NCBI GenBank assembly: GCA_964467035.1 | Contig: CAYXNX010000001.1 | Location: 51,373-115,372, forward strand | Direction of reading: 5' to 3' | DNA: 64,000 nt | Source: Candidatus Woesearchaeota archaeon | GTDB taxonomy: Archaea > Nanobdellota > Nanobdellia > Pacearchaeales > GW2011-AR1 | In this document: one piece after another, positions 1 through 64,000 of the stretch | Layout: each line of letters starts with the position of its first letter | How positions within the stretch are numbered: position 1 is the first letter of the stretch | Notes under the pieces: model-generated | Told to the model about the DNA's origin: nothing | The model's database searches: none | The model's input: only the letters and a program-made list of their open reading frames with translations | Made by a program: the position numbers and the translations under genes

Positions 1-749
1 CTAGTAGCATTAGCAGATATATTTTGAGGATCATAAGAAAAAATCCCAGATACATTAATTTTTGAGATATCAATTTCCAAAACAGCAGTATCTCCGTCAT
101 AATATTTTCCATTATCCCTTGTATTCAAAGCTGTCAAAATAGTGGAATATTTTTCTAATTGAGAATTAGCTGATGAAAAATTAGTAACTCTTGTGTATGG
201 ATCTGAAAATAAAACAGTATAATTAACTGAAAAATTCTTATATCCCACATCTTTCGTAGTTTTATCATAATTTAAAATACAATGTCCAGAATTATTTGTT
301 TCATTAGTTCCAATCAGAACAGAATTTTCATAAAAATTACATCTAACTTGCTCAATTCCCGAATTTGTTGAAGAATCATAAACTCTTGCAACCAAAATTT
401 CAATATTTGGAACAACCCCTTTATCATCCTCCCCACCAACAGAATCACTCCCCCTTATCAAAATAGAATTGTTTAAAGGAGATGTTAAATTAATCTCAAT
501 ATCATAATCAGTTGTCCCTCCCAAAATTCCAAATCTTCCACGAATTGCTCCGACAATATACTCTCCAACCAGCCCAATTCCTCCAACAGTTCTTTGACTA
601 TAACTTATTGAAGAAGAATTATCATATGAAAAAGAATCTATTTTATTATCACTAGAATAACTCGTTGAAGAACCCTGAAAAGATGAAACAAACGCAGTTA
701 GAACAATCCCAAAAAAAATCACTAAAATAATTAATTTTTTATTTATCAT
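1..749 (-). CDS. secreted/surface protein, N-terminal part only (gene continues beyond window start)
   Basis: ATG at 749 on minus strand; N-terminal hydrophobic signal MINKKLIILVIFFGIVLTAF; Ser/Asn/Thr-rich; open to window edge. Confidence 0.5.
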   Translation of the reverse strand, partial: MINKKLIILVIFFGIVLTAFVSSFQGSSTSYSSDNKIDSFSYDNSSSISYSQRTVGGIGLVGEYIVGAIRGRFGILGGTTDYDIEINLTSPLNNSILIRGSDSVGGEDDKGVVPNIEILVARVYDSSTNSGIEQVRCNFYENSVLIGTNETNNSGHCILNYDKTTKDVGYKNFSVNYTVLFSDPYTRVTNFSSANSQLEKYSTILTALNTRDNGKYYDGDTAVLEIDISKINVSGIFSYDPQNISANAT

Positions 750-914
750 TTTTGGATTTTTTAATAATAATTTCCTCCTTTTCAACATCTAAAAAAATTT
801 CAATATCATCGCTTTTTTTCAAACCAAGATTTTCCAACAAAGAATTAGGAAGAGCAATTCTATTTAATTGTTGAATTTTCAATTGACCAAATTTAACTCT
901 TTTTTTACTCATTA
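739..914 (-). CDS. AbrB/SpoVT/MazE-like swapped-hairpin DNA-binding protein, 58 aa
   Basis: Translation MSKKRVKFGQLKIQQLNRIALPNSLLENLGLKKSDDIEIFLDVEKEEIIIKK; stop overlaps start of downstream gene; not in ORF track (<60 aa). Confidence 0.45.
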
Positions 915-960
915 TACCAATACTATTATAATACTAAAATTAGTATTTAAAATTAACTGT

Positions 961-2367
961 TTAAATAGAATAATCTCCAATATATTCTTCAACTTCTTCA
1001 GTCTTCTCAGAATTTTCCTTAAGAGAATTAGCTATTTGTTTAATCCATTTAACTCTATCAAGTTTGACTTCATCATCCAAATTTTCCCTATCAGGATTAT
1101 AAGATTTTTCAAGCCAATAATCTCCAATTTCAAATCTTACAACCAATCTATTACTCACAATCTCAGATTTTGTAACTGAAACTTTTTTCTCACCAGTTTT
1201 AGATTGAACCAAAAAAGATTCTTTTTCTGTTAAATCATATTCGCTTAAATTTTCCAAAGTTTGATTATCTTTTGTTTCATTAGTTGTTAAATTTGATTCA
1301 ATTGTTTCATTGTCAATTAGCTCTGTTTCGTTATCAATTAGCTCTGTCTCGTTATCAATTAGCTCTGTCTCATTGTCAATTCTATCTGTTTCATTATCTT
1401 CTGAATTTTGAGAATCTCCAGAATCTTTTGAAAAAGATTCAATTTCCTCTCCAGAGTAAATCAATTTAACAGAAAAATCTTCAGAACTAACATTTAAAGG
1501 ATTTAAATCAATACTTAAATCATAAGTTTCATCTTGTAAAAACTCTTCACCAAATCCTTCGTGTGTTTCAGAATAATCAGTTGTAATAATTGCAATCCCA
1601 TCAGAAATTGAAAGCTCCACATCTTCTTCAGAAGAGACAATTTCAGCACTTTGTCCTTCAGATAATTCATATTCAAAAGGAGAATTTGCTGAAACAACAT
1701 CCTCCACAACATCGACTTGAGTTTGAACTGCATTTCCAGTTATAGAAGAACCCTCACCAGTTTGATTTTTTTCAGTTTGACTTTCTTCAGTTTGATTTTC
1801 TTCAGTTTGATTTTCTTCAGTTTGATTTTCTTCATCCCCCAAGTTTGAGGTTGAGGTATCATTTGAATCTCCACTATCTGAACTTGATGTATCATTTGAA
1901 TCTCCACTATCTGAACTTGATGTATCATTCACAGAATTATCCCCAGAACTCTCGCCAGAATCTTGAGATTCTTCAATTATTTTCATTGTAAATTCAACTT
2001 CGGGATAAACAGTCTTCTCCCCAACCAAACCATAACCGCTCCCATTTCCTGAAACTTGCTTATCACTAATAAAAAACTTTCCAGAATTTTCTTGCTCAGA
2101 AACTAAATCAGATAATTTATAAGATTGTGTTTTCCCATTAGAAATTAATTCAATATCTGTATCAGAAGGAATTAACTCTCCCTTGTTTAATGAAATAATC
2201 ATTTCCCCATCTTCCAAAGATTCAACATTTAAAATTGACTTTCCCACAATAGAATTTGAAAAATAAATAACAACAAAAGACAGAACCAAAATTACAAACA
2301 CAGCTAAATAAGAAAAAAGCTTTTTATTATTTAAAACCTCTTTTTTTTGTAAAATTTTTCTTGCCAT
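961..2367 (-). CDS. membrane-anchored acidic repeat protein (NETELID and SGDSNDTSSSD tandem repeats)
   Basis: N-terminal TM; internal tandem peptide repeats; low-complexity acidic. Confidence 0.5.
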   Translation of the reverse strand: MARKILQKKEVLNNKKLFSYLAVFVILVLSFVVIYFSNSIVGKSILNVESLEDGEMIISLNKGELIPSDTDIELISNGKTQSYKLSDLVSEQENSGKFFISDKQVSGNGSGYGLVGEKTVYPEVEFTMKIIEESQDSGESSGDNSVNDTSSSDSGDSNDTSSSDSGDSNDTSTSNLGDEENQTEENQTEENQTEESQTEKNQTGEGSSITGNAVQTQVDVVEDVVSANSPFEYELSEGQSAEIVSSEEDVELSISDGIAIITTDYSETHEGFGEEFLQDETYDLSIDLNPLNVSSEDFSVKLIYSGEEIESFSKDSGDSQNSEDNETDRIDNETELIDNETELIDNETELIDNETIESNLTTNETKDNQTLENLSEYDLTEKESFLVQSKTGEKKVSVTKSEIVSNRLVVRFEIGDYWLEKSYNPDRENLDDEVKLDRVKWIKQIANSLKENSEKTEEVEEYIGDYSI

Positions 2368-3066
2368 TTAACCTTTTGTTTGAACCATAGTTATTGCATT
2401 CCCCCAATCCACCTCACCACTAACTTGTGCATAAACTGAAATCACATCACCTTTCTTAAATTTAATAATATTTTCTGATTGCAAATCAAAATCTCTTTGA
2501 GTTTTATCTGATGAATCAATTAAATTACTAAAACCAGTATACTCTCCATTTTTGTAAACTTTCAATTCAACCTCTCCATCTCCAGAAATATCAAGATTTG
2601 TAGAAATTCCTGTAACACTTCCCTCCCTCATCATAACATATCCCTTAGTTTCACTTGTTTCCACACCAGTTACACTTTCCAAATAACTTGATTCATTAAC
2701 TATGCCAGATAAACCAAAATTCAAATTTTGAATATTTGTAACAATATTTTTTTGCACTTTTTCAAATTCATTAGTAGAATAAGTTACAACATAAACTTCC
2801 CCAGGTTTATTTTGTTGAGTATAATTCACCCCGTAGATTCCAATATTATTTTTATCAATTTTTTTAATTTTAACATTTTCAGGAAGTTTTGATTGATTTA
2901 TTTTATTAATATCTCTAACCTCTTCCTCACTAATTCCTCTTTTTGTTAAAAAAGATTTAACATATTCTTCTGCATCTCCTGTTACAGGTTCAGAAACAGA
3001 TTTTGCAAAAGCTCCGACTGAAAAAATAATCAAAAATGCAAATAAAACTAAAAATAATTTTTTCAT
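2368..3066 (-). CDS. secreted protein with signal peptide
   Basis: MKKLFLVLFAFLIIFSVGAFA signal; contiguous with upstream gene. Confidence 0.5.
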   Translation of the reverse strand: MKKLFLVLFAFLIIFSVGAFAKSVSEPVTGDAEEYVKSFLTKRGISEEEVRDINKINQSKLPENVKIKKIDKNNIGIYGVNYTQQNKPGEVYVVTYSTNEFEKVQKNIVTNIQNLNFGLSGIVNESSYLESVTGVETSETKGYVMMREGSVTGISTNLDISGDGEVELKVYKNGEYTGFSNLIDSSDKTQRDFDLQSENIIKFKKGDVISVYAQVSGEVDWGNAITMVQTKG

Positions 3067-3081
3067 TTTCCTCTTTTATAT

Positions 3082-3363
3082 TCATCCCAAATTTGTAGGA
3101 TTTTGTCCTTGTTCTGATTCTTGCAATTGTTGCTCTAATTGTTGGTTTCTTGCTAAAACAACAGTTTGTTCATCATTACTCAATACAATGTAACCTTGTT
3201 GATTTACTTGCTGTATTATTGTATTAACTGCTGCTTGCTGACTTTCTATTTGTTTGTTAATAACATAACCTTGGAAAGAAGGTGCTATAACAACTACTGT
3301 TAATAACGCAAGTGTAAGAATAACAATAACACCAATTGCAACTTTAAATTTAACGTCTTTCAT
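3082..3363 (-). CDS. small membrane protein with Gln-rich coiled coil
   Basis: one TM helix then Q-rich segment. Confidence 0.35.
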   Translation of the reverse strand: MKDVKFKVAIGVIVILTLALLTVVVIAPSFQGYVINKQIESQQAAVNTIIQQVNQQGYIVLSNDEQTVVLARNQQLEQQLQESEQGQNPTNLG

Positions 3364-3412
3364 CTTACCTCCAATAGTTTAAATTAATTAATCTTTTTAA
3401 ATTATTTGGTAA

Positions 3413-4618
3413 TTATCTAACAATTTCTCCCAACCCTATCAATCTCCAATGCCCTTTAATATTTCTTGCCAAACCTACACTATCCCCTTCAAAAGGAACT
3501 ACAGGAATACTTAAATTCATTTCTAAAACACCTTTTGACAATTTCACAACTTTTCCAACAGTTGTCGAAGTGCAAACACTCATCATCAACATTTCCCCTG
3601 GTTTAAAATCTTCAACATCTTGATGCCCCTCCATACCTAAAATCTCTTTAAAATGCTGGGCTTTAATCTTTAAATTATCCGTAATTTCAGGTAAACTTCC
3701 TTTCAGCCCTGCAACAGTTCCAGAAAGCAAATCAGTTTTTGTCAAAGCCATATCCAACTCTGTTTCAATAGATAAACTTCCTCCAGGAGTTGCCTTTTCT
3801 AATTTATGGCTTCCCCTAAAAATAGATTTAATTTTTGTTCTAACTGTTTCATATCTTTTTTGATTTTTTTCAACAACCAACCTCCCGGGTTTTATCTCAA
3901 TTTCATCCCCTTCTTTTAATTTACCCTTAATTAAAGCACCCCCCAAAACCCCTCCGTGCAAATCCTTAATTTTAGTTCCAGGTTTATTAATATCAAAACT
4001 TCTAGCAACAACAAAAACCGGTTCACTTTTTTCATCTTTTTCAGGAATATCCATGCTGGATAAATTTTCATAAATTTTATCAATATTAATTTTTTGTTCA
4101 GCAGATACCGGAATTATTGGAGAATTTTCTGCAATAGTTCCTTTAACAAATTCTTTTATCTCTTTATAATTTTTCAAAGCTTGCTCTTTAGAAACTAAAT
4201 CAATTTTATTTTGAACAATTACGATTTTATTAATATTCTTAGCTTGTAAAGCAATTAAATGTTCTTTTGTTTGAGGTTTAACACCCTCATTAGCAGCTAC
4301 AACTAAAATCGCAGCATCAACCATTGCAGCTCCAGAAAGCATAGTAGCCATCAACATTTCATGCCCAGGCACATCAACAAAAGTCAAATACCTAAAAACT
4401 TCTCCCTCTTTTATACCATATTTTCCATCTTTTTTTCTTAGAATAACATCTGCATAACCTAATTTAATTGTAATCCCTCTCTTAAGCTCCTCGCTATGAG
4501 TATCAGCAAACTTCCCAGTAAGAGCATTCAATAAAGTTGTTTTCCCATGATCAATATGCCCCACAACACCCACATTTAACACCGGAAGCTTTGAAATATC
4601 AATTTGTTCTTTTACCAT
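3413..4618 (-). CDS. eif2g: translation initiation factor 2 gamma subunit (aIF2-gamma)
   Basis: GTPase motifs VGHIDHGKTTL, DVPGHE, NKID; C-terminal beta-barrel domains; length 401 aa. Confidence 0.85.
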   Translation of the reverse strand: MVKEQIDISKLPVLNVGVVGHIDHGKTTLLNALTGKFADTHSEELKRGITIKLGYADVILRKKDGKYGIKEGEVFRYLTFVDVPGHEMLMATMLSGAAMVDAAILVVAANEGVKPQTKEHLIALQAKNINKIVIVQNKIDLVSKEQALKNYKEIKEFVKGTIAENSPIIPVSAEQKINIDKIYENLSSMDIPEKDEKSEPVFVVARSFDINKPGTKIKDLHGGVLGGALIKGKLKEGDEIEIKPGRLVVEKNQKRYETVRTKIKSIFRGSHKLEKATPGGSLSIETELDMALTKTDLLSGTVAGLKGSLPEITDNLKIKAQHFKEILGMEGHQDVEDFKPGEMLMMSVCTSTTVGKVVKLSKGVLEMNLSIPVVPFEGDSVGLARNIKGHWRLIGLGEIVR

Positions 4619-4639
4619 AAAATTTCAAGAAATACTTTG

Positions 4640-4960
4640 TTAAAAAATGTTTGGGTTGGTAGATTTGGTGAAACCACATAATATTTATTTTTCTATAACT
4701 AATTAATTCACCAACCTCTAAAGAGTTAGTGGGCGAAAGAAGACGAACACGAGTGCTAATTTTAATAAACAAAATTTTGATTCCCTTTCAAGAGTGGGCA
4801 ATCCAATGGGGTTAGGAATTGCCAGAGGGTGGGGCGTCTACAAACGACGCTCAAAATAAAAGAACCAAAATTTTGAAAGACAAGTGTAAGAACAAATTAG
4901 GAATATGGTGAGGGTAAGGTTTTGTCAAAAGCAAGATAGTAGAAATTCCTGAAAAATTCA
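4640..4960. ncRNA. candidate structured non-coding RNA (identity unknown) in ORF-free GC-rich patch
   Basis: 390-nt region with no ORF on either strand; local GC well above background; hairpins ggcaat..attgcc and ggcgtc-uacaaac-gacgcu. Confidence 0.2.
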
Positions 4961-5013
4961 AACTTATTTCTAAAATTATGAAAAGTCATTGGGAATACTC
5001 TAATGATTGTAAA

Positions 5014-5262
5014 TTACCTTCCATAAACATTCTTCCTATGACCCACTTTCAAAACATATAAAATCTTAACATCCTTTTCAATATCAATAATCAATCTATA
5101 ATTTCCTATTCTTAATTTATACCCTCTCAACTCAACCAAAGGTTCAAGAAATCTAAAAGGATCAATTTTACATTCTTGAAGTTTCATCCAAATTCTTTTT
5201 TTAATTTGATTGTCTAATTTATTTAAATAATTTAAAGCTCTTTTTTCAAAAATAAGTTTATA
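5014..5262 (-). CDS. RelE/ParE-family toxin, no in-frame ATG at expected start
   Basis: Frame immediately downstream of antitoxin translates YKLIFEKRALNYLNKLDNQIKKRIWMKLQECKIDPFRFLEPLVELRGYKLRIGNYRLIIDIEKDVKILYVLKVGHRKNVYGR; first ATG only at 5187. Confidence 0.5.
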   Translation of the reverse strand, partial: YKLIFEKRALNYLNKLDNQIKKRIWMKLQECKIDPFRFLEPLVELRGYKLRIGNYRLIIDIEKDVKILYVLKVGHRKNVYGR

Positions 5263-5266
5263 CCTT

Positions 5267-5509
5267 TTAAATGCCTAAAATTTTCTTAGCTTCTTCTTCA
5301 GTATAAAATTCTCCTTTCTTAATTTTCTCTCTTGCTTCTTTAATCTCAACAATTGTCTTCTGACTCAACTTAGGCTGTTTCTCACACAATTTCATTAGAT
5401 GAATCAATTTTCTAACTAATTCATCATAACTTTCATTCTTGTATTGTCTAAATGCATCCAATTCTGATTTTGTCTTTTGATTTATTCTTATTGTTGTTTC
5501 CATATACAA
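5267..5509 (-). CDS. antitoxin of RelE-type pair (family recurring 4 times in window)
   Basis: C-terminal motif EAREKIKKGEFYTEEEAKKILGI shared with 35248..35481, 43152..43355 and 63679..63943. Confidence 0.5.
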   Translation of the reverse strand: MYMETTIRINQKTKSELDAFRQYKNESYDELVRKLIHLMKLCEKQPKLSQKTIVEIKEAREKIKKGEFYTEEEAKKILGI

Positions 5510-5701
5510 ACATATACATAAGTAGATTATTTAAACTTTTCGTGTAAAAATTCAAAATTATTTCTAAAACTATAAAGATTTATTAAAATACTGTAAATCT
5601 ATTCTTTCCTTAAACTCTTATTTTGAGCTAAATAACAGCTACTACCTAAAACTTCTGCAGATCCAATAATAAAATACAAAGTTCATAAAAAAAGCACAAC
5701 A

Positions 5702-5875
5702 TATGGAAATAAAATTTGTTAATTTTCCTATCCAGGGTAACATAGACATTTTCAAAAATAAAGTTTTAATAGTTTCATGGAAAAATCCAAAGATAGGGAT
5801 TTTAATTCACTCAAAAAATATAGCAGACAATTTAAGAGAATATTTTAATCAAATCTGGAAAGAAAATCAATAAGC
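5702..5875 (+). other. orphan 57-aa ORF, possible gene remnant
   Basis: MEIKFVNFPIQGNIDIFKNKVLIVSWKNPKIGILIHSKNIADNLREYFNQIWKENQ; upstream frame closed by stops. Confidence 0.15.
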
Positions 5876-5914
5876 TCTAAATAAAAGAAATCTACCAAAT
5901 AGTTATAATAACCT

Positions 5915-6187
5915 CTATAAATCAGAATAATATTTTGGATAAAAAACCTTAACCATTAAATTCAACCCAATCATTCTCCCATTAGTATATTCAAATTGAT
6001 TATCACCAAGAATACTAGGCAAATATTCATCAATAATCCTATTAAAAATCATCAAATCCCCTGTCCCAGGTTTAAAAGCAGGATTAGTTCCTTTAACACT
6101 AGTCCATCCTTTATTAGCTCCCAAAGCATAATTTACCATTCCTTCTAAAATATCTTTTCTAATCTTCAAAATACTTGTAGAATCCAT
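5915..6187 (-). CDS. hypothetical protein
   Basis: ORF, start overlaps S6e stop. Confidence 0.35.
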   Translation of the reverse strand: MDSTSILKIRKDILEGMVNYALGANKGWTSVKGTNPAFKPGTGDLMIFNRIIDEYLPSILGDNQFEYTNGRMIGLNLMVKVFYPKYYSDL

Positions 6188-6582
6188 TATTCACTTTTCT
6201 CTTCACTCTCTTCTTTCTTAAAAACCTCTTCCAACTTTTTCCCGCCTTCTTTAATAACTTTAGTATTAATCTGAGAAGTTACTAAAGCAATTTGGTTTCC
6301 TCTTACTGATTTCTTCTTTCTTACTCCCTTATTTTTCACTTTTCTCAAAAAAGGCCCTTTTGTAAACATAACTTTCCTCAAATTCGACCCTTCTTCTTCC
6401 TTTTTTCCTGGAAAACCAGATTTATCACTTGTCCCAGTTATTTCAAGTTCATAACCCTGAAGCTCTCCAGAAACATCACCCCCAGAAATTCTTTCTCCCA
6501 TTTTTTTCCCAACTAAAAATTCATTTTCAATTTCCAGTTTATAGGTTTTGCCTTTATCTGATATATTAATCTTAAACGCCAT
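6187..6582 (-). CDS. rps6e: 30S ribosomal protein S6e
   Basis: MAFKINISD.., GFPGKK, KGPFLRKVKNKGVRKKKSVRGNQI typical of S6e. Confidence 0.8.
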   Translation of the reverse strand: MAFKINISDKGKTYKLEIENEFLVGKKMGERISGGDVSGELQGYELEITGTSDKSGFPGKKEEEGSNLRKVMFTKGPFLRKVKNKGVRKKKSVRGNQIALVTSQINTKVIKEGGKKLEEVFKKEESEEKSE

Positions 6583-6632
6583 ATTTATCCATCATCAAGA
6601 GCATTTTTAAAGCTTGCTATCTGCAAAAATCT

Positions 6633-7376
6633 ATGTCACAAGAAATTATTTTAGCAATAATTCAAGCTCTCACCGAATTCCTCCCAATATCTAGTTCTGG
6701 CCATCTAGCCTTCTTTTCAAATCTTATCGGTTCCCCAAATCTTTTTTTAATCACAATCCTACATATTGCCTCACTACTTGCAATTTTAATTTTCACAAGA
6801 AAAGAAATCTATGAAATCGCAACAATAAAACAAAATAAACTTTTAGCCTACTTAATAATCGCAACAATCCCTGCCGCCCTTTTTGGATTTTTTTTCAAAG
6901 ATTTTATTGAATCAGCCCTAAACTCTTTTCTTTTTATAGGAATATCTTTCCTCTTCACAGGCACAATCCTTTTACTAACAAAAATCCCAGTAAAATCTTC
7001 AAAATTAAATTTGAAAAATTCCCTATTCATTGGCTTATTTCAAACATTAGCCTTATTTCCAGGAGTTTCAAGAAGCGGAATGACAATCTCTGCCTCTTTG
7101 TTTTCAGGAATTTCAAAAGAAAAAGCAACAAAATTTTCCTTCCTTCTTTTCATTCCATTATCAATAGGTGCAATAATCTTAGAATCAGGGAATGCTTATT
7201 TTTCAATCCCTCTTGCAATCGCATTCATTATTTGTTTTTTCTTAAGCATTCTATTCCTTAATCTAATTTACATAATAATCAAAAAAGACAAATTTTGGCT
7301 ATTTTCATTCTATTGTTTTTTAATTGGAATAATATCTTTAATAATTTATTTTATGAATCTCTTCCAATTTCCTTAG
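6633..7376 (+). CDS. uppP: undecaprenyl-diphosphatase (UppP/BacA)
   Basis: motifs FLPISSSGHL and PGVSRSGMTIS; polytopic membrane protein. Confidence 0.85.
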   Translation: MSQEIILAIIQALTEFLPISSSGHLAFFSNLIGSPNLFLITILHIASLLAILIFTRKEIYEIATIKQNKLLAYLIIATIPAALFGFFFKDFIESALNSFLFIGISFLFTGTILLLTKIPVKSSKLNLKNSLFIGLFQTLALFPGVSRSGMTISASLFSGISKEKATKFSFLLFIPLSIGAIILESGNAYFSIPLAIAFIICFFLSILFLNLIYIIIKKDKFWLFSFYCFLIGIISLIIYFMNLFQFP

Positions 7377-7962
7377 ACCTTTTTTTAATTCTTTCAGCAA
7401 TTTCACTCAACAACTTAAAATCTTCTTTTTCTTCTCTAACCATTTCCTCAATCTTCCCAAAATCTCTTGATTGCAACAAAAAATTCATCGAACAAACTTC
7501 AACAAATGGAATTAAATTACCCATTCTTTGATAAAATTCATTTTCAATCAAATAAACTCTTTCAGGATTTTCAAATCTCTTCTGATCTTTCTCATCCATA
7601 TTTTCCAAATACATTCTTTGATCCTCTTGTTGTTCCTCTGAAAACTCTTCATAAACTTTTAAAGGTCTCCAACCTCTTCCAGAAATATTCTCAGAAAGAA
7701 CAGTCAAACACTTATATCCTTTCGGCTCCGAATCTTCTCCAATGTAAAAAGAAATATAAGGCCTTTTAAAACCAACAGAAGGAAAATAACTAAATTTTAA
7801 AAAACTGGGTTTAACACAAACTCCCTGAACATAATTCAAACTAACCTTTTTTTCCAAAGGATCAACAACCCCTAAAACCTCTCCCTTACCAACTTCTCTA
7901 ACATCATAAACTCTTTTTCCGTTTCTCAAGAAAAATTCATCCCGAACATCTAAATCAACCAT
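7351..7962 (-). CDS. hypothetical protein
   Basis: 203-aa ORF, no motif recognised. Confidence 0.35.
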   Translation of the reverse strand: MVDLDVRDEFFLRNGKRVYDVREVGKGEVLGVVDPLEKKVSLNYVQGVCVKPSFLKFSYFPSVGFKRPYISFYIGEDSEPKGYKCLTVLSENISGRGWRPLKVYEEFSEEQQEDQRMYLENMDEKDQKRFENPERVYLIENEFYQRMGNLIPFVEVCSMNFLLQSRDFGKIEEMVREEKEDFKLLSEIAERIKKRSKEIGRDS

Positions 7963-8008
7963 AAATAATAAAACAAAAACAAATTATTAAACTTTATTAA
8001 ATTCTAAA

Positions 8009-8401
8009 CTATAATTTAATTTTATCAAGAAGCTCCTCTTCCTCTTTCATATGAGCCCGAAGTTTATCAACCAACATTCTACCATCAGTATCTAAAGAAG
8101 CAATAATTTCACTTTCATCTCCAGATTTTATTGCATCATGAATAACCTTCAAATGTCCCTTCAATAATCTATGAGAAGTTTTCATCTTTTCAATCGGAAA
8201 ATCTTCTTCTGAAAAATTCTCTTCAAAAAACTTCTCTTCCTTATCTTCATGAGTATTCCACATATCATGCAATTTTTTAAAAACATGGGATAAATTAGCG
8301 TGATTAACTTCATTATTTTCTTCGGTATCTATAATAGTCTCTAACTCAATTAATTCCCTATTTATAGCCTCATGTTCTTTTTTTATATTAAAATTTTTCA
8401 T
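8009..8401 (-). CDS. hemerythrin-like HHE cation-binding domain protein
   Basis: spaced His/Glu pattern (H..E..H.....HE). Confidence 0.3.
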   Translation of the reverse strand: MKNFNIKKEHEAINRELIELETIIDTEENNEVNHANLSHVFKKLHDMWNTHEDKEEKFFEENFSEEDFPIEKMKTSHRLLKGHLKVIHDAIKSGDESEIIASLDTDGRMLVDKLRAHMKEEEELLDKIKL

Positions 8402-8445
8402 GTTAATTTGAGGTAATTAAATTATTTAAGTTTAACTATAAAAAA

Positions 8446-9042
8446 TCAGTCATTTACAATAGGCACAAAAACAAAATTCTGAAACTCTTGAATTTTATTC
8501 TCCCCTGATTCCTTTTTAACAACAACAATAGAATCTCTAACAGGAGCAACTAAAACTCCCTTAAATTTTAAATTATTATTAACTAAATCACTTGGGAATT
8601 CATCGAAAGCTGCACTTACTAAAATTCTATCAAATTTTTCATCACCAATTTTCTTCAATGCATTTCCACAATTTATCTCAATATTTTCATAATTTTTCAA
8701 TTTTTCTTTAGAACTTTGCACCAATTCGCTTATTCTTTCAATACCTAAAATCTTTCCATTTTTATTCAGTTCACTTAACAAAGCTAAAACATAACCACTT
8801 CCAGAACCAACTTCCAAAATCTTATCTCCCTCCTCAACTTCCAACAAAGTAAGCATAAAAGCAATAGTATAAGGTTGAGAAATCGTCTGTCCTCCAAAAA
8901 TTGGTAAAGGCACATTTTTATATGATTCTTCCTTTAACTCAGGTGAAACAAACAAACTCCTATCTACTTTTTCAAAAGCATCCATAATTTTATCTGGAAA
9001 ATTAAATTTCTTCAATTCCTTAATCATATTTTCTTTATTCAT
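8446..9042 (-). CDS. pcm: protein-L-isoaspartate O-methyltransferase
   Basis: ISQPYTIAFMLTLLEV..ILEVGSGSGY SAM-binding motif. Confidence 0.8.
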   Translation of the reverse strand: MNKENMIKELKKFNFPDKIMDAFEKVDRSLFVSPELKEESYKNVPLPIFGGQTISQPYTIAFMLTLLEVEEGDKILEVGSGSGYVLALLSELNKNGKILGIERISELVQSSKEKLKNYENIEINCGNALKKIGDEKFDRILVSAAFDEFPSDLVNNNLKFKGVLVAPVRDSIVVVKKESGENKIQEFQNFVFVPIVND

Positions 9043-9268
9043 TTTAATCCAAAGTATTTAACACAAAAAAATATTTAACACACAATTATGCAAATAACAA
9101 AGACCCCCAAATTTTAAGTAATTTTTGGTTTTAGATTCAAACAAATAAAATCAAAATCAGTCAAAGAAAAAAGGAATTAAGATAATTAAAACAAAAATTC
9201 CAAATTTTTAATAAACCAAAAATTATTTAATAATAACTATCCAAATACATAAAGGTAATCAAATAAAA

Positions 9269-9829
9269 ATGAAGTTTACAATTTGCAAAAAAATATTTGG
9301 AAAATATTCTGTCCAAGATTCTTCTGGAAAAAATTTATTTTTTTGCAAAAGAAAATTCCCTCTTTTTTGGAGATATAAGTTTATAGATTCAAATAAAAAA
9401 GAAATTTTTTCAATAAAAAGAAAAAAATTTTCATTTGCCTACGAAATTTATGAGTTAAAAAAAGAAAATAACAATTATGCAAAAGTGATAAAAGAACCAG
9501 CATTCAATATGCTTTTTCCAACAATCCCGTTAGGAGTAAATAAAAAATCAAACGACTTAACAATAGCAAAGATAAAAAAACAAAAAGGGACAACAATCAA
9601 AATGAATGCTAAAAATTTGATACAAGAAAATTATCAAGCAGATTTTATCCAAGAAGGCAAAACTATTGCAAAATCAAAAAAAATATTGGGATTAAAAGGA
9701 GTAACAAAACTATATGATGTTGAGATTATTAAAAGTCAAGATACTCCATTAATTTTTGCTAGCTTAATTATAATGGATATTATGTCAAAAAATACTAAAA
9801 AAACTCAAACAGCATGCAATCAGGCATAA
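9269..9829 (+). CDS. LURP-one-related / DUF567 (tubby-like fold) protein
   Basis: pattern FSIKRKKFSFAYEIYELKKENN.. resembles LOR family. Confidence 0.35.
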   Translation: MKFTICKKIFGKYSVQDSSGKNLFFCKRKFPLFWRYKFIDSNKKEIFSIKRKKFSFAYEIYELKKENNNYAKVIKEPAFNMLFPTIPLGVNKKSNDLTIAKIKKQKGTTIKMNAKNLIQENYQADFIQEGKTIAKSKKILGLKGVTKLYDVEIIKSQDTPLIFASLIIMDIMSKNTKKTQTACNQA

Positions 9830-9935
9830 GAATTGGGGGAAGAAAATAAAATAAAAATTCACTGAACAATACTACTTCCAATAAAATCTATTAATTCTAA
9901 ACTCCCCCCAACTATTAAAGAGAAGTGTGATACTT

Positions 9936-9953
9936 TTTCAAAGCGCCCCGACC
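9936..9953. repeat. attL-like 18-bp direct repeat tttcaaagcgccccgacc (copy of tRNA-Asp 3' end)
   Basis: exact match to 19792..19809. Confidence 0.7.
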
Positions 9954-9970
9954 GCACGTCATGAATTTGT

Positions 9971-11431
9971 TTAACGCTCTTTTTGTTTTAGTTTATTTAA
10001 TTTATTGAATCCCTCCAATAATTCTTTTATTTCTTTCTGAGCCTCTTCAATGATGGCTTTGCTTTCTCTATAATTAACTTCTTTCTCTTTCTCTTTCCGA
10101 TATCTATTAATTGATAAATCCCATCCTTTTTCTTTTATTTCTTCAAAAGGAACAAAGAAATGTTTTTCAAATCTGTCCTCGTTGCATTCATTGAATCTTT
10201 TTTTAAATCTCTCTAAAACATCAGGAATATCATTCTTTTCTATAGGATTTCTTTTATCATCTAAACTAAATCCATCATTTTCCATTTTGTAAAACCAAAC
10301 TTTTTCTGTAGGTTCTCCTTTTGTGAAGAATAAAACTGCAGTTGAAACTCCTGCATATGGCTTAAATACTCCCGAAGGCATAGATATAACTGCATCTAAT
10401 CGACACTCTTCTAATAACAGCTTTTTAACTGACTTATGAGCATTAGAATTACCAAATAAAACGCCTTCTGGAACAATTACAGCACATCTTCCACCAATAT
10501 TCAGAGAATTATACATAAGCTGTAAAAAAAGCAACTCTGTTTTGCTTGTGCTTATTGTTAAATCATCAGATTTCTCGCTTTGATTTATAGATCCCTTAAA
10601 TGGAGGATTTGCTAAAATTAAATCATAAATTCCTTTTTCATCATATCTTTTTGATAGAGTATCTTCTCCAATTATATTTGGATTAGTAATTCCGTGCATC
10701 ATTAAATTCATAACTGCAATTCTAACCATTGTTCTATCAATATCATAACCATAAAGGGATTCTTCATCCAATATTTTCTTTTTCTGATAAGTTAAGGTGC
10801 TAATACCATTTTTTTTATTTGTTTTTAATATGTGTTCATAAGCATTGACTAAAAATCCAGCAGTTCCACAGGCAGGATCTAAAATTCTATCACCAAATTC
10901 TGGTTTTGAGAGTTCAACCATCATCTTAATTATGTGTCTTGGAGTTCTAAATTGTCCATTCTTACCAGCAGTTGTTAATTCAGACAAAAGATATTCATAA
11001 ATATCTCCTTGTGTATCTTGGTTTTGTTCTTTTATATGTAAATCGTTGATAATATTAACTGCCTCAATTAAAAGCGAAGCAGTTGGTAATGAAAATGTAG
11101 CATCTTTCATATAATTATTATAATGTGAATTATTTCCTCCAAGGGTTCTCATAAAAAGAAATACTCTATCTCGAACATGAGGCAATATTTTGTCAGCAGG
11201 GTATTCACTCCAAACAGACCACTTACAATCTTCATTTCCCTCAAAAATAGATTTGTGTTTAATTCCCTTTAATCTTGCGTTTTGCTCTTCCCAAATGTCT
11301 CTGTCTTCAAGCTTTTTCATAAAAATTAAGTAGGATATTTGCTCAATTGCCTGAAGAGGATTACTAATTCCTCCGCTCCAAAATTTATCCCATAATTTTC
11401 TTATTTTTGATTTAAGTTCTGTGTGTAACAT
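9971..11431 (-). CDS. hsdM: type I restriction-modification system methyltransferase subunit
   Basis: N6-adenine MTase motifs DPACGTAGFL and NPPF. Confidence 0.9.
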   Translation of the reverse strand: MLHTELKSKIRKLWDKFWSGGISNPLQAIEQISYLIFMKKLEDRDIWEEQNARLKGIKHKSIFEGNEDCKWSVWSEYPADKILPHVRDRVFLFMRTLGGNNSHYNNYMKDATFSLPTASLLIEAVNIINDLHIKEQNQDTQGDIYEYLLSELTTAGKNGQFRTPRHIIKMMVELSKPEFGDRILDPACGTAGFLVNAYEHILKTNKKNGISTLTYQKKKILDEESLYGYDIDRTMVRIAVMNLMMHGITNPNIIGEDTLSKRYDEKGIYDLILANPPFKGSINQSEKSDDLTISTSKTELLFLQLMYNSLNIGGRCAVIVPEGVLFGNSNAHKSVKKLLLEECRLDAVISMPSGVFKPYAGVSTAVLFFTKGEPTEKVWFYKMENDGFSLDDKRNPIEKNDIPDVLERFKKRFNECNEDRFEKHFFVPFEEIKEKGWDLSINRYRKEKEKEVNYRESKAIIEEAQKEIKELLEGFNKLNKLKQKER

Positions 11432-11433
11432 GT

Positions 11434-12591
11434 TTATTGTGTTTCCTCTTTGTTTAAATCAGAGAGTGGAACCTTAAATACCTTTATAATACTTTTACAT
11501 TCATCTATGAGTTGTTGATAATTTTTTACTTGGATATTATGTAAATATTGGTTAAAAAGTTCAATAAAATCTTGCGGTTCTTTTCCGACTATTACCAAAC
11601 CAAACTGAATTCTATTACCTTCTTTTTTAGATTCCATGTAATGTATTAATTGAGAGATTGCTCTCCCAACTTGTGCTCCTATTGCATCTCTTTTTCTTTG
11701 TTTTACAATTGTTTTTGAAGAAGGAAGTTTCAACTCTATAAATATGTCCTTTCCTCTTTGAGATTTAAAACGGGAAACCCAAAGATCAATGTACCCTTTC
11801 TTATCTTTTCCAAATTTAACTTCAACCTCTTTTTCTAAATTAAATTGGCTAATATTTTGATATTTAAAATCAATAATCCAAATATTATTTTTAAGTTCAT
11901 CTCTTAATTCATCTTCAGAAATCTTCGGATTATTAACTTTTTCTTCAAATTCTTTTAATTTTTCTTCATAATAGGGAATATTCGTATGCAATTGGTTATG
12001 ATAATAATTCATAAACCCTGTAAATATTCTTGATGCTGTTTGTGGATCATTTTGTGGCAAATTCTCCATTATATCGTCAGGAGAAATATATTTTTTATTT
12101 TCTTTTTTAGTGTGTTTTAAATCTATCCAATCATTTATTATGTCTTCTTCTTCAGATGTGAGATCCTTAACAAGAAATAATCTTATTCGTTTATATTTAT
12201 CTGAAAAAGTTTGGATAAATTTCCTAAATCTTAATATATTAACTATTAAAATTTTTTTCCCATTTGAGAGAGTTTTATATTTAAAATTCCTGCTTATAGT
12301 TCGTGATACAATTAAATAATCAATTTCTTCTGAAACTAAATCAAATAAAGGAGTATGTGGGCCAATAATACTTGGGCCTGCTTTATTGGGCGTAAAATCG
12401 CATAAGACACTTCCAAAAGTTGTTTTACTTGTCCAATAAGGCTTAACAAAAATATTTAATTCATTTGCTATCATTCTGATAGTGGATTTAAGATATTTCT
12501 CACATCTTTGTTTAATATATTTGAGTGCAGTGGTATTGGAATACATCTTTTCAAGATCTCCTTTACGTATCCTTTGAAAATAATAACCCAT
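11434..12591 (-). CDS. uncharacterised protein with C-terminal PD-(D/E)xK nuclease-like motif (Shedu/DUF4263-like?) between hsdM and hsdS
   Basis: GYIDLWVSRFKSQRGKDIFIELKLPSSK then QVGRAISQLIHYM; position typical of defence insertions. Confidence 0.3.
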   Translation of the reverse strand: MGYYFQRIRKGDLEKMYSNTTALKYIKQRCEKYLKSTIRMIANELNIFVKPYWTSKTTFGSVLCDFTPNKAGPSIIGPHTPLFDLVSEEIDYLIVSRTISRNFKYKTLSNGKKILIVNILRFRKFIQTFSDKYKRIRLFLVKDLTSEEEDIINDWIDLKHTKKENKKYISPDDIMENLPQNDPQTASRIFTGFMNYYHNQLHTNIPYYEEKLKEFEEKVNNPKISEDELRDELKNNIWIIDFKYQNISQFNLEKEVEVKFGKDKKGYIDLWVSRFKSQRGKDIFIELKLPSSKTIVKQRKRDAIGAQVGRAISQLIHYMESKKEGNRIQFGLVIVGKEPQDFIELFNQYLHNIQVKNYQQLIDECKSIIKVFKVPLSDLNKEETQ

Positions 12592-12592
12592 C

Positions 12593-13717
12593 TTACAATT
12601 CCCCCCTAAATGCTTTACTAATAAGAGAATTAAATAATTCTTCAGAATTTTGTTTAGTTTTGTTTATTTGTTCTTTCATTTTTTCAACTTGTTTAACAAT
12701 AAAGGCAAATTTTTGTTGGAGAGGAAGGGGGGCATCTATAAAATTAATTCTGTAAACATCATTCCTGTTTAAGCCAGGTATTGCCGTAGAACTATTTAGT
12801 TTTAAGTTATAAAATTTTAATAAATAATACAAATATGCAAGGTCCATTTTCTTTAAGGGTTTTACATAATAAGTTGTATCAATAGCCCAAAAATTTTCTT
12901 TAGAATAATTAACCTCTCCTATTGACCCCTTTCTTCCTATGATTATTCCAGGACCTTCAATTAAAAATTTTGAATGTTTTCCCACAATTCCGTTAGACCC
13001 ATAAACAGGATATTTTCCCCCATCTCTTTGTTTTTCAGATAAACCTTTTCCATATGTTAATTCAAATAATTCTTTTCCTGTTTTTTCTTCAAACTCCTTA
13101 TTATAAAACATTTCATAAAAAACACTTTTCAAATATTCATCAAGTAATTCCTCTGCTTTTTCGCTTTTGTTAGTTAATTCCTCTGCTTTTTCTAAAAGTT
13201 TGACAATTCTTTCTTGTTCTTGCAAGTCTGGTTTGCCGTTGGAGAAAGGAATAGGTATTTTTATTGATTCAAATCTCCCTTTAGTTATGTGTTTCATAGT
13301 TGAGCCATGACTTTCTTTTAAGAAAAGATGAATAGTTTTTTTAACAAAATAATAAAGATATTTTTTATAAATAGATTCTTTTTTTGGAACAACCTTAAAG
13401 ATATGCTGATTTAACCAACCCTCTTCTTTATCCCATAAAAACGCATCTAATGTTGCAGACCATGAAATTAACAAGTCGCCTTTCTTAACAAGATATTTTT
13501 TATCAAAAGTTTTAGTTGTATAATTTGGATTAGTGATTGATCCAGTTAAATCCTGAATTCTAATTATTAATTTTCCTTTTGATTCCCATTCAAAAGGTTT
13601 GAATGCCCTACCATTTACAAATTGAGCTACATCTTTAAGTTCCAGTTCTTTCCATTCAGTTTTATTTTTTTGTATTTGTTGTTTCATTTTCTTTTTTCTT
13701 TTTCTGTTGAAATTCAT
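12593..13717 (-). CDS. hsdS: type I restriction-modification specificity subunit
   Basis: LKDVAQFVNGRAFKP target-recognition domain opening; coiled-coil spacer; two TRD halves. Confidence 0.8.
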   Translation of the reverse strand: MNFNRKRKKKMKQQIQKNKTEWKELELKDVAQFVNGRAFKPFEWESKGKLIIRIQDLTGSITNPNYTTKTFDKKYLVKKGDLLISWSATLDAFLWDKEEGWLNQHIFKVVPKKESIYKKYLYYFVKKTIHLFLKESHGSTMKHITKGRFESIKIPIPFSNGKPDLQEQERIVKLLEKAEELTNKSEKAEELLDEYLKSVFYEMFYNKEFEEKTGKELFELTYGKGLSEKQRDGGKYPVYGSNGIVGKHSKFLIEGPGIIIGRKGSIGEVNYSKENFWAIDTTYYVKPLKKMDLAYLYYLLKFYNLKLNSSTAIPGLNRNDVYRINFIDAPLPLQQKFAFIVKQVEKMKEQINKTKQNSEELFNSLISKAFRGEL

Positions 13718-14852
13718 AATTTCTTGTAGTTATATTTTCTATTATTTTAACAAGTTCAATGATTAACCTTTTCGCTCTTTCTTTGTCTATGTCGGTTTTT
13801 ACAATACTTCTTAATGCAGGAAGTTTTTCTGCAGTTGTGTAAGTGGGCTTAGGTTTTTCTTTTCCAGTTAAATCTACCAAATAAACAGGAACAACTACTT
13901 CAGAAATTATTTTGTGCCAATTAGAATGAATATAATTATTTCTTATAAATTCTCTTAATTGGTGTAAATACTTTTTTTCCTCTCCAGAAATATATTTCTC
14001 TACACAACAATCATTAATTAAATCAGACAATTCTCCTTCATAATGATTTCTTTTTTTATAATACCATATTTCTTTTAAAAAAGATTCAATAAAAATAGAT
14101 AACATACAAACAGAGGCATTAAAATTTCCAAACCAATAATTACTTATAGTTTCATAGTATAATGATTTATTTTCTGGTTCAAGATGAATTTTAGTTTCTA
14201 ATAGAGGTAATTCTCTAATTCTCTCTAAAATTTCTTCTTTTTTATTAAGAAAAGATTTGTAAATTTCCTCAGCCTCCTCCTTTTTTAAAAAATATTCTTC
14301 ATTCTTTATTTTTCTTTTGTTGAAATGTTCAGACCTATCCATTAGTTCATTTAATTCGTTAATTGCTTCGTCTATATGTTTTATAGCATCCGAATCTTCT
14401 TCATATCCTTCCTTTAACATTTTTTCTTTTTTGTACAAAAATCTATCTCTTTGAAAAATAAGATTTGTGTATGAAACAAATTTAGAAGGGTTTTCTACTG
14501 CATCTAAATTAAAATTATTTTCTAAATCTTGGAAATACTTAGCAAATTTGTAAATATTATTATTCTCATCTTTAAACGATTGAAATAATCTTGAATTGCC
14601 TCTATGTTCCGAAAACTCCTTACGGCTAATAATTTTTTTGTCATATAAAAAATCCAATAATGTTTGAATATCGCATTCATTTTTTATTTCTCTTGCGAGA
14701 TAATGATAGAGATTACTTTTATTATTAACAAAAAGTTTATCAAAACTCCCTTTTATTTCTTTTTTTAAATCTTCAAACTCTTTTTTAAGTTTTTCAAATT
14801 GAAATGTTATTTTTTCTGGTTCTGAAAATTTATCTTTATTCTTCTTGTCCAT
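13662..14852 (-). CDS. uncharacterised 396-aa protein with HEPN-like Rx4H motif (Abi-like) between hsdS and hsdR
   Basis: C-terminal FIRNNYIHSNWH; helical Lys/Glu-rich N-terminus. Confidence 0.3.
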   Translation of the reverse strand: MDKKNKDKFSEPEKITFQFEKLKKEFEDLKKEIKGSFDKLFVNNKSNLYHYLAREIKNECDIQTLLDFLYDKKIISRKEFSEHRGNSRLFQSFKDENNNIYKFAKYFQDLENNFNLDAVENPSKFVSYTNLIFQRDRFLYKKEKMLKEGYEEDSDAIKHIDEAINELNELMDRSEHFNKRKIKNEEYFLKKEEAEEIYKSFLNKKEEILERIRELPLLETKIHLEPENKSLYYETISNYWFGNFNASVCMLSIFIESFLKEIWYYKKRNHYEGELSDLINDCCVEKYISGEEKKYLHQLREFIRNNYIHSNWHKIISEVVVPVYLVDLTGKEKPKPTYTTAEKLPALRSIVKTDIDKERAKRLIIELVKIIENITTRNYEFQQKKKKENETTNTKK

Positions 14853-14853
14853 T

Positions 14854-15081
14854 TTAATTCTCTTTTCCTAAATTCAATATTTTAAATAAAATTCCGTATA
14901 TTCCTGAAATTTCTGCTATAAAAAAACACAGGATAAGCAAAGGATGTAACCAGCCATAGCCAGAAAGGGTTGGTATACCTTCTAAAGACTCTCTCAAAAT
15001 TTGAGTAAAAGAAAATGATAGATTTATTATTAATGCTAATATGCTACTTATTAAAATTTCAATTTGCGTTTTTTGTTCCAT
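14854..15081 (-). CDS. small two-TM membrane protein
   Basis: 75 aa, two hydrophobic helices; overlaps neighbours by 1-4 nt. Confidence 0.4.
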   Translation of the reverse strand: MEQKTQIEILISSILALIINLSFSFTQILRESLEGIPTLSGYGWLHPLLILCFFIAEISGIYGILFKILNLGKEN

Positions 15082-15716
15082 TATTGTGGTCTCCCATGAA
15101 TTTTTTCTTTAACTACTTCATCAAAAAATTTATCCACTCCAAAAGTTGATATCTTTTTATTTGTAATGAATGCTTTTGTTGAATCTTTAGAAATATAATC
15201 TACTAATGATTTTCCTGTATTATGAGTACAATGCAACAAAGCAATAAAATCTTTCTTTGGAGATTTTTCAAATTCGCAGTAATAAGCCATTTCTTTATTA
15301 TTCAACTTTATCCCGTGTCTATTTCCATGACCAATTAAATATATTACCCTTGCTTTAGGATTATTAATTATTTTTTTAAGATTTGCTCTATCAGTATTAA
15401 AATATATCTTATATGCCCAATTTTTCTTCCTAAAAAATTTAACTAATTTTTTCAAATTTTGTCTATAAATTAGTAATTTTTCAGGCATGTAATCATTACA
15501 TAAGATTATTGCAATATGATTTTTATTAGAATTTAATTCAAAATTTTTATGTAAATAATACCATTGTGGTAAGATGAATATAGAAAATGCAGGAACAAAT
15601 AAATAATTAATAATAAAAGTTCCAATTTTAAGATAAAGCCATGCAATCCCCATGTAAATAAAAAAGGCTAAAACAATTAAATGCAAATTAGTCAAAATCC
15701 AAGATAGCAAACTCAT
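15081..15716 (-). CDS. membrane-anchored minimal caspase-like (clan CD, His/Cys dyad) protein
   Basis: two N-terminal TM helices; IAIILCNDY strand, IYLIGHGNRHG (His motif), ALLHCTHNTG (DxCHSG-like Cys motif). Confidence 0.3.
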   Translation of the reverse strand: MSLLSWILTNLHLIVLAFFIYMGIAWLYLKIGTFIINYLFVPAFSIFILPQWYYLHKNFELNSNKNHIAIILCNDYMPEKLLIYRQNLKKLVKFFRKKNWAYKIYFNTDRANLKKIINNPKARVIYLIGHGNRHGIKLNNKEMAYYCEFEKSPKKDFIALLHCTHNTGKSLVDYISKDSTKAFITNKKISTFGVDKFFDEVVKEKIHGRPQ

Positions 15717-15886
15717 TCTTCATCCTCCAAATCAATCTCTTTTCTTACCATTTCTCTCAGTTTCTCATTTATAGACTTCTCCTCTTTTTCACAGAGTTTT
15801 TTTAACAGAAGAAATTCACTTTTATACAATCTTGTAGAAACAATCTTCCTCTCTTCCCCGCTTAAAGGATTATCTTTTATTACCAT
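15713..15886 (-). CDS. ribbon-helix-helix (CopG/Arc-like) protein, 57 aa
   Basis: MVIKDNPLSGEERKIVSTRLYKSEFLLLKKLCEKEEKSINEKLREMVRKEIDLEDEE; ATGA overlap with caspase-like gene; not in ORF track. Confidence 0.45.
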   Translation of the reverse strand: MVIKDNPLSGEERKIVSTRLYKSEFLLLKKLCEKEEKSINEKLREMVRKEIDLEDEE

Positions 15887-15947
15887 TAAAGATGTCAGAT
15901 AATTAGAGTATTTAAATCTTTTCTAAAAACCTGTATACACCTTTTGA

Positions 15948-16304
15948 CTAGTTATATTCCAAAATTTCTTTCTTTGGCTCCTTATGTCCAAGGCTAAGAG
16001 TTAAAGGAATTGATATATTTGCTTCTTTTCCTGCTTTTTTGAAAGTAACTATCAATAACACATAAACATGGTTTGTTTTATAATTAATTGACATTTTAAT
16101 GCTTTTAATTGATTTTAAAGTGTTCTTGTCTATGCCTAAATTTTCACTTGCATCCATTATCTCAATACCACATATAAAGTTATTGCGGTTTACGTCAAGA
16201 ACAAAATCCCCAATATCTATGGATACCCTTGCCTTTTCCCCATTATTTATAAAGAATATATCATTCTCAAAATCATAATCTATTGTTTTAATCTCTCTTG
16301 CCAT
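15948..16304 (-). CDS. DUF2283-family protein (antitoxin-like partner of DUF4258)
   Basis: YDFENDIFFINNGEKARVSIDIGDFVLDVNRNNFICGIEIMDASENLG. Confidence 0.5.
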   Translation of the reverse strand: MAREIKTIDYDFENDIFFINNGEKARVSIDIGDFVLDVNRNNFICGIEIMDASENLGIDKNTLKSIKSIKMSINYKTNHVYVLLIVTFKKAGKEANISIPLTLSLGHKEPKKEILEYN

Positions 16305-16588
16305 TTTCTATCACTATTCCAAGCACTTATAACTTTTAAATCTTTTGAAACAACGATTTCAATTATCAATACTAAAGAGTATTTTCTACTCATTTTAAAC
16401 CAAAGTTTAAATCTATCTTCTGTTTTTCCTTTTTCAATCTTTTCCAATTTATTTATTTGTGATAAAAAACTTCTCACCATGCTTTCGCTTATAGGTCTTT
16501 CACCCATTTTTTTGTAAAAATGAGGGTCAAAACTTACATTGTTTTGATTAAGATTTTCAAGGAATTTTTTAACTTCTTTCATTTCCAT
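16280..16588 (-). CDS. DUF4258-family protein (toxin-like)
   Basis: FDPHFYKKMGERPISESMVRSFL resembles DUF4258 H..ER..R.I motif; overlaps DUF2283 gene. Confidence 0.45.
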   Translation of the reverse strand: MEMKEVKKFLENLNQNNVSFDPHFYKKMGERPISESMVRSFLSQINKLEKIEKGKTEDRFKLWFKMSRKYSLVLIIEIVVSKDLKVISAWNSDRKWQERLKQ

Positions 16589-19329
16589 TTTAACCCATTA
16601 CATTTTTGAACTATTTTTTCAAGCTGTTTTTTAGTGAAAGAATCCAGAGGTCTTGCATCTGCAAGAGGATGCTCAGCAAGATTTTTTAATTCAATATGCT
16701 TTGCTCTTACAAAAACTTGTTCTAATAATCTTAAAAATTTCAATTGCTGAGAATTATAATGTTCATTTTTATCCATAACAAATTTATCAAATTCCCATTT
16801 AATCATCTCTTGAGGATCTGGCAATCCCTTTATATCTAATAATTCTCTTAAAAAAGAAATAAAATCTTTAGTCTGTTGAATATTCTCAATAGTCAAAGAA
16901 GGATTTAATTCTCTAAGTTTCTTTTCTATTCGGATAATCTCTTTTGGTGTAACTCCCTCGCCATTTTTTATTTTTTGCATAAGAGGATCGCTGTTAATAA
17001 AATAACTAAAATCTTCATCTTCTTTAACCTGCATCATTTCTTTTTCAACTTTAACTACTATATCTGGAGCATCTATTTTTAACATTTTCTTTCTTTCTTT
17101 TTCATAAAAAATCATGAGAGGGGCAATATCTCTAACTAAAAAATCAACATCTTCAAAAGTAATCTCTTCCCAGAATTGTTCTTTTTGGATTCTAATCAGA
17201 TCATCTTTTTTCTGTCTTACAGCATCAAGATTCTTATCCCAAATCGCTTCTGCCCTTTCAACTACATACTCCTGAACTTTTGCTATTTTATCATTATTCT
17301 CTGTTTTGATATAATCAAACAATTTAACACATTGGGAAATAAAACTATACACTTTTGTGTTCTCAGAAGGAGAATAAATTAACAAAGGGGCTATCTCATC
17401 TTTCAATTCTTTTATATGTTCTTTTAAATCAAATTTAGATGAAATAACTTTTTTAATAATCCCTTTCTTTTCTACCACCATAGGAGATTCTATGTCTATT
17501 TTTTTAACAGTATCTTTTATTTGCTTTTCAAGTATTCTTTTCTCTTTTTCATTAAGATTTTTTTCTAGAGTATCAACTTGTTCTAAGAATATTCTTGTTT
17601 TTGCATCTAAAGTTGGGGTTTTATGATTTAAATCTTGTAATTTGTGAACAAGTATATTTGAGTAGTCTCCAAATTTAAAATCAAGAATTAAAAAATTGTC
17701 TTTTATGTGTTGACCTTCATTATTTGTCGGAAGCCATTCTTTGTTTTCACATGCTGAGAAATTTCTGGTTCCTCTACCCAACATCTGCCAAAATCGTATA
17801 GAAGACATAACAGGTTTCACGAAAACTAAATTCATTACTTCAGGAATATCCACTCCTGTATCTAAAACACCGACAGATAAAGCAATTCTTGGACTATCTC
17901 TTTTTCCAAATCTTTTAACTTCGTCCATATAGCGTGCCCTGTCTGAAGTAATTACTTTAATTTCTTTTGCTAATGTAGGATAAAGTTTCTGGAAAAGAGC
18001 TTCTATAGATTCAGCGTGTTTAATGCTCGCACAAAAGAAAATGCTTTTACAAGGTCTTTTATCATCTGATTTATAACACCTTTCCATAAACTCTCTAATT
18101 ATTAACTCATTTGTCCTTTTATCTGTAAATAATCTTTCAAATTTAGAACCTGGAGTTTGGAAGCGTTCAGGATCTTCTTCCTGGACTTTTAACTTTTGTT
18201 GCAATTCCTTACTTAATGTTTTACCCTCTATTCCTAAAGAAAGGATTTTTGTTTCAATAATCTCTGAAACATATGGTGCTAAAACGCCATCTCTCACTGC
18301 AGAAAGATAATCATACTTATATGTTGGTTTTTTATTTTCACAACCAAATAATTCATAAGTGTTCCTCGAATCTTCAAAAGAAGGCGTGGCAGTAAGACCA
18401 ATTTTTATAGCATCAAAATACTTAAAGATATCATTATTTTTATCATAATAAGATCTATGTGCTTCATCAAAGATTATTAAGTCAAATGCTCCAGGACCAA
18501 ATTTCTCATAAAATTTTCCTCTTGGTTTTTGAGGAGACATCAGTGTTTGAACTGTAGAAACATAAAATCTTGCACTATCTGAGAAACCCTCTATGTTTAA
18601 CTCACAAACTGGAGTTTCAGGAAAGAATTTTTTAAAGCCTTTTTCTTTTGCTTGATTAGATAAAGAAATTCTATCAACTACAAATAAAACTTTTTGAACA
18701 TTTTCTGTTTTTACTAAACAATCAATTAAAGCCATAGCAACCCTTGTTTTTCCTGTTCCAGTAGCCATATTAATAAGAGCCCTTTTATGGCCTTGAAAAA
18801 TATGCTCTAAAATTACCTTAACAGCTTCAACCGCCCTTTTCCTGTCAAGGATATCTGATCTAATCTTAGAATTAACAGGATTTTTTCTTTTTTTCATCAA
18901 ACTAACAATTCTATGCAAATCTTTTTGTGAAAAAGGTAATGTGATTTTTCTTCTCCTGTCTAAATCATCTACATAATACCAACTTGTTCCATTTGTGAGA
19001 AAAATAGGGATTTTTATTTTGATTTGCTTTTCAATATCATTTCTATAAGTTCTTGCTTGGATTTCTCCTTTTTCAACGCTAACAGATGTTTTTTTTGCTT
19101 CAATAATTGCCAAAGGTGTTCTATCCTCATCTAATAATAAATAATCTATAAATCTATCAATTCCTTTTTCTATCCCTAATCCAATACCAAAATATTCCTT
19201 AGTTTGAAAATTAGATTTAACAGGATTTATTTCTTCTTTTACATAATGTCCTTTAACTTTCCATCCTGCTCTTTCTAAAATAGGATCAATTAATTTTTTT
19301 CTTGTTTCTTTCTCAGATATTTTATCCAT
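16579..19329 (-). CDS. hsdR: type I restriction enzyme R subunit
   Basis: N-terminal nuclease domain, helicase motifs NMATGTGKT and DEAH, 916 aa. Confidence 0.9.
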   Translation of the reverse strand: MDKISEKETRKKLIDPILERAGWKVKGHYVKEEINPVKSNFQTKEYFGIGLGIEKGIDRFIDYLLLDEDRTPLAIIEAKKTSVSVEKGEIQARTYRNDIEKQIKIKIPIFLTNGTSWYYVDDLDRRRKITLPFSQKDLHRIVSLMKKRKNPVNSKIRSDILDRKRAVEAVKVILEHIFQGHKRALINMATGTGKTRVAMALIDCLVKTENVQKVLFVVDRISLSNQAKEKGFKKFFPETPVCELNIEGFSDSARFYVSTVQTLMSPQKPRGKFYEKFGPGAFDLIIFDEAHRSYYDKNNDIFKYFDAIKIGLTATPSFEDSRNTYELFGCENKKPTYKYDYLSAVRDGVLAPYVSEIIETKILSLGIEGKTLSKELQQKLKVQEEDPERFQTPGSKFERLFTDKRTNELIIREFMERCYKSDDKRPCKSIFFCASIKHAESIEALFQKLYPTLAKEIKVITSDRARYMDEVKRFGKRDSPRIALSVGVLDTGVDIPEVMNLVFVKPVMSSIRFWQMLGRGTRNFSACENKEWLPTNNEGQHIKDNFLILDFKFGDYSNILVHKLQDLNHKTPTLDAKTRIFLEQVDTLEKNLNEKEKRILEKQIKDTVKKIDIESPMVVEKKGIIKKVISSKFDLKEHIKELKDEIAPLLIYSPSENTKVYSFISQCVKLFDYIKTENNDKIAKVQEYVVERAEAIWDKNLDAVRQKKDDLIRIQKEQFWEEITFEDVDFLVRDIAPLMIFYEKERKKMLKIDAPDIVVKVEKEMMQVKEDEDFSYFINSDPLMQKIKNGEGVTPKEIIRIEKKLRELNPSLTIENIQQTKDFISFLRELLDIKGLPDPQEMIKWEFDKFVMDKNEHYNSQQLKFLRLLEQVFVRAKHIELKNLAEHPLADARPLDSFTKKQLEKIVQKCNGLKWK

Positions 19330-19370
19330 ATTATTTGAAGAGAATCATGATATAAAAACTTATTTCTAAT

Positions 19371-19736
19371 TTATTTTACCCTAAATGCAGACTCAAGAAT
19401 CATTTTCCCAGAATCAGATATAATATATAGCTTTCCTTTTTTAGATTTTGGATTCAAACACTTTTTTGTTTCAGCAGACCATTCTTTTTGTTCAATCTCT
19501 GCAACAACTCTTCTTAAATCTTCTTTTGTTGCTTTTTCAAAGGGCTTATTTAGAATTAAAGCAAAAGTTCGAATATCTAACATATATCTTCCAATTTTAG
19601 CGACGCCAATTCCTTCACTTAAAAGATAATCTCTGAATTTAATACACGATTGTTTATTCTTAGCAGAAATTTTGTTATTTGACTTAATAAGCTCAACATT
19701 TCTTTCAAGCTGTCTTTTGTAGTTATGTATATCCAT
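19371..19736 (-). pseudogene. tyrosine recombinase/integrase N-terminal (SAM-like core-binding) domain only; catalytic domain missing
   Basis: 121 aa with A-T--i--fr-yl-----s--ti--yl-d-r-F pattern; ORF stops 41 nt before hsdR start. Confidence 0.5.
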
Positions 19737-19791
19737 TACTCATTTAACGTCCCAAGGGAGTAATAAAGGACATTGATGAGCGTTATCAAAA

Positions 19792-19809
19792 TTTCAAAGC
19801 GCCCCGACC
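19792..19809. repeat. attR-like 18-bp direct repeat overlapping tRNA-Asp 3' end
   Basis: exact match to 9936..9953. Confidence 0.7.
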
Positions 19810-19871
19810 GGGAATCGAACCCGGGACTCAACCGCGACAGGGTTGTATTATAACCACTTAACTACCAGGGC
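19800..19871 (-). tRNA. tRNA-Asp (anticodon GUC)
   Basis: hand-folded cloverleaf: acceptor GCCCUGG/UCGGGGC, D stem GUUA/UAAU, anticodon stem CAACC/GGUUG, loop CUGUCGC, T arm CCGGG-UUCGAUU-CCCGG. Confidence 0.85.
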
Positions 19872-19961
19872 AACTTAAACAATTTGGGTTTATTTGTTTT
19901 TAAATCTTACTAGTCAATATAAAAATAAAAATAAAAAGAAAAAAATTTGAAGAGAAGTTAT

Positions 19962-20213
19962 TTATTTTTCTTCGTCTTCTGAATCGTCTTCTGATTCATC
20001 TTCTGAATCGTCTTCTGATTCATCTTCCGAACTGTCGTCTTCCGAATCATCTGAATTATCATCAGAGTCATCGTCTTCTTCTGAATTTTCTGATTCGTCT
20101 TCACTTACTTCGACAGCTTCACTTTCTTCTGCTTCACTTTCTGGAGTTTCATTTAAATCTGCATTTTCAGATTCTCCAGATGTTTGTTCTTGGTTTATTT
20201 GTTCGTCTTCCAT
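19962..20213 (-). CDS. highly acidic (Asp/Glu/Ser-rich) low-complexity protein
   Basis: ORF of 83 aa, DSEDES-type repeats. Confidence 0.3.
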   Translation of the reverse strand: MEDEQINQEQTSGESENADLNETPESEAEESEAVEVSEDESENSEEDDDSDDNSDDSEDDSSEDESEDDSEDESEDDSEDEEK

Positions 20214-20291
20214 GTTTGTTAAATATTTTTTTGATTTTTAAATTTATCTTAATCCTAATGAGTGACATCATTTTAGGATTTTTGGGAAGTT

Positions 20292-20299
20292 TTAAATAT
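20292..20299 (+). promoter_or_regulatory. TATA-like box upstream of tRNA-Ile
   Basis: tttaaata about 25 nt upstream of tRNA 5' end. Confidence 0.3.
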
Positions 20300-20321
20300 T
20301 GTTTATTTTTATTTAAATCAA

Positions 20322-20443
20322 GAGCCCATAGCTCAGTCAGGTTAGAGCGCTGGTCTTATATGGCTACAATTCATTAGGATTGTTGTTCTCTAAGGATGAC
20401 CTAAGAGAGCCAGAGGTCCCCGGTTCGAATCCGGGTGGGCTCA
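20322..20443 (+). tRNA. tRNA-Ile (anticodon UAU) with 47-nt intron at canonical 37/38 position (intron 20361..20407)
   Basis: exons fold as acceptor GAGCCCA/UGGGCUC, D stem GCUC/GAGC, anticodon stem CUGGU/GCCAG, loop CUUAUAA, T arm CCCGG-UUCGAAU-CCGGG; intron ends pair with the exon anticodon-loop region. Confidence 0.7.
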
Positions 20444-20583
20444 GAATTAAGGGGAACTTCGCGAATCAAAGATTCGCGGCGTGAGGTCCCCGGTTCGAAT
20501 CCGGGTGGGCTCAGAATTAAGGGGAACTTCGCGAATCAAAGATTCGCGGCGTGAGGTCCCCGGTTCGAATCCGGGTGGGCTCA
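20414..20583 (+). repeat. 3 tandem copies (period 70 nt) of tRNA-Ile 3' portion (variable loop+T arm+acceptor 3' strand) separated by identical 40-nt hairpin spacer
   Basis: aggtccccggttcgaatccgggtgggctca x3; spacer contains cgcgaatc-aaa-gattcgcg hairpin. Confidence 0.8.
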
Positions 20584-20590
20584 GAAAAAA

Positions 20591-20983
20591 ATGATAAAAT
20601 TATTCGCAATTACTTTTTTTGGAACATTCATCGTAACTAGAATTATTACAACATTATTCCATGATTTTAATTGCACTAAACTAAAAAAAGACAAATCAAA
20701 AACACTTACAGGAATTATTAGAAAAAAATCAGGCCGAGATATTCCCCATATACATTTTGGATTTTTAATTTTAATCTTAACTTTAATTATTTATTTATTA
20801 AGCAAATTTGAAATAATTTTATTTGCTATTGGCTCAAGTCTTATATTAGATCAATTAATTCCTTGGATAAGTTTAAAATTTAATTTTATTCAAAAAATAG
20901 ACTATTTTAAAATTAAAGGAATTTTGTCCACCATAATCTTGCACATTTTATTTTTTATTTTAATTTTATATTTTTCTAAATAA
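20591..20983 (+). CDS. polytopic small membrane protein
   Basis: 130 aa, 3-4 TM. Confidence 0.4.
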   Translation: MIKLFAITFFGTFIVTRIITTLFHDFNCTKLKKDKSKTLTGIIRKKSGRDIPHIHFGFLILILTLIIYLLSKFEIILFAIGSSLILDQLIPWISLKFNFIQKIDYFKIKGILSTIILHILFFILILYFSK

Positions 20984-21023
20984 CTTTCCAAACATTTAAA
21001 TAGAATGTTTATTTTATTCTTTT

Positions 21024-21293
21024 ATGCCAAAGAAAAAGGTTGCAAAAAAGAGTGTGAAGAAAAGTTCTAATAAATCTAACAAAAAAATTGCAAGTAAAAA
21101 GACAAATAAAAAAACAGCCAAATCTTTTAATAAAAAACAGACAGATTCTCAATCAATCTTAGGAGCTTTCATAGCAACTTTTTTCAGTTTAATTGGAGCA
21201 GTAATTTCTTTATTAATCTGGCACAAAAACGAATATGTTGTTTTTTACGCTAAACAATCTTTAATTTTATTTCTCATTGCCTCATTGCATTAG
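21024..21293 (+). CDS. Lys-rich N-terminus plus TM protein; apparent frameshift, reading continues in another frame to 21397
   Basis: frame shifted by 2 nt after 21290 reads ALVLSIFSGLVLWIPIIGWGIGVVLQIFVIILWVLT*. Confidence 0.35.
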   Translation: MPKKKVAKKSVKKSSNKSNKKIASKKTNKKTAKSFNKKQTDSQSILGAFIATFFSLIGAVISLLIWHKNEYVVFYAKQSLILFLIASLH

Positions 21294-21647
21294 TTTTATC
21301 AATATTTTCCGGATTAGTATTATGGATACCAATCATTGGATGGGGAATCGGCGTAGTTTTACAAATTTTTGTAATCATCCTTTGGGTTTTAACATAGATT
21401 TATTCTTTATCTGGAGAAAAAAGAAAAATTCCTTTTATTAGAGTCTTTATGAGATAATTTTTTAAAAATATTAAAGTTAAAATAGTTGTAGGATTAATCA
21501 AAAACCTGAAAAATTTAAAAAATTCTCAAACAATTAAAACTCCCAAAATTTAAAAAGATAGTTAGATTTAAAAACTATTTTGCGATTTATTTTTTAGATG
21601 CTTTGGATAATTCCTCCAGGAATTTTCTAAAAGAAATCAAAGTCTTT

Positions 21648-21720
21648 GCCCCTGTGGTGTAGCGGTCAAGCATAGAGCCCTTTCGAGGCTCTGACCCGGG
21701 TTCGAGTCCCGGCGGGGGCA
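21648..21720 (+). tRNA. tRNA-Glu (anticodon UUC)
   Basis: acceptor GCCCCUG/CGGGGGC, anticodon stem GAGCC/GGCUC loop CUUUCGA, T arm CCGGG-UUCGAGU-CCCGG. Confidence 0.85.
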
Positions 21721-22143
21721 TTTAAAGATAAGGATTGAACAAAGTGAAATCCTTCTTTCTCCGAGAACTTCTGAGAACTCTGCTTGACAATTTCAATGAA
21801 AGGGAAGTTAAATGTTAAGAAACCATAGGGGTCATACAAGTTCGAGTCCGAGCAATTTTGCGAGTGGAGGAAAACAAGGGGTGAATCAAGGCGAGCAGGG
21901 TTGCGAGAAGGCGGGGGCATTTAAAGATAAGGATTGAACAAAGTGAAATCCTTCTTTCTCCGAGAACTTCTGAGAACTCTGCTTGACAATTTCAATGAAA
22001 GGGAAGTTAAATGTTAAGAAACCATAGGGGTCATACAAGTTCGAGTCCGAGCAATTTTGCGAGTGGAGGAAAACAAGGGGTGAATCAAGGCGAGCAGGGT
22101 TGCGAGAAGGCGGGGGCATTTAAAGATAAGGATTGAACAAAGT
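21721..22143 (+). repeat. 2.1 tandem copies of a 199-bp unit immediately after tRNA-Glu; each unit ends with the tRNA 3'-terminal 10 nt ggcgggggca
   Basis: 21721..21919 and 21920..22118 identical; third partial copy to 22143; contains degenerate T-loop-like gttcgagtcc. Confidence 0.8.
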
Positions 22144-22298
22144 CTGTGCGACCAACGGACATATGTCCCTAGGCTATACACAAAAAACACACCCAAAACT
22201 TTATAAAACAACTTCTCAATTAAATTAAGTAATAAATAGAAAAAACAGATTTTATTATTAATTTGTTAGAGAAATATTAACTATTTCTCACTAAAAAA

Positions 22299-23543
22299 AT
22301 GAACAAGTTTGAACAAATACTAGGAAGAGACAATCCTATCTTAAAATCAATAAAAGATAAGGAATTTGAAATCCCTACAGAAATACAAGAAAAAACAATT
22401 CCTCCAATTTTAGAAGGAAAAGATGTTATAGCTAGTTCTGCAACTGGTTCGGGAAAAACCTTCGCCTTTTCTGTTGGACTAATTAAAAACATTGAAAAAA
22501 ACAAAGGATTGCAAGGTATTGTCCTAACTCCTACAAGAGAATTAGCAGAACAAGTTAAAAAAGAACTATCAAACTTTTCAAAAATAAAAGAATTAAGCGT
22601 TGTAGAAATCTATGGAGGAGTTTCAATAGAACCCCAAATAAAAAGACTAAAAACAGCAGAAATAGTAATTGGAACACCTGGCAGAATTTTAGACCATTTA
22701 CAAAAAAACACACTCAATCTATCAAAAATAAATACTCTTGTTTTAGATGAAGCTGACAGGATGTTAAATATGGGTTTTATAGAAGATGTGAACAAAATCA
22801 TTTCAAAAATACCTAAACAAAAACAAACCCTTTTATTCTCTGCAACACTACCTCCCAGAATAATCAACTTATCAAAAAAATATATGAAAAACCCAATAGA
22901 ACTCTCCGCCCAAACAAATGTAGACCCAAAAAAATTAGAACAGGTTTTTTACGACATATCCCCTGACTTAAAATTCTCTCTTTTAGTCCACTTATTAAAA
23001 CAAGAAAAATCAAAACTTGTAATGATTTTCTGCAATACAAGAAACAATGTAGATTTTTTAGCAAACAATCTAAAACCCTTAGGATTTAACTCTACACCCA
23101 TTCACGGAGGATTTTCCCAAGATAAAAGAACAAAAACCCTAAACAAATTCCACTCCCAAGACACAAATATTTTAATTGCAACAGATGTAGCAGCAAGAGG
23201 ATTGGATATAAAAGAAGTAACCCACATCTACAACTATGACATACCAGCTAATGCTGAAGAATACACTCACAGAATTGGCAGAACAGCTCGTGCAGGAAAA
23301 GAAGGAAAAGTTATAAACATAGTTTCAAAACGAGACTACGACAATTTTAGAAATGTTGAGCCCTTAGAATTTGGAATTAAAGAATTAAAACCCCCTTATA
23401 TTGAAAAAGTTAGTCTAAAATGGATGCCAAAAAAAGATTTTAAAAAAGGATTTTCAAGAAGAAACAACCAAAACAATTCAAAACCCCAAAGAAATAGAAA
23501 TTCTAGAAAAAAATTCCAAAAAAATACAAGACGAAAATATTAA
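22299..23543 (+). CDS. DEAD-box ATP-dependent RNA helicase
   Basis: motifs ASSATGSGKTFAF, PTRELA, DEAD, SAT, HRIGRTARAG; basic C-tail. Confidence 0.9.
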   Translation: MNKFEQILGRDNPILKSIKDKEFEIPTEIQEKTIPPILEGKDVIASSATGSGKTFAFSVGLIKNIEKNKGLQGIVLTPTRELAEQVKKELSNFSKIKELSVVEIYGGVSIEPQIKRLKTAEIVIGTPGRILDHLQKNTLNLSKINTLVLDEADRMLNMGFIEDVNKIISKIPKQKQTLLFSATLPPRIINLSKKYMKNPIELSAQTNVDPKKLEQVFYDISPDLKFSLLVHLLKQEKSKLVMIFCNTRNNVDFLANNLKPLGFNSTPIHGGFSQDKRTKTLNKFHSQDTNILIATDVAARGLDIKEVTHIYNYDIPANAEEYTHRIGRTARAGKEGKVINIVSKRDYDNFRNVEPLEFGIKELKPPYIEKVSLKWMPKKDFKKGFSRRNNQNNSKPQRNRNSRKKFQKNTRRKY

Positions 23544-23567
23544 AAATATCAGATTCTCTAATTAAAT

Positions 23568-24749
23568 ATGAATACAATAAAAAGAGCTGGTTTATCAACA
23601 ATCCTTGCTTTGTCTTCTACATTTTTTCCAGGTTGCCCTCCTTACAGTCCATCCCCTTCACCAACCCCCTCACCAACACCCACCCCAACACCCACAACAG
23701 AAGTTGAAGGGAGAATTGATAATAATAACGAACACCATCCTGCAAATTTTGAAATAGACAACACAGAATATGACTTTTATTTCAATAACCAAGGAAGTTC
23801 AGGAGTTGTAATTAATGACAAAGATAACTGGGACTATTACTTGGGACTTTTCCAAGACCCTTTAGGAAACCCTTCCTATGTCCAACATCCAGAAGGATCA
23901 GCTGTAAAAGTTGAATACTTTGATGAAGACAAAGCAGGAATTTCAATTTATCATTCAAAAATTGATTACTCCAAAGATTTAGAAATCCCAAAACACTATA
24001 TCACAAACCCCAAAAAAAATCTTGAAAAAACAACATCTGAAGACATTTGCGATTCAATCCACGACATAACTAAAAATAAAAAATTATTGAGCAATTTTGC
24101 AGGACTAATTAGTTTATCCGGATGTGTTGCAAGCATTGTCGGAGATACAGCAACATTCCCTTCAGGAGAAGCTCTTTTAGGATGTGCAGCAAGCTATACC
24201 CATAGCAGAGATTTAACAGAAAAACTAGTAGATGGTGCAGAGAAAATAAGCGAAGCTACTTTGGGTTGTGATTTCAGTATTTCATCTCTAAATGATACAT
24301 CTCCTTCTGAAATGCCTCAAGAACCAATCTCTGGAACAGGTTTACCAACAATCAATTGGATTTATAATCCAGACAATAACCACCAATACACAATAGGCTC
24401 TCCAGGAAATTGGCAACAAGCACAAAGAGAAGCAAAAAATTTAGGAGGATACCTAGCAGTAATAAACAATTCTGAAGAAAATCAATGGCTGTTAAATACT
24501 TTTGCAGACACAGATAATGGCTACCCTTCCTTTTGGATAGGATACTCTGATTTGGGCACAGGAGGAATTTGGGAATGGGTAAACAATTCTTCATCAGGTT
24601 ACCAAAACTGGGAATTTGGAGAACCCTCAAACAATTCTCAAGAAAACTGCGCAGTTTGGCAAAATCTATACTCTTACTCAGAAGGAAAATGGAAATCTGT
24701 TGATTGCGATATAGAAAGACCAGGACTTATAGAAAGAGATACAATATAA
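23568..24749 (+). CDS. secreted/lipoprotein-like protein with PT-rich linker and C-terminal C-type lectin-like domain
   Basis: signal and Cys, SPSPSPTPSPTPTPTPT linker; C-terminal WQQAQREAKNLGGYLAVINNSEENQWL..FWIGYSD..ENCAVW..GKWKSVDCD. Confidence 0.5.
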   Translation: MNTIKRAGLSTILALSSTFFPGCPPYSPSPSPTPSPTPTPTPTTEVEGRIDNNNEHHPANFEIDNTEYDFYFNNQGSSGVVINDKDNWDYYLGLFQDPLGNPSYVQHPEGSAVKVEYFDEDKAGISIYHSKIDYSKDLEIPKHYITNPKKNLEKTTSEDICDSIHDITKNKKLLSNFAGLISLSGCVASIVGDTATFPSGEALLGCAASYTHSRDLTEKLVDGAEKISEATLGCDFSISSLNDTSPSEMPQEPISGTGLPTINWIYNPDNNHQYTIGSPGNWQQAQREAKNLGGYLAVINNSEENQWLLNTFADTDNGYPSFWIGYSDLGTGGIWEWVNNSSSGYQNWEFGEPSNNSQENCAVWQNLYSYSEGKWKSVDCDIERPGLIERDTI

Positions 24750-24783
24750 TCAATCTTAAAAACCCTTAAAATATACTAATTTA

Positions 24784-25131
24784 ATGATAGATTTCGCCTG
24801 CAAAACTTTTAACATAGAAGATGTAATAAAATGTGAACTAAACTTAACAAAAGCAGATTTCAAAATTTTTCTCCATTTTGTTAAAAATAACGAAAAAGAA
24901 TTTGATTCCCAGACACTTGCAAGACAAACAAACTTACAAACAACAACAGCTCAAAAAGCTGTAAAAAAATTACATGAAAAAAATATTATAACTCGTTATC
25001 AAAAAAATTTGCCAAAAGGAGGATATAACTTCACCTATAAATCCCAACAAAAATACAAAATAAGAAAAATTCTTAAACAAATAATTAATGAGTGGACAGA
25101 AAGAGTTTACCAAGAAATCGAAAAATGGTAA
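24784..25131 (+). CDS. winged-helix DNA-binding transcription regulator
   Basis: 115 aa, HTH-like central segment. Confidence 0.35.
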   Translation: MIDFACKTFNIEDVIKCELNLTKADFKIFLHFVKNNEKEFDSQTLARQTNLQTTTAQKAVKKLHEKNIITRYQKNLPKGGYNFTYKSQQKYKIRKILKQIINEWTERVYQEIEKW

Positions 25132-25682
25132 GAACAATTTACGCAGGAATTGATGAATCAAATCACGGAAAATTCCCAGAAGTTTATGCGATAGCTTTTT
25201 CAAATATACCCTCAGATACTTTAGAAGCTTTAACAGATATTCCAAAATTAAGGAAAAAACAAAAAAGAACATCAGTTTTTGCAAAATTTAACTCTTCAAG
25301 AGATTATTCATTTCTTTTATTAGACAATTTTTATTACAAACAAATAAAAAAACAATTCCACCCCGGTTTAATCACAGCAAGCTTAATGGGAGAAAATTTT
25401 GCAAAAAATTTAGATGCAGAATTAAGACTTTTCATTGACGGAGAAACTTCAAGAACCCAAATAACAAATACAAAATCAATTCTTGAAGAAATTTGCGGTT
25501 TTGACAAAAGACAAATCCATATAAAAGCAGGTCCAAACTTTGATAAAATCTATCCTATTGTAAATTTAGCAGACCAAGTCGCATACCAACTTTACAAAAC
25601 ACCTTTAGAAAACCTGTCCCAAAATTCAAAAAGAAAAGAAATCCTCTACAAATATTTTCCTTTCTATACTAAAACTTTTTAA
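25125..25682 (+). CDS. DUF3800-like protein
   Basis: N-terminal IYAGIDESNHG and C-terminal IVNLADQVAYQLY. Confidence 0.35.
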   Translation: MVRTIYAGIDESNHGKFPEVYAIAFSNIPSDTLEALTDIPKLRKKQKRTSVFAKFNSSRDYSFLLLDNFYYKQIKKQFHPGLITASLMGENFAKNLDAELRLFIDGETSRTQITNTKSILEEICGFDKRQIHIKAGPNFDKIYPIVNLADQVAYQLYKTPLENLSQNSKRKEILYKYFPFYTKTF

Positions 25683-25704
25683 ATCAAAAAAGATTAATTA
25701 AATT

Positions 25705-26547
25705 ATGAAAAAAGAGTTTATAATTTTATTTCTAACAATACTCACAGTAAGTTTTACTAGTGCAATATGTTCTTTAGATGCTACTTTGGTTAATCAAGAC
25801 CCTTACCCTGCAATCCCTGGAGAATATGTAGATGTTGTTTTCCAATTAACAGGTTTAGAAAACCCCGAATGCGGTGAAGTAAGTTTTAGGGTAGTTGAAA
25901 ATTTTCCTTTTTCACTTGACGAGGGAACTCAAAATAAAATCACTGTTGAAAGTAGCACCCATACACAAGAATTTAAGCCATTTCTTTTAGCCCCTTACAA
26001 ATTAAAAGTTGATAAAAATTCCTTAGATGGAAAAAACCCAATAAAAGTAAAATATGCAAAAAATGGATTAGATGAAAAGTCCAATTTTCAAGAAAAATTT
26101 AACATAACTATTGAAGATGCAAGAGTTGATTTTGAAATACACATAGAAGACTATTCCCAACAAACAAAAGAACTAACTTTAGAAATATTAAACACAGGAA
26201 AATACGATGTTGAAGCAGTAACTTTAGAAATACCTGAACAAGAAAATATCAAAATAATTGGAAGCAACAGGCAAATAATTGGAGACATATATTCAAATGA
26301 AGATGATAGAGCAATAATAAAAGCAATTACTAAAGAAGGAAAAATAAAATTAGATATTCTTTACATAGATAAAATTGGAGAAAGAAGGAAAGTTCAAAAA
26401 GAAGTTTATTTTAACCCAAAAAATTTTGAACCAATAGAAGAAGAATCAAAACTTAGCCCAACACTTGCTTTAATAATAGGAATCCTAATTCCAATAATCA
26501 TTTACTTTGTCTATAACTGGAACAAAAAAAGAAAAAACAAAAGATAA
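25705..26547 (+). CDS. cell-surface protein, signal peptide plus C-terminal TM anchor and basic tail
   Basis: hydrophobic N-term, C-terminal TM followed by KKRKNKR. Confidence 0.4.
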   Translation: MKKEFIILFLTILTVSFTSAICSLDATLVNQDPYPAIPGEYVDVVFQLTGLENPECGEVSFRVVENFPFSLDEGTQNKITVESSTHTQEFKPFLLAPYKLKVDKNSLDGKNPIKVKYAKNGLDEKSNFQEKFNITIEDARVDFEIHIEDYSQQTKELTLEILNTGKYDVEAVTLEIPEQENIKIIGSNRQIIGDIYSNEDDRAIIKAITKEGKIKLDILYIDKIGERRKVQKEVYFNPKNFEPIEEESKLSPTLALIIGILIPIIIYFVYNWNKKRKNKR

Positions 26548-26577
26548 ACTTAAAAACTATATTTCCAATAATATATA

Positions 26578-27150
26578 ATGGAAAACAACCCAAAAATTCC
26601 TGAAAAAAAGAGCGTTATACTTCTTATTTTCTTATCAGTAATAACTATGGGGATTTATCCTTATATCTGGTATCTAAAAAGAGTTAAAGAATTTAATAAT
26701 TTAGAAACACCAACAAAAGCAAAAAAAGGCATTGCAATATTTGCATTGGCTTTAATAATTTTATTATTATTGTCTGGAATTATAATGAATATTTACATAA
26801 CAATCTCCTCTCAAAAAACAGCTTCAAGTTTCTCTGAAATTCCTGCAACATTTTTAATTTTTTTTGGAACTAATTTCCTATTGTCTATTTTATTAGCAGT
26901 TACAACCTTACTAATGGCGTTTAGATATAAAAAAATCTTAAATGAAGCTTTAGAAAATAAAGAAACTTTTGTAAAAATCTCTTCATTATTCACATTTTTC
27001 TTCCAATTTTTATATCTTCAATATGAAATAAACAGAATCATTGAAGATAAAGAAGAAGATTCTCGTATAGCTCCTTGGGTTTGTTTCGGAATCTTCATAG
27101 GTCTACCAATATTGTTTTCAATAATTGGAGCAATAATCTCTTTAATTTAA
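26578..27150 (+). CDS. polytopic membrane protein
   Basis: 190 aa, 4 TM. Confidence 0.4.
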   Translation: MENNPKIPEKKSVILLIFLSVITMGIYPYIWYLKRVKEFNNLETPTKAKKGIAIFALALIILLLLSGIIMNIYITISSQKTASSFSEIPATFLIFFGTNFLLSILLAVTTLLMAFRYKKILNEALENKETFVKISSLFTFFFQFLYLQYEINRIIEDKEEDSRIAPWVCFGIFIGLPILFSIIGAIISLI

Positions 27151-28460
27151 AATGTTTCTTTTTCAGCTTTAACAGAAGTAGGTGCTTCTCCCCCATGCCA
27201 GGTAAATCTTGGCCTAACCCTCATAGGATATAACCTTTCAGAATTATCATCCAAAATCACAGCACTACCTTTTAAATTTGGCAAATCACCAATACTTTTC
27301 TTAATACCTGTCAATAAATAAGACTGCATAATTGAATTCAAGGCTTCCAAATCTGGTTTAGCTGTCAATCTATGAGAAATAATAATATCACTCTGAGTCA
27401 TAACATCTTTATGAATCTCTCCAGGTTGCTGTGTCGCTAAAACCAAAGACAATCCTGGCTGTCTACCTTCTCTTAAAACCTGAACCAAAGAATCAGTTGC
27501 CAAGGTCTTCCCTTGTTTAGGTAAAAACTCATGTGCTTCATCAATAAAAATCCAAACCAAAGGAGTTTCTTTTAAAGATTGAAAAGACAAATAATTAGCT
27601 CCATGCCTAACTGCCTCAACCTCTTCCATTTTCCTTGCCAACATTCTTTTATTAAACAACTTTCTCGACAACAAACCAATAACCATAGCCCGAACATTAA
27701 AAGCCCCAACACTTGAATAAACAGACAAATCAATTACAGAAGTTTCTCCAGGATTAAGTAAATCATCAATATCAGTTCCTTTATCTTCTTTAGACGCAAA
27801 CACTCCCCAAGTTTTAGCAGCTTCAAACAATCCAATCACAGAATTCCTTTCACTTCCCGCTGTCTTCGAATTTTTAACATTTTCAATAATATCATCAATA
27901 TCATACTCCTTCTCCAAAGAATCAAGGTGATATAAAGTTCTCTCAATTAAAGCAGAAGCAGGGTCAACAATACTCATCCCAAACATCAAAATCCAATCTT
28001 GAGCTTTCATATCTCTAACTTTAATAGAAAAGGAAGAATCAACAGGAATACCTTTTTCTTTATAAACTTGAGATTTCCCTATTGGAACAAAAACCTTAAC
28101 AGGTAATTTTTTTGGGCTAAGCTTCCACTCTCCCAACAATAACATATCTTTTTCATTTGCATATTTCATAGTCCAAAAAATCCCCATAGTATCAAAAATC
28201 AGTGGAGCAATATTACTTCTAACATCTACAGGAAGATTTGAAATTTCCTCAGCAACAACTCCTAAAGTATAAGATTTTCCTGAACCTCTTTTTCCAGCAA
28301 TCAGCATTACATGACTCCTCGCTACATCTAAATAAATAGGATTTGACAAACTTGTATAACGCCCCATATGAACATACCCTCTACCAAGATTTATCAACCC
28401 TTTTTTCCCAAAAACTTTTTTGTCTTCATCATCTCTTCCTACAATAATATCATAAGGCAT
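27147..28460 (-). CDS. P-loop ATPase of HerA/FtsK (DUF87) superfamily
   Basis: Walker A AGKRGSGKSYTLG, Walker B WIFIDEAHEF. Confidence 0.6.
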   Translation of the reverse strand: MPYDIIVGRDDEDKKVFGKKGLINLGRGYVHMGRYTSLSNPIYLDVARSHVMLIAGKRGSGKSYTLGVVAEEISNLPVDVRSNIAPLIFDTMGIFWTMKYANEKDMLLLGEWKLSPKKLPVKVFVPIGKSQVYKEKGIPVDSSFSIKVRDMKAQDWILMFGMSIVDPASALIERTLYHLDSLEKEYDIDDIIENVKNSKTAGSERNSVIGLFEAAKTWGVFASKEDKGTDIDDLLNPGETSVIDLSVYSSVGAFNVRAMVIGLLSRKLFNKRMLARKMEEVEAVRHGANYLSFQSLKETPLVWIFIDEAHEFLPKQGKTLATDSLVQVLREGRQPGLSLVLATQQPGEIHKDVMTQSDIIISHRLTAKPDLEALNSIMQSYLLTGIKKSIGDLPNLKGSAVILDDNSERLYPMRVRPRFTWHGGEAPTSVKAEKETF

Positions 28461-28594
28461 ATAATAACATAAAAAACCAAATATTTAAAATGATTGTTAT
28501 AACCCCAACAAAATCCACAACCCAAAATAAACAAAGATTCATTAAACAATAATAGCACCAAAATATTTTTAAATGGAAATTTATTAAACCATCT

Positions 28595-29497
28595 ATGGAA
28601 GATGAAATAAAAAAAGAGGAAAACCAAACATCAGATAATTTTCCCGAGAATAAAGAACCAAATTCTTTTCCCGAAAATAAAGAACAAAGTTCTCAATCTC
28701 TCCCTCCAAACAAAAAACCAAACCAAAATAATCAATTAACAGATTTCTTAGATAAAATTCCAAAACACAACTGGGCAATTGCAACTTATCTTTTAGCAAT
28801 AATTTCAGTTTTGCTTTTAGTAACTTCAGGAGGAATAACAGGAAAAGCAATATCTAATAATCAAATTGAATCACAAATCGAGGATTTTGTAACAAACCAA
28901 ATGATGCAAGGAATGGATGCAGATGCAAATATTGAAAGCATTACAGAAACAAGCGGACTTTATGTTGTTTCAACAAATATTGGAGGAGATATAGTTCCTT
29001 TATATTTCACTCAAGACGGAAGCTATATAACTCAAGGCAGAGAATTAATGCCAACAGACACTGATTCTTTAAATAATTTAGAACAAAACACAGAAACAAA
29101 CGAAAATTCAGAAGCAGAAGTTGATTGGTCTATTTTTGAAAATAAACTACCTGATAATGTAAAAGAACAAATTTTGAATTCTGAAACAGAAAAACCAACC
29201 CCTACAGATAATGAAAGAGTTGTAGAATTTGAATCATATCAAAAATGCGAAAATAATTTAATTATATTCTATCATCCAGAATGTAGCTGGTGTACAGAAT
29301 ATTTCCCTGTTTTAGAACAAATGCAACAAGAAAATCCAGATATGAATATATACGCTTTACTTTTAAGCGAAAATTCAGAAATTGCTAATAAATACGGAGT
29401 AACTGGAACACCTGCAAGCATAATTGATTGCAAATACTTTGCAAGTGGATATATGGATAAACCAACTTTAGAAAATGTTTTAGAGGAATTTAGATGA
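28595..29497 (+). CDS. membrane-anchored thioredoxin-fold protein (CxxC)
   Basis: TM helix; C-terminal IIFYHPECSWCTEYFP. Confidence 0.5.
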   Translation: MEDEIKKEENQTSDNFPENKEPNSFPENKEQSSQSLPPNKKPNQNNQLTDFLDKIPKHNWAIATYLLAIISVLLLVTSGGITGKAISNNQIESQIEDFVTNQMMQGMDADANIESITETSGLYVVSTNIGGDIVPLYFTQDGSYITQGRELMPTDTDSLNNLEQNTETNENSEAEVDWSIFENKLPDNVKEQILNSETEKPTPTDNERVVEFESYQKCENNLIIFYHPECSWCTEYFPVLEQMQQENPDMNIYALLLSENSEIANKYGVTGTPASIIDCKYFASGYMDKPTLENVLEEFR

Positions 29498-29892
29498 AAA
29501 TCTCAGAATTACAACCAGGACAAGGCAAAGTTAATCTTGAAGTAACTGTAACTTCTATGGAAGAACCAAAAACAATTAACAAATATGGAAAAGATTTAAA
29601 ACTTTGCAATGCAAAAGTAACTGACGGAGAATCAGAAATAAAATTAACTCTTTGGAACGACGATGTAGACAAAGTAAAAACTGGCTCAATACTTAAAATT
29701 GAAAATGGATATGTAAATGAATTTCAAGGAGAAAAACAATTAACAACCGGAAAATTTGGAAAACTTGAAATCCTTGATGGCTCTCAAAAAACAGAGGAAA
29801 ATTCAGAGTCACAATCAGAAAACTCTCAAGAATCTGAAGATAATGTTAAAGAAGAAAAAGTTTCTTTTGATGACGAAATTCAAGATTATTAA
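29494..29892 (+). CDS. OB-fold single-stranded nucleic-acid-binding protein (SSB/RPA-like) with acidic tail
   Basis: KVNLEVTV..KLTLWND..ILKIENGYV OB pattern. Confidence 0.4.
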   Translation: MKISELQPGQGKVNLEVTVTSMEEPKTINKYGKDLKLCNAKVTDGESEIKLTLWNDDVDKVKTGSILKIENGYVNEFQGEKQLTTGKFGKLEILDGSQKTEENSESQSENSQESEDNVKEEKVSFDDEIQDY

Positions 29893-30329
29893 ATTTTTAA
29901 ACAATTCTCTACAGCATACTTTGCAATTTTTGTATTAGCACCTAAATTAAGAAAAAAACTTTGCAAATCTTTTTTATCCTTAGAACAATTAATTAAAACT
30001 AATTTTACACCATATTTATTCACTAGAAAAATATTTTGTCTCTCCCTAGCAAATTTATTAGCAATTTCAAAATCATTTCCTTGTAATAATTTTTTTACAT
30101 CAATCCCAATTTTAATATCTTTATCCTTTGCAATTTTGCACAAAACATGATTTAAACCAGAATCTCTTTGCTTCAATTTATCTCTTGGACTATCTTCTCT
30201 TGGAAAAACCAGTCCCACTCCCAACTCCAAAACTTTTCTGTTAAAATTTTCATCTTTAGCCCTAACTAAAATTTCATTTTTATTTTTTACTTTCCGAATT
30301 TCTTTCAAATCTCCCTCAACCAATTCCAT
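29889..30329 (-). CDS. hypothetical protein, weak resemblance to RNase P protein subunit p30
   Basis: DSGLNHVLCKIAKDKDIKIGIDVKKLL segment. Confidence 0.2.
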   Translation of the reverse strand: MELVEGDLKEIRKVKNKNEILVRAKDENFNRKVLELGVGLVFPREDSPRDKLKQRDSGLNHVLCKIAKDKDIKIGIDVKKLLQGNDFEIANKFARERQNIFLVNKYGVKLVLINCSKDKKDLQSFFLNLGANTKIAKYAVENCLKI

Positions 30330-30379
30330 ATCTTATTTAAGAAAACAAACTTTATAAATGTTAAACAAATAATAAAATA

Positions 30380-30673
30380 ATGCGACTTTACAGAAAAGGA
30401 AAACCAGTAGATTTTGGAAGTAGTTGGTTTTCAACAATTTCAGAAGCAACAGAATTTGAAAAACCAAACGAAGAAAACATTATTTCAATAATGTGGCTAA
30501 AAAAACAACTTTTTAATAAATATTTTGAACACAATGGAATGGGATACAGGGCAAAATCTCCCAAGAATTATGCTCTTGCAAATCCTGTTATAGAATCAAT
30601 GACTATGGATAAATTTGAAGAAAGATTGCATCACCCAATAATCTCAAAATTTTATTGGGATGGAGAATATTAA
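30380..30673 (+). CDS. hypothetical protein
   Basis: 97-aa ORF. Confidence 0.3.
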   Translation: MRLYRKGKPVDFGSSWFSTISEATEFEKPNEENIISIMWLKKQLFNKYFEHNGMGYRAKSPKNYALANPVIESMTMDKFEERLHHPIISKFYWDGEY

Positions 30674-31359
30674 CCAGAAATCACTGACCCTCTAAAATTT
30701 TGACCTAAAAGCAACTTATCTAAATTATTCAAATTGTTTCCAACAATATAAGTTTTAATTTTTTCTTCTAAAATAATTTTAGCCGCATTTTGGTCTAAAA
30801 CAAAATGCTGTCCTGGGGAAAATTTAATAGAATTTGCCATTTTAAAAAAATCTTTCCAAGAAATTTCTTTTATAAATTTCGCACTTTTATACTTTTTTGG
30901 ATTTTTATCAAACAGCCCATCAACATTTGTAACATTAATAAATTCGCTTCCAAATTTTTTTGCAATCAAAGAAGCAGTTGAATCACTTGTTTGATTTGGC
31001 TTATACCCTAATGCACCGCAAAAAACAAAATTCTGTTTTTTCAAATATTTTTTAATTTCTTTCATTTTATGTGGAATTCCTTTTTCAGGGTCTAATTTAA
31101 AAAAATAACTCATAAATCTCGCATTAGTCCTTGTAACTGAAATACCTGCAAAACTCTGCAATTTATTACTTGCTTTAATCTCCCTTAATCCTTGAATATA
31201 CATTCTCGCCACCGAACCTCCCCCGCAAACCACCACAAACTTATAATTTTTAGAATGTTGTTTCAAAATTTTTTTAAACTTTTTAAGAAAACTTAAATTA
31301 ATTTTATTATCTTTAATAATCTGACTTCCCCCCAAACTTAAAACAATCACCTTTTTCAT
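30670..31359 (-). CDS. pyrH: uridylate (UMP) kinase, amino-acid kinase fold
   Basis: MKKVIVLSLGGS..VVVCGGGSVAR; 229 aa. Confidence 0.6.
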   Translation of the reverse strand: MKKVIVLSLGGSQIIKDNKINLSFLKKFKKILKQHSKNYKFVVVCGGGSVARMYIQGLREIKASNKLQSFAGISVTRTNARFMSYFFKLDPEKGIPHKMKEIKKYLKKQNFVFCGALGYKPNQTSDSTASLIAKKFGSEFINVTNVDGLFDKNPKKYKSAKFIKEISWKDFFKMANSIKFSPGQHFVLDQNAAKIILEEKIKTYIVGNNLNNLDKLLLGQNFRGSVISG

Positions 31360-31664
31360 AAATAAAAAAAGAAATTTATATATTTAAATTTACCTAACAG
31401 TAAACAACTTATCATCATCTACATCAAATACTCCCAATCTTACCCCTGCATCAATCCACCCATGAGCATAATTCAAAGCACCAAAACAATTAACATAATC
31501 TCCTTTTTCAAAAAAATGCCTTGCATCACTTAAATAATTCCCCGCCATCTCAATAATTTCCTTCGCCTCTTCTTTTTTAACAATATTTTCCTTCACAATT
31601 TCAAAAGCCCTTTCAGTAGTTTTAAAATATTTTTCAATCTTTTCTTTTGTTATTTTGGATTTCA
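31250..31664. repeat. 415-bp direct repeat copy 1 (pyrH 5' end plus intergenic plus 91-aa gene)
   Basis: near-identical to 32629..33043. Confidence 0.85.
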
Positions 31665-31665
31665 T
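31390..31665 (-). CDS. conserved small archaeal protein (91 aa), co-operonic with HEPN/MNT
   Basis: ATGA overlap with upstream HEPN gene; duplicate copy at 32768..33043. Confidence 0.45.
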   Translation of the reverse strand: MKSKITKEKIEKYFKTTERAFEIVKENIVKKEEAKEIIEMAGNYLSDARHFFEKGDYVNCFGALNYAHGWIDAGVRLGVFDVDDDKLFTVR

Positions 31666-32054
31666 AATTTCAGTTTTACAAATTTTTTCAATTTATTAAT
31701 TAACTCTTTCATCAAAAATTCATTCCTATCTAAATAATCTTTATCAATAAAAAATCCTTCATAAGATACCCTATTTCTTAAAACTCTAAGGTCATTAAAA
31801 AAATGATTATAACTCCTAAATTCCGAATATTTATCAACTAAATAGTCAAATAATTCTTTATGACTTAAAGTTTTGTAACCGTCAATCAACAAAACAGAGG
31901 TAGCTAATTCTTTTATAATTTCATAATAATCTGAAATAATTAAAGCAGACATTTTTTCCTTATTTTGAAGTTTAATTCTATCCTCAATTAAATTTATCAT
32001 TTTCAAAATACTTTTTGCTCTTTCTTTATCCGGAGTTATTTTTATCAAACTCAT
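31662..32054 (-). CDS. HEPN-domain protein (partner of MNT), R-N-x-x-x-Y variant motif
   Basis: RVLRNRVSYEG. Confidence 0.5.
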   Translation of the reverse strand: MSLIKITPDKERAKSILKMINLIEDRIKLQNKEKMSALIISDYYEIIKELATSVLLIDGYKTLSHKELFDYLVDKYSEFRSYNHFFNDLRVLRNRVSYEGFFIDKDYLDRNEFLMKELINKLKKFVKLKL

Positions 32055-32596
32055 TTTAATCTTACAAAACCTTTTAAAATAAATCCATTCAAAATATTGT
32101 TTTTCAATTCTTTATTTAATCTATTAATATCTGATTCAAATAAGATATTTAATTTTTTATTTAAAATATCCTCAAATTTTTTTATATTTAATTTCTTTGA
32201 TTTTGATTCTACAAAAATATCAACATCACTTTCATTTATGTCTTCACCTTTTGAATAACTTCCAAAAACAATAATAGAATTAGGCACACAGAAGTCATAT
32301 AAATAATCAACTAATTTAGATTCATACAAATTATGAATATTAAGAACTTTTTTCGCAAATAAAAATTCATTACTTTCTCTATTTGCAATATATCCAAAAA
32401 ATCTATCACCTTTCTTTTTTGATAAAATTTTTTGATTTTCTAAATTAATAAGATGTTTTTTAACAGAAGTCGGAGCTAAATTAATTTTTCGCGAAATTTC
32501 TTTAATAAAATGGATATTCAAAGGATCTTGAGAAAAAACACTAAATACTTTCCAAACACTTTGTTCAAATAAACATATTTGTTCCATAATAAACAT
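32051..32596 (-). CDS. minimal nucleotidyltransferase (MNT) with N-terminal wHTH
   Basis: IIVFGSYSKGEDINESDVDIFVE. Confidence 0.7.
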   Translation of the reverse strand: MFIMEQICLFEQSVWKVFSVFSQDPLNIHFIKEISRKINLAPTSVKKHLINLENQKILSKKKGDRFFGYIANRESNEFLFAKKVLNIHNLYESKLVDYLYDFCVPNSIIVFGSYSKGEDINESDVDIFVESKSKKLNIKKFEDILNKKLNILFESDINRLNKELKNNILNGFILKGFVRLK

Positions 32597-32628
32597 TTAT
32601 ATTGCTTAAAGTATATAAATGTTTCTAC

Positions 32629-32738
32629 TAGAATGTTGTTTCAAAATTTTTTTAAACTTTTTAAGAAAACTTAAATTAATTTTATTATCTTTAATAATCT
32701 GACTTCCCCCCAAACTTAAAACAATCACCTTTTTCATA
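32629..32738 (-). pseudogene. duplicated 5' fragment of pyrH (first ~36 codons)
   Basis: inside 415-bp repeat copy 2. Confidence 0.6.
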
Positions 32739-32767
32739 AATAAAAAAAGAAATTTATATATTTAAAT

Positions 32768-33043
32768 TTACCTAACAGTAAACAACTTATCATCATCTAC
32801 ATCAAATACTCCCAATCTTACCCCTGCATCAATCCACCCATGAGCATAATTCAAAGCACCAAAACAATTAACATAATCTCCTTTTTCAAAAAAATGCCTT
32901 GCATCACTTAAATAATTCCCCGCCATCTCAATAATTTCCTTCGCCTCTTCTTTTTTAACAATATTTTCCTTCACAATTTCAAAAGCCCTTTCAGTAGTTT
33001 TAAAATATTTTTCAATCTTTTCTTTTGTTATTTTGGATTTCAA
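32768..33043 (-). CDS. second copy of the 91-aa small protein (ATG replaced by TTG)
   Basis: identical protein; start codon position reads TTG. Confidence 0.4.
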   Translation of the reverse strand: MKSKITKEKIEKYFKTTERAFEIVKENIVKKEEAKEIIEMAGNYLSDARHFFEKGDYVNCFGALNYAHGWIDAGVRLGVFDVDDDKLFTVR

Positions 33044-33291
33044 TGTTTTGTATAACCTCCTTTTTTCTCATATTCTTTATGTAATTGATGGACCTCTAAA
33101 ATAATCTGTAAAATCCTTAATTCATCTCCAGCAACATTTGTATAAAAAGCTCTTGCCTCTTTAGTTAACTTAATTAAAAATAAATTACTTACACCATATT
33201 TTTGTTGAAAATATTTATAAATTGGAAGTCTCTTAGAAATTGGTTCACCTACCCTACCACTTTTCAAAAAATCAATAGTTTTAGTAATCAA
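33040..33291 (-). CDS. hypothetical small protein
   Basis: 83-aa ORF. Confidence 0.3.
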   Translation of the reverse strand: MITKTIDFLKSGRVGEPISKRLPIYKYFQQKYGVSNLFLIKLTKEARAFYTNVAGDELRILQIILEVHQLHKEYEKKGGYTKH

Positions 33292-33392
33292 AAAATAAAG
33301 ATCTTGATTAGTTTTATTTCCCTTGCTTAATTCAGATTCAATATTTAACTTAACCCTAAATAACTCCTTACTTAATTAAGTAATTTTGTCCT

Positions 33393-33659
33393 TCATACTT
33401 TAATAGCCTCAGAAATCAGCTTATTTAATTTTTTATTGTTTGGAAAAATCCAGATAATTTTATCCTCTTCAAACATAATCTTATTTGATTTTTCAAGATA
33501 ATTTAATATCAACTTAAATGTTTGATACTGCATTTGTTTAGGCAATGCCTTCCATAATTGCATCCGAGTAGGATAATCTCCAAAATCTTGTATTAACTTT
33601 TCAACTACTAAAATTGAATCCAACTTAGGATAATGTAGAATATTTATTTTGTTTTTCAT
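33393..33659 (-). CDS. hypothetical small protein
   Basis: 88-aa ORF. Confidence 0.3.
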   Translation of the reverse strand: MKNKINILHYPKLDSILVVEKLIQDFGDYPTRMQLWKALPKQMQYQTFKLILNYLEKSNKIMFEEDKIIWIFPNNKKLNKLISEAIKV

Positions 33660-33699
33660 TGTATAAACTTATACAATACATTATTTAAACTTTTCGATT

Positions 33700-33819
33700 A
33701 CAAAATCTCAATAATTTCCTTCGCCCCTTCTTCTTTAACAATATTTTTCTTCACAATTCTCAAGATCTTTTCAGTAAGATTATAATATTTCTCTAATTTT
33801 TTGTTATTTTATCTTTCAT
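33700..33819 (-). pseudogene. degenerate third copy of the 91-aa gene 5' end (in-frame stop after 8 codons)
   Basis: similar to 31550..31665; ATGA overlap with HEPN gene. Confidence 0.35.
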
Positions 33820-34268
33820 ATTTGTTTATTAATAATCTTAATTAGTTTAGTATAAATTTGTTTTGTAAATTTAATAACTTTTTTAGCATATTCTACATCA
33901 ATTTTAGTTCCGTAATACAACATTCCATTTCTAAAAAATCTAATCTGATTCAAAAAACCAATTTCCTTATCTGTAAATTCTAAATTTTTTAAATAAGAAA
34001 CTTCGGCTTCATGAGCTTTAAAACCAGAAGCATTAAATCCATGAATAAACATTTCAGCCCTAATCAATTCCATTAAAATATCATAACATTTTTTAACATA
34101 ATCGTTAGCATTTAGCTCATTAATTCCTATTTTTTCAATTAATATAATCAAATAATTATAATTTTGTTGAGATTCATCTATTAAAAATTTTGCTCTTGAT
34201 TTATCTGAAAATTGTTTTTTAACAATTCCCAATTTAAGAAATTCCTCAAATTTTTTAACAGGTTTCAT
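33816..34268 (-). CDS. HEPN-domain protein
   Basis: FFRNGMLYYG. Confidence 0.5.
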   Translation of the reverse strand: MKPVKKFEEFLKLGIVKKQFSDKSRAKFLIDESQQNYNYLIILIEKIGINELNANDYVKKCYDILMELIRAEMFIHGFNASGFKAHEAEVSYLKNLEFTDKEIGFLNQIRFFRNGMLYYGTKIDVEYAKKVIKFTKQIYTKLIKIINKQI

Positions 34269-34813
34269 AATTCAATTCCTCCAACAAGAACAATACCATT
34301 AAGTATATTTTCCTTTAAATTTTTATTCATTTCTTTAAATGAATCATAAAAATTAAGATTAATTTCTTTACTCAAAATTTTTTCAAAATTAGACAAATCT
34401 ATCTTTTTTTTCTTTCTTCCAATAATTGCTATATCAATATCAGAATTAAATATATCATCTCCTCTTGAGTAACTTCCAAAAAGAATAATTGTTCCACCTG
34501 CAAATTCTTTTTCCAAAAAATCAACAACATTTAAAAGATATAACTGTTCTAGATTATTGGCTCTTTTTAATTGTAAAATTTTATGATTATCTCTATTTAA
34601 TTCAATGCTCCAACGTTTAGATTCTTTATCTTGGTTAATAGTTATAAACTCCTTTTTTTCTAATAAAGGAAGAGCTTTCATAACTGCTGGAGCACTTACT
34701 TTTAAAAACTTAGAAAGAGATCTTTGATTAAAGCTTTGACCTGCCCGTACAAATAAAAAATCCAAAATATCTCTTTGCAAATTAGTTAATTTATGTCTAT
34801 TAATATTTACCAT
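34265..34813 (-). CDS. MNT nucleotidyltransferase with wHTH
   Basis: IILFGSYSRGDDIFNSDIDIAII. Confidence 0.7.
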   Translation of the reverse strand: MVNINRHKLTNLQRDILDFLFVRAGQSFNQRSLSKFLKVSAPAVMKALPLLEKKEFITINQDKESKRWSIELNRDNHKILQLKRANNLEQLYLLNVVDFLEKEFAGGTIILFGSYSRGDDIFNSDIDIAIIGRKKKKIDLSNFEKILSKEINLNFYDSFKEMNKNLKENILNGIVLVGGIEL

Positions 34814-35015
34814 AGTTAATATATATTAACCAAAGTTTATAAGTTTTTCTAATTTAACGGCTTTGTTGAAAAAGTTAAGATAATTTTTGATTTTACTAAA
34901 AGTTTAGGAAACTCCTGTAGAATATAGGGTGGGTTTTTCGACGAAGTCGAAACTTGTAGTGGGAAAATGTAAAATCAAAAACAAATAAAAATTTAGATTT
35001 TCAACAAAGCCTAAT

Positions 35016-35261
35016 TTAACCGTAAACTTTCTTTCTAGTATCTATATCAAAAACAATCCACACTTCCTCTTTCAACTCTAATAAAACTCTATACCCTCCA
35101 ATTCTTAATCTAAAAGAACTTTTATAACCTTGTAATTTTTTTATATCAATTCTTTTACCATCTAATAAATCCTTTAATTTTACATTAATTAAATTTCTTA
35201 TATTAAAAGGTAATTTAAAATATTTCTTTTTTGCTTTTGAAGAGAACTCAATCTTTTTCAT
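35016..35261 (-). CDS. RelE/ParE-family toxin
   Basis: FRLRIGGYRVLLELKEEVWIVFDIDTRKKVYG. Confidence 0.6.
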   Translation of the reverse strand: MKKIEFSSKAKKKYFKLPFNIRNLINVKLKDLLDGKRIDIKKLQGYKSSFRLRIGGYRVLLELKEEVWIVFDIDTRKKVYG

Positions 35262-35481
35262 TTTCTTTCAAAATTTCTTCAAAGGAAATTGTCTCTCCTT
35301 TTTTAAATTCCTCTAAAGCTTCCTTTCTCAAACTCTCACTTTCTTTAGATAAAGGAAGAAAAGGCTCTATAAAATGCCATATAACTTCATCATAAGAATC
35401 CAGCAAAAGCTGTTCTTTAAGTTTAGTCATTGCCAAATGTGTTTCATCTTTTATTCTAAGTTGCATACAATATGAATACAT
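35248..35481 (-). CDS. cognate antitoxin (same family as 5267..5509)
   Basis: C-terminal EEFKKGETISFEEILKE. Confidence 0.5.
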   Translation of the reverse strand: MYSYCMQLRIKDETHLAMTKLKEQLLLDSYDEVIWHFIEPFLPLSKESESLRKEALEEFKKGETISFEEILKENEKD

Positions 35482-35901
35482 TTTGTATTTATAAATTTTT
35501 CTAAACTCAAAACTCTTTTTCTTAATTTCATAACTAACTTGAAGGAGAAAAATTTATGTGGCAGTTTTTCTATATCAACAAGCAGTAGAAAAAGCATTAA
35601 AGGTTTATTCTTATTTTGACACAAGGAAGTAGTTCCTCAACCTTATTCTTTAATTTATCTTGCCACCAATACTTCAATCCCTGAAAAATATTTTTCTTTT
35701 TTAAGAAAATTAACTCTTTCATCAAAAATTCATCCTACCCAAATAATCTTTATCAACAAAAAATCCTTTACAAGATATTCTATTTCTCAAACATTTAACT
35801 TTCTTCAGTATTTAAAACTCAAAACAGAAAGTTTTGATTTGCTGAATTTTTTATCAAGAAAATTTAGAATATTAAATAAAAATTTGAAAAAAACTTTATA
35901 A

Positions 35902-37314
35902 TTACCTATAATCTCTTCTTCTATTTCTTTTTTTCAAAGCCAAAGCACCAGAGCCACCTACCAAAGCAGCTAAACCTGTTAATCCCCATCCCCCACTTAA
36001 AGGGATATTTGGAAAATCCATTTCATCAAGAGGGTCTGTTCCATACTGAACCTCTTCCCCATCATCAACACCATCCAAATCTGTATCAAAATGAAAGGGG
36101 TCTGTTCCATACTGATTAACCTCTTCCCCATCAGTTAAACCATCTCCGTCTGTATCAGGGTTAGAAGAATCTGTCCCTAACTCAAATTCTTCTAAATCAG
36201 TTAAACCATCATTATCTTGGTCTCTTGTAGGACTTGCAGGGCGAAAATTGGTAACATAAACCTCTCCACCACTATTATTTTCAACTTGTCTTTCCTTAAT
36301 TGCCCCTTCATCAATCAAAACTTCTGTAGAATATTTTGATTTTCCAGCAACAGGAGCTTCCCAATAATTCCCTTTAAAATATTGGTCTGGATTTTCCCCA
36401 GATTTTTCATCAGATTCTACCTGAACAACAGTTCTCCAATTAATAAAAGAATTATTCCCCTCTTCAATACCTGCATTAACTCCAGTTCCTTTAATCTCAA
36501 AAGCAACATTTTCCCCATTACCATAAAAAATATTATCCCTTACTTCTACATTTGAAACAGTTTCTTTAGAACTTTTCCCAGAATCTCCATAAACACGAGC
36601 AGCAGGACTTTTATCTCCTTCACTAAATTCAAAAATATTATTTCTTAACTCCAAATTACTATCAATCCCATCATAATTCAAAGGAGCTTTTAAAATACAA
36701 TTCTCAATTCTTCCATCAGGTCTTCCTTCTGAAGTTGTCCCAAGGTAACTAATAACATTACCCCTTCCAGGCAATACCAAATCATAAAATTCAACATCAT
36801 CAAGCCCATCTATCCCTGTCCCAGTTATTAATTCTGATAAATGTTCTCCATTTTCATAAGTTCCGATAAATCTTGTAGGTCTTGAAACAATAGGGCTATT
36901 AGTTCCCGGCTTAAATTCCCCCTCACCCAATTTTACTACAAGATGATTTGGATTATAATTATCTCCAGTTTCCTTAGTAAAATTTTCAAACAATTCCCGA
37001 GCAAGATTGCCTTCTTCCCCATGCACCAAATAATTTTCTTCACCCATTCCTTCTTCAACAGGTGTTTTATAAGAAAAATCATTAATCATATACTGAGAAT
37101 CATCAATCTCTCCCCCATTTACAGGAGTAAAAGGAGCATATTCACTATTTGGGATATCATTTATATTTCTTACTTCAACATATTGCTGAGGATTATCAAA
37201 ACTATATTCCTGTCCTTGAGCACCTAAAGAACTTAATCCAATAACTCCAGTTAACAAAGCTCCTTTAAATCCAGTTCTTAGCTTATTTGTTAAATTTTGC
37301 TTTTTATTCTGCAT
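35902..37314 (-). CDS. surface protein with parallel beta-helix repeats, Asp-rich calcium-binding repeats and PGF-CTERM-like tail
   Basis: DQDNDGLTD/DTDGDGLTDGEE repeats; C-term GLTGLAALVGGSGALALKKRNRRR; GC higher than neighbours. Confidence 0.5.
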   Translation of the reverse strand: MQNKKQNLTNKLRTGFKGALLTGVIGLSSLGAQGQEYSFDNPQQYVEVRNINDIPNSEYAPFTPVNGGEIDDSQYMINDFSYKTPVEEGMGEENYLVHGEEGNLARELFENFTKETGDNYNPNHLVVKLGEGEFKPGTNSPIVSRPTRFIGTYENGEHLSELITGTGIDGLDDVEFYDLVLPGRGNVISYLGTTSEGRPDGRIENCILKAPLNYDGIDSNLELRNNIFEFSEGDKSPAARVYGDSGKSSKETVSNVEVRDNIFYGNGENVAFEIKGTGVNAGIEEGNNSFINWRTVVQVESDEKSGENPDQYFKGNYWEAPVAGKSKYSTEVLIDEGAIKERQVENNSGGEVYVTNFRPASPTRDQDNDGLTDLEEFELGTDSSNPDTDGDGLTDGEEVNQYGTDPFHFDTDLDGVDDGEEVQYGTDPLDEMDFPNIPLSGGWGLTGLAALVGGSGALALKKRNRRRDYR

Positions 37315-37391
37315 AATCCCCTAACAAACAAATACTTTATAAATTTTTCTATTTCAATTTATAATAATTAAAACAAAATTTCACCCAATTT

Positions 37392-39599
37392 TTAACGTAC
37401 TTCCCATTTATTAAATCCAGCACTATCACTTAAATAAATTTTTCCCCCTTTATACACAAAAATTTGTTGCTCACCGAATCCTGTTCGGAACCAAAAATTA
37501 ACACCTCCTTTTAATTCCAAAGTGCAATTTCCATAAATACTTGTTTCAGGACCTTCAATTGAATAATTCTGAATCCCTTTATACCCTGTTTCAGGCACAC
37601 ACTTCCCATCTTCACACCCATAATTGCAAAAAATCTTTTTTGTATCTACATTTGCCCCATTACAATAAGCTTCTTCAACATACCAATCATCATTTCCAAA
37701 AGGATTATAAACACACTCATCCCAAACTGCTTCATTTGAATCCATTGCAACACTATAAATATATGAATCAAAATCATAATCCTTTACTTCATAATCAACA
37801 TTTAACAAATCACCACTTGTATTCATAAAATCATAATCAAAACACCCAATCTCTCCCAAACTTGTATCTTGAAAATCACTCCCATTAAAAGAATAAAAAC
37901 TTAAACCATCTGCTAAAAGAACCTTATCATGATAAGGACTATAATACCCGTGAGTAGGAGAAAAACTTGCTGTATAATTATCCTTAAACTTGTCTTCACT
38001 ATTAGTAGTTTCATTATTATGAACTATTTGCAACTTATTATCCTCCCACCAATGCAAATCTCCATACTCATTCCCAAAAGGACTTAAATAAGCTGTATCT
38101 ACTTTTTCAATAAATCCCGGATTATTTGTATCTTCAATATCATAAAATCTCCATAAATTACTAGTTGGATTAAAAACCAAAACCTTATCCCCTTTTTCAG
38201 ACCAAACATTAATCCTCCCCCCACCAACACTATCAAAACTATAAGCATTACTCACTTTTGCTGAAGGATTTGGGTCATCCCCATAATAAAAACTACAAGT
38301 CCTATTACACTCCCAATTATCCATCTCAGGGTCACAAGGACCTTCACCATGTTCTACAATTAATTTAATAGGGTAATAACTATCCTCTCCCATTTCTCCA
38401 GCAAACTCTAAATACCCTTCTTCTCCACCACTTCCCAAAAATTCATAACTTGACTTTAACCCGATTGCAAAAAAATCATCTTTCAAATTTGCCTTCAAAT
38501 CTTCTTCTGCATTACTTCCCAAAAAATACCTATCAACACTTGTCTCATTTGCTGACTCATTATAAAAAGAAGTAGAATTTTCAACATAAAAACCCAACCC
38601 ATTTGCCCCCTGCCCAATATCATTAAATAAATCTTCATTTCCTGTTTCATTATCTGGATAATTTGATTCATTTGTTATTTGAGTATCATTAAATCTTGAA
38701 ATAGAAACATTTATAGCACGAGTTCCACTTTGTCTTATTAACGGAACTGTAAGCTCAACACCTCTTATTTCCACAATATCATCAATAACTGAAGTATCAA
38801 ACTCTATAAAACCCCTATAAACAGAATTGTAAGAATTTTGCCCAGATTCTGTATTACCAATAGTTTTCAGATTTGTGCTACCTAAAAAAGAAGCACGAAG
38901 ATCTACTCTTTCAAAATCATAAACATCTCCATTTTGTTTAACAGTCCCTTTAAAAGGTCCATCAAAACAATTTACTACACAAGGAAGCCCATCAACTGGG
39001 TCAACCTCAATAGGATACTCAGCATTTTCCAACCATTCTTTATCAATCTCAACATTTAAATCAAGAAGTTTATTCCTTTCATCAAAATAAATTACATAAT
39101 TTCCATAAGAAACATCCCCATTATAATCAGTAGCAAAAGGCCTTGCAAGAGAATGAACAAACTGCTTATTAAAATCTCTTAAAACCAATTCCTCATTTTC
39201 AATACTTACTTTAACTCCTTTATGGATTTCATAAATTCCAAAATCAAAAACATTTTTTTCAGGAATATCATCAACCGGAATTATTGTTTTTTCAAGTTTT
39301 GGATTTGATAATTTTTCTAATTCAACAAATTGCTCTCCATCATAAAAAAATATATCTTCTGGAAAAATCTCAGTTCTATAACCTCCCCCACTTTTTCTAA
39401 ATGTTTTAGAGCTATATGTTCTCTTGGAAATAATTTCTTTTCCTTCTACTTCTTCAACACTTGAATTAACCTGCTCTTCAACAACATTTCCACTAATCTT
39501 ATTTTCTGTTTGAAAAAAATTCCCATCCCCCACCGCCCACGCCAAACCCCCAATTACCAAAACAACTATTCCAAAACTCATCCAAAATTTACTATTCAT
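37392..39599 (-). CDS. large secreted protein (735 aa) whose N-terminus is the intact copy of the R element
   Basis: MNSKFWMSFGIVVLVIGGLAWAVG signal. Confidence 0.5.
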   Translation of the reverse strand: MNSKFWMSFGIVVLVIGGLAWAVGDGNFFQTENKISGNVVEEQVNSSVEEVEGKEIISKRTYSSKTFRKSGGGYRTEIFPEDIFFYDGEQFVELEKLSNPKLEKTIIPVDDIPEKNVFDFGIYEIHKGVKVSIENEELVLRDFNKQFVHSLARPFATDYNGDVSYGNYVIYFDERNKLLDLNVEIDKEWLENAEYPIEVDPVDGLPCVVNCFDGPFKGTVKQNGDVYDFERVDLRASFLGSTNLKTIGNTESGQNSYNSVYRGFIEFDTSVIDDIVEIRGVELTVPLIRQSGTRAINVSISRFNDTQITNESNYPDNETGNEDLFNDIGQGANGLGFYVENSTSFYNESANETSVDRYFLGSNAEEDLKANLKDDFFAIGLKSSYEFLGSGGEEGYLEFAGEMGEDSYYPIKLIVEHGEGPCDPEMDNWECNRTCSFYYGDDPNPSAKVSNAYSFDSVGGGRINVWSEKGDKVLVFNPTSNLWRFYDIEDTNNPGFIEKVDTAYLSPFGNEYGDLHWWEDNKLQIVHNNETTNSEDKFKDNYTASFSPTHGYYSPYHDKVLLADGLSFYSFNGSDFQDTSLGEIGCFDYDFMNTSGDLLNVDYEVKDYDFDSYIYSVAMDSNEAVWDECVYNPFGNDDWYVEEAYCNGANVDTKKIFCNYGCEDGKCVPETGYKGIQNYSIEGPETSIYGNCTLELKGGVNFWFRTGFGEQQIFVYKGGKIYLSDSAGFNKWEVR

Positions 39600-40065
39600 T
39601 TAACATTACCTCAATTTCATCAACAATCTTCTTAGATTTATCTAACAAATTATTTAAAATTTCCTTATTAACTTCAGTTTTAATACCGTATTGAAATTCC
39701 TCTCTCAAAGTTTTTGCATCTTTTTCTATCATTTGACCAGTAGTTCTAATAAATGAAACAACTGATTTATCTAATTTTATCTCTCCAATTTCAATAAAAT
39801 GTTCAATTGCATTAATACTACACTCATAATTTTTGGATTCAAACCCTTTACTAAACAATATAATTAAAAAAGAATGATAAACTGCATAATACAATTGAGC
39901 AACTACCCAATCTTCAAATCCTCCCTCAATATTATAATTAGCCGCCTTAATATTATGTTTCGCTTTTTTAATATGTGCACTAGATAATTCTAAGTTTGGA
40001 ACTATCCTCTTCATTCTCTTCTCACTTTTCAAACACCAATTAAATTTTGATTCAATATCTTGCAT
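39592..40065 (-). CDS. HEPN-domain protein (PF05168-like)
   Basis: AQLYYAVYHSFLIILFSKG..SKNYECSINAIEHF. Confidence 0.45.
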   Translation of the reverse strand: MQDIESKFNWCLKSEKRMKRIVPNLELSSAHIKKAKHNIKAANYNIEGGFEDWVVAQLYYAVYHSFLIILFSKGFESKNYECSINAIEHFIEIGEIKLDKSVVSFIRTTGQMIEKDAKTLREEFQYGIKTEVNKEILNNLLDKSKKIVDEIEVMLNE

Positions 40066-40630
40066 TTTTTATCACCTCTAAAAATACTGATTCCCCTTTT
40101 ATCACAATTCCTTTTCTAATAATATCCAAAATAACTTCATTTTTAATTTTTACCTTATTGATTAAATCTTGTTCTTTCAAAATTAAAGGGACAATAGGCT
40201 TACTCCTAGATCTAGAAATACTTAAACAAAAATCATTAACTTGTTTAATTTTATTTGTCATAAATAAAACATCAACATCATTAAAACTTTTTTTATCTAA
40301 AATAGAACCAAACAAAATAATCAAATTTGCATTTTCAAATTCTTTAAGTTCTTCAAAATAAATTTTGGCAAATCCTTTTAAATTATTTCTTTCTTCAATA
40401 AGTAAAAATTCACAAATTTTAATTGTTTGATCTTCTTCAAAATTCAACCAATATTTTTTAACATTCCCAATATTTTCCGATAAAACAAATTTTTTCATTT
40501 CAAGATTTTTAAGAATTTTAAACGCACTTCCAACACTAATATTAAGTTTTCTAGAAATCTGATTAATACTATTATTTTCAAAATTTTTTAATAAATACAA
40601 GATTATTTTTTTGGTATTTCTTGAAATCAT
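40052..40630 (-). CDS. MNT nucleotidyltransferase with wHTH
   Basis: ILFGSILDKKSFNDVDVLFM. Confidence 0.6.
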   Translation of the reverse strand: MISRNTKKIILYLLKNFENNSINQISRKLNISVGSAFKILKNLEMKKFVLSENIGNVKKYWLNFEEDQTIKICEFLLIEERNNLKGFAKIYFEELKEFENANLIILFGSILDKKSFNDVDVLFMTNKIKQVNDFCLSISRSRSKPIVPLILKEQDLINKVKIKNEVILDIIRKGIVIKGESVFLEVIKNARY

Positions 40631-40676
40631 TTTCCTTTAAAGTGAATAATCATTCACAAATAATGAATGTTTATAA

Positions 40677-40849
40677 ATCTTTCCAAATCCCACGCACTCA
40701 CCCCCACCTCCCACACCAAACCCCAAATTACCAAAACCACAATTCCTAAACTCGTCCAAATTTACTATTCATTTCACCCCTCCAACCACCCACGCCCTCG
40801 CCGCTCCCAAAACAACTATTCCAATTAAAAATAAATTTTTACTTCGCAT
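40677..40849. repeat. two tandem degenerate R elements (orphan start + signal-peptide-coding fragments)
   Basis: reverse complement reads MNSKFGRV* and MRSKNLFLIGIVVLGAARAWVVGG. Confidence 0.6.
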
Positions 40850-41459
40850 TTTCAAAATCCTCTTTTTTTATTTTAATCCATCTTGAACAAACTTTTAGCA
40901 AATGATTAGATAAAGAAAAAGGACTACCTCTTTTTCTATCAAAATAAGTATAAAGAATAATTTCAGTACCTCTTTTATTTAAATCTTCTAAAATTGGACA
41001 AAAATCAGTATCAGAAGAAATCAAAACAATTTTTTTAATAAGAGGATAATCTTCTTTAATATGACTTAAATCTAAAGCCAACAAAATATCAACCCCTTTT
41101 TGTTTATACTCAAATCCATCATTTACTTTTAATCTTTGGACTCTTCCCTCTCTAAAAATAATTCCCTCTTTAATTAAAGAACTTCGAAAGGAATCATACT
41201 TAACTTTTCTTCTAATTTGTTCTCTAGTAGGATTATTTGACTGGAATGGCGGAGCAGTATATAAAAAAATTTTTTCAAAATCAAAATTTTCCCCCAAACA
41301 GATATTTTCTACAAAATTTTTAATTTTAAAAGGAATATAATACCCTTCACCCAAATGAATGTTTAATTTTGATAAAAACCCCAAATCTATAAAAAATAAA
41401 ACTTTATTATTCATTTTTAAAAAAGCCTCCAAAATTTTTTTCAGAAAAATAAAAAACAT
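40839..41459 (-). CDS. NYN/LabA-like (PIN-fold) nuclease domain protein
   Basis: IVLISSDTDFCPILEDLNKRGTEIILY. Confidence 0.45.
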   Translation of the reverse strand: MFFIFLKKILEAFLKMNNKVLFFIDLGFLSKLNIHLGEGYYIPFKIKNFVENICLGENFDFEKIFLYTAPPFQSNNPTREQIRRKVKYDSFRSSLIKEGIIFREGRVQRLKVNDGFEYKQKGVDILLALDLSHIKEDYPLIKKIVLISSDTDFCPILEDLNKRGTEIILYTYFDRKRGSPFSLSNHLLKVCSRWIKIKKEDFENAK

Positions 41460-41551
41460 CTAGTGACCTAAAAAGATCACTAGGGAACATTTCACTAACA
41501 AAAGAATGATCCAATTTATAAACTTTTCTATTAGTTTGGATTGTTGCACGA

Positions 41552-41806
41552 TTAGGTAACAATTTTAAATATTCTATATCTAGCATTATAGTCTTTTAAC
41601 AATTTTACTAGGTTTTTAGGTTTATTTTTCATTAAGATAACTCCTTTTGCTAATTTCTCAAAAGTGTTTTGTTTGAGAACACCTTCTCTAAAATAGGAAT
41701 AAGTCCCAAAATTAGAATAATCCTTATATCCATAGAGTTTTCTATTAAATTCAAGTCTTTTCTTTGGAGCTATAGAATCAAACCCATAAATTAACACGTA
41801 TTTCAT
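41552..41806 (-). CDS. hypothetical small protein (faint Cas2/VapD-like pattern)
   Basis: 84-aa ORF MKYVLIYGFDSIAPKKRLEFNRKLYGY. Confidence 0.25.
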   Translation of the reverse strand: MKYVLIYGFDSIAPKKRLEFNRKLYGYKDYSNFGTYSYFREGVLKQNTFEKLAKGVILMKNKPKNLVKLLKDYNARYRIFKIVT

Positions 41807-41859
41807 ACTGGTAACTATGAACAGTAATATTTAAATATTACTGTATACTAATACAGTAT

Positions 41860-42732
41860 ATGAATACAGTAAAAAGAGATTGGAAAACTTATAATGAAAA
41901 ACTAATAAAAAGAGGAGAGTTCTACTTAAATCCAAAATTCCTTGATACATGGTTAGATGAAATAAAGAAGATGAATGCTGGTAAGATAGGAGAACCTTAT
42001 CTTTATCCTGATTCTATGATAAAATTTCTAGCTGTTTTGCATGCAAAAAATTTTGATTATAGAGCTCTTGAAGGTATTATGAGGGTTTTTTCAGGAATGA
42101 ATTTTAATTTTCCAGTAATAAGTTATACTCAAATTTGTCGTCGAGTTAATAATCTTGACCTTTCATTTGATATTAAGGAAAAAGATTTAGTTGTTGCAAT
42201 TGATGGTTCTGGAGAAAAAGTCAGTAATAGAGGAGAATGGATAAGACAAAAGTGGAAGGTGAGAAGAGGTTGGATAAAAGTAGTGATAATGGGAACCCCT
42301 GAAGGAAAGATAGTTGATATAAGAGTTGGAAATGAAAAGCTTGATGAAAGAAAAGCTGCTAGAGGTATGTTAAGAGATAATAATTCTAAAATCAGTAAGG
42401 CAATTATGGATGGCCTGCATGATTGCAGAGATACATTTAATGTTTGTGAAAAAAGAAAAATAGAGCCAGTGATAAAAATTAGAAAGAATGCGAGAACAAG
42501 ATCAAAAGGATCTCCAAAAAGAAGAGAAGCTGTTGTTGAATATCAAAGATTAGGACATAATGATTGGGTTAGAAAAAAAGGATATGGAATGAGGTGGCCT
42601 GCTTCAGAGGGTATTTTTTCTGCTGATAAAAGAATATTTGGGGAGAGTGTTAGAGCAACTAAAAAAAGAAACATGTATCAGGAAGTCAAACTAAAATTTT
42701 GGGTATACAATAAACTTCAGAAAATAGGGTAA
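41860..42732 (+). CDS. putative DDE-type transposase (IS5/ISH-like)
   Basis: VVAIDGSGEKV candidate first Asp; 290 aa, basic; only plus-strand gene in minus-strand array. Confidence 0.35.
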   Translation: MNTVKRDWKTYNEKLIKRGEFYLNPKFLDTWLDEIKKMNAGKIGEPYLYPDSMIKFLAVLHAKNFDYRALEGIMRVFSGMNFNFPVISYTQICRRVNNLDLSFDIKEKDLVVAIDGSGEKVSNRGEWIRQKWKVRRGWIKVVIMGTPEGKIVDIRVGNEKLDERKAARGMLRDNNSKISKAIMDGLHDCRDTFNVCEKRKIEPVIKIRKNARTRSKGSPKRREAVVEYQRLGHNDWVRKKGYGMRWPASEGIFSADKRIFGESVRATKKRNMYQEVKLKFWVYNKLQKIG

Positions 42733-42808
42733 AAAAAGGTTAGATAGCGAGAGCCTTGTTTAAATTAAGAATCATGCAACAGAGCATATTAGTTAAAATC
42801 AAAGTCTT

Positions 42809-42901
42809 ATTCATTAAAAAATACCTCCTTGAACCATCCCTCCCAAACCCCAAATTACCAAAACCACAGTTCCAATTAAAAATAAATTTTACTATTTCCC
42901 A
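42809..42901. repeat. R element (orphan)
   Basis: reverse complement ATGGGAAATAGTAAAATTTATTTTTAATTGG.. overlaps RelE stop. Confidence 0.55.
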
Positions 42902-43155
42902 TAAACTTTACCTCTTTTATCCATTTTAAAAATAATAATTTTTTTATCTTTATAACTTATTCTATATAAAACCCTATAATCTCCAATTCTAATCCTAAAA
43001 CAATTATGCTTTCCAATTATGGATTTAGAATCAGAAGGAACAGAAGTTTTATTAAAAACTTGATTTAACTTACCCAAAATTCTTTTAGAAATATTTTTAT
43101 CTTGTTTTTCCAAAAATTTTATAGGTTGAGAATCATAAACTAAAGAAAAATTCAT
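42892..43155 (-). CDS. RelE/ParE-family toxin
   Basis: FRIRIGDYRVLYRISYKDKKIIIFKMDKRGKVYGK. Confidence 0.6.
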   Translation of the reverse strand: MNFSLVYDSQPIKFLEKQDKNISKRILGKLNQVFNKTSVPSDSKSIIGKHNCFRIRIGDYRVLYRISYKDKKIIIFKMDKRGKVYGK

Positions 43156-43355
43156 AAGCTTAATTCTTTTTCAATATCTTCATTAGAAATCAACAAACCT
43201 TTTTTTTCGTTTTCATAACTTTCTTCAAGCAAATTTTCTTCTTCAGTTGTTAAAAAAGAATCATCCAAAGTTTCCTGAATATTTAAAACAAGATTTTTTA
43301 AATTATTCAAATCATTATGTATTGTTTCCAAGGTTATATTTTCCATATTAAACAA
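43152..43355 (-). CDS. cognate antitoxin
   Basis: C-terminal ENEKKGLLISNEDIEKELSL. Confidence 0.5.
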   Translation of the reverse strand: MFNMENITLETIHNDLNNLKNLVLNIQETLDDSFLTTEEENLLEESYENEKKGLLISNEDIEKELSL

Positions 43356-43357
43356 AA

Positions 43358-43543
43358 TTAATGAAGACTTAAAAAACTTTCCCTCCTTTCAGTTTTATAT
43401 CTTTTAGATTCTCGTGCAAATCCCCCAACCACCGCCCACACCAAACCCCTCATTACCCTTTCTAAATCTCCCACCTCCCACGCCAAACCCCCAATTACCA
43501 AAACTCCAGTTCCAATTAAAAATAAATTTTTACTATTCACCAT
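43358..43543 (-). pseudogene. orphan R element with 61-codon ORF (signal-peptide fragment, duplicated GLAWxVG motif)
   Basis: MVNSKNLFLIGTGVLVIGGLAWEVGDLERVMRGLVWAVVGGFAR. Confidence 0.45.
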
Positions 43544-44019
43544 CTTTTTTCAAACCCCTCTCTAAAATCCTGAATATTTTTATTAGTTAATTTTGAAACA
43601 AAATCCAAAATATAATCAAAAAAAGATTCTGCGCTTTTTATAGTTTCTCCCACTTCATCTTTAGAAATTTCAAAATCTACATAATACTGTTTATCAACCC
43701 TTTCATACTTTGCTTTCCTAATCTCAGAATTATCTAAATTAAACAAATCTTTCAATAAAATTATTGAAGCCATATGATTCTCAGACTTTATTCCAACTTT
43801 AAAAAACAAAGAAATTAAAATATTATACATAGAATAATAAGCAAGAACAACAGATTCTTCCAATTTATTTTCTCTAAAAAGAATTTTTGCAGAACTAAGA
43901 TTACTCTCAGATTTAAGAATATAAGAATCTTTCAAATTTTCACTAGGATCAACAAGTTCTAATTTTCCTTGTTTTTTTAATTTAGTCAAAAAATCCATTT
44001 TTAGCGTAAAATTCTTCAA
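43537..44019 (-). CDS. HEPN-domain protein (PF05168-like)
   Basis: VVLAYYSMYNILISLFFKVGIKSENHMASIILL. Confidence 0.45.
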   Translation of the reverse strand: MKNFTLKMDFLTKLKKQGKLELVDPSENLKDSYILKSESNLSSAKILFRENKLEESVVLAYYSMYNILISLFFKVGIKSENHMASIILLKDLFNLDNSEIRKAKYERVDKQYYVDFEISKDEVGETIKSAESFFDYILDFVSKLTNKNIQDFREGFEKRW

Positions 44020-44540
44020 ATCCTTTTAAGATAACATGATTCTTTTCAATTTCTTTTATCAAAATATGCTTTGAGTCATATTTACCCATTTTCAAACTCA
44101 ATCTTGAATCAATTTTCAATAAATCTTCTTTTAATTCTTTACTTGAATTTTCAATATAAATATCAATGTCACTATTTTTTTTTGCAATTTCCTTAGAATA
44201 AGAACCAAATAAAATAGCTAATTTAATCCGTTTATCTAATTGAATTCTTTCAATTAATCTTCTTAAAGAAGGATAATTTTTAATAACACGATTCAATTTG
44301 TAAACTTCAGACATTAATATATAATTTCTCGCTTCTATACTTTTTTTAAGAAAAAAAACTTTATTCCTCCCTTTTTCTTCAAAATCTACAACATTCTCTT
44401 TCATTAATTCATTCATTCTCCTTACCACAACCATATGGTTAGTTTTTAATAACTTAGCAATTTCCCTAATATGATTTTTTTCTTTGATTAATTGAATAAT
44501 TACTTCCAATTTAAAATCTTTATGTTCCATATGTAACACT
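43982..44540 (-). CDS. MNT nucleotidyltransferase with wHTH
   Basis: AILFGSYSKEIAKKNSDIDIYIE; track start is GTG, ATG 9 nt later. Confidence 0.6.
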
Positions 44541-44555
44541 TATGTTCCATTATTT

Positions 44556-44655
44556 ATAAATCTTTCCAAATCCCACGCACCCACCCCCACCGCCCACGCC
44601 AAACCCCCAATTACAAAACAACTATTCCAATTAAAAATAAATTTTTATTATTCAT
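44556..44655. repeat. R element (orphan; stop after 14 codons)
   Basis: begins tttataaatctttccaaatcccacgcac as at 40668; reverse complement MNNKNLFLIGIVVL*. Confidence 0.6.
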
Positions 44656-45065
44656 TTTAATTTATCTTCAATCAATTTAGACAATTTTTTAATTACCAAT
44701 ACAATTTCTTTTTCATAATTTTGAAGAAAAGTTTCATTCACTTTTTTCCCATAATATACAATTCCATTTCTTGATTTTCTTAAAGTATCTATAAGTAATA
44801 ATTGATTGTCATTTAATAAATCATAATTTGTAGAGAAGTATTCTAACAATTTTTTATGACTTAGAGTCTTAAATCCATCTATGTACATAATACTTGTCAA
44901 AAAACCTAGAACAATTTCATAATATTCTTCAACAATTTTATATGGTTTATCTCTAGGCAAAATTTTAATTATATCCAATCTCTCTTTAGAAATTTCGAAC
45001 AATTCTCTAGACCTAATTAAATCTTTCTCTATTTTAAAAATTTCTTCATCCATAAATACCTCCAT
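44652..45065 (-). CDS. HEPN-domain protein
   Basis: RKSRNGIVYYGKKV. Confidence 0.5.
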   Translation of the reverse strand: MEVFMDEEIFKIEKDLIRSRELFEISKERLDIIKILPRDKPYKIVEEYYEIVLGFLTSIMYIDGFKTLSHKKLLEYFSTNYDLLNDNQLLLIDTLRKSRNGIVYYGKKVNETFLQNYEKEIVLVIKKLSKLIEDKLK

Positions 45066-45573
45066 ACAAAGTCAATCCATTTAAAATTTTATTTTTTAAA
45101 GGTTTATTCAATTTATTTAAGTTATTTACATTAATAAAATTTATCTCTCTACCTAAATTATCTTCAAATTTAGAAACATCTAACTTTTTTTTAATATTGG
45201 ATAAAATAAAAATATCAATGTCACTTAACTCTACATCATTGCCTGTTGAATAAGAACCAAAAAGTATTATTGCCTTAGGATTTAAGTTAAATTTAATGGA
45301 TTCAACCAAATCATAGAGAGAATAAAGATTATACAATTTTTTGTAAAAAGTAAATCTATCATTATCTCTATGCGCAACATAACCATCAAAAGGTTTAGAT
45401 TTTTTAATTTTTATCAAACCTTCTTTCAATAAGTCTTGTATATTTTTTCTAACAGAAGTATGAGCCAAATTTATTTTTTTACTAATCTCTCTAATAAAAT
45501 GAATATTTGTTGGTTCTTTAAAAAAAACTTCTAAAACTTTTAGGTAGCTACTTTTTTGTATCATTATAAACAT
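45046..45573 (-). CDS. MNT nucleotidyltransferase with wHTH
   Basis: IILFGSYSTGNDVELSDIDIFIL. Confidence 0.7.
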   Translation of the reverse strand: MFIMIQKSSYLKVLEVFFKEPTNIHFIREISKKINLAHTSVRKNIQDLLKEGLIKIKKSKPFDGYVAHRDNDRFTFYKKLYNLYSLYDLVESIKFNLNPKAIILFGSYSTGNDVELSDIDIFILSNIKKKLDVSKFEDNLGREINFINVNNLNKLNKPLKNKILNGLTLYGGIYG

Positions 45574-45689
45574 AAATATACTAATTAGTATATAAAACTA
45601 TCGGTCAAACTCTGCTTTAACTAATTTAAAAAAATCATCATCTGCAAAAATCAAAGTATCATTAATTAAAAAATACCTCCTTAAAAAAA

Positions 45690-45860
45690 TCCCCCACACC
45701 AAAACCCCCATTACCCTTTCCAAATTCCCAACCACCCCCACACCAAATCCCTCATTACCCTTTCCAAATTCCCAACCACCCCCACACCAAATCCCTCATT
45801 ACCCTTTCCAAATCCCCACCGCCCACGCCAAACCCCCCATTACCAAAACCAAAATCCTAA
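45690..45860. repeat. tandem array (3 units, about 48 nt period) of the G/W-rich core of the R element
   Basis: cccaaccacccccacaccaaatccctcattaccctttccaaat repeated. Confidence 0.65.
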
Positions 45861-45869
45861 AATAATTAT

Positions 45870-48722
45870 TTACTCTCCAACTTTAATAACTAATCTTTCA
45901 TTTGAATCATCCCAATAAATCTGCCCATCCCCCATATGCTGAGTCCCAGTAACATTTGTATCTCCATCAACATGCAAATCTTGTTGGGGACTATCTGTTC
46001 CTATTCCCACATTTCCTGAATCATCAATTCTCATTGACTCACTAGCAGAACCTGTATAAAACGCTAATTCATTAAACCCATCAGAAGGACCAAAAACAAT
46101 TCCAGCTCTTTTACTTCCATCTAAATGATTCCAAACACCCTTATCATCTCCTCTATCTACAAAAATATCTCCACCACTTACATCCAGTTTAGCTTGAGGA
46201 CTATCTGTTCCTATTCCTACTTTACCATCTGATTTTATTACCATTCTTGTATCATCTATTGAAACCTCATTGTCATCAGCAGTTCCGTCATTCAAGAAAT
46301 ACAAATCCCCCCTACCGTATGTTCCAGTCCTAGCAAAAGCGATTCCTCCCTTTCCATAATCTGCTGTTGTCGCAGTAAATACAATTCCTGTAGCTGTGTC
46401 ATAACCTGTTGCATAATTTTTTAGTCTTAAGGGATATGTCAATAAACCATCTGATGTGTCAACTATTTCTAATTTTGTACTTGGACTATCTGTTCCTATT
46501 CCTACATTACCTCCATTAAAATAGGAACTTGTACCTGAGCCACTAGTGAGTTTAATCTTTGTTTCACCATTTTGTGACAATTCTAAATATCCTCTATTAT
46601 TATCATTTGAGTATAATTTAGCATAGGTTTCTCCCGTAGACTCATCACTTAAAGTTAAACCATCATTTGCACCTGTTTGAATTTCTAATTTTTCATTAGG
46701 ACTATCTGTTCCTATCCCTACTTTACCCCCATTTGTAACTGTAAATAAAGAATCTGTTTCAGCAGAATCCTTCTTAACTGAAAATAAACCTGTTCCAGAG
46801 TTACTTTCATCCATAACCATATTAATATTTTTAGTAGAATATAAAGTCATATCTTGATCTGAATCAGTAACATCTAATTTATTAACCCCCGATGCTACAC
46901 CTGTTGGAAAAGAAATATCTTGAAAAGTAACTGAAGAAGAAGTTTTAACATCCTGATTCATTCCATAAAGCTCATTTGCTCCTTGCCCTGTATTAACAGT
47001 TGAAAAATTTACATCATCAGTTGTATTCAAAGATTGGTCAAATATATTTCCTGTTATAAATCCTTGATTATCTACATAATTAATTGCTGGTTCTGTTTGA
47101 TTATACAACCATTTCTTAACCCCTTCCCCTTCAACAAAAACATTGCTTCCAAAATAACCATTTCTCCATTGCCAAGTTTCATTACCTACATCAAAAGTAT
47201 TATCCCAATCAATAGGCAATAAACTCCCATTTATATCTAAATTATTAACTCCTAACGAGGTTATGTTATAAGTATAAAGTGCCTGAGCAAAAACCTCTCC
47301 ATCAATTACAGAAACTCCTCCGTTTTGCCAACCCTCATCAAAATTAACCTCTCCGGTAATTTCCATCCCTTCACTTACATTTAAACTATTAAACACAACA
47401 TCATCAGTTGTATTCAAAGATTGGTCAAATATATTTTCTGTTATAGCTCTTGTATCTATTGTGTTGTTTAGTAAAGTTTCATTGAAGTCTAAAGTAGAAC
47501 CATCAAAGGAGTTGTAATTATCTCCTGTTGTCCAATTAAAAACTCCAAAAAAATCCCCATAAAAAGCAGGTGAAGAAATATTATAAATAGCATTAAAATA
47601 ATCTGCTTTTGCTTCTCCTGCAATATCTAAAGCATCTCCAGTCATCTCTCCCTCAACTTTAACATCATCACTAAAATAAAATCTACTATTAGAATAATCA
47701 TATCCTAAAACATTAGTATCTATAAGATAATTTTCAGATTCTGAATTATTTGTATGGAAAAACATTATTGTAGGGTCATCCTCACTTGATACATCACTTA
47801 TTAAAGTTGCAATTTCTCCCAAATTAATAACACTATCTGTACCTCCAAAAGAACCTACATCATTTGAATATGGGTTTAATGTAGGAATATCTAACATCGA
47901 ACCAGGAGAAAAAGCACTATAGTTTAGTGTAAATGTTGAAAGGTTTATATTTGTATTTTCATCTCCTATAAAGACACTTTGATTAGTTGTTGAACCTCTT
48001 TCTGTTACTGATTGTAGTGTGTCAGTTTCTGAAGAAGCTGACCTATCATCTATTGTGGAATTTAATTCTGTTTCGTTTAAATAAATATAATTGGAATCAT
48101 TATAAAGATAAATTCCTCCACCTGATTTTTCTGTGTTAGTATCTTCAGCATCTATATTTCCACATTCCCAATTTCCAGAAGTAGTATTATAAATAGCAAC
48201 TTCTTCATCAGAACAACTAAGTCCTCCAATATATTCGTCAGAAGTATAAAGAACATTTGAACAACTTCCATCTTGTGAACAATTTGTATCTGCTTCAAAG
48301 TTATCCCTTGCATCAATAGTCCTATTTAATTCTGTTTCATTGAAATCTAAATCTATATCATTATCATTTGAATCTAAAGAAATTGAAAGATATTTAGAAA
48401 GTGTTGTTGCTATATTTCTGAATTGCAATGTTGTTGAACTTTTCCCACCAAATACTCCAATACCATCTGTTCCTATATTACTTCCATCATTTGCTTCTCC
48501 ACTTCCCCCGCTCTGATTCACATCATCCCAGTTACCAATACAATCATTCCCAATACAATATCCGCTATCAGAACTTATATTTCCTAAAACTGTCAAATTC
48601 CCTGTATTTCCATAAATAATTGCTAAATCAGTTCCTGATTTATTTTGAAACTTATAATCTCCTGCACTAACAAAACCAACCATACAAATTATCAACAAAA
48701 TCAAAACCAGTTTTTTATTCAT
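45870..48722 (-). CDS. giant secreted protein (950 aa) with repeated VGIGTDSPxxKLxV motifs
   Basis: signal peptide; four GIGTDSP repeats in C-terminal third. Confidence 0.5.
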   Translation of the reverse strand: MNKKLVLILLIICMVGFVSAGDYKFQNKSGTDLAIIYGNTGNLTVLGNISSDSGYCIGNDCIGNWDDVNQSGGSGEANDGSNIGTDGIGVFGGKSSTTLQFRNIATTLSKYLSISLDSNDNDIDLDFNETELNRTIDARDNFEADTNCSQDGSCSNVLYTSDEYIGGLSCSDEEVAIYNTTSGNWECGNIDAEDTNTEKSGGGIYLYNDSNYIYLNETELNSTIDDRSASSETDTLQSVTERGSTTNQSVFIGDENTNINLSTFTLNYSAFSPGSMLDIPTLNPYSNDVGSFGGTDSVINLGEIATLISDVSSEDDPTIMFFHTNNSESENYLIDTNVLGYDYSNSRFYFSDDVKVEGEMTGDALDIAGEAKADYFNAIYNISSPAFYGDFFGVFNWTTGDNYNSFDGSTLDFNETLLNNTIDTRAITENIFDQSLNTTDDVVFNSLNVSEGMEITGEVNFDEGWQNGGVSVIDGEVFAQALYTYNITSLGVNNLDINGSLLPIDWDNTFDVGNETWQWRNGYFGSNVFVEGEGVKKWLYNQTEPAINYVDNQGFITGNIFDQSLNTTDDVNFSTVNTGQGANELYGMNQDVKTSSSVTFQDISFPTGVASGVNKLDVTDSDQDMTLYSTKNINMVMDESNSGTGLFSVKKDSAETDSLFTVTNGGKVGIGTDSPNEKLEIQTGANDGLTLSDESTGETYAKLYSNDNNRGYLELSQNGETKIKLTSGSGTSSYFNGGNVGIGTDSPSTKLEIVDTSDGLLTYPLRLKNYATGYDTATGIVFTATTADYGKGGIAFARTGTYGRGDLYFLNDGTADDNEVSIDDTRMVIKSDGKVGIGTDSPQAKLDVSGGDIFVDRGDDKGVWNHLDGSKRAGIVFGPSDGFNELAFYTGSASESMRIDDSGNVGIGTDSPQQDLHVDGDTNVTGTQHMGDGQIYWDDSNERLVIKVGE

Positions 48723-48723
48723 T

Positions 48724-51573
48724 TTAAATCCTAAAAATCATATCACCTCCTTTTTCATAAATCTCAGCATCACCAATTGATAAATTTTGGGTTATATTAA
48801 CATTTCCCCCAACTTTCAATTTATCTTCCGAACTATTAACCCCAATTCCCACATTATAATCTAAATCATTTGGATGTAATGTATCTTCACTAACATCCCA
48901 CTCACCACTTAAAGTATCATTGCTTCCGTGATAAGCTGTATAATGAACAACAATATCAGAATCTGCTTCAGTTATATTAATATTAAAACCACCATCTGTA
49001 AAATTAACCAACTCTCCTTTTATATATCCGATAGAATCTCCGTTTTGGTCTGCATATCTTATTCCAATACACTCAGAACTATCTCCATATTCTGAAACTG
49101 CATTAATTGAATTACCTGAAGCTCCACTATGCACAACTCCTTGCTCTAAATTTGTTCCTGTCCATTTTGCATATCCGTGCATTGTCCCACCATAGTTATC
49201 AACATTATTTGCATTTTGAGTTCCTTCATCATCAACATCCTCATTCTCAACAGGAGCAACAGCTGTAAAAGTAACTCTATCAGGTTCAAAAGGAACATTT
49301 GAAATTGTCTTAATTCCTTCTTCTTCAATTACAAAACTCCCTGTATCAACTAAATTAACAACAGTTCCATTAACTATAGTTGCATTAACTCCATGACTGG
49401 CAGTAGACAAACATTGCCCTGAATCTAAACAAACATCATTAGTTGCTTCAATATCATCAACATTTAAAGTGCCTGTTGCTTCTTCGTAAAAGAAATCATC
49501 ATCTTCCCCTATATTTTCACTTACAGAACTATCAACAAAAAGAACATTATTATTACTTAAACCAGAAATTGCATTTCTCAAACCAGTATTTGAAGAAATT
49601 TGATTAGTTAAACCTCCTGGCATCAAACCAGATAAAACATCTGTAGCTAATCTTGTCGCTCTTGTGTATTCATTTAATGATAAATGATAATACTCATCAA
49701 TCTCTGGACTTCCTCCTTGCAAATCAGATAAAGTATTATGTGAAATTGAAGAAACAATTGTAACCCACGCACTTCCATCAAAAGTATAACCAACACTTTC
49801 ATCCTCTACAATAACTGCCCAACCAACACTTGGCTCACCATAATCAGTATCAGAATCCATCCAATAACTTCCTGTTTCATTCCATTCAACAATATAATTC
49901 TCTAATCCTGCCCAATCTCCTTCAGCCCCACTTGGCTCTTCTGAAGCACCCTTTGAAATCAGATTATCTCTTCTATTTTCATACCAGTTATTATGATTAT
50001 CCCCATTCCAAGGGTCTGCAACAACACCCAATTCATAAATAGTTCCTTCAAAATAAGCACCTGTTACATAACCATCATGAAAATCCTTTCCATTTCCACC
50101 AGTATAACCAATTCCCCCATTTCCACTATGAGCATTCATTATTTCAGGAGTTTCCTCATTCCCAATTTCAACCCCATTAACATAAAAACTATAATTCCCA
50201 TCACTATCATAATTCATAGAAACATAATAATCTGTATCTGTAGAAATAGAAGTTGAAAAATGATTGCCATCCCAACCCTGTGATTCACTCCACCACCGAG
50301 CATATAAATCTCCTTGATAAATATAAAGCAAAACCCCATTAACATGAGCCCCTTCTGCTAATATGGCCTGTCTTGAAGTTATATCACTTCCAGAATTAAA
50401 AATAACATTATGTGTTCTTTCACTTCCAGAATCTTGCTCATCCCATTGAGATTCCCAAATAGCTAAATCTGCCATACTCCAAGCATCATCATCTCCATCA
50501 AAACTCACCCCATAACCTTTTTCATCACTATCATCAGTTGGACTTCCAAGTTCAGAAATGTAATGATTAGAACTTCCTGATTTATCAATTCCTCCTTCAG
50601 TTAAATTAAAATCATAAAACATAATATAATCATCTGAAAAAACAGCTGCCCCAGATTCAGAATTCACAGCATCAGAATTATTAAAATATAAATAAAATGT
50701 TTCATCACTTGAAGAACTTAAAGTAGGAATCTTAACATAAGCACTTAATACCTGGGCAGATTTGTTAAATCTCTCTATCCTATGTTCAAATTTTTCATCC
50801 CCTGAACTATCTCCAAAAATAATATCATCTCCATTATCTTGAGCTTCACTAAATAAATCATTCGCTCCATTTATTTGAACTTGAATTAAAGCATTTGTTT
50901 CATCTTCATCAACACTAGAACTTTGAATTGTTAAAGGAATTCTTTTATCCCAAGCAAAACTATACCAATCAGCTGAAGGAGAAACAATATATCTATCCCC
51001 ATCACTAGGATTATCAGGAGGAGAGTTTAAATCTTTATCTGAAACAGGAGATTTCCAAGTTGTTGTTGCATTTGTTTGAGGATTAATAGTTTGAGTATTT
51101 AATTGTCCCCCAATTTCTTGAAAAATCCCTTCAGCATTAGTAGAATTATAATAACCCGCATTATCGCTTACACTAATTTCCAAAGCTGAAACATTTCCAA
51201 TACTACTTTGAAAAACCTGCCTTTCCTCGCCCCCAAAATCCAAATCTTCACCATTAACAAACATTTCAATATAATAATACTCTCCATAATTCAAAGACAA
51301 AGGATTTGAATCATTATCTCCTAACAAAATATCATACTTTCCAGAAGAAACAGCCCCATTAAACTCATTTGAAGAGTTATAAATCAAATTACCTCCTGTT
51401 GGAGAATCATAAATTAAAACAGTCAAATTTCCTAAATCAAGATTACTCCCCCCCTCTAAAACATTTCCTTGTAACGCTAACAAATCATCTTTACTAACAA
51501 CAAAAGAAGTTAATAAAGTAACCAAAACTAACAAAAACACCATTGTTAAAAAATATTTAAAAAATTTTTCCAT
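48724..51573 (-). CDS. giant secreted protein (949 aa), Ser/Asp/Gly/Asn-rich
   Basis: signal/TM N-terminus; 1 nt from downstream gene. Confidence 0.5.
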   Translation of the reverse strand: MEKFFKYFLTMVFLLVLVTLLTSFVVSKDDLLALQGNVLEGGSNLDLGNLTVLIYDSPTGGNLIYNSSNEFNGAVSSGKYDILLGDNDSNPLSLNYGEYYYIEMFVNGEDLDFGGEERQVFQSSIGNVSALEISVSDNAGYYNSTNAEGIFQEIGGQLNTQTINPQTNATTTWKSPVSDKDLNSPPDNPSDGDRYIVSPSADWYSFAWDKRIPLTIQSSSVDEDETNALIQVQINGANDLFSEAQDNGDDIIFGDSSGDEKFEHRIERFNKSAQVLSAYVKIPTLSSSSDETFYLYFNNSDAVNSESGAAVFSDDYIMFYDFNLTEGGIDKSGSSNHYISELGSPTDDSDEKGYGVSFDGDDDAWSMADLAIWESQWDEQDSGSERTHNVIFNSGSDITSRQAILAEGAHVNGVLLYIYQGDLYARWWSESQGWDGNHFSTSISTDTDYYVSMNYDSDGNYSFYVNGVEIGNEETPEIMNAHSGNGGIGYTGGNGKDFHDGYVTGAYFEGTIYELGVVADPWNGDNHNNWYENRRDNLISKGASEEPSGAEGDWAGLENYIVEWNETGSYWMDSDTDYGEPSVGWAVIVEDESVGYTFDGSAWVTIVSSISHNTLSDLQGGSPEIDEYYHLSLNEYTRATRLATDVLSGLMPGGLTNQISSNTGLRNAISGLSNNNVLFVDSSVSENIGEDDDFFYEEATGTLNVDDIEATNDVCLDSGQCLSTASHGVNATIVNGTVVNLVDTGSFVIEEEGIKTISNVPFEPDRVTFTAVAPVENEDVDDEGTQNANNVDNYGGTMHGYAKWTGTNLEQGVVHSGASGNSINAVSEYGDSSECIGIRYADQNGDSIGYIKGELVNFTDGGFNINITEADSDIVVHYTAYHGSNDTLSGEWDVSEDTLHPNDLDYNVGIGVNSSEDKLKVGGNVNITQNLSIGDAEIYEKGGDMIFRI

Positions 51574-51660
51574 TTTCTCTTTTTTATAATATAAATTGTG
51601 AATAATACTATATAAATATTGTGCCTTTCTTAAAAATTTACCGACGAAGTATCTTAAAAA

Positions 51661-53637
51661 CTAAATAAACCCAACAGCATCTAAAACTCTTTTATCAGGA
51701 GACAAAACATAAACATGGTCTTTTGTAGAACGCACTCCCCGATAAATTTTTTGCAAAAATTCTCTCTGAGCTTTATCTTTATAAACAGCCCAAAAATACT
51801 GGGGATGTGTTTGCTTCAAAATTTTCCAAAAAAGAGATTTAACTTGAGGATTCGGATACTTTGTAAAAACAATACTTTTGCACTGTTCTCCTGGAAAATC
51901 AACTCCTCGCCCACATTTAGTTGTAAACAAAACAGGAATCTCTTTATTTTTGAACCTTGCAATATACTTTTGAGCTTCACTTTGCAAAGCAAAAATCTTA
52001 GCTTTAGTTACCAAATTATCCAAACCATAAGCTCTTTTTTCATCATCACTAGGCAAATCATCAAAAGAATTAACATGAACAAGGGCAGGTTTTGGAGCTT
52101 GCCCAACAACTTCATCAAAAGATTCTAAAAAATCTTTTCTTGATTTATATCCGCTCTTAAAATTACTGAACTTGCAATCAAATTCTTTTCCAGTTTTTTT
52201 AACATCTATCTCTCCCTGATTTATAATTTCTGCATCAATAACTTCAAAATTATCCAAACCATAAACATATCTTAACACATTTTCATTATGTATTGTCCCA
52301 GACATCATAACAATTGCTTCGCTTTTATCAACCATTTCTTCAAACCTTTTCGCCAAATTTGTAGTAACAATACTTGCATAAAATCCTCTTTCACTTTCAG
52401 AAAAAGAAACAAAACTATCTTCCAAAAAATCAGAAAATTCAGAAACAATCTCATATACATTATGGACATAATTATCTTCATCCACTTCTTTAATAAAATC
52501 AGAACTATTGCTTAAAACTTCAAATAAATTCACAACATTGCTCTCATCTAATTTAAAAACATCTCCACTTCCAATTGAATCTTTAAATTCTTGATTATTA
52601 ATAATTTGAGAAACAATTCTTCTTAGCTTTAATAAAACATTTTCAGTTTCAACTTCTGTAACAAAAACATTCTTCAAAGCACTTTGCAAACGATTAAAAT
52701 TAATATTTTTAACATTTGAAAAACTATCCAAAAACTCATCACACTCATCAATAATTTCAACCTTTGTTTTAGGCTTTCTATCCATCAACATCTCTAACTT
52801 ATATTTTGCAGAATTAAAAACAACCGCTTCAGCTTCAGCATAAGAATTAAATTGATTATAATAACTACACCCTTTTTTTCTATTATGAATAGTATACTCA
52901 ACCCCTTTCAAACCCAGATATCTTTTTTTCTCAGATTTTAAAGGAAAATCATATTCAGAAGGCATTATCGGACTCCAATAAGGACAAACAGGGGCAACAC
53001 TCATTCTTCTAATATCTTTCAAATCCAAATCATTTTTAACTTTAGGATTTTCTTTCAAATACTCTTTTAATTTATCAAAATTACTTTCTTTAATTTCAAT
53101 CTTGCACGGAAGTTCTGAAAAATCCGCATTTTCCCCCCGACAAAACAAACACCTATGATTTTGTCTTCCAGTTATAACTTTAATCTTCAACTTTTTATGA
53201 TTATCTTTCAAAACATAACAACTTTTAGAATAATCTTCATAATATTGCTTTTGCAAAGCTTTCCCAGGAACAACAATACTGGCACTTCCGAGCTCTTTTG
53301 CAATATTCAAAGCAATTGCACTTTTTCCACTCCCACACACCCCCCGAATAAAAATAACCTTTTTACCTTCTTCAATTAAATCTACAGCTTCTTTAACAAT
53401 ATCTCCTTGTGTTTTCCCATTTGAAAATTTTAAACCCTCCCTCCTCTCCCCATTTTTATAAAAATTAAAACCCTTCACATCATCTTCTAAATTAAACTTC
53501 TCATCAGAAAATTCTTGTTCTTCCCAAATATCAAGTTCATTTTCTTTATTTGAAAGTTGATTATTTGATTTTTGGTTAGATTGGGAAACTTGTAATCTAC
53601 CATCAGAATCAAATTTTAGTTGTGACACCTCATCCAT
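51661..53637 (-). CDS. Rad3/XPD/DinG-family helicase with Fe-S cluster Cys motifs
   Basis: P-loop GVCGSGKS, IIDECDEF (DExD), CLFCRG..C..VCPYW cysteines, GRGVDFPG, QKIYRGVRS. Confidence 0.45.
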   Translation of the reverse strand: MDEVSQLKFDSDGRLQVSQSNQKSNNQLSNKENELDIWEEQEFSDEKFNLEDDVKGFNFYKNGERREGLKFSNGKTQGDIVKEAVDLIEEGKKVIFIRGVCGSGKSAIALNIAKELGSASIVVPGKALQKQYYEDYSKSCYVLKDNHKKLKIKVITGRQNHRCLFCRGENADFSELPCKIEIKESNFDKLKEYLKENPKVKNDLDLKDIRRMSVAPVCPYWSPIMPSEYDFPLKSEKKRYLGLKGVEYTIHNRKKGCSYYNQFNSYAEAEAVVFNSAKYKLEMLMDRKPKTKVEIIDECDEFLDSFSNVKNINFNRLQSALKNVFVTEVETENVLLKLRRIVSQIINNQEFKDSIGSGDVFKLDESNVVNLFEVLSNSSDFIKEVDEDNYVHNVYEIVSEFSDFLEDSFVSFSESERGFYASIVTTNLAKRFEEMVDKSEAIVMMSGTIHNENVLRYVYGLDNFEVIDAEIINQGEIDVKKTGKEFDCKFSNFKSGYKSRKDFLESFDEVVGQAPKPALVHVNSFDDLPSDDEKRAYGLDNLVTKAKIFALQSEAQKYIARFKNKEIPVLFTTKCGRGVDFPGEQCKSIVFTKYPNPQVKSLFWKILKQTHPQYFWAVYKDKAQREFLQKIYRGVRSTKDHVYVLSPDKRVLDAVGFI

Positions 53638-53703
53638 AGATAACTAAATCAAAAACAACACTTTTAAATTTTTATGTAGAAAATTTTTCAAAATACCTAA
53701 AAA

Positions 53704-54087
53704 TCACTTAAACAATAATTCAATTTTTTTTGGATTTCTTTTTATATCTTTAACAATACTTGCAGGCCCAATAATTGTCATAGATGCAGTATCTCCAACC
53801 AAAATTTTTGCAATTCCTTTAGAAAACCGCGCTCCAAAACCTTCTTCACTTTCACTTCCAATAACTGCTAATTCAATTCCTTTAAAATTTTGAACATGCC
53901 CAATCATTGCCATAGTATCCTCAATTAACCTTGTCTCTTCTTCAGGTTTTAAACGCCCTTGCAAAACAATAACTTTATTTTTCAAAACAATATTTAATAA
54001 TTTCTTAATTCTCTCCCCAGCGCTTAAATGCCTTATTTCTGAATATGGTAAAAACTCAATTGTTAACCCCTTTATTTTTTTAACCAT
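53704..54087 (-). CDS. hypothetical protein encoded downstream of small GTPase (possible regulatory partner)
   Basis: 127-aa ORF. Confidence 0.3.
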   Translation of the reverse strand: MVKKIKGLTIEFLPYSEIRHLSAGERIKKLLNIVLKNKVIVLQGRLKPEEETRLIEDTMAMIGHVQNFKGIELAVIGSESEEGFGARFSKGIAKILVGDTASMTIIGPASIVKDIKRNPKKIELLFK

Positions 54088-54117
54088 TTTAATATAAATT
54101 CATACTCCTTTTTAAAT

Positions 54118-54747
54118 TTACTCAACAAGCTTAAACAAAGTCTCATAAAACTCCTCAATATTGTCTCCTGTCTTCGCACTTATCCCAACAACCTCATACT
54201 CTGGAAAAGCTGATTTAATTTTATCAATATTTGCCTTTTTCAAATCAATCTTATTTGCTACAATTAAAACAGGAATATTTCTTGCAACCAAATTTCCAAT
54301 AATAGTAATATTTACTTGCGAATAAGGATTTTTAGTAGCATCTAAAACAACAATAACAGCATCCATATCTTCAATCCATTTAATTGATTCAATAATTCCT
54401 TCAGTTGCTTCCTTTGCTCTTTTCTGGGCTTCTTTCTTTTTAACCCCAAACTTAATAAAATCTTCATAATCAATCTTTGTAGCAATCCCCGGAGTATCAA
54501 CCATTTTAAAATTTAAACTCTTACCTTTATGATTAATTTCAACTTTTTCTTTATATTGAATATGTCTTGTCTCATGAGGAACATTAGAAACATCCCCAAT
54601 CTCTTCACCAATCCAATCCTTGCATAAATGATTTGCTAAACTTGTCTTTCCTGCATTTGGAGGACCATAAAAGCCCAAACTAATATTTTTCCTCTTTTTG
54701 AAAATATTCGGAAACACTTTTTTTAAAAAATTTGATAAGGATCTCAT
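54118..54747 (-). CDS. small GTP-binding protein
   Basis: G1 GPPNAGKTSL, G3 DTPGI, G4 NKIDL. Confidence 0.7.
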   Translation of the reverse strand: MRSLSNFLKKVFPNIFKKRKNISLGFYGPPNAGKTSLANHLCKDWIGEEIGDVSNVPHETRHIQYKEKVEINHKGKSLNFKMVDTPGIATKIDYEDFIKFGVKKKEAQKRAKEATEGIIESIKWIEDMDAVIVVLDATKNPYSQVNITIIGNLVARNIPVLIVANKIDLKKANIDKIKSAFPEYEVVGISAKTGDNIEEFYETLFKLVE

Positions 54748-54799
54748 AATTAATAATTAAAGTATTTATGTTTTTTTAAATATTTGCGTTTAAAAACAT

Positions 54800-57424
54800 T
54801 TATTTTTTCTTTTTAGATTCTTTACTTTTTAAAAAACTCAAACCAAAACCTATATCTTTCCCTTTGTATGTTTTCAAAGCATAATCAATTTGTTCTCCAC
54901 TCCACCTACTATTTTTTAATTTTTTCTTTATTTCTTCATCACTCAATCTTTTCTTCCTCGCATTTCTTATAAAATAAATCAAATTTTTAAGATTAGATTT
55001 ATCTTTAAATAAATAATCTTCATATTTTTCTTCATACCACTTTTCTAATAAATAATAAATCACCATAGTAACAGCAAGCAAACCCCCAAATGCTAAAAAC
55101 AAAACAAGCAATACACTCATACCCTCCTCATCCGCTTTATTAGTTTGATTTTTTATTAAACTCAAATCAGGAACAAAATACATTTCAGTTTTAACATCAT
55201 TTGCTTCAGCAAAAACAATGTTTGTATCTTGTGAAAGATTAACAAAGATTCCTGTTAAATCCACCATCTCATTCCCAAAAGAATAGTTTCCATTAAAAAC
55301 AATATTATCTCTATCTTTATTAATCATAAAATAACCCTTTTTATTAAAAAATTCTTTAGGAGAAATTAAAACATTAAACTCGCTAAAAACAGGTTCCACC
55401 CTATTTGGATATTGAATTGAATAAACTTTTCGAGTTATCTCAACATTCATATTATCTAAAAACCAAGAAACAATTTTTTCTTTAGTTTTTTCAGTATCAT
55501 TATAATTCCTGTCTCCAAAAATATCACTTACCTTAACTAACTTAATATCATTTGCATTTAAAGTTAATTTTGAAGTTCTAATCCGGGTTGGTTGAATTGA
55601 TAAAGGAATCTCTTTAAAACCAACAAGTTCTTCCATCAGATTAACATAATCTCCATCAGGTGTATCAGAACTTGAAACATATTTTTTATATTGATTTTTA
55701 AAATCACCCAAACTAGTTTCCAAGCTATTAAAATCCAAATCATCTTCAAATAAAGGTTTATAAGAATCAGGAAAATCATTATAAACTTTTTTAATTTCTT
55801 CAAGATTTGAAGTATATTTTTTAAGTGTAGAATTAATTGCTTGTTTAGGAGATTCAATATTTACCTCAAAAACTTTAGAACCAATAATTTCTCCAGAGCT
55901 CTTCAAACTTACTTTAACAGTTTTATTTCCTGTTGTTAAAAAAGTATAAACTTTTTCATTTTTTTCTGTAACTTCTTCCCCCTCCCCAAAATCCCAAACA
56001 TAACTTAAATCAGATTCATTAAAAGAAGGGTCAATAAAAACTTTAAATAAAGTAGGTCTAGCAGCAGAAACAGTTGTTGGAAATATTTGCCTTACAATTC
56101 CCAAAGGTTCTTGAGAAGAATAACCGACTGAAAGATTTTCTTCAGATAAAATCAAATTATCCCCTAAAAAAATATCCACAGAATAATTCCCCTTAGTTTT
56201 AGGCAAATCAAAATCTCCTTTTCTTAAATCAAAAACAGAAAGATTAGTTTTTACAAATGCAGGTGTTTTATCTAATTCAAACAAATAATTTTCTTCTAAA
56301 CCACCTCCACCCTGAACATCATAATCTATTTTCAAATTGCTTAAATCCAAATTTTGGTTTTTACCTGAAATTTTTAAAGGAACAATACATCCTGAAGTAC
56401 AATCTTTTTGATATTTTTCTTGTAAATATTCTTCAATATACTCTTCAATTACAACATTATTTTGTTTAGAAAAAGAGTCAGAATTTAACTTAAAATCACC
56501 CACTTCTGAATATTTTTGGGGAACAGCATTAATCCCATAACTTGCCACACCTTCTGGATTAGTAGTTGGATCCCAATGAAAACCACACCCTCCTCCAAGA
56601 TTAGCCGATAAAGTATAATTCCCATTAACCTCTCCATCTTTTAACGAAACACAAACATAATGCTCTGATTTCTCTTTATTTGTATAATCCATAACACACT
56701 CACTTTTTCCCAAAGAAGGATTTGTCAAATCACAAGTTTCTTTTAAATTTCCTTGATGATAAATATACCCTTTCAAATCACCTCCCTTAAAATCTCCCTT
56801 AATTCTTTCAATATCTGCACTTATTTTAAAAGCTGGTGCAACAGGTAATTCAAATTTATCACAATAAGTTTTTTTATCCAAATCAACTTGATATGGAAAA
56901 TCCCCCTCACTACATAAAGGGCTTAATTCCTCCCCACAATTTTCTTCAATATATTTATTATTAACCCAATTAACATTCCCGTCATCACCCATATCAATAA
57001 CCAACTGATTTTCACAAGAACTCCGAACATCACTCTCCAAACCCAATTCAAAATTATTTAATTCAATCCCTTTACCCAATAACTCAAACCCTACAAGTTT
57101 TTCATCATCAAGCTCAAAAGATTTTGAATTAAACTTTTCCCCCTTTATTTCATAATCCTCTTTACACCCCAAGGGTTCGCAAGTGTAAGTAATATTATTA
57201 GCATCAATAAAATCAACCACATTTATCTTAGAACTATCCCCATTTGAAAAATGAATTTTTAAATTTTCATTAATTCTATTATCAAAACTTATATTCAAAC
57301 TACCTTTTAAAAAATCTTCATCATAATAATTCTCATTAATTTCTCCTGCAAGATTTCCCGACTCTGCACTCACAAAAATAAAAATACATATTGCAAAAAC
57401 AAAAAACAAAGTTTTCAACCCCAT
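54800..57424 (-). CDS. large surface protein (874 aa), signal peptide plus C-terminal TM and basic tail
   Basis: MGLKTLFFVFAICIFIFVSAES; C-terminal TM. Confidence 0.5.
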   Translation of the reverse strand: MGLKTLFFVFAICIFIFVSAESGNLAGEINENYYDEDFLKGSLNISFDNRINENLKIHFSNGDSSKINVVDFIDANNITYTCEPLGCKEDYEIKGEKFNSKSFELDDEKLVGFELLGKGIELNNFELGLESDVRSSCENQLVIDMGDDGNVNWVNNKYIEENCGEELSPLCSEGDFPYQVDLDKKTYCDKFELPVAPAFKISADIERIKGDFKGGDLKGYIYHQGNLKETCDLTNPSLGKSECVMDYTNKEKSEHYVCVSLKDGEVNGNYTLSANLGGGCGFHWDPTTNPEGVASYGINAVPQKYSEVGDFKLNSDSFSKQNNVVIEEYIEEYLQEKYQKDCTSGCIVPLKISGKNQNLDLSNLKIDYDVQGGGGLEENYLFELDKTPAFVKTNLSVFDLRKGDFDLPKTKGNYSVDIFLGDNLILSEENLSVGYSSQEPLGIVRQIFPTTVSAARPTLFKVFIDPSFNESDLSYVWDFGEGEEVTEKNEKVYTFLTTGNKTVKVSLKSSGEIIGSKVFEVNIESPKQAINSTLKKYTSNLEEIKKVYNDFPDSYKPLFEDDLDFNSLETSLGDFKNQYKKYVSSSDTPDGDYVNLMEELVGFKEIPLSIQPTRIRTSKLTLNANDIKLVKVSDIFGDRNYNDTEKTKEKIVSWFLDNMNVEITRKVYSIQYPNRVEPVFSEFNVLISPKEFFNKKGYFMINKDRDNIVFNGNYSFGNEMVDLTGIFVNLSQDTNIVFAEANDVKTEMYFVPDLSLIKNQTNKADEEGMSVLLVLFLAFGGLLAVTMVIYYLLEKWYEEKYEDYLFKDKSNLKNLIYFIRNARKKRLSDEEIKKKLKNSRWSGEQIDYALKTYKGKDIGFGLSFLKSKESKKKK

Positions 57425-57458
57425 ATTTTATATAAAAAAACAGGTTTTATAAATTATT

Positions 57459-59483
57459 CTAAAATTGCTCATTTTTTCTAAAAGTTTTAACAAAGAAAAA
57501 ATAAAAAATCAAAGTTAAAAATCCTGCAATTACAAAATTCACCAAAGAGAAAAACGGCTCAACAGTCATTGGAGGACAAGGAAATTTAACATCCCCACTT
57601 TCGCAATTATTTTCAGAACTTTCACCATCTGAATTCCCATTTTCATCATACCACTCAGCAGTCCAGCTAACAGTATACTCATCTCCTGGCTCAACACACT
57701 CCCCAATTAAATCACCAACCTCAGTTTCACAACTCCCAAATCTATTATACAAATCACTACTAGCAGGAATACAATTATCTATGGTTTCAACCCAGCCCGT
57801 TATGGAATTACAACTACCACTCCCCCAACCACACCCACAACTATAAATCAGACCACATTTAATATGTGTTCCATTTTTACCCCCATCAGGAACTTCCCTA
57901 ACAATCCATTCTTCATCAGAATCATAACTACTATTAGCTTTCCATTCATCACCCACAGGATTAGACTCTTCTTCAAAATCATAACAACTAGGCGGATTGC
58001 CACCTGAACTACTACCATATTCTCTAATCGCTTGAAGAAGTTCTTCACCATCTAAATCTGAAGAATTTGGATGAGCATTATCCTTACAAACAGATCTTTC
58101 ATCAAACTCGCTACAAGCAATTTTTTGGCGAGGACCAGGAGGATCGGGTCCAGAATCAACAACATTTAAAGTAACACTACTCGATAAACCCTCATAAGAT
58201 ACCAATACCGTAGTCTCCCCTTCATCCAAACCTTTAAACACATTATCCCCTGCAGAATTATTTGCAACATTTGGCTTACTACTAGAAAAGGAGGCATCAT
58301 CAGTAACATCCTCCTTCTCTCCGTTTGAATCAATAAGCTTTGCTGTATACCTTTGAATTTCCCCTACCCCAATCCCAGAAGTTGGAGGTTCCAATTCAAT
58401 ATGAGAATCAACAACTACTCCTCTCCCCCCTTCCCAACTTAAAAAAGGATAAGACACCTTATCATCCTCATTAACAATATTCCAAATATAATTCTCATCA
58501 ACACTATCTTCATCCACCTCACCAATACTCCAACTACCAAAAGTATCAACATCCCTCATTTGATTTGTTGATTTTCCTTCACCACCATCACTATCATCCT
58601 GCCCCGATGTATCTTTATCCCAATATGAATTTTCAATTGTTCCCCCACTATTCCACCCAACCAACCCACCAACATAATTATCATCTCCACTCACCTCTCC
58701 AGTTGAATATGATTTTTCAATTGTTCTACTATTATACCCAACCAACCCTCCGCCTATTTTTGTTGAATCTTCAGTAATATCTCTTAACATAACTTCCCCT
58801 TCAGAATACGAATTTTTAATTGTCCCCGAATTTTGATAAACTAATCCTCCTGCGTCTGAAGCATTCACTATACCCTTAAAATAAGAATTCTCAATTGTTC
58901 CAAGATTAACACCAGCCAATCCTCCTGCATCATCAAAACCATTAACAGTTCCTATAAAAGAAGAATTTTTAATTAACCCTCCTCTCCCAATTGTAGAAGC
59001 TATCCCCCCACAACGAGCATTCGATCCGCAAATTATGTCTCCTGTCACATGACAATTTTGAATAATCCCTCTATTTTCTTCGCCAACCTGAACAAGAATA
59101 GCCAATGCTGCCCCATCATAACCACTTTCTGTTTCAACAGACACATTAATTAAATTAAGATTTTTAACTTCTGAATCAGAATTATAAGAAATCATAAGAA
59201 AGAGAGCTTTATTACCATAAGATTTTGCCCCTATTTCCAAGTTAGTTATATTATACCCTTGCCCATCAAAACTTCCATTAAATCTCTGAATTGGATTAAA
59301 ATTTTCCATCTCACTACAATCAATATTATTAACTAATTTATATTCTTCATATTGTCCAAATGTAGTTCTTGAAATACCTTGCAAATCCTGACAATTACTA
59401 ATCTCAGTAACAGCACCCACCCCGCCCACCAAAAAAACACCTACAAAAACTAACAAAAATAAAATCAATAAACTCTTTTTCAT
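57459..59483 (-). CDS. Cys-rich surface protein, paralog B (start at MKKSLL; track's upstream extension is probably not translated)
   Basis: N- and C-termini identical to paralog A; C-terminal PFFSLVNFVIAGFLTLIFYFFFVKTFRKNEQF. Confidence 0.5.
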   Translation of the reverse strand: MKKSLLILFLLVFVGVFLVGGVGAVTEISNCQDLQGISRTTFGQYEEYKLVNNIDCSEMENFNPIQRFNGSFDGQGYNITNLEIGAKSYGNKALFLMISYNSDSEVKNLNLINVSVETESGYDGAALAILVQVGEENRGIIQNCHVTGDIICGSNARCGGIASTIGRGGLIKNSSFIGTVNGFDDAGGLAGVNLGTIENSYFKGIVNASDAGGLVYQNSGTIKNSYSEGEVMLRDITEDSTKIGGGLVGYNSRTIEKSYSTGEVSGDDNYVGGLVGWNSGGTIENSYWDKDTSGQDDSDGGEGKSTNQMRDVDTFGSWSIGEVDEDSVDENYIWNIVNEDDKVSYPFLSWEGGRGVVVDSHIELEPPTSGIGVGEIQRYTAKLIDSNGEKEDVTDDASFSSSKPNVANNSAGDNVFKGLDEGETTVLVSYEGLSSSVTLNVVDSGPDPPGPRQKIACSEFDERSVCKDNAHPNSSDLDGEELLQAIREYGSSSGGNPPSCYDFEEESNPVGDEWKANSSYDSDEEWIVREVPDGGKNGTHIKCGLIYSCGCGWGSGSCNSITGWVETIDNCIPASSDLYNRFGSCETEVGDLIGECVEPGDEYTVSWTAEWYDENGNSDGESSENNCESGDVKFPCPPMTVEPFFSLVNFVIAGFLTLIFYFFFVKTFRKNEQF

Positions 59484-59504
59484 ACTTATCAAGAGGATAA
59501 CATA

Positions 59505-59512
59505 TTTATAAA
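59505..59512 (-). promoter_or_regulatory. TATA box for paralog B
   Basis: tttataaa 22-29 nt upstream of ATG 59483; same at 63047..63054 for paralog A. Confidence 0.35.
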
Positions 59513-59632
59513 TCTTATTAAAATAAATAATTTTATGAAAAATATCCAAAAATAAAAATACATATTCCAAAAACAAAAAACAAAGTTTTCAACCCCATAT
59601 TTTATATAAAAAAACAGGTTTTATAAATTATT

Positions 59633-62600
59633 CTAAAATTGCTCATTTTTTCTAAAAGTTTTAACAAAGAAAAAATAAAAAATCAAAGTTAAAAATCCTG
59701 CAATTACAAAATTCACCAAAGAGAAAAACGGCTCAACAGTCATTGGAGGACAAGGAAATTTAACATCCCCACTTTCGCAATTATTTTCAGAACTTTCACC
59801 ATCTGAATTCCCATTTTCATCATACCACTCAGCAGTCCAGCTAACAGTATACTCATCTCCTGGCTCAACACACTCTCCAACTAAATCACCAACATCAGTT
59901 TCACAATATCCATAATCATCATCAGTGCATCCAGTTATAGTTTCAACCCATTCCCTTTTATTGTTACAATTACCCTCACTCCAATCACACCCACAACTAT
60001 AAATCCGACCACATTTAATATGTGTTCCATTTTTACCCTCATCAGGAACTTCCCTAACAATCCATTTATCCTCATCAGCATAACTACTATTAGCTTGCCA
60101 TTCATCACCCACAGGATTAGACTCTTCTTCAAAAGTATAACAACTAATCGGATTGTCACCTGAACCATAAGTTTCAATATTTGAAAGAAGTTCTTCATCA
60201 TCTAAATCTGAAGAATTTGGATGAGCATTATCATTACAAACCTGATCTCTCCCAAAATCACTACAACCTAAGGATTGGGGAGAAATTCCTCCAACAACCT
60301 CCAAAATAGCACTACTCTCTAAACCTTCATAAAATGCATCTATTATAACTACTCCTTCAACCAAACCTTCAAACTCATTATCCCCCTCAGAATTATTTGC
60401 AACATCTGGATCACTACTAGAAAAGGAGGCCTCATCAATAACATCCTCCTCCTCTCCATTTGAATCAATAAGCTTCGCTGTATAATCTTGAATGCCCCCT
60501 TCATCAATCTCAGAATTTTGAGGTTCCAATTTAATATGAGAATCAACCAATTCATCATCATCTACAATTATTAAATGAGCACCACTGGCAAAACATCCTT
60601 GATAAGTTGCAAGAACTACTGTTTCTCCAACATCTTCTGGCACAACTTTATTATCCCCATTTATTGTTGCAATACTTTGATTCAAAGAATAGATATCTGA
60701 ATTATCAGTAACATCCTCTCCGCTCTCAAAATCTAAAACAGTAAAATTATCCGTTGATTCACTCAAACTTACATTAACACTCATCTCAGGAGGAACAAGA
60801 CCCAAATCATACTGGTTACAATCAGGACCCCCCTCCCCTACTTTCAATCTAACTGAATCACTCTCCGCCTCATCCCCATCATTATAATAAGCTACAATAT
60901 CAACTGTCCCATTACTCACCCCTGTTGCTTCATCCCCATTTATTGAAGCAATTGAACTATTACTACTGTTTATTATTGCATAATCAGTAACAACTTGGCT
61001 AGAACTTCCTGAATAATAAGCAGTAACATTATAAGTTTGAAAATCCCCTACCCCAATTTCTGCCTCATCAGGTTTTAACTCAATGCTAGATAATTCATCA
61101 GTTCCCTTAGGAGTAATTGTCAAATCAGTACAATTCCGATGAAGAACGCCAGAATCATCTGTATAATTCGCGCAAACTACTGTTTCTCCAACACTTACCG
61201 GCACAACTTTATTATCCCCATTTATTGTTGCAATACTTTGATTCAAAGAATAGATATCTGAATCATCTACTACATTATGTGTCCTTATTCCATCAAGAGG
61301 ACCAAGCAAAGACTCATAACCATTAACAGTATATTCCCAATCAGGAATACTACCTAAATCAACACTCCTGCTTTTTGGTTCAATTTCTATATAATCCACA
61401 CTTATCGTGGAAGGACGAGGAGAGCTAGAACAACCACTAGTATCAAACTCACAAGTATCATCACAAGTTAAAGTTCCTCCTGTAAAATCATCAAAATCCG
61501 AACAAGTTTTTCCTCCTAACTCATCCCCATCACAAGCTTCTTTCCCCACATCTAGATGACCATCATTATTACAATCATAATCAGTACATCCACTAGTATC
61601 AAACTCACAAGTATCATCACAAGTTAAAGTTCCTCCCGAAAATCCAAAAGACTCACAATCTTTCCCATCTAATCGATCTCTATCACAAGCCTCTCCTTCA
61701 TCTAAAATACCATTATTATTACATTCCCCCGCTCCACTACCCAACACACGAAATGTCTGACTAGTATTAAAAACCCCCTCATTATCAGAGTTCAAAATTC
61801 CCACAAATGCCCTTCCTTCAATTTCCTCACCCACTTCAATATTGCTAACTTCTTCATCTCCACTATATTCTATCGCGTCAGAACAATCATGAGATTCATA
61901 TTCACAAACCCGTATATCCACATTATCCACATTTTCCGAATCCCATTCAACTTTAGGAATAGATTCTCCTTGCTCAATCTCCTCCAACAGATTATCCCCA
62001 GAATCCAATGCCCTTACATTAAAAATTCTCCCCTCCCCTTCGTCACTCTCATAACATCCACTAGTATCAACTCTACATTCGCTCTCACTTCCAGGACTAT
62101 AACAACCCAACTCTCCCCCATCCCAATCACCAATATCTTCACAAGAATCCATACCCTCCATAAAAATAGGATCCCCATTACTACCAAAATCACAAGATTC
62201 ACCCGCAAAACCAACATCTATATATCCATCTCCACAAGCACGTTCAACACAATCACTAAAAGAACCACCATCATAAACTATTTCTGGAGTTGTCCCATCC
62301 TCACCAGTATCTCCTTCGCCAGGATTCCATTGAACCCAATGATAACCCAAAGTAGGTTCCTGGACATTTGGAGATTGGTCAAAATCCCCATATTCAAGCA
62401 ATTCATTATAACCGTCTTTTCTCTTCAAACTTATATCATCAAAATAACACTCTCCCTCTGGCTTATCATTCCCCGAGAAATCATCTTCTCTTCTTCCATC
62501 TAACCTTAATCTTACTTGATATTCTCCCCCCTTGCCCTCAGGAATTCTTATTTCAGTACCATACTCTCTCCAATTTATCAAAATTCCCTCTACACCATTC

Positions 62601-63025
62601 TGAGCCCCTTCAACCCTTTCTGTCCATCCAGGAGAACCATCGTCATAATAATCAAGATAATTATCACTGTAAACATCCATTAAACAAGAACCCTTTTCTA
62701 AATTAGCTTTAATATTGCCTTTTAAAATATAAGTTCCTTTCCCCAAATTAACATCTTGGCTAACAACATTGTAATCATTTAAACCCTCACTACCCAATTT
62801 TAAAACCTTGCCAGGATGAAAATAAAAACACTCCTCACTCTCTTCACAATCATCATCATCAAAACATGGATCTGTGTCAGGAAACTCACTATCCGAATCA
62901 TCATCTCCCGAAAGCTGAGGCTCCTCCCCCCAAGTCCAAGGATTCCACCAAGCTCCTTGAACACTCCCCGCCAAAAACACACCTACAAAAACTAACAAAA
63001 ATAAAATCAATAAACTCTTTTTCAT
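59633..63025 (-). CDS. Cys-rich giant surface protein, paralog A (about 1130 aa)
   Basis: shares first ~20 and last ~100 residues with paralog B. Confidence 0.5.
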   Translation of the reverse strand: MKKSLLILFLLVFVGVFLAGSVQGAWWNPWTWGEEPQLSGDDDSDSEFPDTDPCFDDDDCEESEECFYFHPGKVLKLGSEGLNDYNVVSQDVNLGKGTYILKGNIKANLEKGSCLMDVYSDNYLDYYDDGSPGWTERVEGAQNGVEGILINWREYGTEIRIPEGKGGEYQVRLRLDGRREDDFSGNDKPEGECYFDDISLKRKDGYNELLEYGDFDQSPNVQEPTLGYHWVQWNPGEGDTGEDGTTPEIVYDGGSFSDCVERACGDGYIDVGFAGESCDFGSNGDPIFMEGMDSCEDIGDWDGGELGCYSPGSESECRVDTSGCYESDEGEGRIFNVRALDSGDNLLEEIEQGESIPKVEWDSENVDNVDIRVCEYESHDCSDAIEYSGDEEVSNIEVGEEIEGRAFVGILNSDNEGVFNTSQTFRVLGSGAGECNNNGILDEGEACDRDRLDGKDCESFGFSGGTLTCDDTCEFDTSGCTDYDCNNDGHLDVGKEACDGDELGGKTCSDFDDFTGGTLTCDDTCEFDTSGCSSSPRPSTISVDYIEIEPKSRSVDLGSIPDWEYTVNGYESLLGPLDGIRTHNVVDDSDIYSLNQSIATINGDNKVVPVSVGETVVCANYTDDSGVLHRNCTDLTITPKGTDELSSIELKPDEAEIGVGDFQTYNVTAYYSGSSSQVVTDYAIINSSNSSIASINGDEATGVSNGTVDIVAYYNDGDEAESDSVRLKVGEGGPDCNQYDLGLVPPEMSVNVSLSESTDNFTVLDFESGEDVTDNSDIYSLNQSIATINGDNKVVPEDVGETVVLATYQGCFASGAHLIIVDDDELVDSHIKLEPQNSEIDEGGIQDYTAKLIDSNGEEEDVIDEASFSSSDPDVANNSEGDNEFEGLVEGVVIIDAFYEGLESSAILEVVGGISPQSLGCSDFGRDQVCNDNAHPNSSDLDDEELLSNIETYGSGDNPISCYTFEEESNPVGDEWQANSSYADEDKWIVREVPDEGKNGTHIKCGRIYSCGCDWSEGNCNNKREWVETITGCTDDDYGYCETDVGDLVGECVEPGDEYTVSWTAEWYDENGNSDGESSENNCESGDVKFPCPPMTVEPFFSLVNFVIAGFLTLIFYFFFVKTFRKNEQF

Positions 63026-63104
63026 ACTTATCAAGAGATTTAATTATTTATAAATCTTATTAAAATAAAAGTAAAATTTATAATCTCCCAAAATAAATAA
63101 TTTT

Positions 63105-63401
63105 ATGAAAAATATCCAAAAAACACTTTTAACAACTTTAATAATTTCCTTAATTACAATCCTTTTAGCAATCTTTGTCCAGTTTAATGCAATTTCAAAA
63201 ATAACTCAATGCAGTTATTTAGACCCAATCATCATCGACATTTTGGCATTTTCAGCTGCTTTATTTTTAATAATCGAAGGTTTTGCAAGAATTTTTGAAC
63301 ATCCCAAAGCAACACTAAAAAGACAATTCACAAGAATAATTAGAATATCTTTTGGTTTTACAATTCTAACTTTGCACATAATTCAGTTTATCCATAAATG
63401 A
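63105..63401 (+). CDS. small membrane protein
   Basis: 98 aa, 3 TM. Confidence 0.4.
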   Translation: MKNIQKTLLTTLIISLITILLAIFVQFNAISKITQCSYLDPIIIDILAFSAALFLIIEGFARIFEHPKATLKRQFTRIIRISFGFTILTLHIIQFIHK

Positions 63402-63439
63402 CAAAGTTATTTTAAAAAAATTAACTTATCTAGAAAGTT

Positions 63440-63690
63440 AATAAATAAATATTTTCTATTTTCCCAATTTCAGTAACTAAATAATCCTCATTTGGAAATT
63501 TTTTAATCTATATTCTAAACTCTCCAACCCCTATTCTGTATTCATCAATTTTACCTTTCATTTTTTAATACCTACTTTTTCACCTTGTTTAAAACATTTA
63601 AGAATTTTTAAGATTTTTTTCTAATAAATGGATTAAATTTTAGTAACTGTTTATCTGCTCTTTTAGAAATTATTAAGTTCATTCTTCAAA
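63440..63690 (-). pseudogene. degenerate RelE-family toxin (frameshift plus in-frame TAG)
   Basis: reverse complement reads MNLIISKRADKQLLKFNPFIRKKILKILKCFKQGEKVGIKK* then KGKIDEYRIGVGEFRI*IKKFPNEDYLVTEIGKIENIY. Confidence 0.3.
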
Positions 63691-63943
63691 CCCATATTTT
63701 TCCTCAAGTTCTTCAAATGTAAAATAATCTCCTTTTTTATATTCTTTAATAGAAGCTTCAATATTTTTTTTTAGTTTCTTCATTTAACTCTAAATGAGCC
63801 TCTATTAAATTCCAAATTATTTCCTCATAACTTTCTTTAGGATAAGTCTTCATACTTTTAAGTAGTTCAAGAATTTGTTTACTTACCCTTATACTAGTTT
63901 GTTCATTTATTTCCTGCATAAATTTGTATTCAATATGATGCAT
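63679..63943 (-). pseudogene. antitoxin of the recurring family, frameshifted in a T9 homopolymer
   Basis: ORF ends ..ETKKKY*; alternate frame continues ETKKNIEASIKEYKKGDYFTFEELEEKYGFEE. Confidence 0.35.
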
Positions 63944-64000
63944 TTAAATCTTTTTCAAATCCCCCAAATAATCACCCCATAACAACAATCAACGGCTTCA

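Follow-up and report, generated by a model that had tools for sequence, protein, structure and literature searches.

The 64,000-nucleotide stretch of a Candidatus Woesearchaeota archaeon analysed here (the window) carries, at the end of its tRNA-Ile(UAU) gene, a short array in which a segment of the tRNA 3' part (A) alternates with a spacer (x) in the order A-x-A-x-A, and a second array of like topology follows at tRNA-Glu. With a probability of about 0.55, these arrays are read as att-type duplications that were left by site-specific integration at tRNA 3' ends, the inserted body having been lost and the repeat units having then been changed by unequal recombination or slippage. The Ile array, whose host is a Pacearchaeota/Woesearchaeota-like DPANN archaeon, most likely varies in a small way the known theme of DNA integration into tRNA 3' ends, rather than representing a novel RNA system.

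Architecture of the two arrays

The Ile locus comprises the following features, all on the forward strand:

20322..20443, + strand, complete tRNA-Ile(UAU) gene (5' exon 20322-20360, intron 20361-20407, 3' exon 20408-20443)
20413..20446, + strand, A1, 34-nt block spanning tRNA positions 43-73 plus GAA, within the functional gene
20447..20482, + strand, x1, 36-nt spacer TTAAGGGGAACTTCGCGAATCAAAGATTCGCGGCGT with 50% GC versus 30% in the genome, hairpin at 20460-20478
20483..20516, + strand, A2, 100% identical to A1
20517..20552, + strand, x2, 100% identical to x1, hairpin at 20530-20548
20553..20586, + strand, A3, followed directly by the original downstream flank

The parent gene scored 59.8 bits with the Rfam tRNA model, and ARAGORN, run with introns enabled, returned the anticodon tat and the intron (40,47), which is the canonical 47-nt intron; the orthologues align accordingly. 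A motif scan recovered ctggt-CTTA-[TAT]-gg / cc-TAAG-[AGA]-gccag as the splicing motif. Tandem Repeats Finder reported positions 20413-20586 with a period of 70, 2.5 copies, 100% matches, no indels and a score of 348, in agreement with the layout A-x-A-x-A (174 nt = 2x70+34). The tRNA-Ile 3' segment GGTTCGAATCCGGGTGGGCTCA occurred exactly three times (20422, 20492 and 20562) and the core of x exactly twice (20447 and 20517), and both were absent from 100 of 100 dinucleotide shuffles. A preliminary description of this DNA had proposed three copies of a 30-nt tRNA segment with a 70-nt period, separated by an identical 40-nt spacer. Copy number, period and spacer identity were retained, while the repeated block was extended to 34 nt; since this identical block runs from G43 to the discriminator A73 plus GAA, the unique spacer is 36 nt long. 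The GC-rich spacer hairpin of that description, CGCGAATC-AAA-GATTCGCG, was found in both units (20460-20478 and 20530-20548), with a folding energy of -12.1 kcal/mol and z = -2.7. Derivation of x from an intron or from a tRNA-like anticodon arm was rejected, as direct reading revealed no U33, complementary stem or intron similarity. Beyond the array, the gene for a 130-aa membrane protein starts with an ATG at 20591, 5 nt past A3. No oligo-T run follows tRNA-Ile before position 20626, so that transcription probably runs on through the extra A copies within the 3' trailer.

The second array is located 1.1 kb downstream of the first:

21647..21721, + strand, tRNA-Glu(UUC), parent gene of the second array
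21711..22143, + strand, array A'-x'-A'-x'-A', period 199, 2.2 copies, 100% identity

Its total length of 433 nt corresponds to 2x199+35. The 35-nt block A' consists of the last 10 nt of tRNA-Glu and 25 nt of flank, and the spacer x' comprises 164 nt with a GC content of 44%, so that both x and x' are GC-rich against the 30% GC genome. An exact copy of the T-loop decamer of tRNA-Glu, GTTCGAGTCC, which was reached by none of 500 shuffles, is contained in x' and would fit an older nested remnant. Three further candidates in x' were discarded: the degenerate pattern GGGTTGCGAG..GGCGGGGGCA as a T-arm remnant, which beyond the exact 10-nt end was matched by 105 of 500 shuffles; the similarity of the GCGAG-rich part to the region after the copy in lineage L212, which scored 24 against a shuffle maximum of 28 and was not significant; and an open reading frame across x', which was considered spurious and had no match in a protein-level search of 5.8 billion proteins.

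Comparison with related lineages

Orthologous loci, whose comparison had been suggested as a check, were retrieved only with a pattern degenerate at two variable positions, the window's own A sequence having no match in the JGI metagenomes. The A-x architecture recurred in a sister strain represented in three of these metagenomes (L204, L205 and L206), with the layout A-x-A(-x-A)-y-A*. Two x units were present in L204 and one each in L205 and L206, in contigs that are otherwise 99.9-100% identical. The tRNA-Ile 3' site of this strain thus holds both x (36 nt, GC-rich) and y (50 nt, AT-rich), and its y-A* segment is absent from the window. Between the window and L204, two positions of A differ, one of which is matched by a compensatory change on the 5' side of the acceptor stem (C6:G67 versus T6:A67), and all three to four A copies of each genome share that genome's own state, i.e. 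the copies have been homogenised.

Overall, the A-x architecture, with a hairpin at the same place, was found in three lineages, and the A-x-bearing lineages share only ~70-92% DNA identity. The hairpin is kept in L218, with one compensatory pair relative to the window, and carries a disrupting change in L204, where folding is no better than in shuffles (z = -0.4). The Ile insert is polymorphic for presence and absence among the relatives, with breakpoints at the repeat, and no copy of the tRNA-Ile 3' end was found in four related lineages (L211, L216, L219 and L220). A synteny search via the DEAD-box helicase yielded 80 loci with at most 64% identity, none of them with the tRNAs nearby.

Partial copies were compared across four lineages. 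Their 3' limits lie 0-6 nt past the discriminator, their 5' limits vary, and CCA is absent from all partial copies found. The repeats measure 34 nt from position 43 in the window and L204, 21-26 nt from the T loop in A* of L204-206, 14 nt in L212 and L218, and 10 nt also in L218. Duplications of 14-15 nt across the tRNA end occur in L208, L212 and L218; the 14-nt copy of L218 looks as if it had arisen from the 34-nt copy by deletion. Within 400 nt downstream, 11 of the 62 tRNAs tested (8 non-redundant) had a copy of their own 3' end, compared with 0 in the upstream control. Nearby copies of this kind are frequent in this archaeal group.

Proposed origin by site-specific integration at tRNA 3' ends

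An att-type origin of the A...A bracket is the best supported, because the partial copies end at the tRNA 3' end, because the sister strain carries a different spacer (y) with a copy running from the T loop to the end, and because a variable island with a fragment of an integrase lies next to the neighbouring tRNA-Asp. Across all lineages the arrays close with a copy of A and never with a spacer, a bracket topology that goes beyond simple duplication. A matches the 3' part of the tRNA and ends just beyond the gene, which is intact. Copies with a fixed 3' limit at the tRNA end and variable 5' limits are the classic signature of att identity blocks in tRNA genes (Reiter 1989 and Williams 2002, as cited in PMC9897764). 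Of the stacked att remnants invoked in the preliminary description, the att origin is favoured and the stacking is not: the two units are perfectly identical, contigs that otherwise share 99.9-100% identity differ in having one or two x units, and the copies are homogenised within each genome, all of which indicates that a single unit was duplicated by unequal recombination or slippage, rather than that two integrations took place.

As a first step, site-specific integration of DNA into the 3' part of tRNA-Ile would have occurred in an ancestor of at least three of the sampled lineages, regenerating the tRNA-Ile gene and leaving a second A beyond the insert. Integrative elements that target tRNA genes usually regenerate the gene in this way and duplicate its 3' segment. 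The inserted body would later have been deleted, with 36 nt (x) remaining, and a second event of like kind would have left y-A* in the sister lineage. Streptococcal cis-mobilizable elements are deletion derivatives that retain both att sites. In a second step, the 34-nt A copies, 36 nt apart, would mispair during replication or recombination, so that whole A-x units would be gained or lost, giving rise to A-x-A, A-x-A-x-A or possibly more units, with copies that stay identical to the working tRNA; we infer this gain and loss from the perfect identity, the differences in unit number and the homogenised copies. Finally, only the first copy is part of the functional tRNA, the remaining ones being passengers. 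The same process would have operated at tRNA-Glu, leaving the 199-nt array, and its full-size version would be seen at tRNA-Asp, in the form of an 11-kb island with an integrase fragment.

The tRNA-Asp site comprises the following features:

19799..19871, - strand, tRNA-Asp(GUC), at whose 3' end sister-strain homology stops exactly (L204 7170 = window 19800)
19371..19736, - strand, 121-aa open reading frame, integrase N-terminal SAM-like domain only, no catalytic domain
8442..19798, no strand assigned, strain-specific island bordering the tRNA-Asp 3' end, from the comparison of the window with the sister strain

At this site, an 11.4-kb defence island in the window is replaced by a 1.26-kb Fic gene segment in L204. 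The island encodes a type I restriction-modification system (HsdM, HsdS, HsdR), a Shedu-like nuclease, DUF2283, PCMT and a LOR-like gene. The 121-aa frame lies 63 nt downstream of tRNA-Asp and on its own gave nothing in Pfam, PHROGs or NCBIfam, reaching only 13.5 bits for Phage_int_SAM_1; its integrase SAM-like domain is visible only via homologues, of which P0003 and P0006 exceed the Pfam cut-off for Phage_int_SAM_1. Another homologue, P0005, is found 65 nt downstream of a tRNA-Glu in L208. The neighbourhood of the arrays is an integration hotspot. The Ile locus would accordingly be an instance of tRNA 3' ends acting as recombination hotspots even in the tiny genomes of DPANN archaea, where scars may be reduced to some tens of bases, survive in several lineages and vary in copy number.

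The arrays share with the attL/attR duplications of tyrosine-recombinase elements (PMC9897764) a direct repeat of the tRNA 3' part that ends at the gene end and leaves the gene intact, 5' limits at the variable loop, T loop or acceptor stem, and a variable island with an integrase fragment, here at a neighbouring tRNA. The length of 34 nt is within the usual range, an example of 44 bp being on record (PMC9897764). They differ in that the 'element' is only 36-164 nt long and non-coding, that the unit is in tandem with perfect identity and that the donor was not found. A second precedent is provided by the tycheposon islands of Prochlorococcus, in which partial tRNA copies downstream of the full gene mark successive events, remnants occur without integrase and tandem junctions vary within populations (bioRxiv 10.1101/2020.12.28.424599). 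Partial tRNA copies in a row and remnants that lack an integrase are common to both systems, but tycheposon remnants are of kilobase scale and mutually different, whereas the units found here are tiny and identical, which points to the duplication of one scar and not to repeated integration.

Neither a mobile element nor a complete integrase or excisionase was found between or beside the Ile or Glu repeats, whose inserts of 36 (x), 50 (y) and 164 nt (x') contain no open reading frame, and Pfam scans detected no integrase catalytic domain in any window frame of at least 200 aa. With no element between the repeats, the Ile locus is at most a degraded remnant and not an intact member of the att class. 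Exact matches to A, x and x' were absent from IMG/VR (x' was searched also as a 40-nt piece), and the Glu unit had no blastn match in phage or plasmid collections, which is a weak negative, as DPANN mobile elements are poorly sampled. Because none of A, x and x' turned up in virus, phage or plasmid records, the donor postulated here is hypothetical. The only match to the tRNA-Glu 3' end in IMG/VR was an unrelated high-GC phage tRNA-Arg, and the generic T-loop pattern GGTTCGAATCC-N30-60-GGTTCGAATCC gave at least 120 matches in viral contigs, which presumably represent ordinary phage tRNA clusters and were uninformative. Four further points weigh against an att origin. Shrinkage to exactly 36 nt with both att copies intact is possible, but would have been needed several times. 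In A', 25 of 35 nt come from the flank and not from the tRNA, an uncommon composition for an att identity block. The 34-/35-nt repeats of the window and the 14-15-nt repeats of L208, L212 and L218 are, by analogy, reminiscent of casposon target-site duplications. Lastly, A-x persists across lineages though deletion to a single A would be irreversible, and the hairpin is kept in L218, so that some selection may be at work; the degraded hairpin of L204 speaks against it.

Alternative explanations

Duplication of the 3'-end segment without any mobile element, in which replication of a strongly transcribed tRNA gene stalled, slipped or switched template and partial deletions followed, is an unlikely account of the arrays as a whole. 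It is consistent with the perfect, identical head-to-tail units of both window arrays and their variable copy number, the lack of an integrase or element at the Ile and Glu loci, and the Glu repeat block being mostly flank. It also has a counterpart at tRNA-Leu of L012, where an exact 2.0-copy, 100-nt tandem duplication that lacks the bracket structure begins inside the gene, 8-9 nt ahead of its end. However, tandem duplication predicts whole-number copies that finish with the unit end, whereas the Ile arrays of three lineages and the Glu array finish with the tRNA segment, with 2.49 and 2.18 copies in the window. Moreover, nothing in the flanks corresponds to x or y, all copies stop at the tRNA end on their 3' side, and one site accommodates two different inserts (x and y). 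Simple tandem duplication accounts for the amplification step, not for the origin of x.

Insertion by a casposase or Cas1-like enzyme through a staggered cut, in which A would be the target-site duplication and x the inserted fragment of a proto-CRISPR-like unit that was later duplicated, is very unlikely. For casposons, insertion at tRNA 3' ends with duplications of 14 nt, a 35-nt duplication in another casposon and tandem elements separated by a single common duplication have been described (PMC4779613). The loci studied here resemble them (PMC4779613) in their target, in duplications that are almost equally long in both window arrays (34 and 35 nt) and measure 14-15 nt in L208, L212 and L218, and in tandem units with one common duplication; the 34-nt repeat and 36-nt insert have CRISPR-like dimensions, and a staggered cut would also account for the Glu block being mostly flank. 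Set against this, the Pfam scans revealed no Cas1 or casposase in the window or L204, there is no polymerase, and direct reading of the inserts found no terminal inverted repeats. No fixed-length duplication was seen either: inserts range from 30 to 164 nt and duplications measure 10, 14, 15, 21-26 and 34-35 nt, so that no single ruler applies. In addition, the two identical x units are duplicated and not independently acquired, and the 14-nt copy of L218 looks like a product of deletion.

That the array is not a CRISPR array, as the preliminary description had stated, was confirmed: the two spacers are 100% identical, the repeat derives from a tRNA gene, and no cas family was found in Pfam scans of all open reading frames of at least 200 aa within the 64-kb window. 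The likeness is confined to the regular alternation of a 34-nt repeat and a 36-nt spacer, there being only a few units at most and no leader. L204 does have a third, different spacer, though one of 50 nt with a truncated repeat behind it. It would be a long shot to regard the exact ~14-15- and ~34-35-nt duplications as casposase/Cas1-like footprints, i.e. as DPANN proto-CRISPR units later expanded by recombination, or, in a milder variant, the x hairpin and spare acceptor strands as a 3'-trailer element under selection that governs how the tRNA and the downstream leaderless mRNA are released. If fixed-length Cas1-like target-site duplications were involved, the arrays would represent a natural intermediate for the proposed casposon-to-CRISPR transition.

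A function of the extra copies, either as spare 3' halves, as tRNA-like minihelices or as a structured 3' trailer by which the tRNA or the membrane-protein mRNA is controlled in its processing, is highly improbable. That three lineages retain A-x and the hairpin position, and that the window and L218 differ by one compensatory hairpin pair, would suit it, as would copies kept identical to the working tRNA, GC-rich x and x' in a 30% GC genome, probable transcription of the array in the absence of an oligo-T run between it and the tRNA, and, in the window, the lack of a TATA-like box ahead of the downstream gene. Split and tri-split tRNA genes are known from Nanoarchaeum equitans and Caldivirga maquilingensis, and a DPANN-type host and isolated 3' portions that follow GC-rich sequence are points of resemblance. 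Here, in contrast, the parent tRNA-Ile gene is complete, and the extra copies begin at G43, not at 38, 30 or 26, so that they lack positions 38-42, the 3' strand of the anticodon stem. They likewise have no promoter of their own: x is devoid of the TATA-like box TTTAAATA, which in all orthologues lies ~35 nt upstream of the real gene. No splicing (bulge-helix-bulge) motif joins the 5' exon to A2 or A3, motif counts being equal to those of shuffles, and nothing complementary to x, as leader or trailer, is present in the window with up to three mismatches. The transcribed 3'-half minihelices of split-tRNA type that the preliminary description had considered are therefore not borne out. A functional role of the copies is further disfavoured by the disrupted hairpin of L204, the lack of Rfam matches in x and x', and the four related lineages without any copy.

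Creation or miscounting of the repeat, or at least of its second x unit, by short-read assembly is barely credible, given that x and x' are unique sequences and necessarily derive from reads, that A-x-A is present in five assemblies from two lineages and two assemblers, that the x-A-x junction is present in two independent assemblies (the window and L204), and that assembly errors have no reason to begin inside tRNA 3' ends at two genes in several genomes. The Ile repeat structure is confirmed as genuine, beyond the artefact of any single assembler. Its unit count is another matter, as the source is a short-read assembly, in which units of 70 and 199 nt are not reliably countable, and L205 and L206 have one x where L204 has two. 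A-x-A-x-A is exactly the minimal path through the looped graph, i.e. the shortest one that uses all k-mers of any array with at least two x units, so that 'three copies' is a lower bound; the k=31 graph of Logan cannot separate one x unit from more. The Logan contigs of SRR11308339, from a second assembler, end and begin within A copies (window 20442 and 20557) and break at 21740 and 22114 in the Glu array. Such tRNA micro-arrays split short-read assemblies precisely at tRNA genes and are open to misreading as CRISPR arrays, split tRNAs or pseudo-tRNAs.

Tandem arrays at two neighbouring tRNA genes

Direct reading of the window revealed a perfect tandem repeat at the 3′ end of a tRNA-Ile gene (period 70, 2.5 copies, 100% identity, 0 indels), in which a tRNA-derived block, A, alternates with a spacer, x. 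The preliminary description of a tandem tRNA-Ile 3′-end repeat with a 70-nt period was thereby confirmed, as was its tRNA-Ile content, while the phase and the lengths of 30 and 40 nt given for block and spacer were corrected. None of 100 dinucleotide shuffles contained either motif. A second perfect array, not included in that description, was found at tRNA-Glu(UUC).

Features of the tRNA cluster (window coordinates)
19799–19871, minus strand: tRNA-Asp, third tRNA of the cluster
20322–20443: complete tRNA-Ile gene, its 3′ end being the first A
20413–20586: tRNA-Ile array, A-x-A-x-A
A: tRNA-Ile repeat block, 34 nt, GAGGTCCCCGGTTCGAATCCGGGTGGGCTCAGAA
x: tRNA-Ile spacer, 36 nt, TTAAGGGGAACTTCGCGAATCAAAGATTCGCGGCGT
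21647–21721: tRNA-Glu gene, 1.1 kb downstream of the tRNA-Ile array
21711–22143: tRNA-Glu array, A′-x′-A′-x′-A′, period 199, 2.2 copies

The tRNA-Ile gene (Rfam, 59.8 bits) was assigned anticodon TAT and a 47-nt intron by ARAGORN with intron detection. A bulge-helix-bulge scan located the canonical splicing motif ctggt-CTTA-[TAT]-gg / cc-TAAG-[AGA]-gccag, whose position places the intron at 20361–20407. A UAU anticodon in tRNA-Ile is already known from Nanoarchaeota. Block A corresponds to tRNA positions 43–73 plus 3 flank bases and comprises the last anticodon-stem base, the variable loop, the T arm, the acceptor 3′ strand and the discriminator. At tRNA-Glu, A′ (35 nt) consists of the final 10 nt of the gene and 25 nt of flank, and x′ (164 nt) contains the exact tRNA-Glu T-loop decamer GTTCGAGTCC, with a score that none of 500 shuffles attained. 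Two spurious ORFs, 21666–21920 and 21886–22119 (minus strand), have a common N-terminus owing to this array.

The window (GC ~30%) encodes the archaeal translation proteins eIF2-gamma and ribosomal protein S6e, and the identity of the neighbouring DEAD-box helicase to proteins from Pacearchaeota, Woesearchaeota and Nanoarchaeota genome bins does not exceed 64%; the host is a DPANN archaeon.

Counterparts in reads, a sister strain and other lineages

The same genome was found in the Logan assembly of run SRR11308339 (k = 31), in which contig breaks fall within the repeated blocks: one contig stops within the first A, at window 20442, a second corresponds to 20557–21740 and a third begins at 22114. 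The reads thus genuinely branch at A. The unit number is uncertain, A-x-A-x-A being the shortest path that covers all k-mers of any array with at least two x units. A 130-aa membrane-protein gene, its ATG 5 nt past the last tRNA-derived copy (window 20586–20593), yielded one homologue cluster among 5.8 billion proteins. This homologue (92% identity) is encoded on three JGI metagenome contigs, L204–L206, which are orthologous loci of a sister strain with DNA 70–92% identical and gene order conserved. The array reads A-x-A-x-A-y-A* in L204 and A-x-A-y-A* in L205 and L206, where y is a 50-nt AT-rich spacer and A* a partial copy from the T loop to the end; outside the single 70-nt unit difference, the three are 99.9–100% identical. 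The structure is therefore genuine and predates the split of both strains. An assembly artefact is excluded for the structure, the exact unit count still being exposed to it, and L205 and L206, with their one x unit, may be real variants or the product of assembly collapse.

At tRNA-Glu, the sister strain carries a homologous, diverged and unduplicated version, in which the gene is followed by 132 inserted nt, alignable with x′ in their 3′ part, then by another GGCGGGGGGCA and by the shared downstream sequence. Both strains have a second splicing-like motif at tRNA-Ile (gctgg-TCTT-[ATA]-tggct / agcca-GAGG-[TCC]-ccggt; window 20354–20420, L204 7697–7757), which pairs the anticodon-arm region with the start of A and would remove 59 nt; it is probably a sequence by-product.

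Ten metagenome loci matched a degenerate tRNA 3′-end pattern, six of them orthologous intron-containing tRNA-Ile(UAU) genes from four distinct lineages (L216, L219 and L220 are the same sequence and one lineage); four of the loci were aligned with the window and L204. L218 has a 5′ exon identical to that of the window, and downstream of its tRNA come, in order, an x-like spacer (30 nt), a tRNA-end copy (14 nt), an AT-rich spacer (50 nt) and a further copy (10 nt). The x-like spacer has AACTTCGCG...CGCGG in common with x, a score reached by 0 of 1000 shuffles. A 46-nt spacer and then a 14-nt copy of the tRNA end are present in L212, and no tRNA-end copy was found in L211 or L216/L219/L220. In L218, the gene of an acidic Glu/Asp-rich protein (1118–1651, minus strand as fetched) follows the tRNA-Ile remnants and shares their orientation; in the window it precedes tRNA-Ile and has the opposite orientation, so the tRNA segment was inverted or moved relative to its neighbours.

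The tRNAs of all DPANN-type loci fetched were surveyed, a sample biased by the loci picked via tRNA-Ile: 11 of 62 genes (8 non-redundant) had at least their last 9 nt copied within 400 nt downstream, with ~0.1 expected by chance, and the upstream control gave 0 copies. Three cases are free of this bias.

Unbiased survey cases (contig coordinates)
L208, 14492–14620: tRNA-Gly(CCC), 40-nt spacer with hairpin AAAAATCTC-ag-AGATTTTT, 15-nt tRNA-end copy CCCGGCTGACGCATT
L012, 17055–17254: exact 2.0-copy tandem duplication of 100 nt, starting 8–9 nt before the tRNA-Leu(UAA) end
L025, 7250–7560: 3′ two-thirds of tRNA-Lys(UUU) on either side of a 100-N gap; partial 5′ copy ggctccgtagctcagcctggtaaggtgc 70 nt upstream

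The tRNA-Gly locus has the architecture of the window locus in miniature. The L012 duplication is whole-number, unlike the window arrays, and L025 may represent a further tRNA-anchored repeat that broke assembly, or a masked stretch. LAGLIDADG-like ORFs adjoin other tRNAs on the L208 contig; the L012 contig is labelled Dojkabacteria and encodes a helicase 58% identical to that of the window.

Origin of the arrays

Array lengths are not whole-number (174 = 2 × 70 + 34; 433 = 2 × 199 + 35) and arrays in every lineage finish with a tRNA-derived copy, not a spacer, which together indicate that the primary event put an insert between two tRNA-end copies. Such an arrangement is what integration with target regeneration leaves behind. 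All copies stop 0–6 nt past the discriminator, and their 5′ limits vary (position 43, T loop, T-stem/acceptor junction); this is how att identity blocks in tRNA genes classically look (summarised in PMC9897764). The copy ends, together with the absence of CCA from every copy, argue against retro-insertion of mature tRNA fragments. One strain carries two unrelated inserts, x and y, at the same site. The x units are identical within each strain and differ at 3 of 36 positions between strains, so the second unit is a recent duplication, not a second integration; of the stacked att remnants proposed earlier, the att-remnant origin was retained and serial integration was abandoned for the identical units. 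Block A differs at two positions between strains, one of them compensated in the single-copy 5′ acceptor strand, and all 3–4 copies per genome carry that genome's own state, a concerted evolution that fits repeated unequal exchange between copies 36–50 nt apart.

We favour, at slightly better than even odds (roughly 0.55), an att-remnant origin with the element body lost and the units amplified by unequal recombination. A mobile element would have integrated site-specifically at a tRNA 3′ end in an ancestor and later lost its interior, so that x, y and x′ are what is left between the att-type copies. Units would then have been gained, lost and homogenised as the 34-nt copies mispaired by strand slippage or recombined unequally, as unit identity, the unit-number difference and concerted evolution suggest. 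At present, the first copy alone would be functional. The rest is probably carried in a transcribed trailer, since tRNA-Ile has no run of at least 5 T on its 3′ side before the one at 20626–20632; T-runs lie directly 3′ of the gene in the array-free orthologues L211 and L216. The membrane-protein gene, which has no TATA-like box 5′ of it in the window, may share a transcript with tRNA-Ile and the array, and the AT-rich y spacer could be its promoter source in L204.

Searches of IMG/VR and of phage and plasmid collections, together with Pfam scans, yielded no donor element, attP or complete integrase. Most of the tRNA-Glu block is flank, an uncommon composition for an att block that counts against the att-remnant reading. 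The A-x structure persists across lineages ~70–92% identical even though an array reduced to a single A could not revert, and some selective value is possible. The analysis covered 64 kb of the host genome plus a small number of related contigs; the feature is of a known kind, unusual mainly in its miniature scale, tandem amplification and recurrence at neighbouring tRNAs.

Duplication without any mobile element accounts for L012 and hence for only part of the evidence, failing on the bracket topology and the foreign inserts. Casposons target tRNA 3′ ends with target-site duplications, which the 34/35-nt and 14–15-nt duplications echo (PMC4779613), but a casposon-like staggered-cut insertion has a low probability, given that no Cas1 was found in window ORFs of at least 200 aa (Pfam), the inserts are without terminal inverted repeats, duplication lengths spread over 10 to 35 nt, and the 14-nt copy of L218 resembles a deletion derivative of the 34-nt copy. 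The earlier suggestion of split-tRNA or spare 3′ halves was not supported: the tRNA-Ile gene is complete, the extra copies are missing positions 38–42, and the TTTAAATA box, located ~35 nt before the real gene in every orthologue, has no counterpart in x. Moreover, no splicing motif joins the 5′ exon to copies 2 or 3 (motif counts equal shuffle counts), neither x nor x′ has an Rfam match, and the envisaged partner complementary to x was absent from the window. The GC hairpin previously noted in the spacer is indeed strong in the window (−12.1 kcal/mol, z = −2.7), retained with one compensatory pair in L218 (z = −1.65) and broken in L204 (z = −0.4), a mixed pattern that hints weakly at function. 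A CRISPR array, already discounted, is dismissed by identical spacers and the lack of cas genes in any ORF of at least 200 aa (Pfam scans).

Defence island and other repeats

Homology between the window and the sister strain stops exactly at the tRNA-Asp 3′ end, next to a strain-specific island in place of which L204 has a 1.26-kb segment with a Fic gene.

Features of the island (window coordinates)
8442–19798: strain-specific defence island, 11.4 kb, bounded exactly by the tRNA-Asp 3′ end
9971–11431: HsdM (type I restriction-modification)
11434–12591: Shedu-like SduA_C/PD-(D/E)XK nuclease, between HsdM and HsdS
12593–13717: HsdS
15948–16304: DUF2283
16579–19329: HsdR
19371–19736, minus strand: 121-aa ORF, 63 nt downstream of the tRNA-Asp end
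Also within the island: protein-L-isoaspartate O-methyltransferase (PCMT) and a LOR-like gene

Homologues of the 121-aa ORF exceed the Pfam threshold for the integrase N-terminal SAM-like domain, the only domain in this family of short proteins (67–175 aa); no catalytic domain follows it in the 121-aa ORF. One homologue lies 65 nt past tRNA-Glu(CTC) in L208, an unrelated contig. These short proteins may be truncated integrases or a stand-alone family.

A miniature inverted-repeat element of ~150 nt, with terminal repeats GGCTTTGTTGAAAA...TTTTCAACAAAGCC, occurs at window 34860–35010 and at L204 5913–6068 and 8399–8555. The L204 copies, one bordering the variable island on its left side and one just past the membrane-protein gene, have flanking duplications of ~9 bp (TAAAATATG; TAACTTTC). 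An intergenic tandem repeat (45691–45844; period 44, 3.6 copies, 91% identity, C/A-rich on the plus strand) separates a nucleotidyltransferase gene from a 950-aa ORF. At least five winged-helix and nucleotidyltransferase (MNT-like) genes cluster at 32051–45573 with HEPN (39592–40065) and NYN (40839–41459) partners; they resemble toxin-antitoxin or defence modules. The gene at 41860–42732 encodes a DDE transposase.

Follow-up and report, generated by a model that had tools for sequence, protein, structure and literature searches.

Tyrosine integrases that target tRNA genes regenerate the tRNA and push a copy of its 3' end downstream. A 2002 account by Williams (NAR 30:866) is said to describe tDNA integration by these enzymes in the same terms, with a regenerated tDNA and a displaced 3' fragment. 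Under the Islander principle, a regenerated tRNA together with a displaced 3' fragment marks an island (PMC4383910), and decayed att-flanked elements are known to persist and accrete (PMC5704250). CIMEs are kilobase-scale derivatives of bacterial ICEs and IMEs that have lost their genes for integration and transfer while keeping attL and attR, and in tandem accretion arrays of at least three att copies build up at one target, usually from partners that differ (Pavlovic 2004; PMC5704250). On the archaeal side, SSV-type and pNOB8-type integration and the scattered tRNA fragments of Caldiarchaeum (PMC3293823) leave fragments near tRNA targets; the inserts encode recombinases, measure at least 1.8 kb, and often come with 5' fragments or split integrase genes.

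The locus that we describe lies in a 64-kb window (the whole stretch of DNA that was analyzed), whose gene content includes eIF2-gamma and ribosomal protein S6e and whose DEAD-box helicase has Pacearchaeota and Nanoarchaeota MAGs as its best named relatives. Directly after an intact tRNA-Glu gene stands an array of tandem 199-bp units, most likely a small, tandemly amplified and gene-less version of a familiar type of footprint, here in archaea that have been little studied. It shares with tDNA islands the intact tRNA and the direct-orientation copy of the tRNA 3' end downstream, and at the neighboring tRNA-Asp gene such repeats hold defense genes and an integrase remnant; unlike in those islands, the segments at tRNA-Glu and at the adjacent tRNA-Ile are 164 and 36 bp long, carry no gene or integrase, occur as identical tandem copies, and have no known attP donor. 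The tRNA-Glu segment also resembles a CIME in its makeup, in that identical 35-bp repeats stand on either side of 164 bp without genes, and it shows the same kind of multi-att array at a single target, but its units are identical, tiny and archaeal. With the SSV, pNOB8 and Caldiarchaeum cases it has in common the archaeal host, the tRNA targets and the fragments near the target, whereas the tRNA-Glu array contains no recombinase gene, 5' fragment or split integrase gene.

Architecture and ancestry of the tRNA-Glu array

The features of the array and of its downstream flank are as follows.

21648..21720, + strand: intact tRNA-Glu(UUC) gene (Rfam RF00005, 60.7 bits; ARAGORN)
21711..21745, + strand: A copy 1, a 35-bp att-like repeat made of the last 10 nt of tRNA-Glu and 25 nt of 3' flank
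21746..21909, + strand: B copy 1, a 164-bp insert without genes
21840..21849 and again 22039-22048, + strand: T-loop-like 10-mer GTTCGAGTCC
21910..21944, + strand: A copy 2
21945..22108, + strand: B copy 2, with the same sequence as copy 1
22109..22143, + strand: A copy 3, beyond which lie unique flank and the DEAD-box helicase gene
22299-23543: DEAD-box helicase gene, past A copy 3

TRF reports the array at 21711-22143 with a period of 199, 2.2 copies, 100% matches and a score of 866, and it parses as A-B-A-B-A, with three identical 35-nt copies of A and two 164-nt copies of B. As the first-pass annotation had stated, the units at 21721-21919 and 21920-22118 are identical and each terminates in GGCGGGGGCA, the last 10 nt of tRNA-Glu; the third copy that it saw beginning at 22119 comprises the first 25 nt of the unit (22119-22143). 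The intact tRNA is accordingly followed by direct-orientation 10-nt copies of its own 3' end, at +189 and +388, and A copy 1 forms the first half of a hairpin (aaggatt...aaatcctt). Because a plain duplication of unique DNA gives two copies and no third A, the presence of the third A indicates that the array grew from an older A-B-A. Elsewhere in the window, an 8-nt tandem duplication of the slippage type frameshifts the gene at 21024-21441.

The last ~69 nt of B (21841-21909) form a GC-rich pseudo-3'-fragment. The T-loop-like segment reported earlier is indeed present once per unit, as GTTCGAGTCC, but its resemblance to a T-loop goes only slightly beyond chance (35 of 2000 shuffles do as well). 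The end of B lines up, in register, with the T-arm region of tRNA-Glu (GGGTT-CGAG ... GGCGGGGGCA, p ~0.03), which fits a decayed displaced fragment of more than 10 nt.

The searched databases hold one related lineage, here called the sister lineage, represented by L004/L008, L005, L009 and L010 from four JGI samples. Its helicase is syntenic with that of the window and 77% identical to it in amino acid sequence, and the two lineages are collinear save beside tRNA-Asp. In the sister lineage, tRNA-Glu is followed first by an unrelated stretch of 64 nt, then by a segment that matches the last ~69 nt of B at ~80% identity and ends in GGCGGGGGGCA, and finally by the hairpin flank that in the window stands directly after tRNA-Glu. 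This pseudo-3'-fragment is present in a single copy ~135 nt after tRNA-Glu (L004, L005, L009); L004 has neither the tandem array nor the first ~95 nt of B and has kept the displaced fragment. Since the tRNA-end copy occurs singly in the sister lineage, together with the original flank, the duplication of the tRNA end is ancestral and older than the tandem amplification. Judged by these sequences, the window lineage alone shows the tandem amplification and carries the first ~95 nt of B. The first-pass annotation had proposed repeated site-specific recombination as the source of both 199-bp units; given the old, single-copy duplication in the sister lineage, this is not the best account, and recent unequal recombination or slippage agrees better with tandem copies that are perfect.

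The other origin put forward at that stage was an amplified tRNA-derived noncoding RNA, in which B or its GC-rich 3' part would be a functional small RNA, co-transcribed with tRNA-Glu, freed by tRNA-processing enzymes and amplified for dosage. Several features are of the kind that such an RNA would have: the GC content is 44% over B as a whole and 53% over its last 68 nt, against ~30% for the window and the genome; a TATA-like TTTAAAGATA, seen in the sequence, opens each 199-bp unit; and the part of B shared with the sister lineage has a possible hairpin, with two compensatory pairs and changes that fall mostly in the predicted loop (a comparison of two sequences, in which covariation is not significant). 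The ~80% identity of that part, however, does not exceed that of neighboring intergenic DNA (~82%), and the first ~95 nt are unconserved and missing from the sister lineage. Rfam 15, at the gathering score and at E <= 10, matches the three tRNAs and nothing in B; the fold of the 199-bp unit does not differ significantly from shuffles (z = -0.9 on the + strand, +1.0 on the - strand); and a covariance model built from the conserved part of B, on a two-sequence consensus fold, finds no significant relative in 0.9 Mb of DPANN loci. As to protein, the tRNA-Glu and tRNA-Ile units contain no + strand ORF of at least 50 aa, and their antisense ORFs have no Pfam match. The 53% GC of the conserved part, together with the possible hairpin, may leave room for an RNA role, but as an explanation of the units we hold the small RNA to be quite improbable. 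The 199-bp units are most likely not a gene, B being sequence caught between att-like copies of A.

The neighboring tRNA-Ile and tRNA-Asp loci

An array of similar design lies 1.3 kb upstream of tRNA-Glu, at tRNA-Ile.

20322..20443, + strand: tRNA-Ile(UAU) gene with a 47-nt anticodon-loop intron (Rfam, 59.8 bits; ARAGORN, introns allowed)
20413..20586, + strand: tRNA-Ile array, A'-B'-A'-B'-A' (TRF, 70 bp x 2.5, 100%)
20413-20446, 20483-20516 and 20553-20586, + strand: the A' copies, 34 bp each (tRNA positions 43-73 plus GAA)
20447-20482 and 20517-20552, + strand: the B' copies, 36-bp hairpin spacers

Here, too, the tRNA is intact and is followed by copies of its own 3' end, in this case 31 nt long and placed at +60 and +130. 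Across the loci described here, some repeats begin near position 43, some in the T-loop, and some take in just the 3' terminus with flank, extents that resemble known sublocation classes. The array and a homologous spacer are common to the window and sister lineages. Within a genome the copies of the unit are 100% identical, and between the lineages 5 of 70 positions differ, including a compensated acceptor-stem change; in the sister lineage the spacer occurs twice in L004 and once in L009 and L010, both of them from other samples. This combination of identity within lineages, divergence between them, and one versus two spacers points to copy-number turnover and concerted evolution. L004 carries in addition an insert of 46 nt, closed off by 27 nt of copied tRNA-Ile end. 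Head-to-tail identity, a copy number that seems to vary by sample, and homogenization within but divergence between lineages are also what minisatellite-like expansion by unequal crossing-over produces; the difference is that the boundary here is anchored on the tRNA 3' end and that a pre-existing att-like repeat would have seeded the array.

The tRNA-Ile units bring to mind the split tRNA genes of Nanoarchaeum equitans, in which isolated tRNA 3' portions follow a GC-rich leader. Extra copies might by analogy be 3'-half genes whose products are trans-spliced to distant 5' halves, an idea to which the host's place within the wider Nanoarchaeota/DPANN group lends some appeal, as does the tRNA-Ile unit itself, with 31 nt of tRNA 3' half after a GC-rich hairpin leader. 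Yet the tRNA-Glu unit keeps just 10 nt of tRNA, without a T-arm and hence without a complete 3' half; the identity in the tRNA-Ile unit begins at position 43, which is not an exon boundary, and lacks the anticodon-stem strand; and no second 5' half or other 5' partner occurs in the 64-kb window, in which the adjacent full-length tRNAs are intact. We therefore consider split tRNA genes extremely unlikely. The dimensions of the same array (34-bp repeat, 36-bp spacer) are those of CRISPR repeat-spacer units, a candidate that was rejected on three grounds: its spacers do not differ from one another, its repeat belongs to a tRNA, and the scanned ORFs of the window include no cas family.

The number of copies in both arrays depends on how assemblers treat short repeats. 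In a Logan k=31 assembly of SRR11308339, which represents the same genome, contigs end at the last k-mer unique to each A or A' context. These breaks mean that the reads hold A with two left and two right neighbors, so that at least A-B-A is present; they fall inside A and A', and the copies are therefore uncountable in this assembly. This independent assembly thus confirms the branch at A and A' in the reads. The second 199-bp copy, and likewise the second 70-bp copy, could be a product of assembly, the truth being A-B-A or far more copies. Such a product would account for the occurrence of exactly two spacers in all arrays, since two would be the minimal path of a de Bruijn assembler through the loop for any true n of at least 2, and the single spacer in L009 and L010 against two in L004 can be read in the same way. 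With A just 34-35 bp long and a final k above 35, however, an assembler should need B-A-B reads to form the loop; A-B-A is moreover seen in four independent assemblies, and the downstream tRNA-end copy stands either way. We regard an assembly product as unlikely, and take the copy number in the window as a lower bound. Members of the population probably differ in how many A+B copies they have (at least 2).

The third locus, at tRNA-Asp, is of a different size.

19800..19871, - strand: tRNA-Asp(GUC) gene (Rfam; ARAGORN)
19792..19810: proximal 19-bp direct repeat TTTCAAAGCGCCCCGACCG, made of 12 nt of the tRNA-Asp 3' end and 7 nt of flank
19371..19736, - strand: 121-aa ORF adjoining tRNA-Asp, a truncated remnant homologous to the tyrosine integrase N-terminal SAM-like domain (faint PF02899 match)
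16579-19329: hsdR, in the island
15948-16588: DUF2283 pair, in the island
12593-13717: hsdS, in the island
11434-12591: gene for an SduA-like nuclease, in the island
9971-11431: hsdM, in the island
9955..19791, - strand: ~9.8-kb type I restriction-modification (R-M) island (Pfam, PADLOC)
9936..9954: distal copy of the 19-bp repeat, at the far border of the island

The distal copy contains 12 nt of tRNA-Asp, in direct orientation downstream at +9846. The claim that all three tRNAs carry duplicated 3' ends nearby is consequently borne out at tRNA-Ile and needs amending at tRNA-Asp, which has no duplicate close by and whose 19-nt copy is 9.8 kb off. No whole integrase is found inside the island, the truncated N-domain homologue being the only trace. 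One homologue of the 121-aa ORF (P0126) carries PF02899, and in L094 and L096 a piece of the catalytic integrase domain, PF00589, comes after it; another (P0125, in L091) lies 65 nt past a tRNA-Glu. In the sister lineage the R-M island is missing from tRNA-Asp (L008), and a ~1-kb Fic gene occupies the place where the window has ~11 kb including the island; in L004 this gene is bounded by a ~36-nt imperfect repeat consisting of ~10 nt of the tRNA-Asp end and ~26 nt of flank, a geometry like that of A. With its decayed integrase, the tRNA-Asp locus is a tRNA-integrated island of the classical kind. The repeat-bounded R-M island, its absence from the sister lineage and the integrase remnant, along with the placement of tRNA-end copies in other DPANN loci (next section), support the earlier view of the three-tRNA cluster as an integration hotspot, here in a DPANN genome of the Pacearchaeota type.

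tRNA-end copies and their inserts in DPANN loci

We surveyed 25 non-redundant DPANN tRNAs in fetched loci, after removal of redundant and bacterial loci, for copies of the terminal 9-mer within 3 kb. The 3'-terminal 9-mer recurs downstream at 6/25 tRNAs, upstream at 0/25 and in inverted orientation at 0/25, and the 5'-terminal 9-mer recurs downstream at 0/25. For this set of 25, a small number in which the positives come from related lineages, the downstream bias has a Fisher p of 0.02, or 2e-4 against the pooled controls. One further case, a tRNA-Lys duplicate in L032, was left out of the six as a scaffolding artifact, in which contig ends overlap across 100 N.

What lies within these copies ranges from hairpins to gene cassettes. 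L006 has two toxin-antitoxin modules of ~650 bp, each of them closed off by 12 to 16 nt of copied tRNA-Asp end; in L015, five tRNA-Asp end copies surround an ORF cassette and two 120-nt units that are 94% identical; and in L091, a 43-nt hairpin insert follows tRNA-Gly within a 15-nt repeat. The L015 unit was considered as a homologue of B and set aside, the shared motif being 8-11 nt long and at chance level.

Such bias bears on whether a recombinase is needed at all. Slippage or template switching near stable GC-rich tRNA hairpins could in principle have made the tRNA-Glu array, with the 10-nt tRNA overlap incidental; the units are perfect tandem copies, flank makes up 25/35 nt of A, and the window contains the 8-nt slippage-type duplication in the gene at 21024-21441. 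The first A-B-A is beyond slippage, however, since B is new sequence between two copies of A, and in the sister lineage the tRNA-end copy is single and the intervening sequence different. The downstream-only bias and the enclosed gene cassettes point instead to integration, and we judge a recombinase-free origin unlikely.

A second possibility is that a trans-acting recombinase, chromosomal or viral, inserts integrase-less mini-cassettes serially at tRNA 3' ends, much as integrons gather theirs. The tRNA terminus would be duplicated with every insertion, the tandem copies would be repeat insertions, and the cassettes would run from hairpin-only units of 36-164 bp up to single toxin-antitoxin, Fic or R-M modules, with the tRNA-Glu units among the smallest members. 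Many independent small inserts are indeed closed by a tRNA-end copy (36, 46 and 164 bp; 43 bp in L091; the two ~650-bp toxin-antitoxin modules of L006; the ~1-kb Fic gene of L004), none of them contains an integrase, and several of the small ones have a hairpin, with GAATC-N3-GATTC common to two. On the other hand, when B, B' and the L004 inserts are compared by BLAST with the window and all loci, no second source appears, so that no cassette occurs at two sites or in two genomes among them. Exact-match scans of viral contigs give no match to B, B' or the att-like sites of the A type, and those of metagenome and genome contigs give none for B'; neither a free or circular form nor an attP donor was found in these scans, and there is no candidate recombinase. 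A protein scan of the metagenome with the neighboring 130-aa gene likewise gives no match, and the scanned island and neighboring ORFs (Pfam, PHROGs, NCBIfam, PADLOC) contain no integrase save the N-domain remnant at tRNA-Asp, none lying in or beside the tRNA-Glu and tRNA-Ile units. A 70-bp unit, moreover, is unable to circularize as duplex DNA, and identical copies with one-versus-two variation are more simply explained by unequal crossing-over. Serial insertion of cassettes in trans thus strikes us as an improbable source of the units.

Proposed origin of the units and its implications

Our preferred reading, to which we give a probability of about 0.5, is that the 199-bp units stem from an integration-derived, att-type duplication that decayed to a noncoding remnant and was amplified by unequal recombination between the 35-bp repeats. 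A mobile element would have entered the 3' end of tRNA-Glu site-specifically, with the tRNA regenerated and a copy of its 3' end displaced downstream. The inserted DNA would then have lost its genes and shrunk to a short att-flanked remnant, and unequal homologous recombination or replication slippage between the 35-bp repeats would have amplified A+B into the array seen today. The same process would have acted on tRNA-Ile, presumably again through an integrase; tRNA-Asp retains a full-size island.

This decayed-integration reading draws on the A-B-A-B-A anatomy, the single copy in the sister lineage, the T-arm register, the parallel at tRNA-Ile, the island at tRNA-Asp, the repeat around the L004 Fic gene, the downstream bias, and the lack of a product in the searches above. 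Several observations count against it. A number of the inserts are tiny (36, 43, 46 and 164 bp), and each would need near-complete decay; the repeats vary from 10 to 35 nt, with no single recombinase "ruler" evident; and the tRNA share of A is just 10 nt. Neither an integrase nor an attP donor was found for the tRNA-Glu and tRNA-Ile arrays, and the 53% GC of the last 68 nt of B is also expected of a structured RNA. Finally, the reading does not account for the order of events by which the hairpin flank came to stand directly 3' of the functional tRNA-Glu in the window lineage.

If the remnant reading is right, the array is an ordinary evolutionary footprint and no new gene. It would nevertheless mean that tRNA 3' ends in the very small genomes of DPANN archaea are active insertion sites, at which defense and toxin cassettes turn over, and that leftover att-like repeats are able to seed fast-changing tandem arrays. 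For annotation it matters that short-read assemblies break at tRNA-end arrays, which may be taken wrongly for RNA genes or split tRNAs. The small integrase-less cassettes that lie between tRNA ends in several lineages are the single aspect that could lead somewhere new.

Copies of tRNA ends and integrase-related ORFs in related loci

Cassettes bounded by pieces of a tRNA gene are found beyond tRNA-Asp in several related loci. At positions 1580-3000 of L006 (and likewise in L007), tRNA-Asp is followed on its 3' side by two toxin–antitoxin cassettes of approximately 650 bp and then by a Fic gene; one cassette encodes an antitoxin and a ParE-like toxin, the other a VapB-like antitoxin and a 112-aa ORF, and each ends in a copy (16 nt or 12 nt) of the tRNA-Asp 3' end. 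In L015 (3758-5000), five copies of the last ~10 nt of tRNA-Asp lie 3' of the gene, enclosing two copies of a 120-nt unit (94% identical to each other), a cassette with a 234-aa ORF, and an 80-nt spacer. Just past these copies is a DUF2283 pair resembling that of the window's type I restriction-modification (R-M) island, which lies between two 19-bp repeats at tRNA-Asp.

Other tRNA genes show related features. In L091 (16492-16625), a 43-nt hairpin insert 3' of tRNA-Gly(CCC) ends in a 15-nt copy of the tRNA-Gly end, and the same locus carries, 65 nt past tRNA-Glu(CUC), an ORF homologous to the 121-aa one (integrase N-domain) that lies beside tRNA-Asp in the window. An apparent 3' duplication of tRNA-Lys in L032 (7240-7560) was rejected as a scaffolding artefact, consisting of overlapping contig ends with 100 N between them; separate from this artefact, a 22-nt copy of the tRNA-Lys 5' end is present 71 nt upstream.

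A tyrosine integrase is seemingly divided among three ORFs in L094 (9224-10297) and L096 (1461-2534), two assemblies from different sources. The ORFs (a 105-aa SAM-like domain, an 83-aa catalytic fragment, and a 104-aa ORF) have equal lengths in both, and could represent either a pseudogene common to the two assemblies or a gene that is truly split.

Window stretches that differ from the sister lineage

Besides the R-M island, two stretches of the window are missing from its sister lineage. The first, of ~1.27 kb in the eIF2-gamma to S6e interval (4657-5925), holds a GC-rich island at 4815-4850, lacks ORFs of at least 100 aa, and gave only noise-level matches against Rfam. The second (8442-9935) contains two genes:

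8446-9042, PCMT methyltransferase
9269-9829, LURP-one-related protein

As both genes are absent from the sister lineage and lie just beyond the distal 19-bp repeat of the R-M island, this stretch may be a second, older island adjoining it.

Between tRNA-Ile and tRNA-Glu, a membrane-protein gene (21024-21441) that is intact in the sister lineage (137 aa; L004 9020-9433) is interrupted in the window by a tandem duplication of 8 nt (ctcattgc), leaving two ORFs of 89 aa and 54 aa. The identical 89-aa product is also encoded in the Logan assembly, an independent assembly of the same genome. Between tRNA-Asp and tRNA-Ile, a highly acidic, low-complexity 83-aa ORF (19962-20213, minus strand), whose position is conserved in the sister lineage, contains a 12-nt periodic repeat at 19971-20052 (TRF).

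The MNT/HEPN region

Nucleotidyltransferase (MNT)/HEPN toxin–antitoxin pairs are arrayed on the minus strand at 39500-45900 of the window, with a conserved C-rich motif of ~40 nt (containing CCCACCGCCCACGCCAAACCCCCAAT) between them and an insertion sequence in mid-array.

Features of the MNT/HEPN region
40630->39592, minus strand, MNT/HEPN pair
44539->43537, minus strand, MNT/HEPN pair
45573->44652, minus strand, MNT/HEPN pair
39518, 40687, 40773, 43413, 43467, 44565, 45806, copies of the C-rich motif
45691-45844, 44-bp tandem repeat
41860-42732, IS (DDE transposase) inserted among the pairs

The region resembles an array of cassettes whose boundaries are marked by a recurring motif.

Follow-up and report, generated by a model that had tools for sequence, protein, structure and literature searches.

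Integration of a circular molecule by a single crossover, the Campbell-type pop-in, leaves two identical direct repeats that correspond to the homology segment, with the rest of the circle between them; it has one unnatural closure junction, and pop-out is possible by recombination between the repeats. Tandem accretion of islands at the ends of tRNA and other genes gives a series of unrelated inserts in which a partial copy of the target stands behind every insert and the intact gene at one end, and uses site-specific integrases, a fixed att core and kilobase-scale elements. Integron cassette arrays, which are bacterial but also archaeal (PMC9668308), hold small promoter-proximal cassettes, many of them TA-like, in one orientation beside a fixed point. 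The locus described here, which lies in a 64,000-nt stretch of DNA from a Pacearchaeota lineage (the window), has a layout that resembles all three, yet differs from each. Unlike in a classical pop-in, no circle, vector or donor is known and the homology segment is the start of a chromosomal gene, and different cassettes have apparently entered at one and the same nucleotide in repeated events. In contrast to accreted islands, no integrase was found, the cassettes measure 0.7–1.4 kb and the duplicated pieces range from ~50 to 414 nt. Unlike in integrons, there is no IntI among the ORFs scanned and there are no attC-type palindromes; what recurs is the 5′ end of a neighbouring gene. Such a locus is of interest because DPANN archaea have tiny genomes and cannot be grown alone, so that their gene gain, loss and shuffling must be read from footprints of this kind.

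All genes of the locus are on the minus strand. At its centre is an exact direct repeat, R: positions 31251–31664 (R1) equal 32629–33042 (R2) over 414 bp, with 0 mismatches and an offset of 1378, and both flanks fall to random similarity at the very next base. In gene direction, R1 starts with the TG of the DUF357 start codon, continues through the rest of that gene and a 30-nt spacer, and stops at codon 36 of pyrH; in R2, DUF357 is intact, with a TTG start at 33043, and is followed by an orphan 5′ fragment of pyrH. The first base outside R is the first base of the DUF357 start codon, A in copy 1 versus T in copy 2. An earlier note on this DNA had described a near-identical repeat of 415 bp; the repeat is real, but that length exceeds it by one base and its copies are 100% identical. 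The note had further stated that the repeats bracket a single MNT-HEPN pair and that copy 2 has left an orphan pyrH start and an ATG changed to TTG. We find the same arrangement: the 964-bp unit between the repeats carries a wHTH-MNT and a HEPN-like gene, the orphan comprises 36 pyrH codons, and the DUF357 ORF of copy 2 is intact. Divergence between the copies, named there as a sign of ancient duplication, is absent (414/414 bp identical). That identity extends unbroken to both edges suggests a recent event, although identity alone is no proof of recency, because the window holds a second exact repeat of 308 bp (57394–57701 = 59568–59875) in paralogous genes, so that sequences in this genome may undergo homogenisation. 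An Rfam search of 30–36 kb of the window returned no match.

At R1, pyrH (30670..31359) encodes a full-length UMP kinase of 229 aa (Pfam AA_kinase, 8e-29; orthologues at 67–90% identity). DUF357 copy 1 (31390..31665; 91 aa, ATG start) matches Pfam PF04010 at 4e-25, above the curated cutoff of that family (88 bits vs 29.4), and the profile also matches PDB 2PMR and 2OO2; its ATG overlaps the HEPN1 stop codon as ATGA. Unit X between the repeats (31665..32628) starts, in gene direction, with a 32-nt promoter/operator region; the wHTH-MNT gene comes next and the HEPN-like gene last, as far as its stop. The region upstream of MNT1 (32597..32628) contains the palindrome AAACATTTATAT..ATATAAATGTTT and a TATA-like box, is a putative promoter, and can be aligned by eye to the region 5′ of the orthologue in L004, the nearest relative with genomic context. 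The orphan pyrH′ ORF (32606..32737; 43 aa) shares its 36 first codons with pyrH and then runs into this upstream region. DUF357 copy 2 (32768..33043; 91 aa) begins with a TTG that overlaps the stop of o83 as TTGA. The RelE/ParE-like toxin gene o83 (33040..33396), whose L004 partner protein has a weak ParE_toxin match (E = 0.045), retains its original ATG at 33396, overlapping the o88 stop, and has an in-frame stop at codon 7; the remnant is an 83-aa ORF from a TTG at 33291. Its putative antitoxin partner o88 (33393..33659) is small and winged-helix-like, with weak winged-helix Pfam matches, and is 36% identical to L004:2617-2919, which is also paired with a toxin-like gene. Beyond these lie HEPN2 (33816..34268; 150 aa), which carries the R-x2-R-N-x3-Y-x-G motif in the alignment and is 29–30% identical to HEPN1, and MNT2 (34265..34813; 182 aa), a wHTH-MNT protein with a MarR-type HTH (PF01909, 5.6e-9) that is 35% identical to MNT1.

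The pair in unit X invites comparison with type VII HEPN/MNT toxin–antitoxin modules, namely MntA-HepT (PDB 6M6W, 7AE6 and 5YEP). MNT1 (32051..32596; 181 aa) matches PF01909 (2.8e-8) and PF18765 (4.6e-7), and matches the NCBIfam MntA model at 1.5e-5, which is below that model's cutoff. HEPN1 (31662..32054; 130 aa) gave no usable match in sequence searches of Pfam, NCBIfam or PDB. Its AlphaFold2 model has a pLDDT of 94, and the best Foldseek matches in PDB are HEPN proteins, namely 2HSB (TM 0.68–0.69), 6M6W, 5YEP, 7AE6 and 3O10, with E-values of only 0.04–1; the L004 orthologue matches PF05168 with E = 0.0067. The name HEPN1 is thus a designation by predicted fold only. Like a type VII module, the pair has MNT followed by HEPN with overlapping stop and start codons, a nucleotidyltransferase domain in MNT and a predicted HEPN fold in the partner. 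Unlike such a module, it has an N-terminal winged helix on MNT, and the HEPN-like partner has R-N-x3-Y in place of R-x4-6-H. Within its R-x2-R-N-x3-Y-x-G motif, R93-N94-x3-Y98-x-G100 is invariant in 34 family members, whereas the catalytic R-x4-6-H RNase motif is absent from HEPN1 and none of the 34 has a His at that position. A further difference is that the family is unusually conserved (60–72%) and found in housekeeping contexts, as was likewise described for a DPANN MNT/HEPN cluster by Makarova et al. 2019 (PMC6393860).

The overall layout is P-R-X-R-Y, where P is the rest of the pyrH side and Y the o83 side, and the outer flanks are unrelated to X. A simple tandem duplication (R-X-R-X or X-R-X-R) is excluded by the flanks: o83, which follows R2, bears no resemblance to X, nor does the remainder of pyrH, before R1, resemble the end of X. 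On balance, we believe that the 414-bp repeat was probably left by a homology-dependent insertion that took place very recently, as the youngest step of a stacking process that has happened repeatedly. A 1,378-bp circle would form in which DUF357, the spacer and the 36 first pyrH codons follow directly on the 3′ end of unit X, with its promoter, MNT1 and HEPN1; the circle would be closed by an illegitimate join of pyrH codon 36 to the MNT1 promoter (junction c, 32628/32629). The circle would then recombine once, within the DUF357-pyrH segment, with a chromosome that has o88-o83 directly upstream of DUF357, to give o88-o83 / DUF357-pyrH′ / MNT1-HEPN1 / DUF357-pyrH. At each step of the stacking the new cassette would land beside the intact target gene, while the truncated 5′ copy would stay behind the previous cassette and decay. 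Junction c, at which pyrH is cut at codon 36, is the only unnatural one; it is present in an independent contig assembled from reads and falls a few nt at most from the point at which the sequence begins to resemble the L004 MNT promoter. The Campbell-type single crossover put forward in the earlier note agrees with the layout, the one unnatural junction and the presence of the junctions in reads, but the circular intermediate and the order of events are what we infer from them. The circle most likely came from within the lineage and not from a distant donor. It counts against the single-crossover model that o83 and HEPN1 must each previously have been joined to the same nucleotide of the DUF357 start.

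Independent k=31 Logan contigs (SRA run SRR11308339) map exactly to 22114–31280, 31635–32658 and 33013–34608. In R1, the first (L091) stops at 31280 and the second (L089) begins at 31635; in R2, the end of L089 is at 32658 and the start of the third (L090) at 33013. Each of these four ends lies 30 nt inside the repeat, as contigs at k=31 break k–1 = 30 nt into R. Unit X forms one Logan contig with 30 nt of R at either end, and in the k=31 graph R is a two-in, two-out node, with X having R as its only neighbour on both sides. Because Logan contigs enter R at each of them, all four repeat junctions are present in the raw reads, and a chimeric join, which had been raised as a possible source of the repeat, is ruled out. 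Look-ups of exact products for DUF357, pyrH, ParE81 and AT77 gave no match; for DUF357 and pyrH this is because the k=31 contigs break at R, so that neither gene is complete on any of them. An exact DNA scan of metagenome contigs with 34 nt of R gave 0 matches.

The same graph fits an integrated copy and an excised circle alike. With P and X entering R and X and Y leaving it, the reads could derive from P-R-X-R-Y, or from a chromosome P-R-Y together with a separate circle or sub-population with R-X that the contig threads in as a loop, and the 414-bp repeat exceeds the length of short reads. We regard this assembly-path ambiguity as unlikely, since a 1.4-kb circle without a replication gene cannot persist alone and would need excision from an integrated copy, and X has no other neighbour in the reads. 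Furthermore, the 149-kb source contig runs through the repeat, which would suggest pairing or long-read support behind this passage. We infer that most of the population carries the integrated form.

We looked for the history of the pair among relatives. The closest pyrH relative (90%) is on a 1.8-kb contig and the next is that of L004 (79%), which has a different upstream region; a scan of a genome collection with pyrH found only two relatives, both at 67%. In L004, the MNT1-HEPN1 orthologue (MNT 73%, HEPN 65%) lies 8.5 kb from DUF357. The family, at its 60–72% identity across DPANN genomes, occupies housekeeping contexts, and homologues elsewhere occur in varied contexts. Because of the distance in L004 and these varied contexts, MNT1-HEPN1 appears, from sequence comparison, to be a cassette that moves. 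The earlier note had proposed that the toxin–antitoxin module arrived as a mobile cassette; the R-X-R layout fits a single crossover, but a new arrival is not supported, the pair belonging to a family conserved in DPANN. As L004 carries an orthologous pair 8.5 kb from DUF357, a move within the lineage would be as likely as an import. A conserved DPANN MNT/HEPN pair thought to be housekeeping-like in role would then still be movable as a unit. No second DUF357 or pyrH fragment occurs at any of 88 other DUF357 loci, which counts against the insertion model. A literature search on DUF357 and on SRR11308339 found nothing useful. The order MNT-HEPN-DUF357-pyrH in another relative, L002, was considered as proof of an ancestral MNT1-HEPN1-DUF357 order and rejected, as the L002 pair (MNT 53%, HEPN 38%) belongs to another lineage; true MNT1-HEPN1 orthologues show 62–73%.

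That MNT1-HEPN1 is a resident conserved pair of the lineage would also suit a dispersed duplication in cis, in which the ancestral order was o88-o83 / MNT1-HEPN1 / DUF357-pyrH and illegitimate recombination or template switching during replication placed a 414-bp copy between o83 and the MNT1 promoter, with no circle and no cassette move. Neither a circle nor an empty site or unduplicated allele was seen, which speaks for such an origin and against the single crossover, and the TTG start of copy 2, which shows that junction d is itself an illegitimate join, agrees with it. However, two new junctions are needed instead of one, and nothing in this scheme gives a reason for the copy to start exactly at the DUF357 start codon; we consider it improbable.

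The proposed single crossover has an apparent forerunner at the same gene. A decayed DUF357 pseudo-fragment of ~41 first codons (33705..33827), already recognized in the earlier note as a third degenerate copy of the gene start, is indeed present after MNT2-HEPN2. Two deletions and an in-frame stop interrupt it, its identity over 124 nt is ~80%, and its ATG overlaps the HEPN2 stop as ATGA, so that its 5′ edge is at the same start-codon position as that of R, behind a different cassette. Because it is ~80% identical with indels, the pseudo-fragment is older than the R event, and it lies farther from the intact gene. The window holds no further DUF357 or pyrH relics beyond the three copies. A second array, at 39.4–45.9 kb, has the same layout: after each of its unrelated cassettes comes a 5′ fragment of the same surface-protein gene. 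The target is a 735-aa gene with its start at 39599; MNT4-HEPN4 adjoins the intact gene, and 5′ fragments of it stand behind the stops of HEPN3, HEPN5, a ParE-like relic, NYN and a 950-aa gene. The cassettes are unrelated or 28–47% identical, and the fragments are 76–96% identical in DNA. Together, the older decayed footprint and the second array suggest that the process recurs. A preserved, read-confirmed insertion footprint beside older decayed ones would amount to a dated series of events at a single site.

The edge of R at the start codon is also the edge of the older pseudo-fragment and of the fragments of the second array. We examined the idea that cassettes were copied from transcripts and rejected it, as X appears to hold its own TATA/BRE region upstream of its likely transcription start. 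A point against the single-crossover model is that the repeated abutment of unrelated cassettes on a start codon is left without explanation. We offer only as a speculation, of which we are doubtful, that this Pacearchaeota lineage stacks TA, MNT-HEPN and other small cassettes without an integrase, each exactly at the start codon of DUF357 or of the surface-protein gene, a position that would probably coincide with the transcription start of a leaderless gene. Every step would duplicate the 5′ end of its target, and the arrays would be homology-driven counterparts of integrons, with the 414-bp repeat as the latest addition. If general, stacking of this kind would explain how defence and TA islands grow beside housekeeping genes without dedicated recombinases.

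Two further origins of the repeat fare worse. An old duplication whose DUF357 copies were kept identical by gene conversion would have a parallel in the 308-bp exact repeat. Gene conversion tracts require flanking homology and usually have diverged edges, whereas here identity extends to the last base at both edges and includes the spacer and a useless piece of pyrH′; moreover, the older pseudo-fragment decayed and was not homogenised, which makes this origin very unlikely. Least likely of all is a site-specific capture of cassettes, integron-like or integrase-mediated and aimed at the DUF357 start: although at each of two loci a single gene has several unrelated cassettes that stop precisely at its start codon, archaeal integrons are known (PMC9668308) and repeats of tRNA 3′ ends elsewhere in the window resemble integrase footprints, a scan of 30 window ORFs found no recombinase save an IS-type DDE transposase 10 kb away (41860–42732), cassette borders have no conserved palindromic site and cassette 3′ ends, which abut the start codon of a DUF357 copy, share no attC-type imperfect palindrome, and the duplicated segments vary in sequence between loci and in length (~50–80, 124 and 414 nt), as homology, but not a fixed att core, would predict.

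Two features of the second array count against the stacking model: decay of its fragments does not rise steadily with distance from the intact gene, and their G-rich part is an element prone to tandem repeats. Between the two arrays, a relic of the 3′ end of a HEPN1-like gene (35686..35791, minus strand) aligns locally to 31680–31782 and is ~85% identical.

Every gene at the duplicated locus lies on the minus strand. In gene order, MNT2 (34813-34265) and HEPN2 (34268-33816) are followed by a decayed DUF357 5' fragment (33827-33705), by o88 (33659-33393), a small winged-helix protein, and by its partner o83 (33396/33291-33040), a RelE/ParE-like toxin that carries a nonsense codon at position 7. 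Then comes the TTG-initiated DUF357 copy 2 (33043-32768), behind which lie an orphan piece of pyrH, its first 36 codons (32737-32629), and a 32-nt promoter region. Next are MNT1 (32596-32051), HEPN1 (32054-31662) with a predicted HEPN fold, the ATG-initiated DUF357 copy 1 (31665-31390) and full-length pyrH (31359-30670). The MNT1 and MNT2 proteins combine a winged helix with a minimal nucleotidyltransferase, and the 91-aa gene was identified as DUF357 (PF04010, 4e-25; PDB 2PMR/2OO2). The earlier note had described a near-identical 415-bp repeat here; the repeat is borne out, but it is one base shorter, and the copies R1 (31251-31664) and R2 (32629-33042) are in fact identical over 414 bp at an offset of 1378. 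Both edges are sharp, with random similarity from the next base outward on each side. Read in gene direction, the repeat (R) runs from the TG of the DUF357 start codon to the end of pyrH codon 36. Immediately before it stands A in copy 1, giving an ATGA that overlaps the HEPN1 stop, and T in copy 2, giving a TTGA that overlaps that of o83. The original o83 start (33373-33396) encodes MKDKIT and then a stop codon; MKDKIT is also the consensus DUF357 N-terminus, encoded by synonymously different DNA, and the match may be a coincidence or an 18-nt relic.

This start-codon edge recurs. At each of two genes, several cassettes unrelated to one another terminate exactly on the start codon, usually with the stop within ATGA or TTGA: HEPN1, HEPN2, o83 and the HEPN of a related locus (L002) at the DUF357 start, and HEPN3, HEPN5, HEPN4, NYN and ParE at the start of a surface-protein gene. 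The fragment at 33827-33705, behind the unrelated MNT2-HEPN2 pair, shares the edge of R and is indeed a third, degenerate DUF357 copy, which has about 80% identity, indels and a stop codon. In a second array (39380-45880), the first 50-80 nt of a 735-aa secreted-protein gene (start 39599) reappear in degenerate form immediately after cassette stop codons, namely behind HEPN3 (44650-44580, 96%), HEPN5 (43545-43429, 88%), a ParE-like relic (42914-42843, 76%), NYN (40850-40807 and again 40777-40701, 88%) and a 950-aa gene (45862-45806, 84%); the intact gene adjoins MNT4-HEPN4. In the alignments the similarity begins at the start codon, and decay does not increase steadily away from the intact gene. 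Between cassettes, the proteins show either no relationship or only 28-47% identity. As the G-rich part of the fragments also forms 44-nt tandem repeats, part of the pattern may come from a repeat element and not from gene fragments. Plus-strand C-rich clusters between the cassettes (45691-45844, 40664-40836, 43398-43517 and 44541-44639) continue the surface-protein 5' fragments, the first being a 44-nt tandem repeat of 3.6 copies with 91% matches. Five wHTH-MNT/HEPN pairs are found in the window. No integrase was found among the 30 ORFs scanned, and the only recombinase was an IS-type DDE transposase (41860-42732) inside the second array. We speculate that the shared cassette edge marks where transcription of leaderless genes begins. 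The event type itself is known; its recombinase-free, repeated stacking at start codons is possibly a new variant.

The best-supported mechanism, which we place slightly on the probable side, is single crossover of a circle, as the earlier note had proposed. A circle of R and X, the 964-bp unit between the copies (31665-32628), would be closed by one illegitimate join of pyrH codon 36 to the MNT1 promoter and would enter a chromosome in which o83 already adjoined DUF357. The homology between circle and chromosome would then begin where two different cassettes end, which would explain why R begins exactly at the DUF357 start. This route is favoured by its smaller number of new junctions, and it gains from the older and parallel footprints; at DUF357 the older, more decayed fragment lies farther from the intact gene, as repeated pop-ins predict. 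Placement of a copy of R between o83 and MNT1 remains an alternative, yet it requires two illegitimate joins. Gene conversion keeping the copies identical also has to be reckoned with, given a 308-bp exact repeat in paralogous genes; however, the identity of R reaches the last base at both edges and covers even the useless pyrH fragment, which argues for recency over homogenisation. The 308-bp repeat (57394-57701 and 59568-59875) lies inside neighbouring giant surface-protein paralogues and suggests gene conversion or recent duplication there. Plain tandem duplication is ruled out, since R-X and X-R each occur once and neither is present twice.

A chimeric join at R, raised by the earlier note, is also ruled out. 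The exact HEPN1 sequence is recorded in the Logan assembly of SRA run SRR11308339 (longest contig in the HEPN1 cluster, 149 kb), in which three contigs match the window exactly (22114-31280, 31635-32658 and 33013-34608). All three begin or end 30 nt within R (k-1, k=31), so all four junctions are in reads: R with the pyrH-side flank (P), R with X at either end of X, and R with the o83-side flank (Y). These independent contigs support the duplication flanking the MNT-HEPN pair. In the graph, two paths enter R and two leave it, and the only neighbour of X is R; the k=31 graph is compatible both with P-R-X-R-Y and with P-R-Y plus a circle (R-X). The third contig ends at 34608 inside MNT2, and no 31-mer of 34578-34608 recurs in the window; this could reflect a strain variant or a k-mer common to sequence outside it. 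The DNA comes from a DPANN archaeon: it has 29.7% GC and one tRNA with an intron, and its pyrH is matched best by Pacearchaeota MAGs.

HEPN1 gave no match in Pfam, NCBIfam or PDB-sequence searches. The closest PDB matches of its AlphaFold2 model (pLDDT 94) are HEPN proteins, with weak E-values: 2HSB (TM 0.68-0.69), MntA-HepT complexes and the sacsin HEPN domain. Its family has an invariant R-x2-R-N-x3-Y-x-G motif, in contrast to the R-x4-6-H of HEPN proteins. Homologues (60-72% identity) occur across many DPANN genomes, always with an MNT partner and in varied housekeeping neighbourhoods. The family (31662-32054; homologues P0122-P0240) may be the DPANN MNT/HEPN cluster whose unusual conservation was noted by Makarova et al. 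2019 (PMC6393860).

Among 88 related loci from Pacearchaeota-like genomes, DUF357 immediately upstream of pyrH is the rule, and none has a second DUF357 or pyrH fragment. About half have 150-2500 nt with small ORFs between the two genes; L002 has an antitoxin/RelE pair inserted there. L002 is also the sole other locus with MNT-HEPN-DUF357, its MNT-HEPN being of a different lineage. The closest relative with gene context (L004; pyrH 79%) shares downstream synteny with the window (RNase P p30, an OB-fold protein and HerA). Its DUF357 and an upstream 98-aa membrane gene are immediate neighbours (9283-9689), whereas the window homologue of the latter lies at 63105-63401, about 31 kb away. On this gene order, 31665-63100 is a variable island of about 31 kb beginning at the DUF357 start codon. 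It contains TA modules, an IS and six giant surface-protein genes. The L004 orthologues of MNT1 (73%) and HEPN1 (65%) lie 8.5 kb from DUF357, flanked by clusters of C-rich 43-nt repeats. Given the conserved family and these orthologues elsewhere, MNT1-HEPN1 is a conserved resident pair that relocates rather than a toxin-antitoxin module of plainly foreign origin, and the view that a mobile TA cassette had arrived overstates what is shown here. The L004 clusters (40-190, 1232-1370, 2024-2235 and 3882-4046), each of 3-5 tandem units, lie between small cassettes (MNT-HEPN, NYN, a toxin-antitoxin-like pair and archease); their orientation relative to the cassettes is opposite to that in the window.

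The first array has at its far end (35686-35791) the remains of the 3' part of a HEPN1-like gene. They match 31680-31782 at about 85% identity, a hint of a previous MNT1-HEPN1 cassette copy. Between ParE81 and MNT2, a 160-nt element (34855-35016) has nested terminal inverted repeats, with GGCTTTGTTGAAAA at both ends, and an RNA fold z of -7.1; it had no Rfam match and may be MITE-like. Two perfect tandem repeats (20413-20586 and 21711-22143) are anchored at tRNA 3' ends and resemble cargo-free integration footprints. In one, the final 31 nt of the intron-containing tRNA are present three times with a 39-nt spacer; in the other, a 199-nt unit in 2.2 copies starts within the 3'-terminal bases of tRNA-Glu. 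Positions 9971-19329 hold a type I restriction-modification system (HsdM, HsdS and a probable HsdR) with a Shedu-like gene within it.
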